DNA of 64,000 nucleotides. It comes from an uncultured Actinomycetes bacterium (GTDB lineage: Bacteria; Actinomycetota; Thermoleophilia; RBG-16-64-13). How positions within the stretch are numbered: the first letter of the stretch is position 1; the number at the start of each line of letters is the position of its first letter. The notes beneath the pieces were generated by a model that had not been told where the DNA came from, ran no database searches, and saw only the letters and a program-made list of their open reading frames with translations. Shown piece by piece: positions 1-64,000 of this stretch. The position numbers and the translations under genes were made by a program. Location of the stretch: the NCBI GenBank assembly GCA_963775295.1, contig CAVZIK010000006.1:762218-826217 (forward strand), written 5' to 3'.

Positions 1-1484
1 CCGATGATGAGTCCGGTCGGACCTTCTTTGATGAACGTCTTTTCCTGCCACCCGTCTTCGCTCGGCACCAGCGTGGGGTACTTGATGTGACCTTCTGATA
101 TCAGCGAGCGAATTATGTAGGCCAGGAAGCCACCCTTCAGCCCCTGGATCTCGTAGATGATGATGATCCGATGAACAAACGACTCCGAGGTGTAGATGAG
201 GAACCGTTCGCTTGCCGAGGTGAGTAGGTAGGTGGCGGACTCCGGAAAGAACCTTCGCACCATGAGGGGCAGGTAGCTCTTGCCGGTACTCGACTCCCCC
301 TTCATGACCACCGGGACCGGCTTGGGAAACAGACGGCTGGTGAAGGCGAGGTACAGGAGCATGACCTCATCCTGCTCACCGGCCAGCCCCATCCCGGCAA
401 TAGTCTCGCCGAAATGCGCAAGGATGTCCGGCTCTGCCGCGAGTTCTCGGGAGAGACTTTCCGCAAGCGCCGCCTCCTCTTCGGCCGTCTTTTCCTCCAT
501 CTCCGCAACGACCTCGGCAGCCGCGAGCAGGGCCTCGACTCGTCCGATGAACCCGGCATGATCTTGCCGGTAGAGATGGGTGATGTCCTCGGCCAGATCT
601 CCCAGCGAGACCATGCGGAGTCGAGGTCGCACCGAACAGCCCATGAGCCGGTCCCGTAGCGTCTCGCCCGCCTTGCCTGCTGAAGCGACCACGTAGACGG
701 CTTCAAACGATTCGAGGTCCGACGCCCACTCATCCTTCCAGGCCGGCGAGGGTACGCCGAGCGCGGGAAAGCCTGCTGACCAGAGGGCGATGGCGTCGAG
801 TTCGTTATCGACGATGATCACGTACCCCCGATCGCGCATCTCATCCAAACGCCAGGGGCCGTAGAGGATGGGCTTGGAGTCCGATTTCCAGGAGTAGGAA
901 TTTGCCGCCGGAGATGTCCGGAAGCGAACCGCCTTAGCCTGCCCGGCGGCGTTGCGATAGGGGAAACGGACCACCTTGCGACTGGAGATGTGGATGGTGC
1001 CAACCCCAAACTCCTCCAAGGTGGCCATCGGCAGGCCGCTCATGGTTGCGAGCTGCTCCAGGCTGAAACCGGGCGATCCGTCCGTGGGCGTCTCCGCGGG
1101 TTTGGACACTGGCGCTCGTGATATGTGATCGGCGGGGTCTCCGTACTTGCTCTCAAGGATCGCGACCGCGGCGGTGTGGTCCACCCCGTCCATAAGCATG
1201 ACGAGGTCGATGACGTTACCGTGCTGGCCGCACCCGAGACACTTGAACGAGTTGTCCAGCGTGTTGGCACTGAACATAGAAAGCATGTCGTCGTGCCCCG
1301 GGAGGGGGCAGCGGAACAAGATCTGAGTCTGGCCGGGTGGCGTGGTGCCCGGGTTATGGCCGCGGTCCTTGAGAACGTCGAGTATCGAGACTTCGCTTAC
1401 CCATGCGCTGTGATCGGGGGAGGGGGACCCCCCTCCCTCCCCTCGGTTGGATTCGCCGCCGAAACCTGGTTGATGGCTCTGCAT
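1..1484 (-). CDS. DNA primase with CHC2 zinc finger, TOPRIM and C-terminal P-loop NTPase domain (phage/plasmid primase-helicase type); 3' end runs off the window
   Basis: Manual minus-strand translation from the ATG (complement of 1482-1484) reads one continuous frame: CPLPGHDDMLSMFSANTLDNSFKCLGCGQHGNVIDLVMLMDG (CHC2 Zn finger), GYVIIVDNELDAIALWSAGFPALGV (TOPRIM-like), VVMKGESSTGKSYL (Walker A). It is absent from the ORF track because it is open at the window edge. Confidence 0.7.
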   Translation of the reverse strand, partial: MQSHQPGFGGESNRGEGGGSPSPDHSAWVSEVSILDVLKDRGHNPGTTPPGQTQILFRCPLPGHDDMLSMFSANTLDNSFKCLGCGQHGNVIDLVMLMDGVDHTAAVAILESKYGDPADHISRAPVSKPAETPTDGSPGFSLEQLATMSGLPMATLEEFGVGTIHISSRKVVRFPYRNAAGQAKAVRFRTSPAANSYSWKSDSKPILYGPWRLDEMRDRGYVIIVDNELDAIALWSAGFPALGVPSPAWKDEWASDLESFEAVYVVASAGKAGETLRDRLMGCSVRPRLRMVSLGDLAEDITHLYRQDHAGFIGRVEALLAAAEVVAEMEEKTAEEEAALAESLSRELAAEPDILAHFGETIAGMGLAGEQDEVMLLYLAFTSRLFPKPVPVVMKGESSTGKSYLPLMVRRFFPESATYLLTSASERFLIYTSESFVHRIIIIYEIQGLKGGFLAYIIRSLISEGHIKYPTLVPSEDGWQEKTFIKEGPTGLII

Positions 1485-1541
1485 ACTTCTCGTTCCTTTC
1501 TTCGGTGAACCGGCATACCGGTCACGTAATGAGGTCGTGGA

Positions 1542-1874
1542 CTATTTGTTGTCTGTGCGAGCTTCCTCGCGTTCCTTCTCAACCCGGACTCTCTCCTTGC
1601 AGATCGCCTCGCAGGCCGACCTCAAGACCAGCTCCATATAGACAGAATCATCGAGGACAAGAACGTTTTTGGGCACCGGAATCCACTCCATGCCCATCCG
1701 ACGCCATTCGCCCAGGAGCCAGTACCTCTGACCTAGAAGCTGTATGGAGGAGAGTCTGACTGCTCGGTCTGCGGCTCCGAGGCACATCAGGTCACGATGG
1801 ATGAACTCAATGTTGTCGGAAAAGTAGGGACCTTCGTGTTCTTCCGCGAAATTGGGTGAACTACTGTTTATCAT
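1542..1874 (-). CDS. hypothetical protein (110 aa), upstream of primase in the same orientation
   Basis: ORF track; plausible composition; sits between the primase and the IS256 insertion. Confidence 0.4.
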   Translation of the reverse strand: MINSSSPNFAEEHEGPYFSDNIEFIHRDLMCLGAADRAVRLSSIQLLGQRYWLLGEWRRMGMEWIPVPKNVLVLDDSVYMELVLRSACEAICKERVRVEKEREEARTDNK

Positions 1875-1901
1875 TTCCCCTTTCGGGATTTGTGCTAGTT
1901 G

Positions 1902-3325
1902 GGTAGTGTCCCCGGACGTGGTGTAACAGGAAGCGGCTGATCATGCCGGTTTCTGCGAAAAGGAAAGCCATCGAGTGTTCTCGTAGGTATTGGTGACAAA
2001 GCCGTACCTATGAAGGAGGACACTACGATGGCCGATTCCATTGTCACCCCCGAAGAACTCCTCGGCAAGCTTCTTGCCGGCGGGGAAGTTGATCTGCTCC
2101 GTGAAGCTGCCCTTGCCATGCTTCGAGAGCTGATGGAGATCGACGTGCGGGGAAAGACCGGCGCCGCTCTTGGTGAACGCAGCCCCGATCGTCTGTGCTT
2201 GCGCAACGGATACCGGGAGCGGCGTCTTGATACCCGCGTGGGAACGCTCGAACTCCCCATCCCCAAGCTCCGAGAAGGCAGCTACTTCCCCAGCTTCCTT
2301 GAACCGCGCAGAAGAAGCGAGGAGGCGCTCTTTGCCGTCATTGCCGAGGCCTATGTGAAGGGCGTCTCCACCCGCAAGGTCGAAGAGCTTGCCCATGCTC
2401 TTGGCATCGATGGCATCTCGAAAAGCGAGGTCTCCCGCATCTGCGCCCGCCTGGACGCGCAGGTCGAAGCCTTTCGCGGCCGGCCGCTTGTTGGGCGCTA
2501 CCCGTATCTCTTCCTCGACGCCACCTACGAGAAGGTGAGAGACGAGACCGGCAGAGTGGTCTCCATGGCGCTCGTGGTGGCCTACGCGGTCTCCGAGACC
2601 GGCGAGAGGGAGGTACTCGGGCTTGAGGTGTGCAAGAGCGAGGATTACGCGTTCTGGAAGGGATTTCTCGCCGGTCTTGTCTCCCGGGGCCTTGCTGGAG
2701 TGCTTCTCGTTATCTCCGATGCGCACAAGGGTCTGAGAAAGGCTATCGATGAGGTCTTTCTGGGAGCGGGCTGGCAGAGATGCCGGGTGCACTTTCTGCG
2801 CAATCTGCTCTCCCTTGTGCCCAAGGACGGCCAGGGCATGGTCCTTGCCGCGGTGAGGCTCGTCTTCCAGCAACCCGATAAGGCCCGGGCCAGAGAGGAA
2901 CTGAGGGCTCTTGCCGGCCGCCTGCAGGAACGCCTGCCCCGGGTGACCGCGCTTCTTCTGGAGGCCGAGGAAGAGATCCTTGCCCACATGGACTTCCCCT
3001 CTGAACATTGGCGCCAGATCTCCTCCACCAATCCCCTGGAGCGCCTCAACAAAGAGATCAACCGGCGTACGCGGGTGGTCGGCCTCTTCCCGAATGAGGG
3101 AAGCCTCGTCCGACTGATCGGCGCTGTCCTTTGCGAACAGAACGACGAGTGGGCGGTCTGTCGCAAGTACATGAGCCGCCACTCCCTGGCTCGCATCTAC
3201 CAACAAACCACCCCGGAGATCGAAGGAGAGATCACCCACGCCGTTGCCATTCCCATCCACTGAAGGCTAAGCTTGAAGACCTACGAGAACACGATGGCTC
3301 TTACACCACATCGTGGGACGCTACC
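1902..3325 (+). mobile_element. IS256-family insertion sequence (1424 bp) with imperfect 25-bp terminal inverted repeats and a 9-bp target-site duplication
   Basis: IRL GGTAGTGTCCCCGGACGTGGTGTAA (1902-1926) versus the reverse complement of IRR GGTAGCGTCCCACGATGTGGTGTAA (3301-3325), 21/25 identical. Direct repeat TGCTAGTTG at 1893-1901 and 3326-3334. Confidence 0.85.
2028..3263 (+). CDS. IS256-family (Mutator-type) transposase
   Basis: 411-aa ORF with typical IS256 transposase sequence (…LPIPKLREGSYFPSFLEPRRRSE…WQRCRVHFLRN…). RBS GAAGGAGG lies 7 nt upstream of ATG 2028; the track ORF begins at 2010. Confidence 0.9.
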   Translation: MADSIVTPEELLGKLLAGGEVDLLREAALAMLRELMEIDVRGKTGAALGERSPDRLCLRNGYRERRLDTRVGTLELPIPKLREGSYFPSFLEPRRRSEEALFAVIAEAYVKGVSTRKVEELAHALGIDGISKSEVSRICARLDAQVEAFRGRPLVGRYPYLFLDATYEKVRDETGRVVSMALVVAYAVSETGEREVLGLEVCKSEDYAFWKGFLAGLVSRGLAGVLLVISDAHKGLRKAIDEVFLGAGWQRCRVHFLRNLLSLVPKDGQGMVLAAVRLVFQQPDKARAREELRALAGRLQERLPRVTALLLEAEEEILAHMDFPSEHWRQISSTNPLERLNKEINRRTRVVGLFPNEGSLVRLIGAVLCEQNDEWAVCRKYMSRHSLARIYQQTTPEIEGEITHAVAIPIH

Positions 3326-3327
3326 TG

Positions 3328-3540
3328 CTAGTTGGTTTGCTGCTCTATCCAAGCCAAGAGTTGATTCCTCGACACTCGGATTGCTCTGCCGATCCGCACA
3401 CAGGGAATGCCCCGTGGACTTCGCAGCGACTGGTACACAAACGAGCGGGAAAGCCCGGTCATCTGGCACACCTCGGAGACTCTGAACAGAATCGGACTCT
3501 CGGGGACATCGGTGGCCGGCGAGTGCGGCTTTGCATCCAT
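3328..3540 (-). CDS. AlpA/excisionase-like HTH DNA-binding protein (HTH_17 family)
   Basis: 70 aa: …ILFRVSEVCQMTGLSRSFVYQSL…IPCVRIGRAIRVSRNQLLAWIE matches the prophage AlpA/Xis helix-turn-helix. Its stop TAG (3328-3330) lies inside the IS256 target-site duplication. Confidence 0.7.
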   Translation of the reverse strand: MDAKPHSPATDVPESPILFRVSEVCQMTGLSRSFVYQSLRSPRGIPCVRIGRAIRVSRNQLLAWIEQQTN

Positions 3541-3674
3541 TGTTCACCCCCTTTCGTGATATTCTGGGCAACGACATAAGCTTGTCGGCGCCATTTGTGA
3601 GAACGCTTATTAAATATATTCCACCTCAGGCGAACGAACAACGGGCACTAAAGCGTTCGCAGAATGGAGAGGCA

Positions 3675-4739
3675 ATGACCGAGGCACTTCCTGCGATCCA
3701 GGGGAAATGGTGGAGAGCGGAAAGCTACGAACTGAGTGACGGATACATCCAGCCGGTTCCGGGTTCATCCATCCATGAATACGACCCCATGGAGACCTAC
3801 TGGCAGTCAACCCCGGAGAGATCTCCAAAGGGACAGAAAGTGAATGCTCCTTATATGGAGCTGTTTGACCTCAGCAACTCATGTCGGTGGGGACTGGGAC
3901 CGAGCGGCCACGTGCTCACGAAGGAGAGCGAGGAGTTGCTGCTGGGATGGGTGAACAAATACGGACTTCTCGGCATCCTGCCTCATCAAACCATCGAGAT
4001 ACTGGGTCAGTACACGACCAAGGATAAGAACAAGAAGTCGACTTCAACCCAGACGGAACTCTTTTGGCTCCGAGACACTGAAGATCCCGCTCGACCCAGT
4101 CCCGATGTTGGCCGGCTCGGCTACGGACAGCCCGACTCTCTTGAAGCCCTCGTCCTAGTCCAGGATCTACATACGGCAACCGTCAAGACCACTTCCTGGG
4201 AGTCGGTTGCCGCTCCCTACTTCATCCGGCCGCTAGAGCAACTCAATCACGCACTTCGGTACCCTTTTCCTGGCGAGCCCGGTTTCTGGGGTGTCTACCG
4301 TGAGCCAGTCGAATCGTTCCTTCAGGCCGCCGCTCTTCTCTATGCTGCTTTCAAGGAGCTAGGTGTGATGCAGCAACCTGAAGACCCGGACACCGATCTA
4401 CCGCTCGCTGAGCAAGGTATTCACGAGTGGAGCGGGCCAGCGTCCTTGAACCACTTTCTGTCGGCAGTCCGGCCTAGTCTTGTTCCCCCGAAGGATACCG
4501 GCAAGTATCAGGGATACTGGCGGTCAGCTTCGCTTCTCGGGACTCTTGCCTTCCAGATCTACTGGGACCTGACCTACGGCCGTAACTACAGGATTTGTGT
4601 GTGCCCGTACTGCTCCAAGGCTTTCTCATCACGTTCGCTTCGAGCCGAGTACTGTTCGAACTCCTGCCGACTGAAGGCGCATCGAGGCCGACAGAATGAA
4701 GGTGTGAAGGAGAAGAAGAAGAGGAAGGCCAAGGGCTGA
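3675..4739 (+). CDS. hypothetical protein with C-terminal Cys-rich zinc-ribbon (CVCPYC…CSNSC) and a basic tail
   Basis: ORF track (3531 frame); ATG 3675 is preceded by GGAGAGG; divergent from the xis-like gene across an AT-richer 135-bp region. Confidence 0.55.
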   Translation: MTEALPAIQGKWWRAESYELSDGYIQPVPGSSIHEYDPMETYWQSTPERSPKGQKVNAPYMELFDLSNSCRWGLGPSGHVLTKESEELLLGWVNKYGLLGILPHQTIEILGQYTTKDKNKKSTSTQTELFWLRDTEDPARPSPDVGRLGYGQPDSLEALVLVQDLHTATVKTTSWESVAAPYFIRPLEQLNHALRYPFPGEPGFWGVYREPVESFLQAAALLYAAFKELGVMQQPEDPDTDLPLAEQGIHEWSGPASLNHFLSAVRPSLVPPKDTGKYQGYWRSASLLGTLAFQIYWDLTYGRNYRICVCPYCSKAFSSRSLRAEYCSNSCRLKAHRGRQNEGVKEKKKRKAKG

Positions 4740-4797
4740 GGCGAGGCCGGTCCGGGGTGGCGGCAAATATCGATAGTAGATTTGAGTAATTACCCCA

Positions 4798-4872
4798 GGG
4801 GTCCCCTCCCCCCTCCCCGTCTCGGCAGTCAACTCTACGGCGCAACCCTAGGGGAAGGGGGGGAGGGGGGTC
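4798..4872 (+). terminator. GC-rich hairpin (G4TC4TC6TC4 … G4AAG7AG6TC) with a ~30-nt loop, probable transcription terminator after the 3675-4739 CDS
   Basis: Left arm 4798-4818 and right arm 4851-4872 are near-perfect reverse complements. Confidence 0.45.
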
Positions 4873-5136
4873 TTATGTCGCGCCCAACGACGGAATGCAG
4901 CTTTCCCGCGGCGAAGGAGAAAGGCATGACGCTACTCTCCCCAGACTAGACTCCGGCCAGTGAAAGCCTGACCTGCGCGGCAACGTTGAAACGTCCTGCT
5001 TCGCCCAAAGGCTGTTTTCGATTCTAAGGGTACTTGCTGTTTCAGGATTGACGCGGTTAGCAGGAGCTTTGGCTCTATCAAGTGACGTAACTCAAGGGTA
5101 CTTGACGTACATCCCTCGCGAGGTCCAGGCCCGCTG

Positions 5137-6192
5137 TTACTTCGCCAGCAAGGCCGTCAGTTCATCCCGGAGTTCCACAGGGGCCTGGGCCGGCTCGCTC
5201 TCGGATGGCAACTCGTTTGGAACACCGACCTCCTTCCACTTCCCCGTACTCTTGCGGAGCACCATGACGAATCTGCTCATCGCCGTCCCATCGACCTCGT
5301 TCGATGCTCGGCCGACCGCGATCGCCCAGTCATTAGACGGTCCATAGACATCGAGTCGATCGTTCTCCAGATATATGAAGCCCAGGCTCTTCCCCACGGC
5401 CTGGCTGACAGCAAATTGGAGAGCCCAGTCTTTGACCGAGGTGGTAGTTGTCGAGGAGGTAGCCGCTTGGACCCTCGCCGCGGTCTCCTTGGTCGCCGGC
5501 CTGGCCTCTTCTTGACTTACCGAGACCGACTGCTGGGTCTCGGGAGTCGCCCACGACGTGTCAGAGGGGCTTGACGAGGTCCCCGACTCCCGTTCATCCC
5601 TCTCGATCATTCTCATGCCGTAGTTCTTGGTCAGGGGCTCGCCCATAGCGGACTCGTAGGCATTCAGGCAAGACTGCGCGCTCTTTTCAGCGGCGTTCAT
5701 CGCGCTCTCGTTGACCGAGTTCATCAACTTTCCCCTGCCTTGCACGTACGCGATGGAGGAGCTGATCGAATTGGCAGCATAGCGTGCAAAGCTTTCCAGG
5801 GCTTCGTTGGCCTTCTTGTACTGCTTTGGGGGCTTGAGATCGTGCACTTCGTCCGCCAGCATCTCCAGGTAGGAGACTGAGTCGGGCTCAAACGGATTCT
5901 GCCCGGTGGAGTTGAGAGAGATGGTGTCCGCGAGATCATCCGCTTTCGCCTTGTACTCCGCAGGAGTCATCGACGAGTTGCTCGTGAGCAACGACAGAAC
6001 AACGATGAGAGCTATCCCCGCGATGAGCCCCAACGCGAGCAACGTCCATCCTCGCACCGTGCCCTTGCGTCGCTCGCCTTCCCCAGGTGTCTTGCCGGGT
6101 CCGGGTTGGCCGACAACATGGACGGGCGTCCCGCATAGCTCACAGTAGTTCTCGCGCCCCTGATTCTCCGTCCCACATCCACTGCACTTCAT
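5137..6192 (-). CDS. membrane-anchored protein with N-terminal zinc ribbon (CSGCG…CELCG) and one TM helix
   Basis: ORF track 5137-6234; preferred start MKCSGCG has an upstream GGGACCCGGGG SD-like run; hydrophobic stretch LLALGLIAGIALIVVLSLL. Confidence 0.5.
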   Translation of the reverse strand: MKCSGCGTENQGRENYCELCGTPVHVVGQPGPGKTPGEGERRKGTVRGWTLLALGLIAGIALIVVLSLLTSNSSMTPAEYKAKADDLADTISLNSTGQNPFEPDSVSYLEMLADEVHDLKPPKQYKKANEALESFARYAANSISSSIAYVQGRGKLMNSVNESAMNAAEKSAQSCLNAYESAMGEPLTKNYGMRMIERDERESGTSSSPSDTSWATPETQQSVSVSQEEARPATKETAARVQAATSSTTTTSVKDWALQFAVSQAVGKSLGFIYLENDRLDVYGPSNDWAIAVGRASNEVDGTAMSRFVMVLRKSTGKWKEVGVPNELPSESEPAQAPVELRDELTALLAK

Positions 6193-6288
6193 CCCCGGGT
6201 CCCTTTCGTGGTCGACGACTGGCAGGCGCTTCACTCTTGATAATTATCCTCTTTTGGGATGCTGTGACGGGGTCCTTATCGTCAGGGC

Positions 6289-6549
6289 ATGCAAAAGCTC
6301 TATTCACCCGGTGACCGGGACAAGCTGCTCTCCCTGCTTCGGCAGGCTAGGACCGAGGCCGGGCTGACTCAGGAGCAGGTGGCCAAGACCCTTGGTCGAC
6401 CGCAGAGCTTCATCGCAAAGTACGAACTGGGCGAGAGGCGCTTGGACGTCCTTGAGCTTCGCAGGGTCTGCGAGGCCCTCGGGATCACCCTCCCGGACTT
6501 CATCTCCCGACTGGAAGAGCAACTCAGTCGACCGGCCTCTTCGTCCTAG
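6289..6549 (+). CDS. XRE-family (Cro/C1-type) HTH transcriptional regulator
   Basis: LRQARTEAGLTQEQVAKTLGRPQSFIAKYELGERRLDVLEL is the canonical XRE HTH. Confidence 0.8.
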   Translation: MQKLYSPGDRDKLLSLLRQARTEAGLTQEQVAKTLGRPQSFIAKYELGERRLDVLELRRVCEALGITLPDFISRLEEQLSRPASSS

Positions 6550-6773
6550 ATCGCCAAAACGAAGTAGGCCGACGAAGGGCCCGGTTCTTGCGCTCCATTG
6601 CCTTTTTGGACCCTCTAGAGATGCATTCGGCCCACCCGCACTAGCAGGGTCCCGGCTGGTCACCGGCGCTAACGCCCCCACATTGCCTCCGCTGTTCCTG
6701 CGTCCAGTCAACTGCTCCGAAACGAGCGTTAATTCCCTTCCAGAAGTATTCATGCATGGAGGGAAGGCGGGGC

Positions 6774-7991
6774 ATGGCCGAGACCATCTACACGCGCCTG
6801 GAAGATAGGATCAGGAAGGCCCGCGACGACCTGGCGGGCAGGGGCAGTCTGTTCGGGGCAGACGAGCTAGACGCGGAGTACCGGACCTTCACAGCCCGGT
6901 TCGGTCCGCCCACCCTGGCAGCACTCTCCGATGCCGACCTACTCCAGGTAATGACACCGGGCGGCGACCACAGTCTCCCCGACTGGCTTGAGTCCGAGGG
7001 CAAAGAGCACCAGGCCTTCGGCTATCCGCGGATGTCACAACAGCACGGTCTCGGCCTGTGGTTCGATGAAGTCGAGCATTGCTGGTATCGCGTCGCCCGG
7101 GATTGGGAGTATCTCCGCGACGAAACCGGTCATAAGCGCGTCACTCAGTCGGAAGCCCTAGATGTTTCCCGGCGCTGGCGTGACCATCTGTCGAAAGCCG
7201 CGGAGCTGTTAGGGGCCCTTCCCGAGATCGCCGGAGACTCTGTCTATCTGAAGCTGCAGGACGAGCTTGAGGTTATCGCTCCGGCGGTAGTCCATGAACC
7301 CTGGGCTCACAAGTATCTGGCCATGTGTTTCCCCGATCGTCTGGATCAGTTCCATGATCCTCGGGAACAACGCTATCTCCTCCTCCGGTGTCTAGAGATG
7401 CCACCGCGGGCAGAGGACCCCCAACCCTTAGCCTACATCTGCGGCGGGAGGTTCTCTCGGATGGCCCGGGAGCTGCACATGCCCATGAACCATCTCTGTC
7501 TCTCGCTGCAGTTCCTCTTCGGTGGTCCCCATGCCTACTGGCTTCTGGAGACAAGCAAGCAGGAATGGCGCGAGTTCATAGGCCAAGGATTCATCGATCT
7601 GGGTTGGCCCCAGGTCGGCGAGCTTGAGGTGCGCACCGATGTCCCGAGCACTCTGTGGAAAGAGTCCTTGTGGTGCAAGCTGAGAGAGATCTACCCAGGC
7701 ACCGCTCTCGGTCAGCCCATGGCGGAGTTGTTCTGGATAGCACGGCAGGCTGCACCAAGAGACGTGATCCTTGCTCACCAGCAGGGACGCGTGCTTGGCC
7801 TTGCCGACATCACCGGCCCCTACCACTACGAACCCGATTCCGATCATCCCCACCAGCGGGCCTTGCGGGAGCTGCAGGTCGAGCTAGCGGGGATCAGTGT
7901 TCTTGGTCTTCCCCAGACTCCCATCCTTGACCTGCGCAAACATCCTCGGGTGATTCTCGCCGTCGAAGAGGCCTTGGCAGGCGCCCTATGA
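6774..7991 (+). CDS. hypothetical protein (405 aa), first gene of a 3-gene overlapping operon
   Basis: ORF track 6756; RBS GGAGGGAAGG lies before ATG 6774; no motif I can name. Confidence 0.55.
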   Translation: MAETIYTRLEDRIRKARDDLAGRGSLFGADELDAEYRTFTARFGPPTLAALSDADLLQVMTPGGDHSLPDWLESEGKEHQAFGYPRMSQQHGLGLWFDEVEHCWYRVARDWEYLRDETGHKRVTQSEALDVSRRWRDHLSKAAELLGALPEIAGDSVYLKLQDELEVIAPAVVHEPWAHKYLAMCFPDRLDQFHDPREQRYLLLRCLEMPPRAEDPQPLAYICGGRFSRMARELHMPMNHLCLSLQFLFGGPHAYWLLETSKQEWREFIGQGFIDLGWPQVGELEVRTDVPSTLWKESLWCKLREIYPGTALGQPMAELFWIARQAAPRDVILAHQQGRVLGLADITGPYHYEPDSDHPHQRALRELQVELAGISVLGLPQTPILDLRKHPRVILAVEEALAGAL

Positions 7992-8145
7992 GCAGTGACT
8001 CGCAAACTGGCCTCCTAGAGGGGCAAGAACAGACGGCGGTATTCACTCGGGCGCTTCGCCGCCTTCCTACTTCCGTCGCCTTTACGGGGCCTTCAAACAA
8101 CGATTTGACGGTTGAACAAATGGCGGACGCTGAAAGGTGGAATAC

Positions 8146-8703
8146 ATGAGCGCGTTCATCGTCGGCAAGGCTCATATCGATGCTCTGGTGATCGCCGCGG
8201 TCTATGAGGAACCGGGTGATTGTGGCCCACTCACTTGGTTTGCCCGGGAGCTAACCGACGATGAGAAGACCGGTGCCTATCACGCCGGTGAGCCCTGGGG
8301 ACCGGAGGCGCCGGAGATAGCTTGGGAGGTGACACGACAGGCCACCCTGGACCAGGCTGATCGTGTCGGGCAGATGCTCTTGCGAGAGAACCGGCTGAGC
8401 GTGAACCACCGCTACAACGAGAACGAGGTCGAAGACATCTACTTCTTCACTCCGATCAAGGGAACCGTTCGGATCAACCCGGTCATGATCCTAAAGGCCA
8501 TCGACTGCTACGAGTATCAAAGCTGTGAGCATCCCGGCTGGGACGAGAGCGAAGCCTATGCATTCTGCGAGGCACTTCGCCGGCGCATGATCCGTCGACT
8601 CCCGGGATATGACGAGGCGCCCTGGGAGGTCGGCCGCCCGGACGGAACTAGTTTCATCGCGTACATGAGGGTGACGAACGAGCCGGAGGATCAGGGATGC
8701 TGA
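8146..8703 (+). CDS. hypothetical protein (185 aa)
   Basis: RBS AAAGGTGG lies 5 nt before ATG 8146; the stop overlaps the next start (ATGCTGA). Confidence 0.5.
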   Translation: MSAFIVGKAHIDALVIAAVYEEPGDCGPLTWFARELTDDEKTGAYHAGEPWGPEAPEIAWEVTRQATLDQADRVGQMLLRENRLSVNHRYNENEVEDIYFFTPIKGTVRINPVMILKAIDCYEYQSCEHPGWDESEAYAFCEALRRRMIRRLPGYDEAPWEVGRPDGTSFIAYMRVTNEPEDQGC

Positions 8704-9038
8704 CCCCTCGGCAGATGGCTAGGACCCGCCGCACCCCCGACGGTCACCTGCTCTGGGAGGGTGGGCTTGCCAATGGATATCCGGCTGTCAAGGTCGAGGG
8801 GAAGACCGTCTATCTCAAGCGGATCATCTGGGGAGAGGTAAGCGGAGCCATCCCTGAGGGTGCGGTGGTCATCTCAACCTGCGGTGAGCGCGTCTGCATC
8901 GAGCCTTCCCACTTGGGCCTCAGCGCTCCCGGGCGACACGGAAGTACCAGAGACGCGCTCGGCAGGTTTGCGCAGCAAGCACGAACGCGTTCGGATCTGG
9001 TTGCTAGTGTTGCGCCTCAGTTCTCCTGCGGACCGTAA
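8697..9038 (+). CDS. HNH_3-like endonuclease-fold protein (the catalytic His appears replaced by Ser)
   Basis: GYPAVKVEGKTVYLKRIIWGEVSGAIPEGAVVISTCGERVCIEPSHL follows the phage HNH_3 pattern (GY…gk…HR…ip.g..vdH.C.n..C.NP.HL) but reads IS in place of DH. Confidence 0.5.
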   Translation: MLTPRQMARTRRTPDGHLLWEGGLANGYPAVKVEGKTVYLKRIIWGEVSGAIPEGAVVISTCGERVCIEPSHLGLSAPGRHGSTRDALGRFAQQARTRSDLVASVAPQFSCGP

Positions 9039-9508
9039 AGAGCTATCAGTTCCTTCAAAGTCTCGGGAAGGTACGTGTAAATCTCGTTTGCATCCGCGCA
9101 GAAGCCCGCTGCTGTGGCCTCACCCCAATAGAGCCTCGCCTCCTCGTAATATGGGAGGAAGAGTCGCCGACAGGTCTCCGTCCAGTTGCGAAAATCGCGG
9201 ACTCTCGGCCCGCTATAGTTCTCCTGTAGTCTTTCTCCTACATCGACGTAGCTCAACATTTCTATCAAGCCCCGAGGCCCGACGAATCTATCCAGCGACA
9301 GATCCTGGACGTCCGGGCTGAGTCGATATTCTTGACAATAAGCACTGCCTACTTGGCCTTTGGCCAGCGGGGAGAATGCGGGGCCGTGGCAGATCCGGAA
9401 GTCCCCGACCCTCCCGTCATCGTCGCGCAGCCACTCGACCCAACCTTCCTCGGGGCTTCGGATGATCTCCCCACAGGTGTCGCAGATCCACTCTTGGAGT
9501 GGCTTCAT
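9017..9508 (-). CDS. hypothetical protein with N-terminal CxxC…CH zinc-ribbon-like motif
   Basis: ORF track; WICDTCGE…FRICHGP. Confidence 0.45.
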   Translation of the reverse strand: MKPLQEWICDTCGEIIRSPEEGWVEWLRDDDGRVGDFRICHGPAFSPLAKGQVGSAYCQEYRLSPDVQDLSLDRFVGPRGLIEMLSYVDVGERLQENYSGPRVRDFRNWTETCRRLFLPYYEEARLYWGEATAAGFCADANEIYTYLPETLKELIALYGPQEN

Positions 9509-9622
9509 AAGGTCCTCCTGCTGCTCATAGGTGTAAGGGCCGAACTATGCGGATGTCGAGGGGCGTTCTGAACAATATCAGACCGGCAAAACGAGACCTG
9601 TGAAAAGTAGCTCTGGGTCGGA

Positions 9623-9901
9623 TTAGAGGCAGAGCCAGCGATCAAACTCAGCGTTGAGTCGGCTACGGAGGGCTTGGCAACGCTTCTCGTAGTGAGCCGG
9701 CTCTGTGAGCAATTCGTTGTGCCCAACAAACGTGTCAATCTTCTGACGAATGTGTTCGATATCACCGGGTTGCATGTCGCGCGCATCGTATGCTCCCAGC
9801 GTTGTCTGGAGCCAGGGCTCCCAAGTGTCCTCTACGCTGTCGAGCCTTTCCTTGGTTCCCCAGTCGCTGCTATCTTCCATACGATCGCGAACCTCCCTCA
9901 T
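9623..9901 (-). CDS. hypothetical small protein (92 aa)
   Basis: ORF track; acidic and helical composition. Confidence 0.35.
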   Translation of the reverse strand: MREVRDRMEDSSDWGTKERLDSVEDTWEPWLQTTLGAYDARDMQPGDIEHIRQKIDTFVGHNELLTEPAHYEKRCQALRSRLNAEFDRWLCL

Positions 9902-9909
9902 AGCGGTCC

Positions 9910-11298
9910 CTAGTAGGAATAGCTGAGCAGAATCTCGCCCTCTGGATCAAGCACCTTCACGGTGTCGCCGTTGTTGTTCCAGATCGCCGCTCCGGTGGCT
10001 CCCCAGTAGAGGTCGGTCTGGGTGTTCGTCCCCTCGCCCGTGTGCAGCTTGAAGACCTGCCCCTTCTGGAAGATGCGGTCGGGAAAGTCGTAGCGATGAC
10101 CAGTAGCGTCTTCGATGGCGTAGCCAACCAAGCTGCCCGAAACCAGCGCCCTGAACGTGACGTACTCTTCGTTCAGGTTGAAGTTGTCGTTGCCGGGGGC
10201 GTCGTAGTTGACCGAGACGATCTCAAGCGGGCATGTCCCGGTGGCTCCCCACATCCCGGCACTTTGCTGCTCGGCTAGGGCCTGGTCGTTCTGGAAGCTC
10301 TCCGTGTACTTGATGTTCGGGGGCACCGTGTAGAGGGTGGCAAGACCGACAAGAAGCATCGTTTCGTTAGCCATCTCCCAGACATCACCGTCCGTGAACC
10401 AAACGTAGGCCAGGGTGCGGCCATACTGATCGGTGTGGGTCACGCCATACTCCAGCCGTACCGTCTTGCCCCCGACGAGGCCCGTCAACTCGGCGGTGGC
10501 TTCTGCGGCGAACGGCTCACCCGTCTCCGGTGTATCTATCCCGATGAGGCGCACGGTGGTGTCAGCCCCCGCTACATCCACGTGGATGGTGTCACCATCG
10601 ACCACCCGGGTAACCGCGCCCGTGACGAGGGGCACTAGATAGTCGGTCAGGTTCCAGAGTATCTGGGCGCACTCTCCCCGAGTGGCGTATTGGGTGGCAT
10701 CCCAGTAGGCAAGCGGCCCCTGTAGTCCCTCAAGCAGACTGTTGAACTCGGCCTTGCGGATGTTCTCGCCATGGGTGGGGTCGGCATATGAAAAGAGGCC
10801 GACGAATCCCTCGGGTGGGTCCTCCAGTCTTGACCCTGCGGCCCGCACCGCCATGGTGATGACCTGTTGACGTGTGATCTTGTTGGCCGGGCGAAACGTG
10901 CCATCAGGATACCCGGTCGTAAGACCCCTTGAAGCGGCAAGCGCCACGTAGTGGAAGGGGTAGAGGTCGCCGGGGATATGTTCCACGTCGGCAAAAGAGC
11001 AGGTGTCATATTCGGTTGGGGTCAAGCCCATGACCAGCACCAACATCTTGGCGAACTGCTGGCGAAGGACCGGACTATCGGGCTTGAAGCTGCCGTCAAG
11101 GTAGCCGTCGATGACACCCCGCGAGGACAGGTCGCTGATGGCTGTGACATAGGGGTTGGCCCCGCCCACGTCGGTGAAGGCCAATGCCGCGCCCAGGGGC
11201 AAGAGCACGAACAGCGCCGCGCAGGCAACGCCGAGGGTTAGGCGGCGTTTGAAGGTTCCCACGATTGTTACCAGTGGGGCGGGTTGCAGACGCTGCAC
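9910..11298 (-). CDS. secreted SLH-domain protein fused to thermonuclease (SNase) and a lamin-tail domain (LTD)
   Basis: Signal peptide; two SLH repeats (FTDVGGANPYVTAISDL…, FADVEHIPGDLYPFHYVALAAS…); SNase motif VTRVVDGDTIHV…RLIGIDTPE; C-terminal LTD-like CPLEIVSVNYDAPGNDNFNLNEEYVTF. Confidence 0.85.
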   Translation of the reverse strand: MQRLQPAPLVTIVGTFKRRLTLGVACAALFVLLPLGAALAFTDVGGANPYVTAISDLSSRGVIDGYLDGSFKPDSPVLRQQFAKMLVLVMGLTPTEYDTCSFADVEHIPGDLYPFHYVALAASRGLTTGYPDGTFRPANKITRQQVITMAVRAAGSRLEDPPEGFVGLFSYADPTHGENIRKAEFNSLLEGLQGPLAYWDATQYATRGECAQILWNLTDYLVPLVTGAVTRVVDGDTIHVDVAGADTTVRLIGIDTPETGEPFAAEATAELTGLVGGKTVRLEYGVTHTDQYGRTLAYVWFTDGDVWEMANETMLLVGLATLYTVPPNIKYTESFQNDQALAEQQSAGMWGATGTCPLEIVSVNYDAPGNDNFNLNEEYVTFRALVSGSLVGYAIEDATGHRYDFPDRIFQKGQVFKLHTGEGTNTQTDLYWGATGAAIWNNNGDTVKVLDPEGEILLSYSY

Positions 11299-12122
11299 GG
11301 CTCCAAGCCCATGGCCTTAGCCTCGGCCAGAGTCACGGGGATTTTGCTGCTGGATAGGTAGCGGCACCCATCACGGTGGTACTTCGTGCCCGATGCAGTT
11401 CTGAAAAGCGCGACGCCGTAGGCAGTGGTTGTTGTTGTGCTGGGTCGGGTGGTTGTCGTTGTCACATGGGCCGTGGTGGATGTTGTGGAGGGTGCGCCCC
11501 CACCTTTGATGATCAGCAGGTTGTAGAGGATTTGGGCGCATTCGCCCCGTGTCGCGTTCTGAGTGGCGTCCGAGAACTGAACCCCGGCAAGTAGTCCGTT
11601 GTACTCAGCCTTGCGGATGTTGGGGCCGTGCGTGGCATCAGTGTAGGAGAACGCACCCGCCCAGCCCTCGGGCGGCGTCTCTAGGTCTGCTCCACCTGCC
11701 CTTACCGCCATGGTTATAACTTGCTGCCGGGTGATGGGGTTGGCCGGGCCGAACGTGCCGTCCTTGTATCCTGTGGTCAGCCCGGTGGAAGCGGCCACAG
11801 CCACGTAGTGGAAGGGGTATAAGTCGCCCGCCTTGTGCTCCACATCGGGGAAGGAGCACATGTCACTCTCGGTTGGTGTTATGCCCACGGTCAGCACTAT
11901 CATCTTGGCGAACTGCTGGCGCTTGACCAGATCGGCAGGGCCGAAGTTGCCGTTCCCGTAGCCGCCGATGATGCCACGGTTGGCTAAGTCCTCTATGGCG
12001 GTCACGTAGGGATGGTCTGCGGGAACGTCGGAGAAGAGACCGGAAGCCAATGCCGGGACGACTACGAGCAACATCGCGGCCAAGCCAATCAGGAGTCCTA
12101 CGAGCCAACGCCTCAAACCCAT
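11268..12122 (-). CDS. SLH-domain cell-wall protein, paralog of the N-terminal half of 9910-11298, with poly-Thr linker and C-terminal Cys motif (GTKYHRDGCRYL…PCSVCNP)
   Basis: Signal peptide plus SLH repeats about 70% identical to the neighbouring gene; overlaps the next gene by 31 nt. Confidence 0.8.
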   Translation of the reverse strand: MGLRRWLVGLLIGLAAMLLVVVPALASGLFSDVPADHPYVTAIEDLANRGIIGGYGNGNFGPADLVKRQQFAKMIVLTVGITPTESDMCSFPDVEHKAGDLYPFHYVAVAASTGLTTGYKDGTFGPANPITRQQVITMAVRAGGADLETPPEGWAGAFSYTDATHGPNIRKAEYNGLLAGVQFSDATQNATRGECAQILYNLLIIKGGGAPSTTSTTAHVTTTTTRPSTTTTTAYGVALFRTASGTKYHRDGCRYLSSSKIPVTLAEAKAMGLEPCSVCNPPHW

Positions 12123-12315
12123 CTTGCACCCCTCACTCTATCCCCGACACCGGTCCTAACACTGATCGTACTCCTCGGGTTTGTTGGTCGCTACTCTCGC
12201 GCCAAGGCGCACCCGTTTGGGACAAAGAGGTGAGGATGGGTTTTCACGTCAGCCCGGCGGACGAAGGATCGAGACCGGATGTCATTGGCGCGCCTGATCA
12301 CCCCCTCGCTTCGAC

Positions 12316-12364
12316 TTGCACCTCCAGGCGCACCGCAACCGAATGACACGTCACGATACAGGGT
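12316..12364 (+). promoter_or_regulatory. copy A of a recurring ~55-nt motif (…GCACCgcaACCGAATGACACGTCACGATACAGGGT), directly abutting the tandem repeat
   Basis: Aligns with copies at 14476, 16455, 16705 and 49071. Confidence 0.4.
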
Positions 12365-12675
12365 GATTGGCCGCAACTTTGCCTCGATTGTGCCTAGGTC
12401 AAACTCGGAATTCAACTCAGTCTCGCCTAGGGTTCCCCCTAGGTTCAAAGCCGAATTGAACTCATGTTCGCCTAGGATTGGCCGCAACTTTGCCTCGATT
12501 GTGCCTAGGTTAAACTCGGAATTCAACTCAGTCTCGCCTAGGATTCCCCCTAGGTTCAAAGCCGAATTGAACTCATGTTCGCCTAGGATTGGCCGCAACT
12601 TTGCCTCGATTGTGCCTAGGTCAAAAGCCGAAATCAATTCAAACGAGCCTAGGCTTGACCAACGACTCTAGGCTG
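12365..12675 (+). repeat. tandem repeat, 111-bp unit x about 2.8, each unit built of ~38-bp sub-repeats bounded by CCTAGG palindromes
   Basis: Units start at 12365, 12476 and 12587 (GATTGGCCGCAACTTTGCCTCGATTGTGCCTAGG…) and are nearly identical; there are 12 CCTAGG sites in about 310 bp; the third unit degenerates after 12625. Confidence 0.85.
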
Positions 12676-12709
12676 GTTATCAGGCCAATTGCTCAGGGAC
12701 AGACTCGCA

Positions 12710-14350
12710 CTACGAAACAGAAGCAGCAGTCGTGTCCGTTCCCGGATGCCAGCGTGCGCTCCACGTGCGGCCAGCAACGTGGATAGAACCCTCACGCTTG
12801 AGTTCAGCCAGTAGGCTCTGGATTTGACCACGGGAGAGCGAAGGCAGGACCTCTTGGAGCTCGCCAAGACTCGCGCCCCGTCGCTTGTTGTCGGTTATGT
12901 GCTTTAGCAGCAGAGCCTTGTTGGTTTCTCTGTCCAAGCCACGTCGGCGCGTATACGTCCCGCCGCGACCGAGGAACTGATGAAACTTCCGTCCCAGAAT
13001 GTACTTCGTTCCCTTACCGCGCCCAATTCGCTCGATGATTCCTAGATTGCATAGTCGAGGCAACCGATCTTGAAACTCGAGCGGGACCGGCTTCTCCTGG
13101 TAGACAAGAGACAGGACCAGAAGATCAATGGTACTGAAAGTGGACAGGGTCTGGGTCCCGACCTCCTCCAGGAAACGTAGAAAGCGGGCATCTTGGACCT
13201 CTCCGCTTATGGTCAGAAAGACCTGAAAGTCATCAGTACCGGAATAGTCCGGCAAAGGCTTGCTTTCCCTGAGGCTCTCCTCGTACATTCGATTAGCGCC
13301 TTGCCCGGATCGTTCCACTAGGCCGCACTTGGCCAGAACCTCTGCAATGCGCCGGTTCCGTGGTGACTGTTTCCACAGTATGTTCTTTGCATTGACTCCG
13401 GGAGGGAACCCGCCCGGGCTAACAACTTCGAGCTTGTTCGGCGACTGGCGAATGAAGATCGAATCCGGCAGCCGGTAGTCTCTGTGGCACACGGCGTTCA
13501 GAATGCCTTCTCGGACGACGCTCTCGTTGAATGTCGGGATTTCCCGCATGAAGAGACCTTCTTGGTACTGGTGGACCTCATTCCGCAGATTGACGGTCTC
13601 CCATAGATCTGACTGAAATGTAAAGAAACCCTGTCGGTATTCCTTACGCTGTTGATACGCCAAGGACTCTTCCCTGGAGCGATACTCAAAGACGATTTCC
13701 GCTTGTGCGAGGTGCCTGCCCAACGCCTGCTCGGTTCCTAGCAGAACCAACGCCGCGTAGGTCACCTTCCCGTTCACGAGCAAATCAAGGTCGCTGAGAA
13801 TCTGTTCATCGCTCAAGCCGGCGATACTATCGCTACCCGACTTGCGTCGCCAAGCCTCGCGCAGAAGCGAGATTGCCTCCAGGTCAAGGTCGGCTAGCGT
13901 GGCCGCGGGAGCAACTTGCGCGGAAAAGTCCGGCTGCGCCTCGTCAAGTATCCTCTTGATTTGGTCGGGAGTCATAGGAACGAGGGAATCGCCCGCGCGC
14001 ATCCAGAATGTGCCGCGATAGCCGATGGGGACGCCTACAGGGCGGCCTTGGACTGTGATTACGAGAACAGGACCCTGTGGGTGAACTACCCTTTCCACCT
14101 CCACCTTCAGGTGAAGGCGTTCCGTGATGCCGGCCGCTGTTCTCGCTGGCTCTTCGAACGCTGTCGTTCCGACCACCTGGCGGGGCTTGGTGTCGGTGAC
14201 TCCTAGGACTAGCTTGCCCCCGCCCTCGTTTGCCAGAGCGACGCAGTAATGAACGAGCTTCTCAAAGTCGAAATGGTTCCTCGCCTCTTTGAAATCGAGA
14301 TGCTCATCCTCGTTGTCGTCGAGAAGCCTTTCTAACTCCTGCAGTTCCAA
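12710..14350 (-). CDS. COG2865-type protein: AlbA_2 (Schlafen-like 'divergent AAA') DNA-binding domain + HATPase_c_4 + C-terminal wHTH
   Basis: N-terminus EDEHLDFKEARNHFDFEKLVHYCVALANEGGGKLVLGVTD (AlbA_2 signature); central NAVCHRDY (HATPase_c_4 signature). Confidence 0.8.
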   Translation of the reverse strand: MELQELERLLDDNEDEHLDFKEARNHFDFEKLVHYCVALANEGGGKLVLGVTDTKPRQVVGTTAFEEPARTAAGITERLHLKVEVERVVHPQGPVLVITVQGRPVGVPIGYRGTFWMRAGDSLVPMTPDQIKRILDEAQPDFSAQVAPAATLADLDLEAISLLREAWRRKSGSDSIAGLSDEQILSDLDLLVNGKVTYAALVLLGTEQALGRHLAQAEIVFEYRSREESLAYQQRKEYRQGFFTFQSDLWETVNLRNEVHQYQEGLFMREIPTFNESVVREGILNAVCHRDYRLPDSIFIRQSPNKLEVVSPGGFPPGVNAKNILWKQSPRNRRIAEVLAKCGLVERSGQGANRMYEESLRESKPLPDYSGTDDFQVFLTISGEVQDARFLRFLEEVGTQTLSTFSTIDLLVLSLVYQEKPVPLEFQDRLPRLCNLGIIERIGRGKGTKYILGRKFHQFLGRGGTYTRRRGLDRETNKALLLKHITDNKRRGASLGELQEVLPSLSRGQIQSLLAELKREGSIHVAGRTWSARWHPGTDTTAASVS

Positions 14351-14475
14351 CGGCGCCTCCGGGGTGACATCGCGAGTATCTAGCCGAGTCTACTACTCCG
14401 GTCTGCCCAATCAAACACGGAGCCGGAGCCCTCCGATGTGCCATACCTGCTCTGGGCCTGCGTCGACCCTTATCC

Positions 14476-14540
14476 TTGCACCCCTACCCGCACCCCTACC
14501 CAAATGACACGTCACGATACAGGGTAGACAAAATTGATGG
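14476..14540 (+). promoter_or_regulatory. copy B of the recurring ~55-nt motif (TTGCACCCCTACCCGCACCCCTACCCAAATGACACGTCACGATACAGGGTAGACAAAATTGATGG)
   Basis: Contains the internal direct repeat GCACCCCTACC twice; sits about 15 nt upstream of the putative ECF promoter. Confidence 0.45.
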
Positions 14541-14550
14541 GGACAGTAAA

Positions 14551-14576
14551 GGTAACAGCTGCCGCCATACGTCTAG
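14551..14576 (+). promoter_or_regulatory. putative ECF-type promoter GGTAAC-N13-CGTCTA, 40 nt upstream of the sigma gene start
   Basis: Same architecture, GGTAAT-N13-CGTCTG, at 16780-16804 before the paralogous sigma gene. Confidence 0.4.
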
Positions 14577-14616
14577 GATATAGAAGGGCAACCTCGGGGA
14601 AGGGGCAACAAGAAAG

Positions 14617-15156
14617 TTGACGAGAGCTGAGAGTTTGCCAGAACCCAGACGAGTAGCAGATATCAGTCGGGCTCAGAGCGGGAGCTTCGAAGCCTTTGTG
14701 AAACAGCACTCAACTCCTCTCGTTCAGACCCTGACGTTCGTTGCCCTTGATCGCCAACTGGCAGAGGACGCGGCTCAGGAGGCGTTCGTCCGGCTGTACT
14801 TGCGCTGGGACCAGGTCGAGAAGTTGCGGGACCCGGTGGCCTGGCTCTACCAGGTTGGGATCAACCAATGTAAGGACTACAGGCGCAAGCTTGGTCGGAT
14901 AGCCCGTCTCGTGGAACGTCTCGGTGCTGAAGCTCGCGAGCCCTCTGACGGCGAAACCTGGCTTCCTCAGCGTGAGTTCGTCGATGTTCTCAAGGCGCTT
15001 CCTCGTCGTCAGCGGACCGCGGTCGCCCTCTTCTACCTAGGCGACCTATCGGCGGTCGATGTTGCGTCGGTCATGCGCATTACTGAAGGGGCGGTGCACA
15101 GTCATCTTCACAAAGCCAGAGAGGCTCTGAAGGATGTGCTGGAGGTGAAGATATGA
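14617..15156 (+). CDS. ECF (extracytoplasmic function) sigma-70 family factor, copy 1
   Basis: TTG start; region 2 (…EDAAQEAFVRLYLRWDQV…WLYQVGINQCKDYRRK) and region 4 (…RTAVALFYLGDLSAVDVASVMRITEGAVHSHLHKAREAL). Confidence 0.9.
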   Translation: MTRAESLPEPRRVADISRAQSGSFEAFVKQHSTPLVQTLTFVALDRQLAEDAAQEAFVRLYLRWDQVEKLRDPVAWLYQVGINQCKDYRRKLGRIARLVERLGAEAREPSDGETWLPQREFVDVLKALPRRQRTAVALFYLGDLSAVDVASVMRITEGAVHSHLHKAREALKDVLEVKI

Positions 15157-16412
15157 GACCGGAAGAAAGAGACCAAGAGATACGCGAACTCTGTCGGAAG
15201 AACGCCCCCCATGTCGACCCGGCTGCCTTCTCCCGCAAGGTGAAGGCACGGACAGATCCAAGAAGAAGAGCGCGACGGAGAATGGGGCGAAAGGTTGGCG
15301 TCGCATTTGGGGTGGTGCTCCTGCTGGCCGGTGTCGGGATCGGCTCTCTGGAACTCGTCAACCATCTGACGCACGGGCAACGAGTAACCCTGATTCTGAA
15401 CGACGATTCCCCAAACGGAACAACAACGACTTCCCACCAACCAGTTCCGGGTGGGTTCTCCAGAGACAATACCTTCGGGTTCGACGTGCGCCAGCCCTTC
15501 ATCGATCATGACGCGACGCAGGCGCTTGGCGACCCCGCCTACAAGATCGTCACCACCTGGGTCGCCATCGGGAACCGCCAGAGTGTCCCGCTATCCTTCA
15601 AGCTCAGCGACCTGACCCTCATCGATGCCTATGACCAACTCGCCTACCGGGGCGTGCGGCCGGAGCAGTACAACTACACCGAGACCGTCACTCCCATCTG
15701 GACCCCCGCGCTCAAAGAGGGGACCATAGCTCCCGGCGCTATTGAAGGCGGGTACGTGTCCTGGAAGGTGCCTTGGTATGTCTGGCCGCAGGAAGTGTTC
15801 TACGCGTTCAAGGGCAAGGGTGGTGGAGGCGGTGGCCAGGGGTGGATGACGCCCATCTTCCCCGACCTCAACGCGGGCAATCGCTTCTATCTCTCAATCG
15901 GGAAGCTCCTGTATCGGGGTGTGGTCGATGTGCCCAAGGATGAGGACTTCAGGCCAGAAGCGGCGATCACCGTCGCCGACTTTGCCAAGATGGTTGTCAT
16001 TGCCGCGGCCCCGTATAACAGAGCCACATTCTCCTCTCCCGCCGGTTATATCGAGGAGGCGGCAAGGACAGGCTTTGCCACCTGGGGGTCAAAGACTGCC
16101 TCGTCCACACTGACACGACTGGAGGTCGCGCTGGCGGTAGCCGTACTGGCCAAAGAAACGTTGACTGCTCCTCCGGCAGGCTACAAGTTTCCGCTCACCG
16201 ATGTCCCGCAGAGCGCCGAGAGTGACCTTGCCTTGCTCACCTACAATGGCGTCGTCGCCGGGACCACCGCGATCAGCTTCAGTCCGGCGGACGCATGCTC
16301 ACGCGGTCAGGCCTGCAGGATGTTGGCCTTGGTACTCGATCCCAGATTCCGCGAGGAGGAGTCAAGGGCAACGACCTCTCTGCCGTCCGAGGCGACGACT
16401 ACCACTCGCTAG
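15153..16412 (+). CDS. anti-sigma factor, single TM, extracytoplasmic domain with poly-Gly stretch
   Basis: ATGA overlap with the sigma stop; N-terminus EERDQEIRELCRKNAPHVDPAAFSRKV then a TM helix VAFGVVLLLAGVGIGSL. Confidence 0.7.
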   Translation: MRPEERDQEIRELCRKNAPHVDPAAFSRKVKARTDPRRRARRRMGRKVGVAFGVVLLLAGVGIGSLELVNHLTHGQRVTLILNDDSPNGTTTTSHQPVPGGFSRDNTFGFDVRQPFIDHDATQALGDPAYKIVTTWVAIGNRQSVPLSFKLSDLTLIDAYDQLAYRGVRPEQYNYTETVTPIWTPALKEGTIAPGAIEGGYVSWKVPWYVWPQEVFYAFKGKGGGGGGQGWMTPIFPDLNAGNRFYLSIGKLLYRGVVDVPKDEDFRPEAAITVADFAKMVVIAAAPYNRATFSSPAGYIEEAARTGFATWGSKTASSTLTRLEVALAVAVLAKETLTAPPAGYKFPLTDVPQSAESDLALLTYNGVVAGTTAISFSPADACSRGQACRMLALVLDPRFREEESRATTSLPSEATTTTR

Positions 16413-16454
16413 GCGTTCGCAAGTCCCCGCCCTTGCCGAACTGCGACTCCAGTC

Positions 16455-16514
16455 GCACCCCTACGCGCACCCCTACCCAAATGACACCTGACGATACAGG
16501 GTGGACAGAATGGA
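16455..16514 (+). promoter_or_regulatory. copy C of the recurring ~55-nt motif
   Basis: GCACCCCTACGCGCACCCCTACCCAAATGACACCTGACGATACAGGGTGGACAGAATGGA. Confidence 0.4.
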
Positions 16515-16704
16515 CTGGCGGCTCAGGACTTTCAGAACGCAGTAGTACGCAGAAGTACCCCATGAACAGTCCGAGGGCGGTTTCCTAAACCTTGTGTCGC
16601 GCGTTCGATTCGCGCCGAGGGCACCTCGAAGATTCAGACTTATCCCTGCAAATGAGCCCTTTCCGGTTCCTCCGCTTGCGGCCTCAGACTGCCCAAAAGG
16701 CCGT

Positions 16705-16766
16705 TTGCACCCCTACGCGCACCCCTACCGGAATGATAAACGGTGATACACAATGGACAAAATGGA
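16705..16766 (+). promoter_or_regulatory. copy D of the recurring ~55-nt motif
   Basis: TTGCACCCCTACGCGCACCCCTACCGGAATGATAAACGGTGATACACAATGGACAAAATGGA; followed by CAGTAAAGGTAAT as in copy B. Confidence 0.45.
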
Positions 16767-16779
16767 CGACGGCAGTAAA

Positions 16780-16804
16780 GGTAATAGGCGTCGTCGCACG
16801 TCTG
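16780..16804 (+). promoter_or_regulatory. putative ECF-type promoter GGTAAT-N13-CGTCTG, 40 nt upstream of the sigma copy 2 start
   Basis: Parallel to 14551-14576. Confidence 0.4.
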
Positions 16805-16843
16805 AGAAGTAGGAAGGCGACGCAGGGAGGAGCAACGAGGGAC

Positions 16844-17383
16844 TTGACGATAGCCAAGGAGTCGCGAGACTCGACGCGGATAGCGGACAGCAATCGAGCG
16901 CAAAGTCTTAGTTTTGACGCCTTTGTCAGACGGTATTCGGTCCCCCTGATTCAGACACTCACCTTCGTTGCCCTGGACCGCCAACTAGCGGAAGATGCGG
17001 CGCAGGAGGCGTTCGTCCGACTGTACCTGCGTTGGGACCAGGTGGAGAAGCTGGAGGACCCAGTGGCCTGGGTCTATCGGGTCGGAATCAACCAATGCAA
17101 GGACTATCGGCGCAAGCTCACTCGGATAGCGCGGCTCGTCGAGCGTCTCGGCGCTGATGCTCACGAACCCTCTGACAGCGAGCCCTGGCTTCCTCGTCGT
17201 GAGTTCATCGATGCCCTCAAGATCCTTCCTCGCCGTCAGCGGACCGCGGTCGCCCTCTTCTACCTGGGCGACCTATCCGCGGCCGATGTGGCCTCGGTTA
17301 TGCTCATTACTGAAGGGGCGGTGCACAGTCACCTTCATAAGGCACGAGAGGTTCTGAAAGATGTGCTGGAGGTGAAGTCGTGA
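16844..17383 (+). CDS. ECF sigma factor, copy 2 (close paralog of 14617-15156)
   Basis: TTG start chosen by alignment with copy 1; the region 2 and region 4 blocks are nearly identical. The track ORF starts at 16592, but that stretch holds the regulatory motifs. Confidence 0.85.
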   Translation: MTIAKESRDSTRIADSNRAQSLSFDAFVRRYSVPLIQTLTFVALDRQLAEDAAQEAFVRLYLRWDQVEKLEDPVAWVYRVGINQCKDYRRKLTRIARLVERLGADAHEPSDSEPWLPRREFIDALKILPRRQRTAVALFYLGDLSAADVASVMLITEGAVHSHLHKAREVLKDVLEVKS

Positions 17384-18960
17384 AGATAGACGAAACGGAC
17401 GAGAGGCTGCAAGAACTCTGCCGCGAGAACGCCCCCCATGTTGACCCGGTCACCTTCTCTCGCAAAGTGGACGCAAGGGTGAACCCAAGAAGAAGGTCTC
17501 GGCGAAGGATGGCACGGAAGGTTATCCCGGTCTTCGTCGTCGTGGCCCTGCTTGCCGGCATCGGGATTGGCTCTCTTGAGCTGCTCAACTACCGAGCGCG
17601 ACAGCACCAGGTGGTAGTGATAAATGATGATTTCGGGACCGGCCCGACGGGTGGCACCGAAACGCCCTTGCCGCAGACTCGTGAGCTCAAGTACGGGGAG
17701 GTAGCCACAACCTACGAGGGGCTTGAGATTGTTGTGACCGTCGCTCCGACCTCGGGTACTTCCTACTCCGCGCGGCCTCCTGCTGTTGCCACCGGGGAGA
17801 AGCGTCTTCAAAGTCAGATAATCATCAAAAGCCCAAGCGGCAAGGCGCTCCCGTATGTCCCCTACGACCTGATTCTCCGGGATAAGGACGGGCGGTCTGT
17901 CAGACGCGAGGGGATTCAGAGCGCACAGGTAGAGGAAGTCGGCGGGACGCGATTGGAATCTGTGACCTGGGTAGTTCCTGCCGATTTCGAGGTGAGAAAT
18001 GTCGAGTACGGGATTGCCAGTGGACTGCACGGAGAGAACTTCATCTTCACCTGGGGTCCGGGTTCGCTTGAGCCCGGGCAGTCAGGATACGTGGTCCTGC
18101 AGTCGCTGCCCGAACTGCGCCCGAAGGAAGTGGCCTTTGTCGAGTTCCGCAAGGACGATGACCCTCCCCGAGTGCTCGATGCGGCTGCCAACCCGGAAGC
18201 GGTCAAGACTCTCGTCTCGGATTATGAGCAGACCGAGCTCCTACCTGGCGAGGGATACCCTGGAGTGCGGACTGACCTCGAACTCCTTTTCCACATGAAG
18301 GACGGCGCCTACTTAAGGGTCTGGGTCATGCAGGATGGTCACGACATAATCGAGGACCCTCGAACCGGCAACGTCGAGAACCCGCCAGAAGCCATGGGAT
18401 GGGCTCCGGAGCTTAATGCCACGGCCCGCGGGCTCTACGAGAGTCTGCCGCTCTTCTCGGGTGCCAAGGGCACCGATACCACCTCGACGACGACTGCCCC
18501 GTGGCAGGTCCAGCCAGTCTCTAGCCTCGATTGGGTGACTGAGGGGCTTTCACCCGAGGAGGTAGTGCAAAGGATTCAGAAGCAGCAAGGAAAGAACTCT
18601 GGTCCCATCTATCTTCCGAGGTCGTTTCCCTCGGGCTTCTATGCACCCGAGACCTACGCTTCTTCGCCCAATCCGGCACCGGGCGGTCACGGAGACAAGC
18701 CGGGATACAGCTTGTACCTGACCAACGGGAAAGATTACATCTCTCTCAACGTCAACTTTGCGGGCGACGTCGGCGACGTGACCTGGGTCGACTCTGGCGT
18801 TTCCTTTGAGGGCGGGTCCTTCAGGCGGGTGAATGACGTGGCCTTCCTCTCAGGTATCGGTGCTGATGATTCGACGGTCGACATCAACGGCTCCCTCACT
18901 GACCACAGCTATCAGGACGAGGTCTTCTTCATCGCAAAGTACCTGGTGAGGGTCCAATAG
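17380..18960 (+). CDS. anti-sigma factor copy 2 with a large (about 450 aa) extracytoplasmic domain
   Basis: GTGA overlap with the sigma stop; N-terminus DERLQELCRENAPHVDPVTFSRKVD is paralogous to 15153; TM helix IPVFVVVALLAGIGIGSL. Confidence 0.7.
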   Translation: MKIDETDERLQELCRENAPHVDPVTFSRKVDARVNPRRRSRRRMARKVIPVFVVVALLAGIGIGSLELLNYRARQHQVVVINDDFGTGPTGGTETPLPQTRELKYGEVATTYEGLEIVVTVAPTSGTSYSARPPAVATGEKRLQSQIIIKSPSGKALPYVPYDLILRDKDGRSVRREGIQSAQVEEVGGTRLESVTWVVPADFEVRNVEYGIASGLHGENFIFTWGPGSLEPGQSGYVVLQSLPELRPKEVAFVEFRKDDDPPRVLDAAANPEAVKTLVSDYEQTELLPGEGYPGVRTDLELLFHMKDGAYLRVWVMQDGHDIIEDPRTGNVENPPEAMGWAPELNATARGLYESLPLFSGAKGTDTTSTTTAPWQVQPVSSLDWVTEGLSPEEVVQRIQKQQGKNSGPIYLPRSFPSGFYAPETYASSPNPAPGGHGDKPGYSLYLTNGKDYISLNVNFAGDVGDVTWVDSGVSFEGGSFRRVNDVAFLSGIGADDSTVDINGSLTDHSYQDEVFFIAKYLVRVQ

Positions 18961-19044
18961 GCGGCGGATTGACGGTGCCTAAGCGTCTCGGACTTGTTTA
19001 AGGCCGATGAATTCGCAGGAGGCCAATCTCTTCTCGAGGGCGCC

Positions 19045-19077
19045 GGTAATGCTTTCCGGCCTGCCGGACATATGATG
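19045..19077 (+). promoter_or_regulatory. regulon promoter-like motif copy 1: GGTAATGCTTTCCGGCCTGCCGGACATATGATG
   Basis: One of 10 copies of the consensus AAGGTAATGCTTTCGGcccNGCCGGACATATGATGAG; 41 nt upstream of the 19116 start. Confidence 0.5.
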
Positions 19078-19115
19078 TATTGGAACGCATGACGGGGTCA
19101 GAAGGAGTGGGGGCT

Positions 19116-21455
19116 ATGCAAAGATATGTCGGACCAGCGCTCATCGCAGCCATCCTGGGCGCCTTGCTCCTGCTCGGTTCCCCTACCCTCGCCATGGCCA
19201 TCGTCGATGTGGGCGGCTGGAAGGTCACGCTTGCCTCGAGTGCTGAGGACTACGAACAACCGAGCGTAGACGCTGGCAGGTTTGTCTGGTCTGACTATCA
19301 AATGGGTCAGGGCGGAGTGATCAAGCAGTACGACGTTGCAAGCGGGCAGGTCGAAACGCTCCTGCAAACCGATCTTCAACCGGCGTTCCCGATTATCAGT
19401 GGAGACTACGTCGTCTTCGAGGGTTACGACAACAAGGGCGGGCAGTCCGACTCCGGGATCTACCTTCTTTCCCTGGCTTCGAAGCAATTGCGCAAGCTGA
19501 GCGCCGAGGGCTGGCAGGGCCGAGGGCCCCTAGTATCTGGGGATGTCATAGCTTGGACGGAATGGCAGGTGAGTGACCAAGGCCTTTCTCACACGCGGAT
19601 TGTCCTTCACAGGCTCTCGACCGATCAGACGACTACGATTACTCAGGCCGAGCCGGGAACCGACCAAGTGACGCTATCTCTTGTCAGTGATCGCTGGGTG
19701 CTGTGGCGGCAGTTCAACTCGCAAGCGGGAAAGAACACGGTCGGGTACTCGATCGCATCCGGCGAGGGAAGAACCTGGGAAGTTCTCAAGAACGCCAATC
19801 TGCAGACCATCGTTGGCGATACCCTCTACTACACGCTCCAGGAAGGTTCCCAGTGGACTCTTCGCGCCCGCAATCTGGCGAGCGGGAGCGACATCCCTGT
19901 ACTTAGCAACGATCAGCCGATCCAGTCGGTGTGCGTGGATGGTGGCCGCATCGCTTGGGCCTCCACCAGTTCTCAGGGATCTTTCGTGGCCATCTCCGAT
20001 CCGCTACGCGGCACCAGCACCGTGATTCGCTGTCCTGCCTATGAAGTGGGTGGCTTGTCGTTCAAAGGCGATCTTCTTCTCTGGCGAGCAGGTCGGCTCT
20101 TCAATTCTCCCACCACCCCCGGGACCCACGTATTTGTCTATGATGCCTCCGATGGCACGGCAACTAGAGTGTCCACCATCCAGTCCTACCCTCACGGCTT
20201 CTCGACCGACGGAAGCACTATCGCCGTCAGTGAGAGCAGCTACCGCCCAGGCTACTTTGCTACCTCACTCATGTTCGCGACCAGAGGCGCTCTCGATAAG
20301 ACCAAGCTCTTCTCTGACGTTCCCGGCACGGACCCCTACTGGACGGCGATCGAAGGACTGCGGGAGAAAGGGGCCATCGGCGGATATCCTGGGAGCAGCG
20401 GGCAAGTCGAGTTTCGTCCAGCAGGTGCGCTCACGCGCAGCCAGTTCGCCAAGATGTTGTGTCTGGCCCTGGGCGAAACTGAAAGCAGTGACTATCTGAC
20501 GACGCTCGTCAAACTCGGCGTCCTTCAAGGAACTACCTCCGGCAATCTCAATCCCTATGGGCAACTCACCCGGGCACAGATGATAAGCATGGTGGTCCGC
20601 GCAGCCGACAGGTTGCGTCCTGCCGTGCTCTTCGGGCCGATTCCCAGCGGACCAAGTAGCACGCTTGGACTCTTTGATAGGACTCATGGCCTCACGCTTC
20701 GCCGAGCGGAGTGGGGTGGGTTGCTCGATGGTCTGGTGGGTTTCGACAAGACCTGGGACCCCTGGCGACCGGCGTCCCGCGCGGAGACGGCAGAAGTGCT
20801 TTGGAACCTGGCGTCCGTGGGCTTCAGTGATGTCACTGACACGAGTCCGACAGATCCGTATGTGCCGGCCAGGACCCAAGACGGGATTCCATCGCCAGTC
20901 TGGGACTCGGCCGTAGATGGCTGGATCACGTACCGGGGTAACGGTGCATTCCTCTCTGAGTTCGACCGTGCATTCTTCTGGCATGACGGCCACTTCGTGA
21001 ATGCCGACGGCAGTCTCATGCAGATCCCCCCTTCGGCCAAAGCCCATCTCCACGATCTCGGGATCGACAAGCAACCTTCGGCAGACGTCACCTATTACTC
21101 CGCGCCTAGGCTCCAGACGACTCCCCGAGCGGGAGTGACCCTGACGGTGACAACCAGCCAATGGACCGAGGGGCGGCTGACCGCGACAGTTGCCATCCGC
21201 AACACCAGCGGTTCGCCCTTCTCATTTGCCAACAAGGACCTCGCCCTTTACATGAGCGGCACCAGCGTGCAGCAGACGAATCTGCAGCTACGACCTTTCG
21301 AGGTTGCCGCCGGAGCGAGCGCCGCATTCCGCACTGATGTCTACTTCATCGTTTCCCAGTTCGATTCAGCGGCGAGCGGCATTCTGTATGCCTCAAGTGA
21401 TCCCGAGAGCCTGGGCTTCATCGCGAGCGCTGGTCCGACTCAGAGTGGAGACTGA
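19116..21455 (+). CDS. secreted multidomain protein: N-terminal beta-propeller-like repeats, central SLH repeats, C-terminal domain shared with anti-sigma 26980
   Basis: RBS GGAG; signal peptide ALIAAILGALLLLGSPTLAMA; SLH-like FSDVPGTDPYWTAIEGLREKGAIGGY…; C-terminus …LYASSDPESLGFIASAG is similar to …FYASSDPGSAGFNKMV of 26980. Confidence 0.75.
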   Translation: MQRYVGPALIAAILGALLLLGSPTLAMAIVDVGGWKVTLASSAEDYEQPSVDAGRFVWSDYQMGQGGVIKQYDVASGQVETLLQTDLQPAFPIISGDYVVFEGYDNKGGQSDSGIYLLSLASKQLRKLSAEGWQGRGPLVSGDVIAWTEWQVSDQGLSHTRIVLHRLSTDQTTTITQAEPGTDQVTLSLVSDRWVLWRQFNSQAGKNTVGYSIASGEGRTWEVLKNANLQTIVGDTLYYTLQEGSQWTLRARNLASGSDIPVLSNDQPIQSVCVDGGRIAWASTSSQGSFVAISDPLRGTSTVIRCPAYEVGGLSFKGDLLLWRAGRLFNSPTTPGTHVFVYDASDGTATRVSTIQSYPHGFSTDGSTIAVSESSYRPGYFATSLMFATRGALDKTKLFSDVPGTDPYWTAIEGLREKGAIGGYPGSSGQVEFRPAGALTRSQFAKMLCLALGETESSDYLTTLVKLGVLQGTTSGNLNPYGQLTRAQMISMVVRAADRLRPAVLFGPIPSGPSSTLGLFDRTHGLTLRRAEWGGLLDGLVGFDKTWDPWRPASRAETAEVLWNLASVGFSDVTDTSPTDPYVPARTQDGIPSPVWDSAVDGWITYRGNGAFLSEFDRAFFWHDGHFVNADGSLMQIPPSAKAHLHDLGIDKQPSADVTYYSAPRLQTTPRAGVTLTVTTSQWTEGRLTATVAIRNTSGSPFSFANKDLALYMSGTSVQQTNLQLRPFEVAAGASAAFRTDVYFIVSQFDSAASGILYASSDPESLGFIASAGPTQSGD

Positions 21456-21507
21456 GGCGGCCGGCGGACGGGGGCAGTTCGCATCCACTAGCGTCTGTCC
21501 ACGCAAA

Positions 21508-21538
21508 CGTAATGCTTTCGCCCCCGCCGGACATGTGA
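21508..21538 (+). promoter_or_regulatory. regulon promoter-like motif copy 2: CGTAATGCTTTCGCCCCCGCCGGACATGTGAT
   Basis: Consensus match; 40 nt upstream of ATG 21577. Confidence 0.45.
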
Positions 21539-21576
21539 TTCACAGAGGTACAGACGAGGCGGGCACTGGAGAGACT

Positions 21577-22263
21577 ATGGAAACGCAGCGGCAGCCGGAG
21601 GACACCACGCCATTTCTCAATCGATCTCGATCGGTGCTGCTCGGCGTAATCGTCTTGGCCATTGTTGTTGTGGTCGTCCTCATGCTTATGGGTCGCCTGG
21701 TGGTCTGGACCGAGCAGGTGAGTCTTCCGGCGCCGGTAGCCTCCGCAGGGACGGGCGATGTCTTCTACATCTCACAATTTGACGGGCCGATCCGGAACGC
21801 CTCGCCGAGCGAAGCGAAGCAAGGGACCGCGCAGGTATCCCTGGCCGTCTGGAACCCTGGATCAAGGAAGAATCTCGAGATCTTCTTCCAGTTGTGGCAC
21901 GCCGAGAAAACGGGCATCAAGAACCTGCGCGTTACACTGACGACTCCGAATGATTGGGGCGGGCTGCTCTTCTCCTTGCCCGAGGGCGACGGCTGGGGTC
22001 CCATGTTGCACAAGGCGAGCGGGGGCACGGTGACGGTTCAGTTCGACAAACTGGGCTGGAGCGCCCAAGGATACGTTGGGACTCTTCAGCTGCGTTTCTA
22101 CCCCGAGTACTTGGAATACGTCCTTACTCATGCCCAGGGCGACACGATTCACGCCGAAGTTGATTTCGACGTGGCTCCGACCGATTTTCCGCGCTTTCGG
22201 CAGTGGCACGTTCACGGCACCTGGCAGATTCCCGCGCTTCCGAAACAGGTCTTGGCGGGGTAG
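21577..22263 (+). CDS. membrane-anchored hypothetical protein (N-terminal TM helix, extracytoplasmic domain)
   Basis: RBS GGAGAG before ATG 21577; TM helix LLGVIVLAIVVVVVLMLMG; the track ORF 21304 start would run through the promoter motif. Confidence 0.55.
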   Translation: METQRQPEDTTPFLNRSRSVLLGVIVLAIVVVVVLMLMGRLVVWTEQVSLPAPVASAGTGDVFYISQFDGPIRNASPSEAKQGTAQVSLAVWNPGSRKNLEIFFQLWHAEKTGIKNLRVTLTTPNDWGGLLFSLPEGDGWGPMLHKASGGTVTVQFDKLGWSAQGYVGTLQLRFYPEYLEYVLTHAQGDTIHAEVDFDVAPTDFPRFRQWHVHGTWQIPALPKQVLAG

Positions 22264-22271
22264 TGGGTGAA

Positions 22272-22303
22272 GGTAAGCTGTCGGCCCTGCCGGACATATG
22301 ATG
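22272..22303 (+). promoter_or_regulatory. regulon promoter-like motif copy 3: GGTAAGCTGTCGGCCCTGCCGGACATATGATG
   Basis: Consensus match. Confidence 0.45.
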
Positions 22304-22389
22304 AAGTGAAGGCGTATGGTGAGGAGCTGAGCAGGATCGGCCGCGAAACGACTCACGTGGGTTCCCCATCTCGGGAGGAGAGGCCTCTG

Positions 22390-23406
22390 ATGAAGGTGAA
22401 TCATGATCTGCCCGGCTGTTCTCTTAAGCTGCGGGACACATTCAGGAACCGGAGCAAGATCTGGAAGGCAACCACCTGGCTCTTCTTCCTCGCGTTGGCA
22501 GGGATGTTTCTCTTCATCGGGACGGCGTGCGGAACAACGGGCACCGCTGGCGGCCTGGCCGTCGCCGCCAAGGACGGAAAGGCTCAAGCCGAGGATGTGC
22601 GAGCCAAGGCTTTGGCCGCTCTGCAAACCGTTGCGGCCTGGCAGGTGAAGACCACCTCCTCTGATGGGTGGGTCGAGACCGAATGGTGGTCGGCCAATTC
22701 CGGCAACTACCGTTGGGACGAAACCGTGGCTGGCAAGAAGCGATCTTCTCTGGGGACAGATGGAAAGGTGCTCATTGCTCCGGGTCCCGATGGTGCGGTC
22801 GTTGACCAACCACTCGGCCCGGCTGCCGGACGGCTGCCTACCTCCACCGTCTTTACGACCTACTATTCATATCTCAAGCAAGGGAAGCCGGTCACCGTGG
22901 GACAGTCTTCTGACGGAACGCTCAGGCTCGTGCTCAAAGACGCGCCGTCTTCCCTCTCCGCCGTGTTGGACACGAACTCCTATTTGCCCAGTGAGTTTCT
23001 CGGCAAGAGCGAGGAGACGGGTGCTGCCGGAGGGCACTTCATCCAATTGTCGCCCATCAGCTCTGACGATCTCGCGGCGGCGATTTCTGAGCTTCGAAAC
23101 ACACCTTCTCCAACCCGCGCCGATGTGACCCCGAAGGACCACCTGGTCAATGCGCTGAGGGCGGCGGGCATCGACTGCTATCGCGCCGACACCTACACCA
23201 ATCCCGAGAAGGAACGAGGACTGGAACTAAGCATCCAAGCGCCGATAGGCGAGGCAGGCCATGCACTTGCTGAGAAAGCGGTCTCGCTGGTGCGGGAAAA
23301 CCGGACCATTCTCCCGGTCGATTCGGTCACGATCTACCTACTCACTGTGACAAACGAGTTCTACAGTGAAACCTTCACCCTGGACTCCGTATCGTCGGGA
23401 CCATGA
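22390..23406 (+). CDS. putative lipoprotein (lipobox LFIGTAC)
   Basis: RBS GGAGGAGAGG; signal and lipobox sequence. Confidence 0.55.
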   Translation: MKVNHDLPGCSLKLRDTFRNRSKIWKATTWLFFLALAGMFLFIGTACGTTGTAGGLAVAAKDGKAQAEDVRAKALAALQTVAAWQVKTTSSDGWVETEWWSANSGNYRWDETVAGKKRSSLGTDGKVLIAPGPDGAVVDQPLGPAAGRLPTSTVFTTYYSYLKQGKPVTVGQSSDGTLRLVLKDAPSSLSAVLDTNSYLPSEFLGKSEETGAAGGHFIQLSPISSDDLAAAISELRNTPSPTRADVTPKDHLVNALRAAGIDCYRADTYTNPEKERGLELSIQAPIGEAGHALAEKAVSLVRENRTILPVDSVTIYLLTVTNEFYSETFTLDSVSSGP

Positions 23407-23447
23407 CCGACATCTTTTCGACACCGCCAGTGCCTGCCATTGCCAAC

Positions 23448-23480
23448 GTAATGCCCTCAGCCCTGTGTGACATTTGATGA
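23448..23480 (+). promoter_or_regulatory. regulon promoter-like motif copy 4 (divergent): CGTAATGCCCTCAGCCCTGTGTGACATTTGATG
   Basis: Weaker consensus match that keeps the GTAATGC and CATtTGATGAG blocks. Confidence 0.35.
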
Positions 23481-23567
23481 GTGAGGATTTGGGAGCTCTC
23501 GGCACGGTTGCGGCGTCAGACTGTGAGCTGGGCCGTCCGGAACTCGCCGTCTAACTGGGGGGATGAG

Positions 23568-24695
23568 ATGAAGCGGAGATTGCGCGGGCCAGATCGCTTG
23601 TCGCCCTCCACCGTTGCGATCCTCGGGCTGACCCTCATGCTCGTCCTGTGCTTGGTCGGCGTCCTTGTCTTCGGCTGCGCGTCGCCCAACCAGGCGGCAA
23701 GCACAACCTCGCAGACCTACGCACTGGGAGGATTGGACCCGGCCCTGGCCCAGTTGATCGATGAGGCGAGGGCTGCCGGTCTTCGGATGGGTGCGGCCGC
23801 GACGAGCCAAGGCGAACTCACCCTTGACGTCCTGACCCAGCCGGACCAGCCTGTGGGCGATTACGAATCTATCGCCCAGAAACTGCTCCTTCTCGCCCAG
23901 AAGTTCAAGGATCGATTCACCCAGTTCTCACCCAAGGTCGATCTCCTGCACGTTCGCGTCGCCTGGGCCGACACTCCCCAGCACTCGACGGCTCTTTATG
24001 ATCGCTACTTCCAGCTAACCATGCCTGCCCGAGTGAACACTCCGGTCAACATCAGCCTGAGCCTCGTTGCGGCCAACACCATAAAGTTTGGGGAGATCTG
24101 GGTCCGCGTCGCCCAGGCCGGGGGATTCGCGGCTGAGAGTGCATATCCCGATGCCTACCCAACAGGCTTGGATCTGGACTTCACGCCGTCTGGCTCCCTG
24201 TTCCAGTTGGAGATTGTCGCCCGCACTCACGACCAAAGAACCATCAGTGTGGCCTGGAGCGGATCTGATGGAGCGGCAGACCAGAGAGTGCTCGTGACCG
24301 GAGTGGTGAAGACGGGATCGGCTACGGAACCGATCGTGACCTTGGATTCCGTGTCGAGAGTCGCTGCTGCTTTTGATGAGGTGGGCGTCAAGAGCATGAT
24401 CGCGCTGATGCCAACGGTCCACCTTGGTGGTTACTACGCCCTTAGGCCTGTCCTTCACGCGGGCAGCACCAGAGGCGGCTCGATTCCGGCAATGGTGACC
24501 GCCTACCTGTGGGACTCCACGAAACTCGTGCCCCTGGATGCCAACGACCCGATCCGCATCGGCAATGCTCCCTACCTCATGCTGGAACTATCTTGGGTCG
24601 GACCTGGCGTTCAGCCGCCTGGCACCGCGGTTGCACCTATGCCCCCTGCGCTTCCCAGTCCAGTCTTCTTTGCCATCCCAGTGCCGGTGCTGTGA
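23568..24695 (+). CDS. putative lipoprotein (lipobox LVFGCAS)
   Basis: RBS GGGGGATGAG; ATG 23568 is in frame with track ORF 23481. Confidence 0.55.
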   Translation: MKRRLRGPDRLSPSTVAILGLTLMLVLCLVGVLVFGCASPNQAASTTSQTYALGGLDPALAQLIDEARAAGLRMGAAATSQGELTLDVLTQPDQPVGDYESIAQKLLLLAQKFKDRFTQFSPKVDLLHVRVAWADTPQHSTALYDRYFQLTMPARVNTPVNISLSLVAANTIKFGEIWVRVAQAGGFAAESAYPDAYPTGLDLDFTPSGSLFQLEIVARTHDQRTISVAWSGSDGAADQRVLVTGVVKTGSATEPIVTLDSVSRVAAAFDEVGVKSMIALMPTVHLGGYYALRPVLHAGSTRGGSIPAMVTAYLWDSTKLVPLDANDPIRIGNAPYLMLELSWVGPGVQPPGTAVAPMPPALPSPVFFAIPVPVL

Positions 24696-24705
24696 GCGAC
24701 GCCAA

Positions 24706-24736
24706 GGTAATGCTTTCGGACCCGCCGGACATATAC
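24706..24736 (+). promoter_or_regulatory. regulon promoter-like motif copy 5: GGTAATGCTTTCGGACCCGCCGGACATATAC
   Basis: Consensus match. Confidence 0.45.
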
Positions 24737-24778
24737 TTGGCAGGTAGCTAGAGGGTGACGGCAGAAGGAGGTTCGCCC

Positions 24779-25306
24779 GTGCTACGTGCAAGACTCGGGC
24801 TGGGCGCAGCCCTGTTGGGGTTCTGGATAGTTCTGATGGAGTTGGGCTTCACCGCATACGGCTTCATCTGGATATACCGGTTGATTCACAACCCCGCCGT
24901 GTTCATCGGCCTCATTCCCACCGTCGCCCTATACCTCCCCGGCTTCATCTTGGCGTTGGGCTGCCTTCTTGGTGGGGTTGCTCTTTACCAGGCCGTCCGG
25001 GGCCGGTCGCATTGGAGTTGGTACGCCGCCGCCCTTGCGCCAGTCGTTGCCATCCTTGTCATCTACCGACCTGGGCTGGGCATCAGCGGCTTCGATGGCT
25101 TTCACGCCACGGTGCCATGGATGGCCCCCATGTACTGGGGCAGAGAGGGAAACATCGCCTTCTCCGTCGGCCTTCAGGTCGCCATGTACGTGGCGGCTGC
25201 CGCTTTAGGCTTGGCCGTCGTTCTCGCATTGCCATCTGGACACGCACGTGGAGAGGATGCGACGACTGCCCCCGTCGTCGGTCCCGTGAAAGCGAGCGCA
25301 GAATGA
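24779..25306 (+). CDS. polytopic membrane protein (4-5 TM helices)
   Basis: GTG 24779 sits 7 nt after GAAGGAGG (the track uses GTG 24755); strongly hydrophobic. Confidence 0.5.
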   Translation: MLRARLGLGAALLGFWIVLMELGFTAYGFIWIYRLIHNPAVFIGLIPTVALYLPGFILALGCLLGGVALYQAVRGRSHWSWYAAALAPVVAILVIYRPGLGISGFDGFHATVPWMAPMYWGREGNIAFSVGLQVAMYVAAAALGLAVVLALPSGHARGEDATTAPVVGPVKASAE

Positions 25307-25827
25307 CACTCGCCCAAGGAATGAGACTCGGCCAGTGGTGGTCCAGACTCAAGGCGCGTCCGACATGCCCGCATGAATGGGAGTTGGTCCGACGCTACGA
25401 AGTGCCCGACTCAGACGGCGGCTATCCTCCCGGCGTGAATTCACACATGCGGCCGGTGTACGTCTCCCGCGGCAGACTATCCGGCAAAAGGAAGACTGGG
25501 GACTCAAGAATGATGCCGCTGGGTTTCGTCAATGAGGCCAAGAAGAACTGCCGCCATGTCTGGAGGCTAATCGACACCTGGGAAGATAGCGATGAGTACA
25601 GAGACGTGGCCGCTAGCTTGGACGCTCGCGATGGGAAAGTGAGTTGGGGCCAATCGGGCTATGAATATCAGAAGAGCGTGCATCTCAATCTTCTCCGCAA
25701 GCGAACGTGCAGAGAGTATCGATGTGACATCTGTGGGGCGACCAAGACCGTCTGCGACCCTGGGGTTCTTGAGCCGAGATGGTTCTGGGCGAAGGCGGCC
25801 GCCTTGCTCAGAAGAATGAAGCGGTGA
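25303..25827 (+). CDS. hypothetical protein (174 aa) with Cys motif CDICGATKTVCDPG
   Basis: ATGA overlap with the upstream stop; in frame with the 3' part of track ORF 25012. Confidence 0.45.
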   Translation: MTLAQGMRLGQWWSRLKARPTCPHEWELVRRYEVPDSDGGYPPGVNSHMRPVYVSRGRLSGKRKTGDSRMMPLGFVNEAKKNCRHVWRLIDTWEDSDEYRDVAASLDARDGKVSWGQSGYEYQKSVHLNLLRKRTCREYRCDICGATKTVCDPGVLEPRWFWAKAAALLRRMKR

Positions 25828-26192
25828 CCGAACCGCATTCGGACAAACGCTTCTCGTTGCAAGGTGTGCGGCTTCTTGTCGTGGCTGCGATTGTCGTTCC
25901 GTTCTTTCTTGGAGTTGTACTGTTCGCTCAGTGGACACTGCCGGACGTCTTCAACTTTGTAGGTCAGGCGCCGCTGATCGGAGGATTCCTCATCGGTGTC
26001 GTCAAGGGCATAGACTGGATGTACACTCTGCACCTTTCCGCAGGCAGTGCAGGCGGCGAGGTTGTGCCTTTCGGTTTGTACCCGATCTTGGCTTTGGCGT
26101 TTGGCCTCAAGAAGCGGTACGTGGCCGCCGCCATCGTTCTATTCGTTCCGCTGATTCTTCTGTGGCTGCTCTCGGCCAGCCTGCAAGACTAG
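25779..26192 (+). CDS. small membrane protein (3-4 TM helices); start uncertain (alternatives TTG 25856 or GTG 25865)
   Basis: ORF track; hydrophobic helices. Confidence 0.35.
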   Translation: MVLGEGGRLAQKNEAVTEPHSDKRFSLQGVRLLVVAAIVVPFFLGVVLFAQWTLPDVFNFVGQAPLIGGFLIGVVKGIDWMYTLHLSAGSAGGEVVPFGLYPILALAFGLKKRYVAAAIVLFVPLILLWLLSASLQD

Positions 26193-26256
26193 GACCGATC
26201 GACTTGACCACGCTCTGTTTTTGAAATCCGCCTTTGTTCTTGCCTCACCCGCCCAA

Positions 26257-26285
26257 GGTAATGCTTTCGGCCCTTCCGGACATGC
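26257..26285 (+). promoter_or_regulatory. regulon promoter-like motif copy 6: GGTAATGCTTTCGGCCCTTCCGGACATGC, upstream of ECF sigma copy 3
   Basis: Consensus match about 205 nt upstream of the sigma-3 TTG start. Confidence 0.45.
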
Positions 26286-26491
26286 GCAGGGAATCTCTGG
26301 CTAGTCCAGTTCTGGCCCAGTTGCCAGAGCGCGTCACAAGCCCTGAACTGCCCCGCGACCACAAAGTAAAGAAAATCGCCCCGTCAGACGTCGTTCATGG
26401 TGGATGATTGAACACCGGGTAGGCGGTTGGAGGCGGAGCGACGGATCGGGTTGAGGTCATTGACGCACCACATGGCAAGAGGAGTTGGGCG

Positions 26492-26983
26492 TTGAGCCAC
26501 GAGGTAGAGTGGCCAAGCGCATTCGACGCTATCGTCCACGCACACACCGCCCGACTGGTGAAGAGCTTGAGCCTCATCACCCTTGACCGGGGACTGGCCG
26601 AGGATGCAGCTCAAGAGGCCTTCCTCCAACTGCATCTTCACTGGCATGATCCAGAAGTGAAGGACCCCGTTGCCTGGCTCTACCGGGTCGGCATCAATCG
26701 TTGCAAGGACTATCGCCGGGCCATGGGCAGAGCCACTCGTCTGAGGCAGCGTTTAGCCGGGAGCTTCGAGGAGTTCACGCCCCCAGCCTGGACGCCGGAC
26801 CCCGACCTTATGAGCATTCTTCGCCCCTTACCGAAGCGCCAACGCACCGCAGCCTCTCTCTTCTACCTGGCCGGTTTCTCCACCTCTGAGATCGCACGAG
26901 CCATGGACATCTCTGAGGGGGCCGTCGGCAGTCATCTCCACAAGGCCCGAGAAGCACTGCGCAAGATCTTGGAGGAACAGTGA
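26492..26983 (+). CDS. ECF sigma factor, copy 3
   Basis: TTG start 8 nt after AAGAGGAG; region 2 AEDAAQEAFLQLHLHW…WLYRVGINRCKDYRR; region 4 QRTAASLFYLAGFSTSEIARAMDISEGAVGSHLHKAREAL. Confidence 0.85.
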   Translation: MSHEVEWPSAFDAIVHAHTARLVKSLSLITLDRGLAEDAAQEAFLQLHLHWHDPEVKDPVAWLYRVGINRCKDYRRAMGRATRLRQRLAGSFEEFTPPAWTPDPDLMSILRPLPKRQRTAASLFYLAGFSTSEIARAMDISEGAVGSHLHKAREALRKILEEQ

Positions 26984-28842
26984 TGGACAGAGGCGATCTG
27001 GACGAGCGCCTGCGTGAGGTCTATGAATCTAATGCGCCGATGGTCGATGAGACCGAATTTGCTTCCCGGCTAAGAAGGAAGTCCAATGTTCACCGGACTC
27101 ATCTGGCCCACGACGCTCGCCCTCGGCGGACTCTGATCATCGCCCTTGCGTCCCTGGTCCTAGTCGCGGCGGTCGCCGTTGGCGCGTACGAAGCAGTACT
27201 TCACCTGGAGCAGGGCAAGAGGGTGGTGGTCATCAACGACGACAGCATGAGCCCCAACGGTTCGGCTGCAGGCGCAAATCAGGTGCTACTCGAAAAGGCA
27301 CTCACCTGGATCGAGGCGGCCCCGACCAAAGTCACATTTGGTCCCTACACGATTGCCTACGGAGCGCAGGCTAAGGTGGCCGAGGTGACGGTCGATCCTC
27401 ACCCTAGCGGCGAGCCGCTCCTCTCTGGCCCGGTCTGGTGGTCGTCGGACACCGACTACTACATTCAGGACGGTACAGGTGGCCCTCCCCAGCACGTCAC
27501 CCCGAGTATGGCGCAAGAGATGAGCACGCAGACCTACCCGGGTGCCTCATCAGGGGCCAGTCTCTTGGCCATCTTGAGGATGGTCTTCGATCCTCATCGG
27601 CTTCTACAAAAGTCGCTGGTCACAAAAGCAGCGAAGGAAGCAGACGGCACGTGGGACCTCGAGGCCACGATCACCGCCAGGGATCTCATCGGGCTGGACA
27701 TTCCCGATCAGATTCTCTTGGCGGGCACCGGGATATCTCCCTCGAAGGTTCTTCGGACCACTCTCAAGCTGGGCGCAGACGGTGGCATCCACGCTATGTC
27801 GACGCTATTCAGCGATTCGGCCTCAGATGCGACAAACTATGTCTGGGCAAGGAGCTCGACTGAGCCTTCTCTCCCGAGTGCGTCGGTCGAAATGGACCAG
27901 ACCCTCCGACAGAGCGCTTTTCTCGGGGGCTGGCGGGCAAGCCTTGCAGATGCGGCCAAAGACATCGGCTTCCCCGTCTACTCGCTGGGCGAGACCTATC
28001 TCGGCTTGAGTCTGCGGCTTATACACGTCGAACTCACCTACAAACCGACGATTGCACTCTTGCTCGAATACGACCCGGGCCAGAAGGCGGCTCCTCTCGG
28101 GACCGCGACCACTGTAGCCGCTGGGGAGACGACCACTAGCGGAGCTAGCGGGGAATCCCTCGCCCCTGGGGGGTTCGTGCTCTTCGAGTATCCCGACTCC
28201 AACGTGCCCGATGGCGAGAAGTCGTTCGTGGCCAAGAAGATCTTGCTGAAGACGGTTTCGCACGGTGGCGAGACGTACTCCATCTACACCACGCCGAAAG
28301 GGAAGCCTGGCCGCTCGATCCTCGTGAAGGCAGGTACGACCTACGTCTCCATCGAGCGCTCCGGAGGCGGGACGGGGGATGCCACGGATGAGTTAGTCGC
28401 CGCAGCCGAGGCGCTTCAAAGAGTCGGTACCTCCGACGATCAGTCGTCGTCCACAAGCCAGTCTGATTCGCGCACTCTGGCTGGTCTGAACGCTGTTCGC
28501 CTGGACATGGCTCCACGCGTGGGAGTCCATCTGCAGGCACACCTAGGCCAGGCCTCCGGTTCGGACAGTGTGTCGCTCCGGCTCATGGTCAAGAACAACA
28601 GCGACTCCGCCTTCTCTTTCAGCGTGGATGACTTCACCCTCTACATTGACGGCTCCCCGCTAAAAGCAAAGGCCCAGGTTCACCAGCCGGACACGGTGCT
28701 AGTCCAGCCCGGCGACACGGCCGTCGTGGAGGGAGGCTACTTCTGGCTTCTGTCGAGTCCGACTTCAAAGAGCAGTGGTCTGTTCTACGCTTCGAGCGAC
28801 CCAGGGAGCGCCGGTTTCAACAAGATGGTGAGCGCACAATGA
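26980..28842 (+). CDS. anti-sigma factor copy 3 with a large (about 540 aa) extracytoplasmic domain; C-terminal domain shared with 19116-21455
   Basis: Overlaps the sigma stop; N-terminus DERLREVYESNAPMVDETEFASRLRRK then a TM helix LIIALASLVLVAAVAVGAY. Confidence 0.7.
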   Translation: MMDRGDLDERLREVYESNAPMVDETEFASRLRRKSNVHRTHLAHDARPRRTLIIALASLVLVAAVAVGAYEAVLHLEQGKRVVVINDDSMSPNGSAAGANQVLLEKALTWIEAAPTKVTFGPYTIAYGAQAKVAEVTVDPHPSGEPLLSGPVWWSSDTDYYIQDGTGGPPQHVTPSMAQEMSTQTYPGASSGASLLAILRMVFDPHRLLQKSLVTKAAKEADGTWDLEATITARDLIGLDIPDQILLAGTGISPSKVLRTTLKLGADGGIHAMSTLFSDSASDATNYVWARSSTEPSLPSASVEMDQTLRQSAFLGGWRASLADAAKDIGFPVYSLGETYLGLSLRLIHVELTYKPTIALLLEYDPGQKAAPLGTATTVAAGETTTSGASGESLAPGGFVLFEYPDSNVPDGEKSFVAKKILLKTVSHGGETYSIYTTPKGKPGRSILVKAGTTYVSIERSGGGTGDATDELVAAAEALQRVGTSDDQSSSTSQSDSRTLAGLNAVRLDMAPRVGVHLQAHLGQASGSDSVSLRLMVKNNSDSAFSFSVDDFTLYIDGSPLKAKAQVHQPDTVLVQPGDTAVVEGGYFWLLSSPTSKSSGLFYASSDPGSAGFNKMVSAQ

Positions 28843-29381
28843 GGACCATTCAAGAACAGGGCATCGATTCCGAGCGCCGTTCTCAGGCTCGCAGCGGGAC
28901 CATGTGGCTTCGCTATCTCGGGATCATACAGGAGTGTGGCATGGTGCGAAGCACAAGACTTGGACAACGTCAAGCGATGCTAACTGCCGTGGCTATCCTC
29001 GCCTGGGCTTTGATCGTCGCTGTGGTTTTCGGCGTCCTTGATATCACACTTCCTGGGGGGAGCGGAGCTGCACTTAGTTTGGTACTCATCCCCGTCTATC
29101 TGGCTGCGCCTCTGGCGGCACTACTATTTGCCGCAATTTCGCGGACGACTGATGAGCGACGGGTTGAGAATCGGGCCACTCTTCTCTCCGTGATACTCCC
29201 GATAGTCCCAACGGTGCTTGTGGCACTGTGGGGAGAGAGTCACTACAATCTATCTGTCGGCGACGCGGTCATTGGAGCAGTTGGAATCATTGCCGCTGGA
29301 TCTATATTCGAGGTGCTCATCGGCTACTGGTTTGCCGGGTTTGGCCTTCGATTCGCGAAAACTCGGCACCTTCGCATGTGA
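28839..29381 (+). CDS. small polytopic membrane protein (paralog of 41779-42072; shared WLRYLGII motif)
   Basis: ATGA overlap with the anti-sigma stop; four hydrophobic helices. Confidence 0.5.
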   Translation: MRTIQEQGIDSERRSQARSGTMWLRYLGIIQECGMVRSTRLGQRQAMLTAVAILAWALIVAVVFGVLDITLPGGSGAALSLVLIPVYLAAPLAALLFAAISRTTDERRVENRATLLSVILPIVPTVLVALWGESHYNLSVGDAVIGAVGIIAAGSIFEVLIGYWFAGFGLRFAKTRHLRM

Positions 29382-30231
29382 CCCTATTGGATCTTGGCGT
29401 CGTGCGCAGAGCACATGCTTGTTGAGGTCAACCCGCCTGATACTTGGGCGGGCTGACCTCGCAAAACTGAGGCTTTCAAAAACTCCAGATTACTCAGGTT
29501 GTCGGCGAATACCATTGAATCAACGTATGGATCTTGGGTTCCATCAAGGTTCCTCTGCTATGCGGTGGACTTGCAGGAGCACGGCTGGGTGGGTATGTCG
29601 CCTCACTAGACCAGATGGGATCGATGCACTCCCGCCGAGTGACCTATCTAATCGATCAGCCGTCAGGCTCCGGTGGCGTTTCGTCCGAAAAGGTTGACAC
29701 GGTCCGAATAACAGCAACCGATGCAAACGGTAATGAGGGCTGTCATACATTGAAACCATGATTGCTCATTTGCAGGCAACGCTGAAGCGATAGGACATGC
29801 CTTCGGGTCAATTCGAACCGACACAAGGATTAGGAATTCCCGAGATTAACGTCCGCTGTGTGCCACAGAGGCCCGTGTGCTCGTATAACGTGCCCGCCGC
29901 GCATCGGGATGTATCGCCCCCATTCGCGGGTTTGGCTGTCAGTTTGGCTGTCAACCTGACCGTTCGTTACTCAAAACCCTGTTCGTCTGAGCAATGGCGC
30001 GGCTTGTCCCAACGCAGGGCGTCCTTTGCAGCGAGGCGAGGGACTGGGGGCTTCCGGAAACTCCGCGGAATCGCTCAACCATGCTCTTGGCCGGCGCTTG
30101 TGTTCGATAACCTAAAAGTTGACCACTTGGAGGCCGTTCGTTCATCGAAAAGTTGACCACCTTCAATACAAGTCCTGTACCGTCTTCCCCTCTTGGGAAC
30201 TGGCGGGACAGGGGGAAGGCATGTGCTGAAG

Positions 30232-31683
30232 ATGGTCGACGTGGAGTTCATCAAGAAGAAGCGCGAAAACGAGGGCTGGCCGATCCGCAAGATCGCCCGG
30301 CAGCTCGAAGTGTCCAGGCAGACAGTGCGAAAGGTGCTGGCCTCCCCGGCCGAGCCGTTTCGTTATCAACAGAGAGTTTCCCGTCCCCGTCCGGTCATGG
30401 GACCCTATCTCCCCGTGATCGAACGCTGGCTCACCGAGGATGAGACCGCTCCTCGCAAACAGCGTCACACGGCCAAGCGCGTCTATGACCGTCTGGTCGC
30501 GGAATACGACTTCCCCGGTTCAGAGGTGACCGTGCGCCGGGCGGTGCGCAGCCTTCGGGGTCGGCGCACCCAGGTCTTCGTGCCCCTGGAGGCGGTGCCG
30601 GGCAAAGTGGCTCAAGCTGACTTCGGCCAAGCTCACGTGATGATCGCCGGGGCGGTGCAGAAGGTCTTCGTCTTCTGTCTGCGGGCCAAACACTCCAAGG
30701 TGTCATTTGCCGTGGCTTATCCCACCGAGAAGCTGGAAGCCTTCCTGGATGGTCACGTCAGGGGTCTTGAGTTCTTCGGCGGGATCTTCCGTGAGATTTG
30801 GTATGACAACCCCAAGACCGCCGTCAGCAAGATCCTTTCCGGCCCGTATCGCATCGAGCACGAGCACTTCAGTCGCCTGCGCGCCCACTACCTCTTTGAC
30901 AGCTCCTTCTGCACTCCGGGAGAGGCCCACGAGAAAGGCTCGGTGGAGAACCTGGTGGGATACGTGCGCCGGAATGCCCTCGTGCCGGCGTCGAAGCCCT
31001 TTGCTTCGCTGGAGGCGCTGAACCTCCACCTACGCGCCTTCTGCGAGCGGGAACGGGTTCGGCATGCCGGCGGGTGGGCTCTGGAGGAGACGGCACTGAA
31101 ACCGCTTCCTCTCCACGCTTTCCGGGCCGCCACCTCGCGGCCGGTTTCGGTCTCCAAGACCGCTCTTGTGCGCATCGACCACAATCGCTACTCGGTGCCG
31201 GCCGTTCACGCCGGCCGCCTGCTTCGGGCCGAGGTCTACGTGGACAAAGTGGAGATCTACGTCGCCGACGCCCTCATCGCTGCCCACCCCCGCAGCTACC
31301 AGCGCGGGGAGACCTTCCTTGAGCTCTCCCACTATCTCCCCGTCTTTGCCCGCAAGCCCCGGGCGGCCGGATGCTGCGCCGCTCTTTCCCAGGCCGATCC
31401 GGTGTTCATTCGCACCCGGGACCTGCTGCTGCGTGAACCGGGCGGATACCGGGTCTTCGCCGAGATCCTCATGTTGGGGATGCGATTCGATCTGGATGTT
31501 CTGGCCCAAGCCCTCGAAGAGTGCCTGAGCTCAGGGAGACTATCGGTCGAGGGTGTCCACCAGCGCTGCCTTAACCTGATGCATGTGCCCCCGGGCCCAG
31601 TGATGGTGCCTGAGCTGTTGGCTCTGCGCCTTCCCCGGCCGGATCTTAGCCGCTATGACGCCCTTACGGCGGTGGCCCGATGA
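30232..31683 (+). CDS. istA: IS21 transposase IstA
   Basis: HTH N-terminus plus DDE core (…WYDNPKTAV…); alternative start GTG 30223 (track 30193); the stop overlaps the istB start. Confidence 0.9.
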   Translation: MVDVEFIKKKRENEGWPIRKIARQLEVSRQTVRKVLASPAEPFRYQQRVSRPRPVMGPYLPVIERWLTEDETAPRKQRHTAKRVYDRLVAEYDFPGSEVTVRRAVRSLRGRRTQVFVPLEAVPGKVAQADFGQAHVMIAGAVQKVFVFCLRAKHSKVSFAVAYPTEKLEAFLDGHVRGLEFFGGIFREIWYDNPKTAVSKILSGPYRIEHEHFSRLRAHYLFDSSFCTPGEAHEKGSVENLVGYVRRNALVPASKPFASLEALNLHLRAFCERERVRHAGGWALEETALKPLPLHAFRAATSRPVSVSKTALVRIDHNRYSVPAVHAGRLLRAEVYVDKVEIYVADALIAAHPRSYQRGETFLELSHYLPVFARKPRAAGCCAALSQADPVFIRTRDLLLREPGGYRVFAEILMLGMRFDLDVLAQALEECLSSGRLSVEGVHQRCLNLMHVPPGPVMVPELLALRLPRPDLSRYDALTAVAR

Positions 31684-32438
31684 ACGCGGAAGTGGTCGCA
31701 GCCCAGGTCAAGCTCTACGCGCAGGAACTCAAGATGCCGGGATTGCGCGTCCACTTCGAGGAGATCGCCCGGGAGGCACGAGGCACCGGGGAATCCCACG
31801 AGGCGTATCTCGTTGCCTGTCTGCGCGCCGAGATCGAGTCCCGGCGGGAGCATCGGCTCCAAGATCGCTTAAAACAAGCCCGCTTTCCTCACCGCAAGAC
31901 CCTGGATGAGTTCGACTTCGCGTTGGTCCCGTCCGTGCCCAAAGAGGAAATCCTAAGCCTGGCCCAAGGTGAGTTTGTCCGCACCCGAGAGAACGTCATC
32001 CTTCTGGGGGCAAGCGGCACCGGCAAGACCCACCTGGCGCAAGCCATTGGACACGCCGCCATCTACGCCGGCGCTCGGGTGCGATTTACGAGCGCCGTTG
32101 CACTGGCGCAGGAGCTGCTCGCGGCTCAGGATGAGCATCGTCTGCCTCGGTATCTCAAGAGCTGGCAGAAGACCGACCTGGCCATCGTGGATGAGCTCGG
32201 ATATCTGGGTCTGGGGCCGGGAGGCCCCTTGCTCTTTCAGTTCTTCGCCGAGCGTTACGAGAAAGGATCTGTGCTCGTGACCTCCAACCTGGAGTTCTCC
32301 CGCTGGAGCGAGGTCTTCGGCGATCCGGTGCTGACCGCCGCCCTTCTTGATCGCCTCACCCACCACAGCCACATCCTGGTGTTCGAGGGAGAGTCCTACA
32401 GGTTCAGGGAGAGCCAGAAGCAGAAGACGAGATCTTAA
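31680..32438 (+). CDS. istB: IS21 ATP-binding helper IstB
   Basis: Walker A ILLGASGTGKTHLAQAIG; Walker B DLAIVDELGY. Confidence 0.9.
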   Translation: MNAEVVAAQVKLYAQELKMPGLRVHFEEIAREARGTGESHEAYLVACLRAEIESRREHRLQDRLKQARFPHRKTLDEFDFALVPSVPKEEILSLAQGEFVRTRENVILLGASGTGKTHLAQAIGHAAIYAGARVRFTSAVALAQELLAAQDEHRLPRYLKSWQKTDLAIVDELGYLGLGPGGPLLFQFFAERYEKGSVLVTSNLEFSRWSEVFGDPVLTAALLDRLTHHSHILVFEGESYRFRESQKQKTRS

Positions 32439-32860
32439 GAAGTGACTGGGGTGGTCAACTTTTCGATGATCGAGGTGGTCAAGTTTTCGGTTGACGAACA
32501 CAGCGCTGTTATGAATTTGGGCAACGGTGCGGTCGTGAACGTCGGAAAGAAAATGTCGCAATTTGCGAACTTTGTCGCGGTCTCCGCCCCCATCGAGTAA
32601 GAAATGCAGCCGTGCCGTACACCTCGTGCATGGACGGACTCCGGACCGTCAAGCCGCCACCAGGCATATGCAACCGACTGAGAAAGGGGGTCAGCTGTCA
32701 ACAAACCAAGGAGCAAGCACGAGGGCACCAAGTCACAATGAGAAAGGCCGTAGGCAGGGTGTCCAAGGGAAAGAGGCCTGGCAGGAGCCCTGGAAGCGGT
32801 CTGGCCTCGGGCTTGCGCGATTCCACCACGTTGGTGTCGATAGATCCGAAGGAGGGATAA

Positions 32861-33649
32861 GTGAAACGCAGATACGTCTTACTCGTGCTATTGTGCGCGT
32901 TCGTCGTGGTGTTTGTGACGGCAAATGGGGCAGTAGCATTTGCCCAGCCTGGGTCTGAAGTAGTTGCCGCGACCGCGCTCGGTACTGTCGAACGCTTGGC
33001 CCCAAGTGACGGCATGGTCCGCTATCGCGCCATTCTGAACGACGGCTGCTGTGCGTTTTTGTTGATGACCGACGCAAATGGATCGCTAGCGGTGAGGTTT
33101 TTTGCCACGCCCGAGGCCTTTGAGGCCGCGAAGATCGCTGCGGGCATCGACAGCGCTCAGAAACCAGCGGGCGAGAGAGACTCAGCCTCTTCGATGGTAT
33201 CGGATGGCGGATCGACGAGTATTTCAAGTCCGACGGGGCTATCTCCGCTCTCGATGGGTCCCGGATGGCATACCGTCAGGGCAGAAGGACTAATAGGCTC
33301 TGGCATCTACCCGGCCAACGACCTCCAATCCATGCTGACTTATTACTCTGACAGCGGGGTTTCGCAGGGCTCCTGGTGGGCGAACGCAATTTGGTGGCCG
33401 TACTGGACCTACGATGGTAGTTCCAGCAACTCGCTGTATAAAGCGCCTGATAGCTCTTACTACAGATACGACTGTACCCAGCATTTCAAAGTGACGAGTG
33501 GCGGAACGACGTACCATAACTCTATACAGAACACTATCCGTGGGTATTCGGGTGGCAGTTGGGGCGTGTGGTTCGTGATAAACATTGATTCGCGACTCAC
33601 CAACTACTGGTCCTACGGCTACTCAAACAACAACGGCTGGATGTACTAG
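32861..33649 (+). CDS. secreted Tyr/Trp/Ser-rich hypothetical protein (lower-GC island cargo)
   Basis: RBS AAGGAGGGA plus GTG; signal peptide LLVLLCAFVVVFVTANGAVAFA; local GC clearly lower than the flanks. Confidence 0.55.
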   Translation: MKRRYVLLVLLCAFVVVFVTANGAVAFAQPGSEVVAATALGTVERLAPSDGMVRYRAILNDGCCAFLLMTDANGSLAVRFFATPEAFEAAKIAAGIDSAQKPAGERDSASSMVSDGGSTSISSPTGLSPLSMGPGWHTVRAEGLIGSGIYPANDLQSMLTYYSDSGVSQGSWWANAIWWPYWTYDGSSSNSLYKAPDSSYYRYDCTQHFKVTSGGTTYHNSIQNTIRGYSGGSWGVWFVINIDSRLTNYWSYGYSNNNGWMY

Positions 33650-33848
33650 GCCTGTGTCCGCAGGTTCTGCCAGGCCACGGCCAGGTCGGGCTGGTTGTCA
33701 CTCACGGTTGATGTTGGCATAGTAGGGCCAGCGTTTGAGTGACTGAATCGCGCATGCGTGTCGTCGGGCTGCTCGAGATCCGGCGACACACATGCATCTG
33801 CTTGAGTGATGTGCTGAAAGAGACCATGCACGGATGCTTGGAGGGAAT

Positions 33849-34253
33849 ATGAGGCTGCGACCTGTTGCGTTTCTCGCCCTTGTAGTTTGCTTAACCCTGT
33901 TCGCTATCGTTTTACTCAGCGCCTGCGGCTCAGCCAATCCGCTTCAGGCTCAGATTGAGACTAAGGTATCTGTCGATGAGGCCACTAACCACGCGACCAT
34001 CCAGATCAAATCGACCGGCGGCTGGATCGACATAGCCTTGTTTATGACCGATCCGGAGGGCAAGCGCCAGCCTCTCCTTACTGGTAACGTCGGCGCGGCC
34101 GGCGGGACCATTGACACCGGCGAACTCTCCCCCGGCATCTACACCTATATGGTCTACGCCAAGCCCCAGGAGCCCGGAGGCAGTGCCATACTGCCCGATA
34201 GCGAAATCAGCCCAGAAAACCTCGCGGCCACCGGGACGTTCACCATCCCGTAA
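33849..34253 (+). CDS. putative lipoprotein (lipobox LLSAC)
   Basis: ORF track 33834; ATG 33849 followed by a signal peptide and lipobox. Confidence 0.5.
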   Translation: MRLRPVAFLALVVCLTLFAIVLLSACGSANPLQAQIETKVSVDEATNHATIQIKSTGGWIDIALFMTDPEGKRQPLLTGNVGAAGGTIDTGELSPGIYTYMVYAKPQEPGGSAILPDSEISPENLAATGTFTIP

Positions 34254-34339
34254 GGGGAAACGCGTGATTGGTCCGGCCCCCAGAATGAGTACTGTCTGAA
34301 GTGTTAGGGTTTCCACGAACGCAAAGGAGACCCAGGAAC

Positions 34340-34483
34340 ATGAAACAGTCGAGATTCACCGAGGCTCAGATCGTCGCCATCCTCCAGGAAGCAGATGCCC
34401 AAGGGGCGTCGGCAAGAGAGGTGTGCAACCGTCACGGAGTCTGCGAGCAGACCTTCTATCGGTGGCGCAGACACGACTCCTGA
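34340..34483 (+). pseudogene. remnant of an IS3-family transposase OrfA (HTH N-terminus only, 47 codons)
   Basis: MKQSRFTEAQIVAILQEADAQGASAREVCNRHGVCEQTFYRWRR matches the IS3/IS407-group OrfA N-terminus; no orfB follows. Confidence 0.6.
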
Positions 34484-34552
34484 TCTCGCCGAAGTGGTGC
34501 GGGGGGAAAGGCGCATTGTGTCATTAAGCTTGGGGTCAAGCTGAAACTGTGG

Positions 34553-34813
34553 GTGAAGGCTGGGCATGTTGCCGACGTTGGGACGGTCGACATCTGGTTT
34601 CGCGACACCCATGACTACGGGACCGCACCTGGCAAGCGGGTCGACATATCAGACAGGTGGTTTGTTTGGAAGATCAACGAGCCTTTTCAAGAGGTCGGCA
34701 AGTTGCGGGGGGCGCTACGAGACGCGGAGATCGGCGTGGTGAAGAACCCCTACGCCATAGTCAATCGAATGAAGACTGGGGAGTACGGGGGCTTTTATCC
34801 GCGGTTTGAATAG
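34553..34813 (+). CDS. hypothetical small protein
   Basis: ORF track only. Confidence 0.3.
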   Translation: MKAGHVADVGTVDIWFRDTHDYGTAPGKRVDISDRWFVWKINEPFQEVGKLRGALRDAEIGVVKNPYAIVNRMKTGEYGGFYPRFE

Positions 34814-34869
34814 TGAATCTCGTACCCATGATGCAACCCCGTGACGCCTGGCGGAACGTCCTGCGACGC

Positions 34870-35778
34870 CTACCCAGCGCCGAGTAGTGCGTCCATCCGC
34901 GCGGCCGTCTCACCCCGTTGCTCAGGAAGAACATGGCTGTAGACATTCAAGGTCGTCCCGATCTCTGAGTGCCCGAGAAACTCCTGCACCAGTTTGGGGT
35001 CGAGCCCCTGGGCTAGGAGCAGTGTCGCGCAGGTATGCCGGAGGTCATGGAAGCGCATGATGCGAAGCCCAGCGTCCTTCAGGATCTGCTTGAACCGATG
35101 GCTAAGGACCGATCCGTTGAGGGGTTGCCCCTTGTCGGTCGTGAAGACCAGTCCACCCCACTCGTTCCACTCCGGCCCGGCTGCAAGTCTCTCTGCTGCT
35201 TGACGGGCACGGTGAGCCTTGAGTGCTGTTACAGCTATCTTGGGGATCATGATGGTGCGCCGACTCTGCTTGGTCTTAGGTTCGGCGAGCGCATACTCTC
35301 CGTCCAGCCGGTTGAGAGCATGATGCACTGAGAGGGTGGCATGCTCCAGGTCGAGGTCCTGCCAGCGAAGACCAAGGATCTCCCCTTTGCGCAGCCCAGA
35401 GGATAGGGCGAGGATGAAGAGGGCCTCCAGACGATCGCCAGCTGCCGTCTCCAAGAACGTTCTTGCCTCCTCGGGAGCAAGCGGAGTCACCTGCTTCTGG
35501 GCTCCCCGGGGTGGACGAACGAGCTGAGCGGCGTTGCGGGCCACAGAGCCCATGCGTAGACCCTCGTTCAAGGCCGCCCGCGAGGTGGCATGGATGATCT
35601 GGACCGACTGGCCCGAGAGGCCTTCCTTCTGCTTCTTGTTGAGCAGCGCCTGGACCTCCCGGGTGTGAGCTTCGCCAGCTTGATCTTGCCCAGGTGCGGT
35701 TTCAGATGGAGCCGGACTGCCTGCTCGCTTCTCATATAGGTAGAAGGCCGGACATATGATGAGGTAGAGGCGTAGCAT
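34870..35778 (-). pseudogene. tyrosine recombinase (phage-integrase family), 5'-truncated: catalytic and core-binding domains are present, the N-terminal arm-binding domain is absent, and the first ~17 codons are read from the regulon motif sequence
   Basis: Catalytic motifs …RRTIMIP…, HDLRHTCATLLLAQG, …LGHSEIGTTLNVYSH; the N-terminus MLRLYLIICPAFYL is the complement of CCGGACATATGATGAGGTAGAGGCG. Confidence 0.7.
35746..35770 (+). promoter_or_regulatory. regulon motif copy 7, downstream half only (GGCCGGACATATGATGAGGTAGAGG); the -35-like half is missing at the island junction
   Basis: Matches copies 3, 8 and 9 from CCGGACAT onward; the upstream GGTAATGCTTTCGG part is absent. Confidence 0.4.
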
Positions 35779-35832
35779 GAAACAGGCGCGCGGCAGTGAT
35801 GACCCTGTTTCGCCCGAGAGGAGCTTCAGAGG

Positions 35833-36012
35833 ATGAAGATCATCTTCCTGGCCCTCGCCATCTCGATGATGATGGCTGGGTTTGCACCGCTTGCTGCGGA
35901 CAAGGAGTCAGCGATAGCAGTCCTTTTGGCCGGCGCAACATCAGCCGTCCTGGGCCTAGAGGCGGCACAAGAGGAGAATCATCGGGAAATGATCGAACTG
36001 ATGGAGCCGTGA
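35833..36012 (+). CDS. possible small membrane protein (59 aa; MKIIFLALAISMMMAGFAPLAA…)
   Basis: Not in the track (below 60 aa); RBS AGAGG 4 nt upstream; ends 2 nt before the next gene. Confidence 0.3.
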   Translation: MKIIFLALAISMMMAGFAPLAADKESAIAVLLAGATSAVLGLEAAQEENHREMIELMEP

Positions 36013-36014
36013 CC

Positions 36015-37073
36015 ATGTGGTGTGAGAGCATGACAAGTGCCGAACGGATGGACGCCCTGTGGGAGGGTGAACGGCCCGACCGGGTGCCGGTTACGCCGCT
36101 CCTGCTGGGCCACGCCGCTGTTGTCTGTGGCGAGCCTCTCGCCCGCATCTACGACGATGCTGAGCAGAGCTTTCGCTGCCAGACGCTGACACTCGACATG
36201 TATGGCTTTGACGGGATTGTTTTCTGTCCAATCAGCGCGGCCAGCGTCTCGGCATTCGGCGGGGACATGGCGTTCCCGCTCAAGAAATACCAGGGAGCTC
36301 CGTTCGTGACGCGCACTCCTGTTCAGATCGAGGATGACGTCTACTCACTCCAAGTGCCTGAAGACATCACCAAGGTAGACGCCCTAGCCATTGCCCTAGG
36401 CTTGGCCCGCAGACAGGCTGAACGTGGTCTGAGGGTCAGCATGGCTATCCCTGGTCCCCTCGAACTAGCGGGTCAGCTCTTGGGCACAGACCGCCTGATG
36501 ACGTGGCTTCTGAAAAAGCCCGAGCTGGTACACCACGTGTTGGAGAAGGCTTTGGCCTTCGACATCAGAGTCGCTGAGCATTACGTGAAGGAGTTCGGAG
36601 CAGAGAGGTTGGTGGGCTTCCTGGCGACTCCCACATCTTCCAACGCGCTCATTTCTCCCAAGCAGTTTGAAACCTTCGCGCTCCCTTATTTGCAGAAGGT
36701 GTTCGCCCGGATATTGGAACTCGGCGTGAAGCCTTTCCTCGTCCATATCTGCGGCGAGCACAACAAGAACCTCAAGTACTGGCAGCAGGTTCCCATGACC
36801 AAGCAGACCATACTTAGCTTCGGTCGGGAGGTTAGCTTGGCGACGGTCATGGACATGTTCCCCGATCAGATCATCGCCGGCAACGTCGATCCCACGCTCA
36901 TCCAGGAGGGGAAGGCGGAGGAGGTGCTCGAGCAGTCTCGCGAGTGCATCGAGACGGCGAAGGATCACACGGCCCGCTTCATTCTCATGGCAGGATGCGA
37001 CGTGCCCCCGCAAGCGCCTCCGGTCAACGTGTTCCAGTTGGTCAAGGCCGCTAGGGAGTATGGGAGGTATTAG
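36015..37073 (+). CDS. uroporphyrinogen-decarboxylase (URO-D) family protein / MtaA-CmuA-like methyltransferase
   Basis: 352 aa from ATG 36015; overall URO-D fold pattern (…RPDRVPV…, …FDGIVF…, C-terminus …ILMAGCDVPP…); the family call is tentative. Confidence 0.6.
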   Translation: MWCESMTSAERMDALWEGERPDRVPVTPLLLGHAAVVCGEPLARIYDDAEQSFRCQTLTLDMYGFDGIVFCPISAASVSAFGGDMAFPLKKYQGAPFVTRTPVQIEDDVYSLQVPEDITKVDALAIALGLARRQAERGLRVSMAIPGPLELAGQLLGTDRLMTWLLKKPELVHHVLEKALAFDIRVAEHYVKEFGAERLVGFLATPTSSNALISPKQFETFALPYLQKVFARILELGVKPFLVHICGEHNKNLKYWQQVPMTKQTILSFGREVSLATVMDMFPDQIIAGNVDPTLIQEGKAEEVLEQSRECIETAKDHTARFILMAGCDVPPQAPPVNVFQLVKAAREYGRY

Positions 37074-37411
37074 CCCGTCGTGGTCGGTGGTCTTAGATAC
37101 TGAAGACAGACCGAGAAAGGTACAAGTAGACCGCGCATGGGTCGTCCAAGCTGGCGACCATGCCTATTAAGGCGTCTTCCTCGAGGGCGGCGGTGTCGAC
37201 TGCTTGATAGTAGGAGTCCTCGAGATGTCACGAGCGTGGCCAAGACACGGACCGGCAAATGATCTGACCTCGGCAATCCCTTCTGGAGTTAAGGGGTTCA
37301 AAGTTGCCGATTCGGTCCTCATAAGCGCCTGGGGGTCCTCTTGACCGAGAAGGCAGAGATAGGTGACAATGACCTGCCAATGCTTCTGTCCTAGGACTCG
37401 CTGGGGGGCAA

Positions 37412-37714
37412 ATGGAGGTTCTCGAGTCTTCCCTCTCCGGTGTTCCCTTGATTCGAGTGGTCGGTGACGTCGATCACTACACCTCGCGTGCCCTCGATGG
37501 GGCCGCCCGAGAGGCGCTCACTCATGACAGTGGCCGCCTCCTTCTCGATTTCAGCCGCTGCCTCTATGTTGACAGCAGTGGGGTGGGTGTCCTCGGGGCA
37601 AGCGTGAACCTTTTACGGGTCTTTGAGATCGTGGGCCTTCTGAATGAGCCCTGCTTTCGGGTCTTCGCCGATGAAATGGAGGCGTCCGCTGCTCTTTTGG
37701 ATGCCGCCCGTTGA
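37412..37714 (+). CDS. STAS-domain anti-sigma-factor antagonist (SpoIIAA/RsbV-like)
   Basis: 100 aa; …LLLDFSRCLYVDSSGVGVLGASVNLLRVFEIVGL…. Confidence 0.7.
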   Translation: MEVLESSLSGVPLIRVVGDVDHYTSRALDGAAREALTHDSGRLLLDFSRCLYVDSSGVGVLGASVNLLRVFEIVGLLNEPCFRVFADEMEASAALLDAAR

Positions 37715-40700
37715 ACGCCGCCTCCCCGCGTCCGAGCGGAAGCCCTCTTCGCCTCACCATCCCGGCCGATCTTGCCCGCCTACCCGAGGCCCGCGCCTGG
37801 ATAGGGGAGATCGCTTGTAGCGCTTGCATTAATGACTCGCGCAGATTTGATTTGCAGGTGGCCGTCTCTGAGGCCACCGCCAACGCCATAGAGCACGCCG
37901 CAAGCGGGGTCGGGCTCACCGCCTATCTTCTGCCCGATCGCCTCATCGTCGAGATCGTCAACGATGGAGTGTTCCAACCGGGGCTTTTCAAGGATGACGA
38001 GCACAGGCGTCGGGGCTTGGGCCTACCTCTCATGGTGTCGCTCGCCGACCAGGTGCACGTCTCCCGGATTGCCGACAACAAGACCAAGGTTTCGCTGACC
38101 TTCTTCCTGGAGGCGGGCGACCAACGTGACGTGCCGCTTTCCGGTGCTGCGGAGGGCGTCGAACCCCACGCCGAGAGTGCATCTGCCGACTTCGGCATGC
38201 AAGAGGTCGAGAACCGCTATCGTAACCTGCTCGATCTCAGCCCGGACGCGATTCTCGTCCATCTTGACGGCAGGTATGTATTTGCAAATCCAGCAGCGGC
38301 CAGGCTATTTGGTGCCCGTTCGGCCGGCGAACTAATTGGCAAGAGCGCAGTTGAGCGCATGCATCCCGATGATCGCGAGTTCATGGTCCACCGTCTGAGC
38401 CAGGTGCTGGCCGGGGCCGTCGCTCCCCCGGCTGAGGGTCGGATGCTTCGGCTGGACGGGACCCTGGTTGCCGTTGAGGCTGCCGGCTCCCGGGTGGAGT
38501 TCGGGGGTAGGCTGGCCGTTCAGACGATCATTCGGGACATCACCGAGCGCAAGCAAGCTGAATTAGCCCTGCGGGAGAGCGAGCGGACAATCCGCGAGTC
38601 CGAAGAGCGCTATCGGAACCTGTTCAACACGCTCATCGAGGGATTCTGCATCATCGAGGTGTTGTTTGACGCCGCCGACATGCCCGTCGACTTTCGCTTC
38701 TTGGAGACTAATCCCATGTTCGAGGAGCAGACTGGGTTGCATGACGTTCAGGGAAAGCTCATGCGCGAACTCGCCCCCGATCACGAAGAGCATTGGTTCC
38801 AGATCTACGGGAGGGTCGCCCTGACGGGTGAACCGGCCCGTTTCCAAGCTCCCGCCTCGGCCCTGGGTCGTTTCCTTGACGTTTCCGCCTTCCGAGTCGG
38901 TGGATCCGAAAGCCGACAGGTCGGCATTCTGTTCAGTGACATCACCGCTCGCAAACGGACGGAAGATGCTCTGCAGGAAACCCTGGAGCGCTACTCTCTG
39001 CTGGCGGGGGTCATTGAGAACGCCTCCCAGCCGGTTGGAGTCGGCTTCTCCGACGGCAGGCTTGGTGTCTTCAATCGTGCCTACGTCGACCTGCTCGGCT
39101 ACTCGGAGGAAGAGTTCAGGTCGCTCAACTGGTCCACGGACCTCACGCCGCCCGAGTGGCAAGAGTTCGAGGCCGCAAGGTTGGCGGAACTCGAGATGAC
39201 TGGGGAGTCGATCACCTATGAGAAGGAGTACGTCTGCAAGGACGGCTCCCGAATACCGGTGGAACTCCTCGTACATTTGGCTCGCGACGCAAACGGGGCC
39301 CCCTTGTACTACTACTCTTTCATTAGTGACCTCACTGAGCGACGGCGGGCCGAGGAAACGCTCCGCGAAAGCGAGCAGCGTTTTCGTTCCGTGCTCGATA
39401 GCTCTCTCGACGGCCTTTACCGAGTCAATCTCCAGACCGGCCGCTACGATTACATGAGCCCGGCGTTCGGACCGACTGTCGGACGCTCAAACGAAGAGTT
39501 CACACGTCTCTCCCCGGAGTCTGCCATCCGCCTGGTCCACCCCGACGATCTGCCGCGGGTCCTTGCCTCCCTCGGTCAGCAAGAGGTGGCTGTTACCGGA
39601 GAGGTCGATTACCGGATATTGGGCTCTGACGGCGAATATCGCTGGATCTCCAATCACTTTTCCCAGGTGACGGACGCGAAAGGCAAGCCCCTCTACCGCC
39701 ATGGCGTGGTCCGGGACATCTCGGAGCAGCAACGAGCCGCGGAAGAACTCAGGCGGAGCGAAGCGACCCTGGCCGCGATTTTCGATGCGACAACAGAGTC
39801 CATCTGGCTCTTTAGCCCGGACGGCATGATCCTCGCAGGCAATTCGATCGCAGTGAATCGAATAGGGAGACCATCTGAGGAGATCATCGGTAAGCATATA
39901 AGCGAGGTGCTGACCGCCGAACTGGCTGGGACGCGCCTCGAGCGTCTGAGGCAGGTGGTGGAATCCGGTCAACCTCTGGAATTCGAGGACGCCCGGGCCG
40001 GCAGAGCCTTTCTGCACACGTTCTACCCCGAGCTGGACGATCAGGGTCACGTCACGCGCGTTGCCTCGTTCAGCCGAGACGTCACGGAGGCTAAGCAAGC
40101 GGAAGTGGAGCGGGAGCAACTGCTTCAGGAAGAGCAGGAGCTGTCCGAGGGACTCGCAGCCGCCAACGAAGAGCTTGAGACGCAATATGAAGAGATCTCC
40201 GCCCAGGCTGAGGAACTTCAGGCTCAGAGGGAGGAGCTCGCCGTTCAGAATGAGGAGATCCGGGTAGCCCACGAGGAACTGGCCGTGCTCTACGAGCACG
40301 AGCGTGAAAACGCTCGGCTCAAGGATGCTCTGACTCGGGTCGACCAAACCCTCATTGCTTCGCTCGAGCCTACCGAGATTCTTGATCGGGCACTGGAGAA
40401 CGGCGCCCGCGCGCTCGGGGCGGAGAGAGCGGTTCTTGAAGTGCGGTCGCCGATCGGATGGGAAGTGCGATCCGTCTATCGGTTGCCGGTGGAGCTAGTG
40501 GGCACGCTTCTATCTTCAGAAGAGGCCTCAGTTGCCAACGCGATGGAAGAGGCGGGTAGCGTCCTGATCATCGGAGATGCGACCGGAGATCTGCGGGTGA
40601 ACGCGAGCACCGTGGCAAGATACGGTACCGCCGCCGCCCTTGCCCTGCCCATTTCCTACCAGAACCGGATTATGGGCTCTCTGCAGTTCCTCTACGCGTC

Positions 40701-41532
40701 TGGTCCCCACCGCTTCTCGGCCGCTGAGATTGATTTTGGCCAGAAGCTGGCGGTCTCGGTAGCGCTTGCCTTGGAGAACGCCCGCTTATTCGAGCAGCAG
40801 CGTAGTATCGCGGCGGCGTTGCAGCAAACTATCCTTGAGATGCCGGCCGCCATCCCTCATCTGCGTTTTAGCCACCTCTATCGCTCGGCCACGGAGCACG
40901 CGCTGGTGGGCGGCGACTTCTATGACGTCTTTGAGATGGAAGACGGATCTATCGCCCTGCTTGTGGGCGACGTCTCCGGTCATGACATCAACGCCGCTCG
41001 GATAGCCACCATGGTAAAGGCGAGTCTCGTCGCCTTCGCCCAAGGCGGCCACGATCCGAGCAACGTTCTTGCTCTGGTCAATCGGCTGCTGCTGAGGAAA
41101 TCAGTCCCTGGATTCACAAGTCTCCTGTTTGCCGTGTTCCAGCCCGAGTCTGGGATGCTCACCTATTGTTCCGCCGGCCATCCCGAGCTTCTGGTTGGTC
41201 GTGCCGGCAAGGTGGAAAGCTTGGCCGCACCGCGCCACGCTCCTCTGGGAGTCTTTTCCGAATGGTCGTGCGCTTCGGATAGCGTCCAACTCGAAGCGGG
41301 AGACACCCTTCTCTTCTACACCGACGGACTGACGGAAGCACGCCGGGACGAAGAGCTTTTCGGCGAGGAGCGCCTGATGGAGGCATTTGAAGGTAAGCTC
41401 CGTCTCCCCCTTGAAGAGTTGCCCCAGATGCTTCTTGACGAGGTCCTTGAGTTCACTGGTGGGAGACTGCAGGATGACGTGGCCATCCTAGCCGTTCAGC
41501 CCTTGCTTCAAAGCTCGGCGATCAGGAGCTAG
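37711..41532 (+). CDS. 1273-aa signalling fusion: N-terminal RsbW-like HATPase Ser-kinase domain + about 5 PAS/PAC domains + coiled coil + GAF + C-terminal PP2C (SpoIIE/RsbU-like) phosphatase
   Basis: ATGA overlap with the STAS gene; N-terminus …VAVSEATANAIEHA…; repeated PAS blocks; C-terminus GDVSGHDINAARIATMVKASL…LFYTDGLTEAR. Confidence 0.85.
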   Translation: MNAASPRPSGSPLRLTIPADLARLPEARAWIGEIACSACINDSRRFDLQVAVSEATANAIEHAASGVGLTAYLLPDRLIVEIVNDGVFQPGLFKDDEHRRRGLGLPLMVSLADQVHVSRIADNKTKVSLTFFLEAGDQRDVPLSGAAEGVEPHAESASADFGMQEVENRYRNLLDLSPDAILVHLDGRYVFANPAAARLFGARSAGELIGKSAVERMHPDDREFMVHRLSQVLAGAVAPPAEGRMLRLDGTLVAVEAAGSRVEFGGRLAVQTIIRDITERKQAELALRESERTIRESEERYRNLFNTLIEGFCIIEVLFDAADMPVDFRFLETNPMFEEQTGLHDVQGKLMRELAPDHEEHWFQIYGRVALTGEPARFQAPASALGRFLDVSAFRVGGSESRQVGILFSDITARKRTEDALQETLERYSLLAGVIENASQPVGVGFSDGRLGVFNRAYVDLLGYSEEEFRSLNWSTDLTPPEWQEFEAARLAELEMTGESITYEKEYVCKDGSRIPVELLVHLARDANGAPLYYYSFISDLTERRRAEETLRESEQRFRSVLDSSLDGLYRVNLQTGRYDYMSPAFGPTVGRSNEEFTRLSPESAIRLVHPDDLPRVLASLGQQEVAVTGEVDYRILGSDGEYRWISNHFSQVTDAKGKPLYRHGVVRDISEQQRAAEELRRSEATLAAIFDATTESIWLFSPDGMILAGNSIAVNRIGRPSEEIIGKHISEVLTAELAGTRLERLRQVVESGQPLEFEDARAGRAFLHTFYPELDDQGHVTRVASFSRDVTEAKQAEVEREQLLQEEQELSEGLAAANEELETQYEEISAQAEELQAQREELAVQNEEIRVAHEELAVLYEHERENARLKDALTRVDQTLIASLEPTEILDRALENGARALGAERAVLEVRSPIGWEVRSVYRLPVELVGTLLSSEEASVANAMEEAGSVLIIGDATGDLRVNASTVARYGTAAALALPISYQNRIMGSLQFLYASGPHRFSAAEIDFGQKLAVSVALALENARLFEQQRSIAAALQQTILEMPAAIPHLRFSHLYRSATEHALVGGDFYDVFEMEDGSIALLVGDVSGHDINAARIATMVKASLVAFAQGGHDPSNVLALVNRLLLRKSVPGFTSLLFAVFQPESGMLTYCSAGHPELLVGRAGKVESLAAPRHAPLGVFSEWSCASDSVQLEAGDTLLFYTDGLTEARRDEELFGEERLMEAFEGKLRLPLEELPQMLLDEVLEFTGGRLQDDVAILAVQPLLQSSAIRS

Positions 41533-41778
41533 GTGATTCGACTCGGCACGGGGTTTTGTCGAACCCGGCCCGCAGCGTGGCCGCGGAGTCCGCTTTCTTG
41601 CATCTCCGGGGGGGAGGCCGGGCACAATTCCGGGGCAAACTGGCTCAGCCGATGTTGCGCTGGGATTTGCGCTCGCAGACCACAGGAGCAACGGGACCGG
41701 GTCGCCCGCGGCTGATGGGGACTACACTTACTTCATCATTCCGGCGCAATAAGAGGCTCAAAGGGTGGACCGGGCAAT

Positions 41779-42072
41779 ATGAATGATGGTTTCAGACAAT
41801 CGAGACGCGAAACCGCCAACGGCTTTTCGCATATCTGGCTCCGTTACCTGGGAATCATCTTGCCTGCGGTTGTCAACTACGGGTTCTTCATTGTGCACGG
41901 TGACCGGCCGCACTGGGCAGCGTTGGGCGCAAGCGCGGGCGTGATGGCGGTCTCGGCGCTGATCCTGGGGTTGTGGCGAGATTGGCGCGGCGGCGTCTCG
42001 GTGATCGTCTTGTTCTTTCCCCTGAATGCATGGCCGATCGTTCTCACTACCATGGGGGGTCTTCACGATTGA
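41779..42072 (+). CDS. small membrane protein, paralog of the 28839 N-terminal region (IWLRYLGIILP)
   Basis: ORF track; two TM helices. Confidence 0.4.
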   Translation: MNDGFRQSRRETANGFSHIWLRYLGIILPAVVNYGFFIVHGDRPHWAALGASAGVMAVSALILGLWRDWRGGVSVIVLFFPLNAWPIVLTTMGGLHD

Positions 42073-42098
42073 GGGTTCGAGGCCTGCGGGGGGTCCTG

Positions 42099-42485
42099 AT
42101 GCGTCGTAAGGCCAGACTGCTTGCGGTTGTTGGGTTGCTGGCACTCGTGGGTTCCGCCTTATTAGTCATTTCGGGTTGCGCGGGTGGAGTGAAAGCGAGC
42201 AGGGACGTGTGGCGCGGTGTCCAGCAAGATCTTTCGGTGTCCGCAGTATCTAAGGTCCACTTCTGGGGGCCGGGAGACTCGGGTGGCAGCCCTGTCGCCG
42301 AATCAGTCGCCGCCATCGTAGCTGCGGTTGCTTCAGGCACATTTTCCGAAGACAATCCCAACCACAACGGTCCCACGCCCGAGGTCGGCGTAACGTTAAC
42401 CTTGAAGCAAGGTGACGACTTGAACCTAGCCCAGTGGCCTGATGGTCGCTTTGAGATACTCGGGGAGGAAGGCAGTTCTTGGTAA
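42099..42485 (+). CDS. putative lipoprotein (lipobox LVISGCA)
   Basis: ATG 42099 within track ORF 41973; signal plus lipobox. Confidence 0.5.
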   Translation: MRRKARLLAVVGLLALVGSALLVISGCAGGVKASRDVWRGVQQDLSVSAVSKVHFWGPGDSGGSPVAESVAAIVAAVASGTFSEDNPNHNGPTPEVGVTLTLKQGDDLNLAQWPDGRFEILGEEGSSW

Positions 42486-42610
42486 CGGCTCCCGTACTTG
42501 CGGCCATGCTCGCGGAGATGGGGTTGACCTACAAGTGAGGCGTTTCTCTCACTCTCATGACTGGTGCATGAAGAAGGTTTCGATTCCTCCTGTGTGCGTG
42601 CTCGGTCAAA

Positions 42611-42650
42611 GGTAATCCTTTGCGGCTTGCCGGACATATGATGAGGCAGA
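42611..42650 (+). promoter_or_regulatory. regulon promoter-like motif copy 8: GGTAATCCTTTGCGGCTTGCCGGACATATGATGAGGCAGA
   Basis: Consensus match. Confidence 0.45.
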
Positions 42651-42917
42651 AGCTTGGGATGCGGCCCTTGGAGCCAGCAGTGACGAGGAGATGCGCAAAT
42701 GGGGGATAGATCACGCGGAGAACATCGATCCTTCTCAGGGCGCGGCTACTCGTTGTTCCGCTTGGTCTGTCGGGATGTGGGAGTGATGACCCTATGTCTC
42801 GCGCAATTGACCCGATGCCTCGAAGCATGCGACCGCCTAGAACAACCAGCCGAACGGTGTTAGACGACATGAATAGATTCCGGAAACGGAGCAAGCCATG
42901 AGGCACAAGCGGGAAAA

Positions 42918-45308
42918 GTGGCCGCCGCCCTCATCTTGGGGGCCCTGTTCGCATTCATACTGACTGGAGTTGCCCTGGCCGCGCCTCCTTGGTCAGATGC
43001 GACGAACGACTTCTGGTCGTCCGCCTATGGCGTCAGCGACGTTCAGGTGGGAACCGTGGCTGGGGGATATGCCGACGGCACCTTTCTCCCCAACCAGCCC
43101 GTCACTCGGGCCGAGTTTGTGAAAATGGCTATCTCCGGACTCGCAGTCGCCACGAAGAACCCGGCCACGCCGACGTTCATGGACGTCCTACCCGACTCCA
43201 CCTTCTACACCTACGTGGAGGCTGCCTACGCCGCCGGCCTGGTCAAAGGTGAGACCACGCCTGCCGGTCTTCTCTTCGGACCGAACGCCGAGATCTCCCG
43301 GCAACAGGCCAATAGCATTCTCGGGCGTTACCTCTCGGGACAGGAGATCGGGGCCACTGGCGCCATTACCGGCGGACCTGGCAATCAGGAAAGCTCCCGA
43401 TATCCTTCGCTCGACGCCTGGTATGCGGGCGGGGGGGACTACTACCTCGGTTGGTTTAGGGATCGTGGCCAGGTCTTGCCCGACCACGCTGTCAGCACCG
43501 CCTATTTGGTTTCTCTACGAGTGATCAAAGGCTCCGATGGAAAACTGAGTCCAGAAGCCAAGCTCCGCCGGGCCCAGGCCGCCACAATGGTTCTCCGAGT
43601 CAAGGACGTGAGCTTTGCCCCCACCGTCGTCTACCTTCAGCCGACCTCCGGACCGGTGGCCGGCGGCACCACCGTCATCATGGCCGGTAACCGCCTCACC
43701 GGCGCCACAGCCGTCACCTTCGGGGGCACGAACGCGACCAGTTTCCGTGTTGACACTGACAACCAGATCACAGCCGTCGCCCCGGCTCACGCAGCCGAAA
43801 CGGTAGATGTGCAGGTAACGACGCCCGCCGGTTCGAGTGCCACCGCCGGGGCAGGCGACGACTACGCCTACACCGCGGCCCTTCCCAGCATCACCCTTCT
43901 TAGTCCGACGAACGGCTCCACAACTGGAGGCACTGAGGGCTCCGCGGTGATCATAAAGGGCTCGGACCTGATCGGCACCACCTCCGTCATGTTCGGCACC
44001 ACGGCCGCGACCAGCTTCAGGGTCAACTCCAGTAGCGAGATCTGCGCTGTCGCCCCGGCCCACGCCGCCGGCACGGTGGATGTGATCGTCACCACCTCGA
44101 ACGGCGCCAGCGTCCCCACCGCCGCCAGCGTGTACGAGTATGTAGACCTGTTCCCCTCGTTGCCGCTCGACACGCCGGTCGACGTGGTGCGACGCACGGC
44201 GTCGCCTTGGATCTGGAGCGCCGCGGTGGCGGGACGAACGGTCGCCTACGAAGAAAGTCCCACCTGGACCTTGTGGCCGCCGGGTGCGGAAATGGCTCCA
44301 CAAACCGCAGTGGCAAAGACGCTTGACCTGGCAACAGGGGAAGAGTCCACCGTTCCGGGGAGCGAGACCGCCCCTCCGCACTTCACGAACTTCTCCACCT
44401 GGCCTTGGTGGTTCCTATCCGCCCTTCCCAATCCTAAGGACAACGGCGCCGGAGCCTCGCTTGTCTGGGGAGTCGTGAACAACCAGTACATAGGCGGCGG
44501 CATCCCCCGCTACCAGAACGTCTCGGGCGCGGCCGACGGTGGAATAGCCAGGGCGCTTCTTGACCCTGCCACCATGACCCTCCCGCCCATCCGTACCGGC
44601 GACGTTCTCGTGCTTCCCCGCACCACCCCGGCCTACGAGAACGCGCACCTCGGCAACGTGGGCACCACCCTCGGCTACCAACTCCTCATCCTCACCGGGA
44701 GTCTGGAGAAGCCGGTTGTGGTTGATCCCACAGGCCCGCGGCTACCCGCGGTCGCTCTTGTCGGGATAAGCCCATACGTCTCCTGGTTCGGCTTCTTCAC
44801 GCAGGACGCGAGCCAGTTCCGCAGTGATCTTCCCGGCCGCCCGCCCCGGGTGTTTGATCTGCGGACCGGGAAGCTCGTTGATATTGCTGTTGCCGACCCG
44901 CGCACTCCGGATCGTGCGACGGCCTGTGTGGTTGCTGGTCACTGGGCGGCCTGGGTAGCGGTCGATGGCAGTCCCCAAAGAAACAGCCTCTATTTGGCCA
45001 ACCTTGCGACCGGCCAGGCCCGCAGACTCGCCGACGGGAATGGCCCGAGCGGGGACATAACGCTTTCGGATGACTGGCTGCTTTGGACCGACGCCACGGG
45101 AACCCTCGCCGGCTTTCACCTTCCGGACATGACGCCGGTCAAGGTGCCGGGGGTACTTGCCTCCGGCGAGAACGCCAGGAAGCTCCAAGTATCGGGCGAT
45201 CTTGCCGTCCTTATGGTGGTCGCTCCTGGCGGTGACCCGGAATACAACAGCATCAACTTCGAACCACCGCCGCGGTGGACCGCCATCCGGGTGGTGAGGC
45301 TGCGCTGA
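42918..45308 (+). CDS. secreted SLH-domain protein with two IPT/TIG domains and a C-terminal beta-propeller-like region
   Basis: GTG start; signal peptide LILGALFAFILTGVALAA; SLH repeats; IPT/TIG blocks PTVVYLQPTSGPVAGGTTVIMAGNRLTGATAVTFGG…. Confidence 0.75.
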   Translation: MAAALILGALFAFILTGVALAAPPWSDATNDFWSSAYGVSDVQVGTVAGGYADGTFLPNQPVTRAEFVKMAISGLAVATKNPATPTFMDVLPDSTFYTYVEAAYAAGLVKGETTPAGLLFGPNAEISRQQANSILGRYLSGQEIGATGAITGGPGNQESSRYPSLDAWYAGGGDYYLGWFRDRGQVLPDHAVSTAYLVSLRVIKGSDGKLSPEAKLRRAQAATMVLRVKDVSFAPTVVYLQPTSGPVAGGTTVIMAGNRLTGATAVTFGGTNATSFRVDTDNQITAVAPAHAAETVDVQVTTPAGSSATAGAGDDYAYTAALPSITLLSPTNGSTTGGTEGSAVIIKGSDLIGTTSVMFGTTAATSFRVNSSSEICAVAPAHAAGTVDVIVTTSNGASVPTAASVYEYVDLFPSLPLDTPVDVVRRTASPWIWSAAVAGRTVAYEESPTWTLWPPGAEMAPQTAVAKTLDLATGEESTVPGSETAPPHFTNFSTWPWWFLSALPNPKDNGAGASLVWGVVNNQYIGGGIPRYQNVSGAADGGIARALLDPATMTLPPIRTGDVLVLPRTTPAYENAHLGNVGTTLGYQLLILTGSLEKPVVVDPTGPRLPAVALVGISPYVSWFGFFTQDASQFRSDLPGRPPRVFDLRTGKLVDIAVADPRTPDRATACVVAGHWAAWVAVDGSPQRNSLYLANLATGQARRLADGNGPSGDITLSDDWLLWTDATGTLAGFHLPDMTPVKVPGVLASGENARKLQVSGDLAVLMVVAPGGDPEYNSINFEPPPRWTAIRVVRLR

Positions 45309-45551
45309 GACCCGGTTGCGTGAATCTCCACCAGCGTCTCCGAAATGAGTTTGCGGGCAGTGAGCGGTGGGCAGCCGGCCGAAGGGCAGTAGGTGGTGAG
45401 CATGCGACCAAAGCCATACGCAAGGATTGGCCGATTGGTGACGGCGGTAGCCAGAGTTTGTGGGAGGCTTCTGACATCAGCACCATGAGCCAATTGTGTG
45501 CACATACGTTCCCCGCAGTCACGTAAATTCGATCCGCGTCGCACGCGCCAA

Positions 45552-45590
45552 GGTAACGCTTTCGGGGCAGCCGGACATATCATGAGTGAG
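45552..45590 (+). promoter_or_regulatory. regulon promoter-like motif copy 9: GGTAACGCTTTCGGGGCAGCCGGACATATCATGAGTGAG
   Basis: Consensus match. Confidence 0.45.
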
Positions 45591-45675
45591 GGCGCAGGAT
45601 GAAAATCGGGAGCGTCTGGCGTCGTGCCCGCGTCAAACCAGGCGAGGGTGCACCGAAAGCCGGAGGGGGCAGCAA

Positions 45676-46965
45676 GTGCGGGTAAGAACGAGTTGGGCAA
45701 CTCTAATCTGCTTCAGCATGCTTCTTGTCGTGATCGGTCTCTCGGCATCAGCCTGCGGGACGTCTCCTAACCCTGAGACACAGGTATCGGGCGACTCTGC
45801 GTCTGCCGTCCTAGCGGGTGAGCCCCAGGTCGATCCATCTACCCAGGCACAGAAGGATATGCATGCGGTTGCGGCAGACAACAACGCCTTCTCTTTTGAC
45901 CTCTTCCGGGTCATCCGGTCGAAGAGTGACAACCTGGTCATCTCTCCCTACGGTCTCTCGGTCGTGCTTTCCATGACCATGGCCGGGGCCAAGGGAGAGA
46001 CTCGCCAAGAGATGGCAGACGTACTGCATCTCAGCCTTGCCGAGGGCCAACTCTACCCGGCCCTCGGTGCACTTGCCTCCTCGCTTGCCGACATCGAGGA
46101 CTTCACCTCTGCCTCCGCGCTCTGGGACCAGACCGGACTGAACTACAAGTCCGATTTCATCGACCTGCTGGGATCGACCTATGGCGCGCCTCTGAGACTG
46201 GTCGACTTTGACAACTACGGGGAAGCGGCAAAGACCATAAACGACTGGGTGAGCAAGAACACCAACGGTCGCATACCGGAGTTGGTCGACGTGAACGCTC
46301 CTCGGCCGGACACTATCATCATGATGCTGACAAATGCCGTCTACCTGAAGGCTACGTGGCAGAATCCCTTCTCGTCGCAGGCAACGAGCAACCGGACGTT
46401 CCATTTGCTGGGTGGAACCACTGCCGAGGTTCCCACTATGAGCAGCACCGGCAGCTTCAACTACCTCAGCGACTCAGGCTTTGATGCGGTCGAGCTTCCC
46501 TACAAGGACGGACGACTCTCGCTCGTCGTCCTTGCTCCGAAGACGGGGGACTTCGAGAGCTACCTGGGAGAGATGACCACCGAGGTCCTCGAAGCAACTC
46601 TTTCTCAAATGAAGCAGGGACAGGTGGAGCTGCGACTTCCCCGGTTCACCTTCACCTCATCGCCGGATGTCACAAGGACACTGAAGGCCATGGGAATGAG
46701 GACCCCGTTTGCTTCGCAGGCGGACTTTTCCGGCATAACTGCAATGCAGGCCGAGATATCGGCCGTGGTCCAGAAGGCATTCATCGTCGTCAATGAGGAA
46801 GGCACCGAAGCTGCGGCTGCATCCGGGGTGACCGTGGCAGCTGAAGCTACCACGACGTCAGAACCAATCCCCGTCCTTAGCATCGACCGTCCTTTCTACT
46901 ACCTCGTCCGGGACCACGAGACGGGCACTATCATCTTCCTTGGTCAGGTGACGGACCCGCGATGA
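45676..46965 (+). CDS. serpin (serine protease inhibitor) lipoprotein
   Basis: GTG 45676 sits 7 nt after GGAGGGGG; lipobox LSASACG; serpin core FSFDLFRVIRSKSDNLVISPYGLSVVLSMTMAGAKGETRQEM…; C-terminus FLGQVTDP. Confidence 0.9.
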   Translation: MRVRTSWATLICFSMLLVVIGLSASACGTSPNPETQVSGDSASAVLAGEPQVDPSTQAQKDMHAVAADNNAFSFDLFRVIRSKSDNLVISPYGLSVVLSMTMAGAKGETRQEMADVLHLSLAEGQLYPALGALASSLADIEDFTSASALWDQTGLNYKSDFIDLLGSTYGAPLRLVDFDNYGEAAKTINDWVSKNTNGRIPELVDVNAPRPDTIIMMLTNAVYLKATWQNPFSSQATSNRTFHLLGGTTAEVPTMSSTGSFNYLSDSGFDAVELPYKDGRLSLVVLAPKTGDFESYLGEMTTEVLEATLSQMKQGQVELRLPRFTFTSSPDVTRTLKAMGMRTPFASQADFSGITAMQAEISAVVQKAFIVVNEEGTEAAAASGVTVAAEATTTSEPIPVLSIDRPFYYLVRDHETGTIIFLGQVTDPR

Positions 46966-48293
46966 GGTCTTGCTGGCTTGCCTGGATATCAGTGAAACCT
47001 GGGCCACGGGCAGCGGGATCGGCAGTGCTCTGCGGACTGCTGCTGGTCGCACTGGCTCTTGTCCTAGCGTCGTGCGGCTCTGCCCCTTCTCCTCCTGGTC
47101 CTGCTGCGACCGTGTCGACAACGTCGAGTTCTTACACCACCGGGGCAGTCCCGTCCACAACAACGAGCGCTTTCACCGGCGGTCCTTCTGCCTCTGATCT
47201 TCCGGGCGCTTTTCCCACAAGCCTGAATGTGGGCGATCGGGTGCTGCACATGCGTAGGTCGTTTACCGCGCTCGCCGCCCCAGGCGTCGAGACCGATGAC
47301 TACTGGCAGCAGCCTTCGACAGGGAAGTTCCATGAGGAAGCGGTACGACCGGCGTGGTTTCAGGAGTTCAAAGTGTTCACCGGAGATCGAGTGCAGGGCT
47401 ACCGCCTGGAGAAGCTGAGCAACGGAGCCAACCAGGCATACGACTTTTCCTACAACGCGTACATGGCCTCGATCCTTGAAAACAAGACGGATCCCAAATC
47501 CTTCGACCAAGGAGAGATCGGGAACCGGGTGACGGAGATCAAACAGGCGGTGGCATCGGGTGACCTTCAGGAGGTCGGTTCGGAGACCAGGGACGGGCGC
47601 ATCCTTGTCCAATACGAGGGCGTTGTTTCGACGACCGCGTTGCGCAGAGCAGTTCTGGTCGACCAGGCCACGGGCTTTCCCCTTGAGGACAAGGACTATC
47701 GCGCTGATGGGGTTCTCTACGACTCTCAAACGTTTGATCTCGAGGTTCTTGATGACGCGGACGTAGTCGACTTGTTTGCCCCTCTGGCGTTTCCCGAGGG
47801 TGTGAAGGTGATGAAGGATGAGGATCTGCCCGTGTCGCCGGTTACCGGGACGGAGGCATCGTTGCAGCTTCTGAAGGAGGCGGCGGCGCGAGTATCCTTC
47901 CCGCTCTTCTACCTCGGCTGGTCCTATCAGCAACTTCCACTTGAGCTCGTCAACGGCGGGCAGGCTCTGCGAACGTCTGCGCCACTTGAATCTGTGAGCC
48001 TGTCGTACAGGGGAACCGACGCAGGTGGGCTTGTAGATGTGGGAGTGCTTGAGTTTGATCCCGCCGTCACAGAAAGGCTGCACAAACCGTTCTCGGGCTG
48101 GACCGTGGTCGAGAAGGTCAAGGTCGGAAATCAGATCGATGTGATCTACCGGGCGAGTGACGCGGGACATTACCTCTTCTACGTAACTTTGCGCGGCAAC
48201 ACCGAGATCGATATCTATGGCATGACGAAGACCGGAGGCGCAACTGCGTCCGAGCTTACAGAGATCGCCAAGTCGCTGGTGCCGTTCCCGTAG
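46962..48293 (+). CDS. putative lipoprotein (lipobox LVLASCG), co-transcribed with the serpin
   Basis: ATGA overlap with the serpin stop; Ser/Thr-rich linker. Confidence 0.6.
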   Translation: MRSCWLAWISVKPGPRAAGSAVLCGLLLVALALVLASCGSAPSPPGPAATVSTTSSSYTTGAVPSTTTSAFTGGPSASDLPGAFPTSLNVGDRVLHMRRSFTALAAPGVETDDYWQQPSTGKFHEEAVRPAWFQEFKVFTGDRVQGYRLEKLSNGANQAYDFSYNAYMASILENKTDPKSFDQGEIGNRVTEIKQAVASGDLQEVGSETRDGRILVQYEGVVSTTALRRAVLVDQATGFPLEDKDYRADGVLYDSQTFDLEVLDDADVVDLFAPLAFPEGVKVMKDEDLPVSPVTGTEASLQLLKEAAARVSFPLFYLGWSYQQLPLELVNGGQALRTSAPLESVSLSYRGTDAGGLVDVGVLEFDPAVTERLHKPFSGWTVVEKVKVGNQIDVIYRASDAGHYLFYVTLRGNTEIDIYGMTKTGGATASELTEIAKSLVPFP

Positions 48294-48338
48294 GGACGCC
48301 CCATCGGCAACGGCTCTCAGAGTATCTAGACCGCGTTG

Positions 48339-48375
48339 ATAACCATTTCAGGCCTACCGGAAATATGATGAGCGA
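48339..48375 (+). promoter_or_regulatory. regulon promoter-like motif copy 10 (degenerate): GATAACCATTTCAGGCCTACCGGAAATATGATGAGCG
   Basis: Keeps the TAAC…TTTC…CCGGAaATATGATGAG blocks. Confidence 0.3.
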
Positions 48376-48446
48376 GACGAGTCCCGATCGGGGAGGGTGC
48401 GAAGCATTGTGCCGATCTATCCTGCCGAACCCGGGAGAGACGGGAG

Positions 48447-48785
48447 ATGGCATCTAGGAAGCTAAAGATGGGACCGACGCCGATGCCGGTGGTGCTCGCC
48501 TTTGCGCTCCTTCCCGCGCCTGCTATTGCCGCAGCGGGTCGTGGGACCGCCCCATTGTCGAGGAACGCTTCGGCGAGAATCATCGCACGGCCCTTGACCA
48601 GCGCGGCTTCGCTTCCTTCAACAACCCTCTCCACCCCGGCGGAGTCGTCCATTGCCTATCGGGAGATCCTGCGAAGTCGCCGATATCGAGTCCTATGGTG
48701 GCCTGACGGCCAGCGAGCGGGTCGGGTAGAGCAACGGTATCGAGTACTCAAATGGGAGGTCTCTGAGGGTGAGGGGTTTCAATAG
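48447..48785 (+). CDS. small secreted hypothetical protein (signal peptide)
   Basis: ORF track; VVLAFALLPAPAIAAAG. Confidence 0.35.
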   Translation: MASRKLKMGPTPMPVVLAFALLPAPAIAAAGRGTAPLSRNASARIIARPLTSAASLPSTTLSTPAESSIAYREILRSRRYRVLWWPDGQRAGRVEQRYRVLKWEVSEGEGFQ

Positions 48786-49070
48786 GTCGATAAGGCTATT
48801 GGGAGGGCCATCGTCATCGTCGGCCTGAAAGACATGCGATTTGCCCCTCGCATTCCGGAGTCACATCATCCATGAGGCGGGATGTCGGGATGCAGCCCGT
48901 GTACTACACTCACATTCGGCGCATTTACCGTCATCAGGTTGCGTCGCGGCCCAAGGCAATGCCTCGTCACGTCCAGCGCGCAGTCCCCGGTCTTGGCAGC
49001 CAAGCGTCGGCTGACCCGTACTTTTCGGGCAACTATCGTATCCCTGGCTATGGGGTGAAAGCCGACATAA

Positions 49071-49120
49071 GTACGCCCCTACCGAAATGCCAAACGGTGA
49101 TATAGGGTGGACAAAATTGC
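49071..49120 (+). promoter_or_regulatory. copy E of the recurring ~55-nt motif (GTACGCCCCTACCGAAATGCCAAACGGTGATATAGGGTGGACAAAATTGC), upstream of the CaCA gene
   Basis: Aligns best with copy D. Confidence 0.4.
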
Positions 49121-49188
49121 CCGTTGATTGGCTTCCAAACGAGGCTTGTCCTTTACTTCGGTCGGACGGGAACATTGAGGGAGGGTGA

Positions 49189-50157
49189 ATGTCTCTGGCT
49201 CTGTGGATTGTCGTCCTGGTTGTTTCGCTCCTTGCCCTCGTCAAGTCGGCGGACTTGTTCACCGAGGGTGCTGAAGAACTGGGGGTCGTGCTGGGCGTGC
49301 CTTCGTTTGTGGTGGGTGTAACCATCGTTGCGATCGGCACTTCTCTGCCGGAGTTGGTGAGTTCAATATTCGCCGTGGTCGAGGGTTCGCCCGAGATCGT
49401 GGTGGGCAATGCGGTGGGGTCGAATGTCACCAACATCTTCTTGGTCCTGGGCTTCGCTGCCATTCTTGGCGGCCGCCTATTCGTCCGTCGGGAGATCGTG
49501 AAGATCGATCTGCCCATGCTCGCAAGCTCCGCAGCTCTTCTGGGACTCACTGCTCTAGATGGCACGATATCGCGAGTCGACGGACTCCTTCTTCTGGCAG
49601 GGGCCTTTATCTACGCGGTGTACGGCTTTCGCATATCCCGTCCCAGTCCGGAAACCAGGGCGGACATCGAGGAATCGGTCGCCGAGGACATCAAGCTCGA
49701 ACGTGGCCGCCTGCGCCCCCTGGCGGTACTCAAGCTCATCGGCGGAGTCGTGGTTCTCTACTTCGCGGCCGAGTACACCATCAAGTCGGTGATCGAGCTG
49801 TCGGCTTTGCTCAACGTGGGCTCCGACGTCATCGCGATCTCCGCTGTGGCTCTCGGTACCTCGCTGCCTGAATTGGTCGTCAGCGTGGTCGCGGCCCGTC
49901 GAGGGAAGCTGGAGATCGCCATTGGCAACGTTCTTGGGTCCAACGTCTTCAACGCGTTTGCGGTTGTCGGCATACCCGCGCTGATCGCGCCGCTTCCTGT
50001 GACGCACACCGTTCTTACCGTCGGTCTCCCGTTCATGGGTGTCGCGACGGTCCTCTATTTCTTCATGGCGCAGGATCGCGAGGTGACGAGGTGGGAGGGA
50101 ATGCCGCTCGTCCTCTTCTATATCTTGTTCTTGGGGAGGTTGTTCAAGCTGTTCTAG
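49189..50157 (+). CDS. Ca2+/cation antiporter (CaCA family, YrbG-like Na+/Ca2+ exchanger)
   Basis: Two alpha-repeats: GTSLPELVSSIFAV…GNAVGSNVTNIF and GTSLPELVVSVVAA…GNVLGSNVFNAF. Confidence 0.9.
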   Translation: MSLALWIVVLVVSLLALVKSADLFTEGAEELGVVLGVPSFVVGVTIVAIGTSLPELVSSIFAVVEGSPEIVVGNAVGSNVTNIFLVLGFAAILGGRLFVRREIVKIDLPMLASSAALLGLTALDGTISRVDGLLLLAGAFIYAVYGFRISRPSPETRADIEESVAEDIKLERGRLRPLAVLKLIGGVVVLYFAAEYTIKSVIELSALLNVGSDVIAISAVALGTSLPELVVSVVAARRGKLEIAIGNVLGSNVFNAFAVVGIPALIAPLPVTHTVLTVGLPFMGVATVLYFFMAQDREVTRWEGMPLVLFYILFLGRLFKLF

Positions 50158-50865
50158 GAGGGGCCGGCAGACGCCATCAACGATGGTCGGGGATCCGAAG
50201 CGTGGAGCCCCGACTAGAAGATACGTCGATTGACTTCGCTTCGCGCTTAGCGCCGCGCTGCTCCAGTCGCTGATATCCGTCATCATCTGATCCATATCAC
50301 CGGCGCATGCTTGTTTCTGTTCCGTGTGCGCGTCGGCGGATAGCAGAGCTTGCGCCTCATTGAGCCGACCATCGTTCGCCAGCCCTAAAACCTGACGTTC
50401 CATGTTCGCCAGCACGGAGTTGGCGGCGGCCATGGGCGCAGACATCGTCAGCGCCTTGTCCAGCCGCGTCCTTTCTCCGTGGAGTCGTTGGACGCTCATG
50501 GCTCGTTGCCGGGTGCGCTCGGCGAAACCCATCCCTTCGTGGACCTGTTATCCCAGTCCAGCGCATGGCGCGACAGTGGCGGCCATCGCCTCAACGGCCG
50601 AAGATCGAGAGCACCTTTATCGTCGCGTCGAGCCCGATTCATCAATCTGCTCCAGCTTTCTTCGGTTCATCTTTTCAGTATTATCGACAAGGTGCTCGTG
50701 GATGGTGAGGGGCGCGCACCATCCGACGAGGGTATGTAGTCGGCACGGGCCTCAATCGAACTCCGTTAACCTCGGGGAAAGCGGGTGTTCGGTTGTTACG
50801 CGTGCTGACGAAGTACCCCTGTATCCGCGGGCGTCTCGCGCGAGGTCTTTCACCCCTCGAAGCCT

Positions 50866-52809
50866 ATGGCGGCAGCGTGGGAGATACAACGGCCACGTCT
50901 GCCCCTGCGGGGAGGGGGTGAACAGAGTCGACGCATTGCCTTTCCTCAAGTTTCCGACCTTGGTTCAAGGAGGCTGACGTCTGAGTCGATAGTAGGAGCA
51001 GTGACTCGAATCGTGGGGGCGGCAGGCGTGGCAGACAGAAATTGTGACGAGCAGAGCCTGCGGAATCATCAGACCATCTTCGCCGGTGAACGAATCGTGC
51101 CGATCACCGCCTTCGCGGAGGGGTGTGATTGCTCTGTGCTGCTTAAAACCGCGATAGACGGTTTCGCCTACTGCCAGATGATCTACGACGCAGCGGGGCA
51201 ACCGCTTGACTGGATCTATCTTGCGGTCAATCCGGCGTTCGTCCACCTGACAGGTCTCACGGAGATCGTGGGCAAGACCGCAACGGAGGCGATCCCAGGG
51301 ATCAAGGACTTCTCCCCCGAGCTATTCGAGGTCTATGGGAGAGTAGCCTCCGGCAACGGGCCGGAAGCCTTGGAGATCGACTTTCGTCCCCTTTCCATGT
51401 GGCTTCGCATCGCCGTGTCGAGTCCCTCCCCGAGATATTTCTTCACATTCTTTGAGGACATTACCGAGCAGAAGAAGATGCAAGCCACAAATCGGCTGTC
51501 GCAGCTGTCTCTGGATCGCTCCGCCGACATGATTCACTGGCTCAGGCCGGACGGCCGCATCACCTACACGAGCGAGTCAGCCCTCCGGCGAATCGGTCGA
51601 TCAGAAGAAGAGGTTCCTGGTCTCACGGTGTTCGATCTCGATCCGGCCATGAGCCCCGAGCTCTGGGCGGCCCAATGGCGCGATCTCAAGGCAGCCGGTT
51701 CCCTCTCGTTTGAGACGGTGCACGTCACCAAGGAAGGCGAGATCTTCCCTGTGGAAGTGACAGCAAACTACCTTGACCTCGATGGGGAGGAATACAGCTT
51801 CGCTTTCACCCGGGATATCAGTGACCGTCGCAAGCTGGAAGGGTCGCTTCGCTTGACCCAGCTCTCCGTTGACCGAGCCGCGGATCTCATCCACTGGATG
51901 GATCCAGACGGCCGCCTTCTGTACGTAAGCGATTCAACCTGCCTTCGACACGGATATTCCCGCGAAGAATTGCTTCAGATGACCATATTCGATCTCGACC
52001 CGCTCCAGACCCGCACGACCTGGGGCGAACACTGGAAAGACCTGCAGCAAGGCGAGTCCCGGAGCTTCGAGTCCGTGCACGTTACGAAAGAGGGGGAGGT
52101 CTTCCCAGTCGAAGTGGTGGCCAACTATGTGCGTCAAGGTGACAAGGAGTTCAACTTCGGCTTTGCGAGGGATATCACTCGACGCAAGCGGGCAGAGCAG
52201 GAGCTCAGTAAGGCAAAGGCCGCGCTTCAATCCCAAAATCGCGAACTCGAGGAGGCGGGGCGCCGTCTGATGGAGGCAAACCGCGAGTTGGTCAGAACCC
52301 GAGATGCGCTTGCTGTGCAGGCCCGCACGGATCCTTTGACAGGTTGCCTCAATCGGGGCGCCGTCCTGGCGAGACTGGATGAGGAGGTGGCGCGCGCCGA
52401 CCGAGAACGAAGTTCGGTTGCCGTGGCCATGCTCGACATAGACCACTTCAAGGACGTCAATGACACCTTTGGGCACCCGGCAGGCGATCGTGTTCTTTGC
52501 GAGGTCGTGGCGCGATCTCTTGGCGCCTTGCGGCCGTACGACGTCTTCGGCCGGATCGGAGGGGAAGAATTCCTCTTGGTGGTTCTAGGCGTGCAGCGAG
52601 ATGGGGCCCAAGAGATCGCGGAGAGGGTACGGCACGCCATCGAAGCCGAACCTGTGCTCGTCGACGGAACGTTGATTCCAGTGACTGCGAGCATGGGTGC
52701 AGCGGTGCGAGACGCGGAGTCCTCGGACGCTCTCATACGTTTGGCGGACGGAGCCTTGTACGAAGCCAAGGCCCACGGCCGCAACCGTGTTGAGATGGCC
52801 ATACAGTGA
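50866..52809 (+). CDS. multi-PAS sensor diguanylate cyclase (GGDEF; active-site motif GGEEF)
   Basis: About 3 PAS/PAC blocks, coiled coil, then DPLTGCLNRGAVL…HFKDVNDTFGHPAGD…RIGGEEFLLV; exact start uncertain. Confidence 0.8.
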   Translation: MAAAWEIQRPRLPLRGGGEQSRRIAFPQVSDLGSRRLTSESIVGAVTRIVGAAGVADRNCDEQSLRNHQTIFAGERIVPITAFAEGCDCSVLLKTAIDGFAYCQMIYDAAGQPLDWIYLAVNPAFVHLTGLTEIVGKTATEAIPGIKDFSPELFEVYGRVASGNGPEALEIDFRPLSMWLRIAVSSPSPRYFFTFFEDITEQKKMQATNRLSQLSLDRSADMIHWLRPDGRITYTSESALRRIGRSEEEVPGLTVFDLDPAMSPELWAAQWRDLKAAGSLSFETVHVTKEGEIFPVEVTANYLDLDGEEYSFAFTRDISDRRKLEGSLRLTQLSVDRAADLIHWMDPDGRLLYVSDSTCLRHGYSREELLQMTIFDLDPLQTRTTWGEHWKDLQQGESRSFESVHVTKEGEVFPVEVVANYVRQGDKEFNFGFARDITRRKRAEQELSKAKAALQSQNRELEEAGRRLMEANRELVRTRDALAVQARTDPLTGCLNRGAVLARLDEEVARADRERSSVAVAMLDIDHFKDVNDTFGHPAGDRVLCEVVARSLGALRPYDVFGRIGGEEFLLVVLGVQRDGAQEIAERVRHAIEAEPVLVDGTLIPVTASMGAAVRDAESSDALIRLADGALYEAKAHGRNRVEMAIQ

Positions 52810-52974
52810 GAAGTCGGAGAAACTCGCTGTCCGACCCGGAGGGCTCATTGATGACATGAGCGGACCCACAGCGCACTCGTCCTCCGCCACGTCTCGAGGT
52901 GTTCTCCCTTCAAGTTTGCGCTACTGTGAAGCCCAAGCCTTCGAGGGTGCTGTTTGCCACAAGGGGAGGATGAG

Positions 52975-53616
52975 GTGGGATTTGGAAGGACAGCGGCGTG
53001 CTTCGGCATCGGGTTCGTGGTTCTTGAGGTTGCCGGTTTCGTCTTGTGGGGGTCTCCTCCCGCCACCGGGGCTTCGGCAAGCGAGATCATCAGGTATTTC
53101 GCCGAGGCAGGAAGTTCGCCCAAGATCGGAACAGTCTTGAACGCGTTGGCATACACCCTTGCGATGCCGTTCATTGTCGGCTTCGTACTCCCGTTCTTGA
53201 AGAAGGATCGGGAATACGGTGAGGGCTACGGATGGCTGGTGTTCGGCGGTTTCCTCGTAACGGGAGCCACGGCGCTGGTCGGTCTCAGCGCCTCGTTCGC
53301 CCAGGTCCTGCGTGGGGGTGCCCAGTTGGACGCAGCAACCATCCGCGCTCTGTCGGATCTGTCGAACATGGCATACGGACTGGCGATTCTCTTCATGGTT
53401 GTCTGGGCGGGAGCCGCCGCCGTGGCCGTCTTCAGGCGGCGAGTGATGCCCCGGTGGTTTGGGATCTTCAGCGTACTTGCGGCTCTGGGCGGGTTCACAG
53501 GCATCGTCAGCGTTGCGAGCACGCGCCTGGGAATGGTCATCGACGTAGGCTTCGTCTTGCTAGTGTTGTGGGTTCTCGGGGCCAGCGTCGCCATGCTGCG
53601 GGAGGTGCCCTCATGA
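52975..53616 (+). CDS. polytopic membrane protein (about 6 TM helices)
   Basis: GTG after GGGGAGGA (the track uses TTG 52954); strongly hydrophobic. Confidence 0.45.
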   Translation: MGFGRTAACFGIGFVVLEVAGFVLWGSPPATGASASEIIRYFAEAGSSPKIGTVLNALAYTLAMPFIVGFVLPFLKKDREYGEGYGWLVFGGFLVTGATALVGLSASFAQVLRGGAQLDAATIRALSDLSNMAYGLAILFMVVWAGAAAVAVFRRRVMPRWFGIFSVLAALGGFTGIVSVASTRLGMVIDVGFVLLVLWVLGASVAMLREVPS

Positions 53617-54527
53617 GTGTCCATTGGTCAAGCGATATGGCGGGCGAGACGAAGTCTGGCGCGAAAGAAGGCGTCGCGACCCCCAGCGAACCCCGGAACG
53701 AGCGGATGAACGCCGCTCTCTGTCGTTCTGCGTTGGAAGCAGTCGAGCTGGATTATCCTGTTGTGGCAGTCAAGTTCTCGGCCACCGAACCGGCGGACCT
53801 TCCACGGCTTGGCAAGAGAATCGCGTTTTGTGCCATGCTCAAGGAAGCTCAGGACGCCGGTGCGTTCTATGCTTCGCAGGATGAGCACGGCTGTATGGCC
53901 GGTTCCTTCGTGCTTGGGCAGATAGGACACGACCCGGTTTTGGAGAGCGGTCGGCTGGGACCCGCCATCGGCGTGTACGAGAGCGCCGAGGCGAACAGGC
54001 GTGTCTACGCCGAGCTGATCCGGTTTCCCGAGGGCAGCGCTCCGTATACTCTCTTTGCGCGTCTGGAGGACCTGAGCTTCGACCCGGATCTACTCATCAT
54101 CGTCGCAAAACCCTCACAGGCGGAGGTCATCCTTCGCGCCCACGGCTACAAGACCGGCGCCGCTTGGGAGATGCGAGGGACTACGGTGATCGGCTGCGCC
54201 TGCTTGTACGCTCAGCCGCATCTCACGGGGAAGATGAACATCCTGATCTCTGGGCTCCACCATGGCATGAGAGCGCGCAATCTGTTTCCGGAGGGTCTGC
54301 TGCTCATGGCGATTCCCTCCCCCCTCATTCCGGATATTCTTGAGAGCCTCGTCGCCATGGATGCCAAGGGTCTCATCGATCTGCCCCAGTACCATTGGGG
54401 GAAGGATGTCCACGAGAGCTACATGCGTAAGCTTGCCGAGAGTCTGGCGCAGCAGCAAGAGCTTCCGGACGCGGATGCACGAAAGGTCGACCCGACGACT
54501 GGGTCCAGGAGACCGGGACTTCGCTAG
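53613..54527 (+). CDS. DUF169-like (COG2043) protein, tentative
   Basis: ATGA overlap with the upstream gene; …AFCAMLKEAQDAGAFYASQDEHGCMAGSFVLGQ… resembles DUF169 proteins; recalled from memory, not searched. Confidence 0.5.
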   Translation: MSVHWSSDMAGETKSGAKEGVATPSEPRNERMNAALCRSALEAVELDYPVVAVKFSATEPADLPRLGKRIAFCAMLKEAQDAGAFYASQDEHGCMAGSFVLGQIGHDPVLESGRLGPAIGVYESAEANRRVYAELIRFPEGSAPYTLFARLEDLSFDPDLLIIVAKPSQAEVILRAHGYKTGAAWEMRGTTVIGCACLYAQPHLTGKMNILISGLHHGMRARNLFPEGLLLMAIPSPLIPDILESLVAMDAKGLIDLPQYHWGKDVHESYMRKLAESLAQQQELPDADARKVDPTTGSRRPGLR

Positions 54528-55004
54528 AGATGGCTGCTGAAAAGCGTAACCACGGCTGCCAAGACGCGCAGGCTGGCACGACGGAGCGTCCTCGGTCGCG
54601 CAAATAGCGCGGCTATTCGCCCTCCCCGCGTTCTCTCCTCGTCCGCGGTCATCGTGTCTTGACAGCGCACGGCCATTCTTCGGCCGCCTACTAGCTGCAC
54701 TTGACCCGAGCTGGCGGTACGACGTCTAGGGCGTCACGTTAATCTTGCGAAGGCGTTTGCCCAAGAATCCCTTCCCATCACCGCGATGCCCGAGAGCACC
54801 ACAAGCTGGAGTCGGAGGGAAACCTGGCCGGAGTCGCGATTCGCTGTTTGAGAAGGTGCAGAGTCCACTTAACTGGTGTCAACATCTAGATGGTAGTACA
54901 GTTGCGCCACGCGGGAATCTCCGTCGCCCGACCCTTGAGAAACGGAGATCGAACGTGACAAGAATGGTCTTAGCGCGACGTGCGCATAACGCGGGAGGGC
55001 TGAC

Positions 55005-56705
55005 ATGGCAGGTAGGAAGAAGGTCGTGGTTATCGGCGGTTCCGCGGCGGGACCGAAAGCCGCCGCGAAAGCGCGGCGCATCGACGAGCACGCCGAGATC
55101 ACCATCATCCAGAGAATACCCGAGCTCTCGATGGCCTCGTGCGGATATCCTTACTATGTAGGGGGTTTCTTCGACGATCGCAACATGCTGCTTTCGAGTC
55201 CCACAGGGGTGGTGCGCGACCCCATCTACTATATGAACGCCAAGCACATCGTGGCCCGCACGGAAACCGAGGCCATATCCATCGACCGCGCCAACAAGAT
55301 TGTGCTCTGCCGAAATCTGGGAACCGGAGAGAACGACGAGATTCCCTACGATTCGCTGGTCTTGGCAACGGGCGCCCTGCCCAACATGCCGCCAGTCCCA
55401 GGCTGCGAACTGGAGGGTATTACCACCCTTCAGAGCATCAGGGACGCGGATTATCTACGCAGGATTCGGGACGAACACAGGATTCAGAAGGCCGTCGTCG
55501 TTGGTGGCGGCTTAATCGGCATGGAGACCTGCGAGGCGCTGAACCTGGCCGGTATCGAGATTACAGTGGTCGAACTGCTCCCCCAATTGCTTACCTTCCT
55601 CGACTGGGAGATGGCCCGTTTGGTGGAGAATCATCTGCGTAGCAAGGCGGTCAACGTTTTTACTGGTAATGGCCTGGCGTCGTTCCTCGGGGAGAACGGC
55701 CGGCTGGTGGGTGTCAAGCTCGCCAACGGCACCGAGCTTCCCTGCGAGTTGGCGGTGATCGCCATCGGAGTGAAGCCCAACAGTCTACTTGCCAAGAAGG
55801 CCGGGCTGGATGTGGGCACCACGGGGGGGATCGTCGTCAACGAGTACATGCAGACCTCCGACCCCGACATCTACGCGGCCGGCGACTGCGTGGAAATCGA
55901 GCATCGCATTACCGGTAAGAAGGTCCACGCACCCTATGGTGACCTCGCCAACCTCGAAGGAAGGGTCGCGGGCGAAAACGCTGTCCTCGGAAACACGGTC
56001 ACATTCCCCGGGACCATCGGCACTGGCATCTGCAAGATATTCGACTTCGCCGTTGGGATCACCGGCCTGAGCGGGTACGGCGCGCTTGCCAACGGCTTCG
56101 ACGACTTCCTCACGGTGATCAATGCCAGCCCTGACAAACCCGGCTTTATGGAGGCGAAGCTCCTCGTGACCAAGCTCGTCGCAGAGCGTTCGACAGGCCG
56201 GATCCTCGGCGCGCAGTGCGTTGGTCCGGGCGCGGTGTCCAAACAAATCGCCCAGTGGTCAATGGCGATCCAGGGCAAACTCACGGTGGACGACGTCGTC
56301 AACGCCGATCTCCCTTATGCGCCGCCGTTCTCTCTTGCCATCGATCACGGCATAGCAACCGCCCATCTCATGCAGAACAAGATGAAGGGGCGCCTCAAGG
56401 GGATCTCCGCCCAGGAAGTGAAAAGAATGACCGAGTCCACGTCGCCCCCGTTCATACTTGACGTGCGCGGGCCGGATGAATTCGAGACGATGAGGCTGGG
56501 GATCGGTGAGACTCTGATCCCGGCTGGCGCCTTGCGCAAGAGGCTTCACGAACTGCCGGTCGACAAGGACAGGGAGATCATCTGTTATTGCAAAATATCG
56601 CTACGAGGGTATGAAGCGGCCCTGATCCTGGAAGCGAACGGTTGGAGGAATGTGCGCGTGATGGAAGGCGGCATCATGGCCTGGCCGTTTGCTCGCGAGA
56701 AGTAG
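55005..56705 (+). CDS. CoA-disulfide reductase / NADH oxidase-family pyridine-nucleotide disulfide oxidoreductase with C-terminal rhodanese domain (CoADR-RHD)
   Basis: FAD motif KKVVVIGGSAAGPKAA; redox Cys in SMASCGYPYYVGG; NAD motif VVVGGGLIGME; C-terminal rhodanese with active Cys (…EIICYCKISLRG…). Confidence 0.9.
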   Translation: MAGRKKVVVIGGSAAGPKAAAKARRIDEHAEITIIQRIPELSMASCGYPYYVGGFFDDRNMLLSSPTGVVRDPIYYMNAKHIVARTETEAISIDRANKIVLCRNLGTGENDEIPYDSLVLATGALPNMPPVPGCELEGITTLQSIRDADYLRRIRDEHRIQKAVVVGGGLIGMETCEALNLAGIEITVVELLPQLLTFLDWEMARLVENHLRSKAVNVFTGNGLASFLGENGRLVGVKLANGTELPCELAVIAIGVKPNSLLAKKAGLDVGTTGGIVVNEYMQTSDPDIYAAGDCVEIEHRITGKKVHAPYGDLANLEGRVAGENAVLGNTVTFPGTIGTGICKIFDFAVGITGLSGYGALANGFDDFLTVINASPDKPGFMEAKLLVTKLVAERSTGRILGAQCVGPGAVSKQIAQWSMAIQGKLTVDDVVNADLPYAPPFSLAIDHGIATAHLMQNKMKGRLKGISAQEVKRMTESTSPPFILDVRGPDEFETMRLGIGETLIPAGALRKRLHELPVDKDREIICYCKISLRGYEAALILEANGWRNVRVMEGGIMAWPFAREK

Positions 56706-57114
56706 TGCGAAGAGAAAGACAGTTATGACACTGGAGCCTGAGACGGGGCGTCAAGCACAGAATTGACGCCCAGTCCCGACTCCCGCGAGAACGTTAACGA
56801 CGATTTCTTGCGCTTCCGTTAGCCTGCATGGCATCGTCCTGCTCCCGCACCGACGCGACACCGTGAGACTCTTGAGGGAAGACGGGCTTGAAGGGAAGAG
56901 GAGTACCTGCGGGTCTTTCTACGCCTGGGGCGTGCTTTCCAAGCCGATGATGCAGATGCATGGGTGGACCTCTGCGGACGTCTCCCCGGCCTTCACCTTG
57001 GCTGTCGCCGTTCCCGCGGTCTGCACTCCTCTCGCGGGGAAGCTGAAGCGATATGTGCGACCGCCAACGTTGCTGCTCGTCCACCATCGCGTTCTCTCCA
57101 AAATCGTCCTCCGC

Positions 57115-57747
57115 CTACCCGGTTGAGCGGTCAACCAGGTCGCCACTGGTTGGAGGTTGACAGGCATCCGGAGCGATTCCCTGAAGGATCGACTCCAACA
57201 GCCTCGACGAGACTCTCGGATGCCAGAGCGGTCTCACCCCCATCAGGTGCGCGATATCTCCGCTCCACGCCCAGCCTCCGATCATCCAGGCCACATCCTC
57301 CGAATCGATGTCTTCGGCGATGGTTCCCTGGCGCTTGCCCTCGTCGACAATGAGAGCCATGTCCTTCACTGCTGCCAACTGCTTCTCTCGGAGGGATTCT
57401 CTTAGGTCGTCTTCAGCTGCGGCGGCTACGAATTCAAGGAACAGGTGGGCGTGACCGGAGGTCCCCTCAGTCGCGATCAGTTCAGCATGGTATCTGCAAA
57501 TGTCGCGCAGCTGTTGCAGGGCGTCCTTGCTCGGGGAAGAGCGGTGAAGCGCAAAGGTTTCTTCATAAACCGCATCCAGCGCCGCGAGGAGAATTGCCTG
57601 ACGGTTCTCGAAGTGAACGTAGAGAGCGGCCGTCGTGGTGCCTGCACCTTTGGCGATCCGCGCCATGGTCGTTCCCTGAACTCCGTACTTTCCGATCGTC
57701 TCGAGAGCGACGTGGACTATCTGGCGCTTCCGTGCCTCAGCGGTCAT
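57115..57747 (-). CDS. TetR-family transcriptional regulator
   Basis: N-terminal HTH RKRQIVHVALETIGKYGVQGTTMARIAKGAGTTTAALYVHFENRQAIL; start at the second Met of track ORF 57115-57807. Confidence 0.8.
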   Translation of the reverse strand: MTAEARKRQIVHVALETIGKYGVQGTTMARIAKGAGTTTAALYVHFENRQAILLAALDAVYEETFALHRSSPSKDALQQLRDICRYHAELIATEGTSGHAHLFLEFVAAAAEDDLRESLREKQLAAVKDMALIVDEGKRQGTIAEDIDSEDVAWMIGGWAWSGDIAHLMGVRPLWHPRVSSRLLESILQGIAPDACQPPTSGDLVDRSTG

Positions 57748-57832
57748 TCTCCTGGTCCCCGCGCCCACAAATCTCCCTTCGCCACTCACCCAAACAGTTC
57801 TTGACATGTTAATGGAGATCCAGTAATTTGGC

Positions 57833-57870
57833 CACCATAAATTAATGGACGTCCATTAATTTATGGTGGG
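57833..57870 (+). promoter_or_regulatory. 38-bp perfect palindrome CCACCATAAATTAATGGACGTCCATTAATTTATGGTGG, probable TetR operator in the TetR/MFS divergent promoter region
   Basis: The left half reverse-complements exactly to the right half; a partial extra half-site TTAATGGAGATCCAGTAATTTGGCCACC lies at 57809-57836. Confidence 0.6.
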
Positions 57871-57933
57871 GCGAGGCCGACGCTCACGGACCATTGGCGA
57901 AGGCTTATCCTGATCGAATCGAGGCGGGTGTGA

Positions 57934-59280
57934 TTGGGGGGATCCTTGGCACGATCGTCACAGCCTGTGAGCACGGGCGGGCGGTTCCGGCCCAAGTACT
58001 TTTACGGCTACCTCAATAGCCTCTTCGCGGGCATCGCTCTGTTTCTTGTTGGCGGGGCGAACTACGTTCTACCTGCGATGTCTGGCTTCATGAGGAACGA
58101 GCTGGGGTGGAGCGCTACAGCTACCGGGGGAGCGTTCTCGGTCTATTACGTGGTCTTCGGAGCCTTCGTGATGGGTGCGGGCGCTCTGGTGGTTCGCTTC
58201 GGACCGCGACTGCTAATCGGAGCAGGCGCCTTAGTCATTGTCGTGGCCAGTGTGCTCTTGTCCGTGACGCACCAACTCTGGCAGTTCTATCTGTTGGCCG
58301 GACTCTATGCGGCAGGCATGTCCAGCGGTGGGGTTGTCACAGGGCCTCAGCTGGCCAGCAACTGGCTGCACAAATGGCGCGGGCTTGTGATCGGCCTTCT
58401 TTTTGCGGTAGCCGGTCTGGGCGGCAGCGTCCTGGTTATAGTCGGCGAAAGGGTTATGGGCGTCTACGGCTCCTGGCGACCGAGCTGGCTGGTCATGGCC
58501 GCGATCATGCTGCTCCCCGTTATCCTGGCGGTGGTGTTCATCCGCAACCGCCCTGAGGACCTTGGCCAAAATGTCGACGGGGTCGAGGATCCAGCGCAGC
58601 TCGCAGCGAGGCCTGACAAGCGTTCGGACAGAGCCTATAAGTGCCTGGAAGGCTGGAGCGTACGCGAAGCTGCGCGGACGCCCTCTTTGTGGCTGCTAGT
58701 GCTGACGTTCGGTTTCAGTGACTACGTGATGCTGGGCATGCTGTCACACCAGGTCACGTATCTGACGAAGGAGGTCGGCATCTCAGCAGGCGTAGCAGCC
58801 GGAGCGCTCGCTCTCATGGTGGCTTTCATGGCTGTGGGCAAGGCCGGCGGCGGATGGCTGGCAGATAGGATCGAGCCCAGAAAGACTCTAGGGTTGATGT
58901 CACTCATGTTGGCCGCGGGCCTACTGGTCCTCCTTTTCTGGCACGCAGAGATCGCCCTCTACTTTTACGTCATCCTGCTGGGAGTGGGATTCGGGGGAAG
59001 CATGACACAAACCTCGGCGACCCTCGCCAACTATTATGGGCGGAAGAACCTCGCCGCGATCATGGGGCTCGTCCACGGGACCGCGGCGCTGCTCGGCGCG
59101 CTGAGCACAACGATGACCGGGGTCATTCGGGATTACGCGGGGACCTACGTGCCGGCGTTCGTCGTCATGCTAGTGTTGGCTGTCATGGGAGCCGGCTGTG
59201 CCTTCCTTGCGCCGATCCCTCAGCGCAAAGTCGAAACCCTTGACGTGCCGGCCCCTGATACGCTCATGGAGAGAGCCTAA
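57934..59280 (+). CDS. MFS transporter (12 TM helices)
   Basis: TTG start; typical MFS hydrophobic periodicity. Confidence 0.8.
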   Translation: MGGSLARSSQPVSTGGRFRPKYFYGYLNSLFAGIALFLVGGANYVLPAMSGFMRNELGWSATATGGAFSVYYVVFGAFVMGAGALVVRFGPRLLIGAGALVIVVASVLLSVTHQLWQFYLLAGLYAAGMSSGGVVTGPQLASNWLHKWRGLVIGLLFAVAGLGGSVLVIVGERVMGVYGSWRPSWLVMAAIMLLPVILAVVFIRNRPEDLGQNVDGVEDPAQLAARPDKRSDRAYKCLEGWSVREAARTPSLWLLVLTFGFSDYVMLGMLSHQVTYLTKEVGISAGVAAGALALMVAFMAVGKAGGGWLADRIEPRKTLGLMSLMLAAGLLVLLFWHAEIALYFYVILLGVGFGGSMTQTSATLANYYGRKNLAAIMGLVHGTAALLGALSTTMTGVIRDYAGTYVPAFVVMLVLAVMGAGCAFLAPIPQRKVETLDVPAPDTLMERA

Positions 59281-59406
59281 CCTACGCGATATCTTGGCAG
59301 GCGTAAACTTAGGGGAACGCCCTTCGTTCGTGACGGTGGGCATACACTTGGTTCACGGATTGGGCATGGTACCGCACATGCGGGGGACTTCTGGGAGGAA
59401 TGAAGC

Positions 59407-60249
59407 ATGACGCAGGCCATTCGTGTCGCCGGAGTGCAGATGAATCCGAAACTGGCGGATGTTGCCGGCAACCTTGCGCGCTGCCTGGGGCTCATGAAGA
59501 CCGCCGCCGAAGGGGGAGCGCAGCTTATAGTTTTCCCCGAAGCAGCCTTGAGCGGCTATGTCTTTCGCAGTTTGGAGGAGGCAATCCCGGCGGCCGAGGC
59601 CATTCCCGGCCCGAGTACCGATGTTGTCGCCGATGTCTGCCGCCGACTGAACGTGCATGCGGTCGTGGGTCTGCTGGAGAGGGACGGAGAAGACTACTTC
59701 AACGCTTCGGCCCTGATCGGACCGGAGGGTCTGATAGGAAAGTATCGCAAGCTACACCTGCCCTATTTGGGAGTGGACCGATTTCTCCGCCCGGGGAATC
59801 TCGCCCCGAGCGTGCATGAGACCCCGCTCGGGAGGATCGGACTAAGCATTTGCTACGACCTCGATTTTCCAGAGTACCCTCGAGTGCTGGCTCTGATGGG
59901 GGCTCAACTCATCGTAACGATCACCAATTGGCCTGATGACATCGAGTTCGTCCCCGACCACGTCGTGCAGACCAGAGCCCGGGAGAACGTCGTTAACCAT
60001 ATCGCGGTCAATCGGGCCGGGGAGGAGCGAGGCGTAAGGTTCATAGGACGGAGCATGGCGGTCGACCCGAGGGGGGTCATCCTGGTCGAAGGCAAGCATT
60101 TTACGGAGGACTTGATCTTCGCGAATATCGATCCGGCCGCGACAGACCAGAAACATAGAGTTGTCATACCTGGCGAGCTGGAGACAGACATGCTTGAGGA
60201 CCGTCGACCGGAGTTTTACGGTCTGCTTGCTGCGAAGCGAGGGAACTAG
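59407..60249 (+). CDS. carbon-nitrogen hydrolase (nitrilase superfamily) protein
   Basis: RBS GGGAGGAATGAAGC; catalytic triad context …QLIVFPEAALSGY…, …YRKLHL…, …GLSICYDLDFPE. Confidence 0.9.
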   Translation: MTQAIRVAGVQMNPKLADVAGNLARCLGLMKTAAEGGAQLIVFPEAALSGYVFRSLEEAIPAAEAIPGPSTDVVADVCRRLNVHAVVGLLERDGEDYFNASALIGPEGLIGKYRKLHLPYLGVDRFLRPGNLAPSVHETPLGRIGLSICYDLDFPEYPRVLALMGAQLIVTITNWPDDIEFVPDHVVQTRARENVVNHIAVNRAGEERGVRFIGRSMAVDPRGVILVEGKHFTEDLIFANIDPAATDQKHRVVIPGELETDMLEDRRPEFYGLLAAKRGN

Positions 60250-60429
60250 GTCGGCTGAACCCCCGGTCTCCGCGATCGAGGACGCCGGGCAACGGCTGAG
60301 GGGGGACCGATGAAGACCAAAGGGCGCCTGTCGGCAGTGATGGTGCTGGGTTTCGCGGTTTTCGTGCTTGTCGTTGGGATGGGTCTATCGGTCAGCCTGC
60401 GGGACCGTGCCTGCTGCTGAGCCAGAGGC

Positions 60430-60880
60430 AGGAGTCGATTTCACGCCTGCCGTCCTTGAGGACGAGTCCAAGCTCCCGTCATCAACCCCAGACAAAGACG
60501 GATGTACCCGCGGTCGTGGCTGGCGACTACGCCTTCGCCTTCGATCTTTTCCGGACCATCCGTCCCAAGCGTGAGAACCTCGTTCTTTCCCCTACCGTCT
60601 CTGCGCCGTGCTCTCCATGACCATGGCCGGCGCCAGGGGGGAGACTCAGCAAGAGATGGCGAAGGTTCTTCACCTCGTTCTCGTCGAGAACCGACTCTAC
60701 CCGGCCCTGGGCTCTCTTGGCGACTCGCTCGCCGACATCACCGATTTCACTTCTGTCCCCGCGGTCTGGGGCCAGGATGGCTTTGTCTATGAGGCGCCCT
60801 TCCTCAACCTCGTGAAGAATACGTACGGGGCGCCTCTGCGTACGGTGGACTTCGGCGGCTACCAAGTCGCAGCAGACTGA
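60430..60880 (+). pseudogene. truncated, frameshifted serpin fragment (paralog of 45676-46965)
   Basis: …YAFAFDLFRTIRPKRENLVLSP… then a frameshift, …LSMTMAGARGETQQEMAKVLHLVLVENRLYPALGSLGDSLADITDFTS…NTYGAPLRTVDFGG, stop; only about 135 of about 430 aa. Confidence 0.6.
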
Positions 60881-61613
60881 CGGCCGCGACTCGTTCACTG
60901 AACGGCGGAGCCCCCGGAGGTGAGAAGGGGGTTGTCCGCCGTACTGACACGAGGGTCACAGTTCGAAGGGGGTGTTGGAACTTGCGACCAAACTATATGT
61001 TAACAGCATCTAGATGAAGAATACCTGAACGTATGGCAGTCGGCCGTTCGAAGGCGGGAAATGGCGGCGCCGCGCGGCCCGGAGTGCAGTGAACGCACAG
61101 GTAAAGGTTTCCACTCTCCCGGACGTGTTTTGAAGTAAGCACGCGGGATGAAGGCATGGGCGTCGGGCGGAGCGTGAGGACAGTCATGAAACATTACCGC
61201 TTGGCGGCGGTTCTGGTTGCCCTCCCGGTAACGAGTCTCTTCATCGCTGGCTGTGGGACTGTCGATCCGATGACAGAGACACCAAGATGGGCGAGACGAT
61301 CGATCTCGGTCCACGTGGCATGTGGCCCAGCATCGACGGCGGCCTACTAGTCCGGCTTTTTGCACGCCTTTCCCATCCCCCCGGGGGGGAAGCCCTGATG
61401 GTCCAGGATCTCGCCAGTGGTCGGACGACGCAACTAACTGACAGCCAGTGGTCTGATCAGCTGCTCCTCTTCTAATGACCAGGGCTCAACCGCCCGTCTG
61501 GAGGGCGACCCCGCGAATCTCGCGCATCATACTGAATATGCCGACCGGTTTCCGTGTTCGGCGTGGCAGGAAGCAGTGAAGCCGCTCACCGCAACGTTCG
61601 ACAAGGGGTCGAG

Positions 61614-62360
61614 ATGCGAACAGGTCTACTCATAGGAGTCATCGTCGTTGCCGTGCTCGTGGTTATAGGGGCCGCCGGGGTCGGTGTGGGCTACGTCTTA
61701 ACACGCGGGGCGGGGCCGGTGGTGAGTGAAACCCGCGAAATTTCGTCGTTCACACGGGTGGATTTGAGCGGCAAAGGCGTTCTGATACTAAGCCAGGGGG
61801 CGACACCCACCCTCCGCATCGAGGCCCAACGGAACGTCCTCGATCGATTGGAGACCACCGTGAACGGTGACACCCTCCGCATTCACCAGCGCTGGCGCTG
61901 GTTCGACTACGGCGTGTCCTGGGGTCACGAGCCCATCACGTACCACCTTACGGTTCCAGACCTGCGGGCCGTCAAGCTGAGTGGCGCAGTGTCCGTGCAA
62001 GGCGAAAGCCATTTCACTGCCGGGGAGTTCGTGATCGAGTGCAGCGGCTCCAGCGAAGTGAGCCTAGACATGCGGGCAGATAACTTGCGGGTGAACACGT
62101 CTGGCTCCTCGGATATTACCCTAACCGGAAAGGCCGACACCGTGTCCTTCAACAGCAGCGGCTCTACCAAAATCTCGGCCCGCGGCTTGGCGAGCCGAAT
62201 AGCGACGATAGATTGCAGCGGTTCCTCCAACATCGAGGTGAACGCCCGCGAGCAATTGAATGTCGATGCCTCCGGGAGCTCCACGGTCTCTCACCTGGGG
62301 GATCCCGTTCTGAATACCAACATTTCTGGATCGGGAGAAGTGCGGCGGCTGGTGCAATGA
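61614..62360 (+). CDS. DUF2807/DUF4097-like protein (putative adhesin head GIN domain), membrane-anchored
   Basis: ATG 61614 after GGGG; TM helix LLIGVIVVAVLVVIGAAGVGVG; repeated beta-strand blocks …SGSSEVSLDMRADNLRVNTSGSSDITLTGKADTVSFNSSGSTKISARG…. Confidence 0.55.
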   Translation: MRTGLLIGVIVVAVLVVIGAAGVGVGYVLTRGAGPVVSETREISSFTRVDLSGKGVLILSQGATPTLRIEAQRNVLDRLETTVNGDTLRIHQRWRWFDYGVSWGHEPITYHLTVPDLRAVKLSGAVSVQGESHFTAGEFVIECSGSSEVSLDMRADNLRVNTSGSSDITLTGKADTVSFNSSGSTKISARGLASRIATIDCSGSSNIEVNAREQLNVDASGSSTVSHLGDPVLNTNISGSGEVRRLVQ

Positions 62361-62405
62361 GACGCCGACCACAAGCGACGACGGCCAGCGAAAGACGACG
62401 TCGCT

Positions 62406-63797
62406 CTAGTCTTCCGACGACGGGTAGCGCTTGCCCAGTGGGCCCACGTAGACCGCGCGCGGGCGGAAAATCCGGTTGTTCTCTAGGTACTCCTGTACTC
62501 TCGCCGTCCAGCCGGCGACGCGGCTCACGGCGAAGATGGGCGTGAAGAGTTCGGGAGCGATGCCGAGGCCCGCATAAACGATCCCCGAGTAGAAGTCGAC
62601 ATTTGGGAAGACGTGCTTGTCCGCGCCCAGGTCGGCGATCACGGTCTTCTCAAGCGCATCGGCGATGGCAAACAAGCGGGCGGTCTCCTCACTGCCCTCC
62701 GCGAGAATGCGCGCAAGGGGGCCGAGAACTCGCGCGCGCGGATCGTACGCCTTGTACACGCGATGGCCAAATCCCGGGATCTTGCGTTTTTCTGCGCGGG
62801 CGCTTCGATACCAGGATTCTACGTTGGTCGGATGATCGATCTCTCTGAGCATGTGCAACACCAGTTCGTTAGCCCCTCCATGGAGCGGTCCGCTCAAAGC
62901 GCTGATGCCGGCTCCGACCGAGAAGTACATGTCCGCCTGCGTGGACGCGACGACCATGGCCGCGAAGGTGCTCGCATTCATACCATGATCGGCGTGGAGT
63001 ATGAGGCACACGTCCATCAGCCGCTCCTCCACGGGCGAGGGCCTGCGACCTGTCAGCATGTACAGGAAGTTGGCTGCATGGCCCAGTCCTGGGTCCGGGT
63101 CCAAGGGCATGAGCCCCTGGTGAACTCGGCCTATGGCCGCAGTAATGGTGGCAGTTCCCGCGATCAGACGGTACGCGGCTTCGAAGCCTGAGGGCCCACC
63201 ATTTCTGCTCGCTCCGGCCGCATCTCCCGCGTTACTCCTGGTGAACTCGTAGACGGCGTGCTCGTGACCTGTGGGCCGCGTTTCCATCGCGATGGAGTCC
63301 TCATCGGAGGCGATCACCATCTGTGGCACCATCCTGGTCCACTCCTGGTCTGTGGTGCTGGACTCCTGGTGGGAAAGGTTGGTGCCGAGTCGCAGAGCGC
63401 GCATGGGCTTCATCGTTTCGATGGGGAAGCTCAACATGCGGCGAAGAGTCTTTGGAAGATACCGGTATCCGGCGAGGGTAGACTTGAAAGTCTCGAGCGT
63501 CGATGGAGACGGAAGCTCGCCGTACACAAGCAGATACGCCACCTCCTCGAAGCTCGAATGCGCGCACAGGTCGAAGACGTCATAGCCACGATATACGAGC
63601 CAGCCCTTGGAACCATTGACATATCCGACCTTGCTCTCGCAGGCGATGGCTCCCTCCAGCCCGGGGCCGACAGTGCAATCGACGGGCCAATCGACGGGTT
63701 GAGTCAGAGCGGGTTCAGGCTCGTCGCTCGTCTCGTCACGTGCTGTTGCGGCTGCCGCCTGGATCAGCTCGGTTATCCCATCCCTGGCTGTGTGCAT
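62406..63797 (-). CDS. citrate synthase (or 2-methylcitrate synthase)
   Basis: …GFGHRVYKAYDPRA…, …HGGANE…, C-terminus …FRPRAVYVGP. Confidence 0.9.
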   Translation of the reverse strand: MHTARDGITELIQAAAATARDETSDEPEPALTQPVDWPVDCTVGPGLEGAIACESKVGYVNGSKGWLVYRGYDVFDLCAHSSFEEVAYLLVYGELPSPSTLETFKSTLAGYRYLPKTLRRMLSFPIETMKPMRALRLGTNLSHQESSTTDQEWTRMVPQMVIASDEDSIAMETRPTGHEHAVYEFTRSNAGDAAGASRNGGPSGFEAAYRLIAGTATITAAIGRVHQGLMPLDPDPGLGHAANFLYMLTGRRPSPVEERLMDVCLILHADHGMNASTFAAMVVASTQADMYFSVGAGISALSGPLHGGANELVLHMLREIDHPTNVESWYRSARAEKRKIPGFGHRVYKAYDPRARVLGPLARILAEGSEETARLFAIADALEKTVIADLGADKHVFPNVDFYSGIVYAGLGIAPELFTPIFAVSRVAGWTARVQEYLENNRIFRPRAVYVGPLGKRYPSSED

Positions 63798-64000
63798 GTC
63801 GATCGCCTCCGATCCTCCCAGCGCTGTCCGCGCCCCGCACCATATCAGTCTACTGCACCGGCCCGCTGCGGAGGAGCGATGGATCTCGCTAGGTGCTTGG
63901 CCGCCGTCTTCTTCTTGGAGGGCGTCAGGTGGCTGGAGGATTGATGCTACTGTGGGCGGGCAGACGGGACGCCGGGAGGGCCTTGCGACTGCCCCGTCGG

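Follow-up and report, generated by a model that had tools for sequence, protein, structure and literature searches.

The DNA between about 29.4 and 35.8 kb of the window (the whole 64-kb stretch of DNA analysed here) brings together insertion sequences, genes for a secreted protein and a lipoprotein, and a broken tyrosine integrase gene which ends within a repeated promoter-like motif. The question raised by this locus is whether these pieces are parts of one decayed integrative island, as the initial annotation had proposed, and how the integrase gene came to be joined to the promoter. On the evidence presented below, the interval is probably not one island but a patchwork in which at least five pieces of mobile or accessory DNA, unrelated to one another, lie side by side, with a deletion scar at the integrase. 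The pieces already listed in the initial annotation (the IS21 element with its target duplication, the IS3 OrfA stub, the Tyr/Trp-rich secreted protein, the lipoprotein and the broken tyrosine integrase) were all recovered; the features of the locus are as follows.

29382-30098, strand not given: non-coding stretch between a 180-aa membrane-protein gene and the IS21 element, GC 0.558
30099-32502, + strand: intact IS21-family insertion sequence (repeats, target duplication, IstA/IstB profiles)
30232-31683, + strand: istA, NF033546 (NCBIfam), 249.7 bits (cut-off 160)
31680-32438, + strand: istB, NF038214 (NCBIfam), 268.9 bits (cut-off 200); PF01695, E 8.6e-70
32508-32836, + strand: cassette upstream region, with the palindrome TCGCAATTTGCGA at 32556-32568 and a degenerate motif-like site
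32837-34268, + strand: two-gene cassette, homology confined to these coordinates
32861-33649, + strand: Tyr/Trp-rich secreted protein, signal peptide ending AFA/Q
33849-34253, + strand: lipoprotein of 134 aa, lipobox LSAC
34340-34483, + strand: IS3-family OrfA stub, ending in a stop after 47 codons; PF01527 (HTH_Tnp_1), E 8.9e-13
34511-34813, + strand: 5'-truncated Imm26-like gene, the 3' two-thirds of a gene of ~165 aa, ~64 codons gone
34857-35753, - strand: tyrosine integrase pseudogene, codons 97-378 of a 378-aa gene; 89.8% nt identity over 897 nt to contig L001 (1956-2853)
34870-35778, - strand: annotated integrase ORF of 302 aa, a chimera
35748-35764, + strand: -10-like half of the repeated promoter-like motif, CCGGACATATGATGAGG, 17/17 match; joint between 35753 and 35754
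35833-36012, + strand: 59-aa ORF with a hydrophobic N-terminus, behind the half promoter
36015-37073, + strand: MtaA/CmuA-like gene of the URO-D family; PF01208, E 5e-52; TIGR01463 below cut-off

Composition and contents of the interval

The idea of a compositionally distinct island went back to an apparent drop in GC content at about 29.4-35.8 kb, which is not borne out by calculation: the profile is flat, the GC of 29400-35780 being 0.596 against 0.600 for the window (32nd percentile among equal-sized windows). Both the IS21 element (0.622) and the integrase remnant (0.621) lie above the window average, and low GC is found only in 29.15-29.87 kb (0.534) and in the two-gene cassette (0.567); dips equal to these are also present at 12-14 kb, and the GC3 of the cargo genes (0.65-0.70) lies within, or close to, the values of the genes around them.

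The leftmost stretch (29382-30098) partly coincides with the 717 nt from 29151 onwards that have the lowest GC of any segment of that length in the 64 kb; no long ORF is left in the stretch after in silico removal of IS21, and it has no Rfam or tRNA match and no similarity to any fetched locus. The adjoining IS21-family element had been described as intact and flanked by a 5-bp target duplication, and this holds on both counts; indeed, GCGCT can be read directly on its two sides (30094-30098 and 32503-32507), and IstA and IstB score above the NCBIfam cut-offs. The terminal inverted repeats (TGTGTTCG.../...CGAACACA) form 33-nt arms (30099-30131 and 32470-32502), each holding second, internal repeat copies. 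Overlapping istA and istB genes above equivalog cut-offs, terminal repeats starting TGT...ACA with internal copies and a 5-bp duplication are all shared with the IS21 family; nothing in the element is unusual, only its sequence variant being new, and the 64 cluster members of IstB at >=90% identity are mostly metagenomic. The element would represent a recent, apparently intact insertion.

By contrast with an element of this kind, the IS3-type sequence at 34340-34483 is a fragment: its HTH_Tnp_1 match spans model positions 1-46 of 75 before the stop, and tblastn found no OrfB or rve remnant of IS3 in the interval. The profile match, together with the IS3 family transposases which are its best annotated tblastn matches, agrees with its earlier assignment as an IS3 OrfA stub, at a size so short that NCBIfam does not separate IS3 OrfA from IS66 TnpA. 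The Imm26-like fragment that follows was absent from the initial annotation; 179 representatives at E<=1e-3, mostly of 160-168 aa, align with it over their residues ~81-165, tblastn takes the homology on to residue 65, and weak Imm26 Pfam matches are found among some of its relatives. Since each has its own homology breakpoints, the IS21 element, the cassette, the IS3 stub and the Imm26-like fragment are to be regarded as separate pieces.

The integrase remnant and related elements

The integrase had been described as a 5'-truncated tyrosine integrase lacking its N-terminal domain, and codons 1-96 are indeed absent; with respect to relatives of ~378 aa, the ORF at 34870-35778 misses the N-terminal ~96-115 residues, and no N-terminal integrase sequence was found elsewhere in the 64 kb. 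The catalytic domain is recognised by PF00589 (E 1.4e-30; R..HxxR..H..Y residues), and the repaired reading holds the HDLRH box and a C-terminal LNVYSHV stretch with the Tyr; the core-binding domain PF14659 gave no match in the remnant. A 1-nt frameshift, which had not been noticed in the initial annotation, lies after codon 127, where one G has been lost from the run 35661-35663 (CCCC in L001 vs CCC in the window). The second frame reads VRPSTYMRSEQAVRLHLKPHLGKIKLAKLTP, and homology continues in that frame to GTCCGG. Complete N-terminal arm-binding and core-binding domains are not found in an open frame, codons 1-96 being gone and the frame shifted; an upstream start in another frame, considered earlier as a possible source of a full-length integrase, does yield 31 further integrase codons, but the gene is still not full-length. 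Because dN/dS with respect to L001 is 0.055 at a dS of 0.44 and only a single frameshift is present, the decay of the integrase is recent.

As to the annotated 302-aa ORF, it was proposed that its first 17 integrase codons are read through the motif half; the ORF does start in motif DNA, but only codons 1-8 derive from promoter DNA, in antisense; the joint falls within codon 9, and codons 10-39 are out-of-frame integrase DNA, the integrase frame being read from about codon 40. The record, composed of antisense promoter, out-of-frame and in-frame integrase DNA, should be flagged as a pseudogene.

The architecture of the element from which the remnant derives is suggested by its relatives. In all five related contigs (L001, L024, L025, L026 and L027) the element genes lie 5' of int, and comprise an HTH_17 excisionase-like gene, primase-like genes (DUF3987, Prim-Pol with AAA_25, or a DnaG zinc ribbon) and an ORF of ~348 aa, with the element boundary just 3' of int; three contigs break less than 150 nt after int, and in L024, which holds a 68%-identical relative, a tRNA-Arg(CCT) gene lies 190 nt beyond the int stop. 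The remnant probably comes from a small integrative element with the order HTH_17 excisionase-like gene, primase-like gene or genes, ~348-aa ORF and int last. Such small tRNA-targeting elements may resemble P4-like satellites or the pSAM2-type integrative elements of actinomycetes. It is the relatives that show the features of the small tRNA-targeting type, with their HTH_17 and primase-like genes, terminal int and (in L024) nearby tRNA-Arg; the window differs in keeping only the frameshifted int codons 97-378, with no xis, primase, att repeat or tRNA at the locus. A tRNA search found no tRNA gene in the 64-kb window, the sole tRNA fragment (16579-16624) lying 18 kb away from the interval.

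Since the element body lies 5' of int in these relatives, the lost body would have lain on the side of the deletion, where it separated int from the adjacent promoter of the chromosome, and the left-hand DNA would not be its cargo. On the other side of the gene, the similarity between L001 and the window runs out as little as 13 nt past the int stop; therefore at least one further rearrangement or a module boundary is to be placed there.

This arrangement bears directly on the earlier proposal of a single decayed integrative island reaching from about 29.4 to 35.8 kb, in which the insertion sequences and the genes for the secreted protein and the lipoprotein would be cargo and the integrase the right-hand end; we consider this proposal unlikely. 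The pieces are all mobile or accessory in type and adjoin one another, and in one relative the cassette sits within an islet flanked by tRNA-Arg(ACG); moreover, the cassette and the integrase have ~90% relatives in metagenomes, which the flanking genes and the citrate synthase do not have (no relative above 70% identity was found for the flanking genes in genome and metagenome scans). A single island would nevertheless be hard to reconcile with the element body lying, in five relatives, on the opposite side of int, with a flat GC profile, with pieces that each have their own homology breakpoints and other neighbours elsewhere, and with a cassette never found together with an integrase of the 34857-35753 kind in the fetched contigs; nor were direct (att) repeats bracketing 29.4-35.8 kb found.

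The joint between integrase and promoter-like motif

The joint between the two sequences is defined to the base. The homology of the integrase to L001 stops exactly at GTCCGG, that is at 35748-35753 of the window, which is the CCGGAC of the motif; the bases beyond the joint match the motif 17/17, and then still resemble its other copies. The reading of the locus as a decayed integrase whose 5' end was lost in a rearrangement ending within the promoter-like motif is sustained. The motif half has six copies in the window at <=3 mismatches, against 0.11 expected, all of them on the + strand and upstream of + strand genes; the copy at 26257 is placed upstream of an ECF sigma/anti-sigma-like operon, ~235 nt before the ECF sigma gene at 26492, and the motif is a putative two-part promoter of the ECF-sigma type. 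Among the five other copies the hexamer is CCGGAC in four and CCGGAA in one, and is preceded by G in four; the sequence common to integrase and motif at the joint is CCGGAC, 6 nt, or 7 with the preceding G. The upstream GGTAA...TTTC half of the other copies is absent at 35748-35764, in agreement with the earlier remark that the -35-like half is missing at this copy, numbered 7. Being apparently a half site left by a deletion, copy 7 should be taken neither as a normal member of the regulon nor as a guide to the left boundary of the motif.

A single deletion with its end points in the shared (G)CCGGAC, 6-7 nt, probably made the joint, and would have taken the first 96 codons of int, everything else in the element and, from the promoter, the -35-like half. 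We infer a deletion rather than another rearrangement, and so too the amount of DNA lost and the present inactivity of the promoter. Illegitimate deletion at short homologies (microhomology) is a general mechanism in bacteria, and at the joint 6-7 nt that both presumed parents would have contained occur once; the case differs in that the intact promoter parent at the locus is deduced from paralogous motif copies, the integrase parent being observed (GTCCGG in L001).

The -10-like half now stands in front of the small ORF and the MtaA-like gene, whose proteins are both annotated in the source genome, with exact sequences in the collection. If the motif is a promoter of the ECF-sigma type that needs both halves, this operon is probably no longer part of the regulon. 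The locus would then offer a case, at base resolution, in which the decay of an integrated element strips a neighbouring operon of its promoter, an event of a known kind and of modest general interest.

Other origins of the joint are less probable. An inversion or a translocation, which would have left the 5' part of the integrase and the -35 half at another genomic site, could not be told from a deletion by the 64-kb window alone, and the same genome does contain a second partial integrase copy (P0123, residues 1-190); nonetheless, such an origin is distinctly unlikely, in that the 64 kb contain no reciprocal joint and P0123, judged by its sequence, is a paralogue and not the reciprocal product of the joint, since it runs to residue ~190 and differs from the remnant at 5/94 overlapping residues. 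An assembly artefact is very improbable as the origin of either the joint or the frameshift: the source assembly consists of one contig of 3.56 Mb and the frameshift falls in a homopolymer of 3/4 nt, where long-read errors are common, but the truncation is independent of the frameshift, a false join over only 6-7 shared bases is itself very unlikely, and the same ORF is on record from both NCBI and ENA. Finally, the suggestion that the integrase targeted the motif as its attachment site, the joint being a product of site-specific recombination, is scarcely credible even though the joint falls exactly at a conserved motif hexamer also present in the integrase gene, given that a crossover at codon 96/97, inside the int frame and at no att site, destroys the gene, that no second copy of the junction sequence was found on the other side of the interval (in agreement with the earlier impression by eye that no direct repeats of 35746-35770 lie near 29.4 kb), that the intact relative in L001 has no motif, that the 68%-identical relative adjoins tRNA-Arg(CCT), and that P0123 overlaps the remnant, so that the gene lacks the split arrangement of SSV1-type integrases.

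The two-gene cassette

The cassette is rare, always paired and under purifying selection, and is the one component of the interval which merits further study. The description of its products as a Tyr/Trp-rich secreted protein and a lipoprotein is upheld by the signal peptide and the lipobox given above, and by the 15 Tyr and 10 Trp found within the final 143 residues of the former. Only 3 homologue clusters are known among 5.8 billion proteins; the nt identity of the cassette is ~90% to L002, L017 and L018 and 76% to L020 and L021, its dN/dS is 0.18-0.32, and its two genes are always found together, across four different, unrelated contexts. The cassette would appear to travel as a unit between differing mobile contexts of related organisms. 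Like cargo genes ("morons") and the genes of small tRNA-flanked islets, it adjoins phage portal and terminase genes in L020, and in L017 it is bounded by tRNA-Arg(ACG) on one side and, on the other, by 88 nt repeated from the 3' part of that tRNA; unlike them, the cassette of the window has no surrounding phage genes or att repeats, and its relatives have the host-type promoter motif, in one copy, upstream.

Tentatively, the cassette may be a self-contained mobile unit which carries its own envelope-promoter motif and plugs into the envelope regulon of the host wherever it has landed (a prophage end, a tRNA islet, a defence-gene cluster, and here), and the CCGGAC core could make such promoters preferred break points with mobile DNA. 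In the window, the region upstream of the cassette holds the degenerate motif-like site AGTAAG-N13-CCGTACACCTCGTG (32596-32628); when this region is aligned with those of L002, L020 and L022, the full motif of L020 and the half motif of L022 fall over the same site.

Composition and contents of the interval

The interval 29400-35780, which the initial annotation had described as a lower-GC genomic island ending in a truncated integrase, has an essentially flat GC profile when considered as a whole, its GC content being 0.596 against 0.600 for the entire window, which places it at the 32nd percentile among windows of the same size; a flat profile was the very outcome named at the time as speaking against the GC drop claimed at ~29.4-35.8 kb. 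IS21 (0.622) and the integrase remnant (0.621) lie above the window mean, the two-gene cassette (0.567) and the non-coding stretch to the left of IS21 (0.558) below it. The lowest 717-nt window in the 64 kb (GC 0.534) starts at 29151, and equally deep dips occur elsewhere, at 12-14 kb. The GC3 values of the secreted-protein gene (0.65) and of the lipoprotein gene (0.70) fall within or close to the range found in neighbouring genes; at the left edge, the gene of a 180-aa membrane protein (28839-29381), which extends into the window's lowest-GC spot, has an unusually low GC3 of 0.56, against 0.65-0.77 in the other genes measured. No att-like direct-repeat pairs were found flanking the interval, including the repeats of the joint sequence for which a search near 29.4 kb had been proposed, and scanning the window for tRNA genes and Rfam families gave no matches. 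The interval is a real but ordinary pile-up of mobile-element debris.

Features of the interval and of its right flank
30099-30131 and 32470-32502, inverted repeats of IS21, with second copies internal to them
30232-31683, IstA, passing its NCBIfam equivalog cut-off
31680-32438, IstB, passing its NCBIfam equivalog cut-off
32861-33649, secreted protein with signal peptide; 15 Tyr and 10 Trp in its last 143 residues
33849-34253, lipoprotein of 134 aa with lipobox LSAC
34340-34483, N-terminal 47 residues of an HTH_Tnp_1 transposase; among annotated proteins, IS3 family transposases match it best
34511-34813, C-terminal two-thirds of a ~165-aa protein family, some members of which match Imm26 weakly
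34870-35778, minus strand, annotated integrase ORF of 302 aa with a complete catalytic domain
35833-36012, small ORF downstream of the half motif
36015-37073, MtaA-like gene downstream of the half motif

Several components recognized at the outset are borne out, namely the intact IS21 with a 5-bp target duplication, the IS3 OrfA stub, and the Tyr/Trp-rich secreted protein followed by a lipoprotein. IS21 is intact and carries a fresh target duplication, GCGCT being found directly outside its inverted repeats on both sides; it is inserted in non-coding DNA, ~360 nt 5' of the gene of the secreted protein, and its flanking DNA, when rejoined in silico, contains no ORF and has no similarity to any fetched sequence. 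No OrfB remnant was found for the IS3-type stub, and both this stub and the gene at 34511-34813 are truncated.

The integrase remnant and its joint with the promoter-like motif

Relatives of the integrase ORF are ~378 aa long and carry an additional PF14659 domain, their homology to the 302-aa ORF starting, in the alignment, only at about residue 37. The 90% cluster of this ORF includes P0121, a full-length 378-aa integrase encoded on the relative's contig L001, which is 89.8% identical in nucleotides to the window over 35753-34857. The frame is disrupted by a 1-nt deletion, CCC in the window versus CCCC in L001 (G run at 35661-35663 on the plus strand), upstream of which the true integrase frame reads VRPSTYMRSEQAVRLHLKPHLGKIKLAKLTP; homology to L001 stops exactly at GTCCGG, so that codons 1-96 of the integrase gene (int) are missing with respect to P0121, in agreement with the N-terminal loss already proposed. 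The remnant is a pseudogene: a full-length integrase with an upstream start in another frame was rejected, only 31 additional codons being recovered, and N-terminal integrase sequence was found nowhere else in the window. After repair of the frameshift, 11 of 295 aligned positions (stop codon counted) differ between the remnant and P0121; a dN/dS of 0.055 at a dS of 0.44 shows that int was under selection through nearly all of this divergence and that its inactivation is recent.

The minus-strand GTCCGG corresponds to CCGGAC at 35748-35753, that is, to the first six bases of CCGGACATATGATGAGG, the -10-like half of a repeated two-part promoter-like motif, which at the joint matches the motif at 17/17 positions. 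The hexamer reads CCGGAC in four of the five other motif copies considered and CCGGAA in the fifth; the G that precedes it in 4/5 is also present in the integrase. In all other copies GGTAAnGCTTTC lies 13-14 nt upstream, a place occupied at the 35748 copy by integrase DNA. The single copy of 6-7 nt common to both inferred parents, of which the promoter-side one is reconstructed from paralogous motif copies, is what a short-homology deletion would leave behind; the joint, resolved to the base, is probably a deletion scar running into the promoter-like motif.

At least nine full motif copies precede genes of the plus strand, on which they themselves lie; these genes include those of SLH-domain proteins and a serpin. 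One copy, at 26257, is located ~235 nt ahead of the gene of an ECF sigma factor (26492-26983), and the motif may therefore be this factor's own promoter; in the simplest reading, the motif is probably an auto-regulated ECF-type promoter. The sigma gene is followed by those of a 619-aa anti-sigma-like protein and of the 180-aa membrane protein, which together form the left flank. Three ECF sigma/anti-sigma-like pairs are present (14617-16412, ~16850-18960 and 26492-28842), the third being the one preceded by a full motif. ECF-type promoters generally require both halves, and therefore the small ORF and the MtaA-like gene have probably lost motif control.

The side of the lost element

In five contigs of relatives (L001, L024, L025, L026 and L027), accessory genes are located 5' of int: an HTH_17 excisionase-like gene, a primase-like gene (DUF3987, DnaG zinc ribbon, or Prim-Pol plus AAA_25) and a ~348-aa ORF. 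In L024 a tRNA-Arg(CCT) lies 190 nt beyond the int stop and is followed by ordinary chromosomal genes, while three contigs end ≤150 nt after int. It follows from gene order, tRNA and contig ends that int is the last gene of the element, whose boundary lies at the 3' end of int. Since int points leftward in the window, the body of the element lay to the right and is precisely the missing DNA; everything to the left of 34857 is outside the integrase's element, and the proposed island ending in the integrase is to be reversed. The alternative originally offered, namely that the integrase had targeted the motif as its attachment site, is very improbable, because the crossover falls inside the int reading frame, the junction sequence is not duplicated, L001 lacks the motif, and a relative of the integrase is located at a tRNA gene.

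A second partial integrase, P0123, is encoded in the same genome outside the window and consists of residues 1-190 followed by unrelated sequence; since it overlaps the remnant by 94 residues and differs from it at 5 of them, it is a paralogue, the two not being halves of one split gene, and a split integrase of the SSV1 type was rejected on these grounds. Given this second, differently broken copy, at least two elements of this integrase family once resided in the genome, both now dead. A scan of viral contigs with the full-length integrase gave one match only, at 23%.

Another element-like module, in which an integrase is absent, occupies 2010-7991.

Features of the left-hand module
2010-3263, IS256/Mutator transposase
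3358-3507, minus strand, HTH_17-like ORF
3531-4739, homologue of the 348-aa ORF preceding int in L024 (E 1e-42)
6756-7991, homologue of a 382-aa ORF of L024 (E 4e-55)

No intact tRNA is present in the window; an orphan 46-nt piece of tRNA-Arg(CCT) at 16579-16624 (plus strand) spans the anticodon loop through the 3' end, matches at 100% identity the tRNA adjoining the related integrase in L024, and lies between 61-nt direct repeats (16455-16515 and 16707-16767; third copy at 14478). It looks like an att remnant, but does not fit the left-hand element, nor the integrase remnant, from which it is 18 kb away.

Relatives and the two-gene cassette

Scans of genomes and metagenomes with the MtaA-like protein gave only relatives of ≤70% identity, without common neighbours; the flanking genes are singletons in exact-cluster look-ups, none with a relative above 70% identity, and the best non-self match of the citrate synthase is 76% identical, matches at 61-65% being scattered over several phyla. 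The lineage of the source organism is poorly sampled. The mobile pieces have metagenome relatives at 89-96% amino-acid identity, which is compatible with horizontal spread without proving it.

Among 5.8 billion proteins, homologues of the secreted protein form only three clusters; Pfam and NCBIfam gave no family match for it, the lipoprotein or the small ORF, the AlphaFold model of the secreted protein is poor, with a pLDDT of 57, and a Foldseek search of the PDB was without matches. The 134-aa gene follows that of the secreted protein in every contig extending past the latter's 3' end, and nucleotide homology of the relatives to the window at this locus is limited to 32837-34268, with ~90% identity in L002, L017 and L018 and 76% in L020 and L021. 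Both genes are under purifying selection, their dN/dS being 0.18-0.32. The neighbours of the cassette differ from context to context: phage portal/terminase/methylase genes and IS3 rve fragments in L020, an NmeDI-like nuclease gene and toxin-antitoxin genes in L022 and L023, and in L017 and L018 a 2.65-kb islet, lying between tRNA-Arg(ACG) and a direct repeat, 88 nt long, of the 3' part of this tRNA. This islet contains no integrase, and the one in L017 is therefore read as a miniature integrated element; it also includes a 97-aa ORF, and its two bounds, the tRNA and the repeat of the tRNA 3' part plus terminator, are at 2810-2897 and 5502-5618.

Upstream of the cassette in distant relatives, L020 carries a full motif, GGTAAC-N14-CCGGACATGATA, at ~300 nt (9693-9727), and L022 a half motif, CCGGACATATCATC, at 128 nt (1702-1719); the aligned position in the window holds a degenerate site only (32596-32628). 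By our estimate, the chance expectation of such matches is ~0.001-0.003 for the ~1.4 kb of upstream sequence examined, and the motif is absent from ~200 kb of fetched Actinomycetota MAG loci. A palindrome, TCGCAAnTTGCGA, at 32556-32568, ~300 nt upstream of the secreted-protein gene, is conserved in three contexts (window, L002 and L020) and may be an operator.
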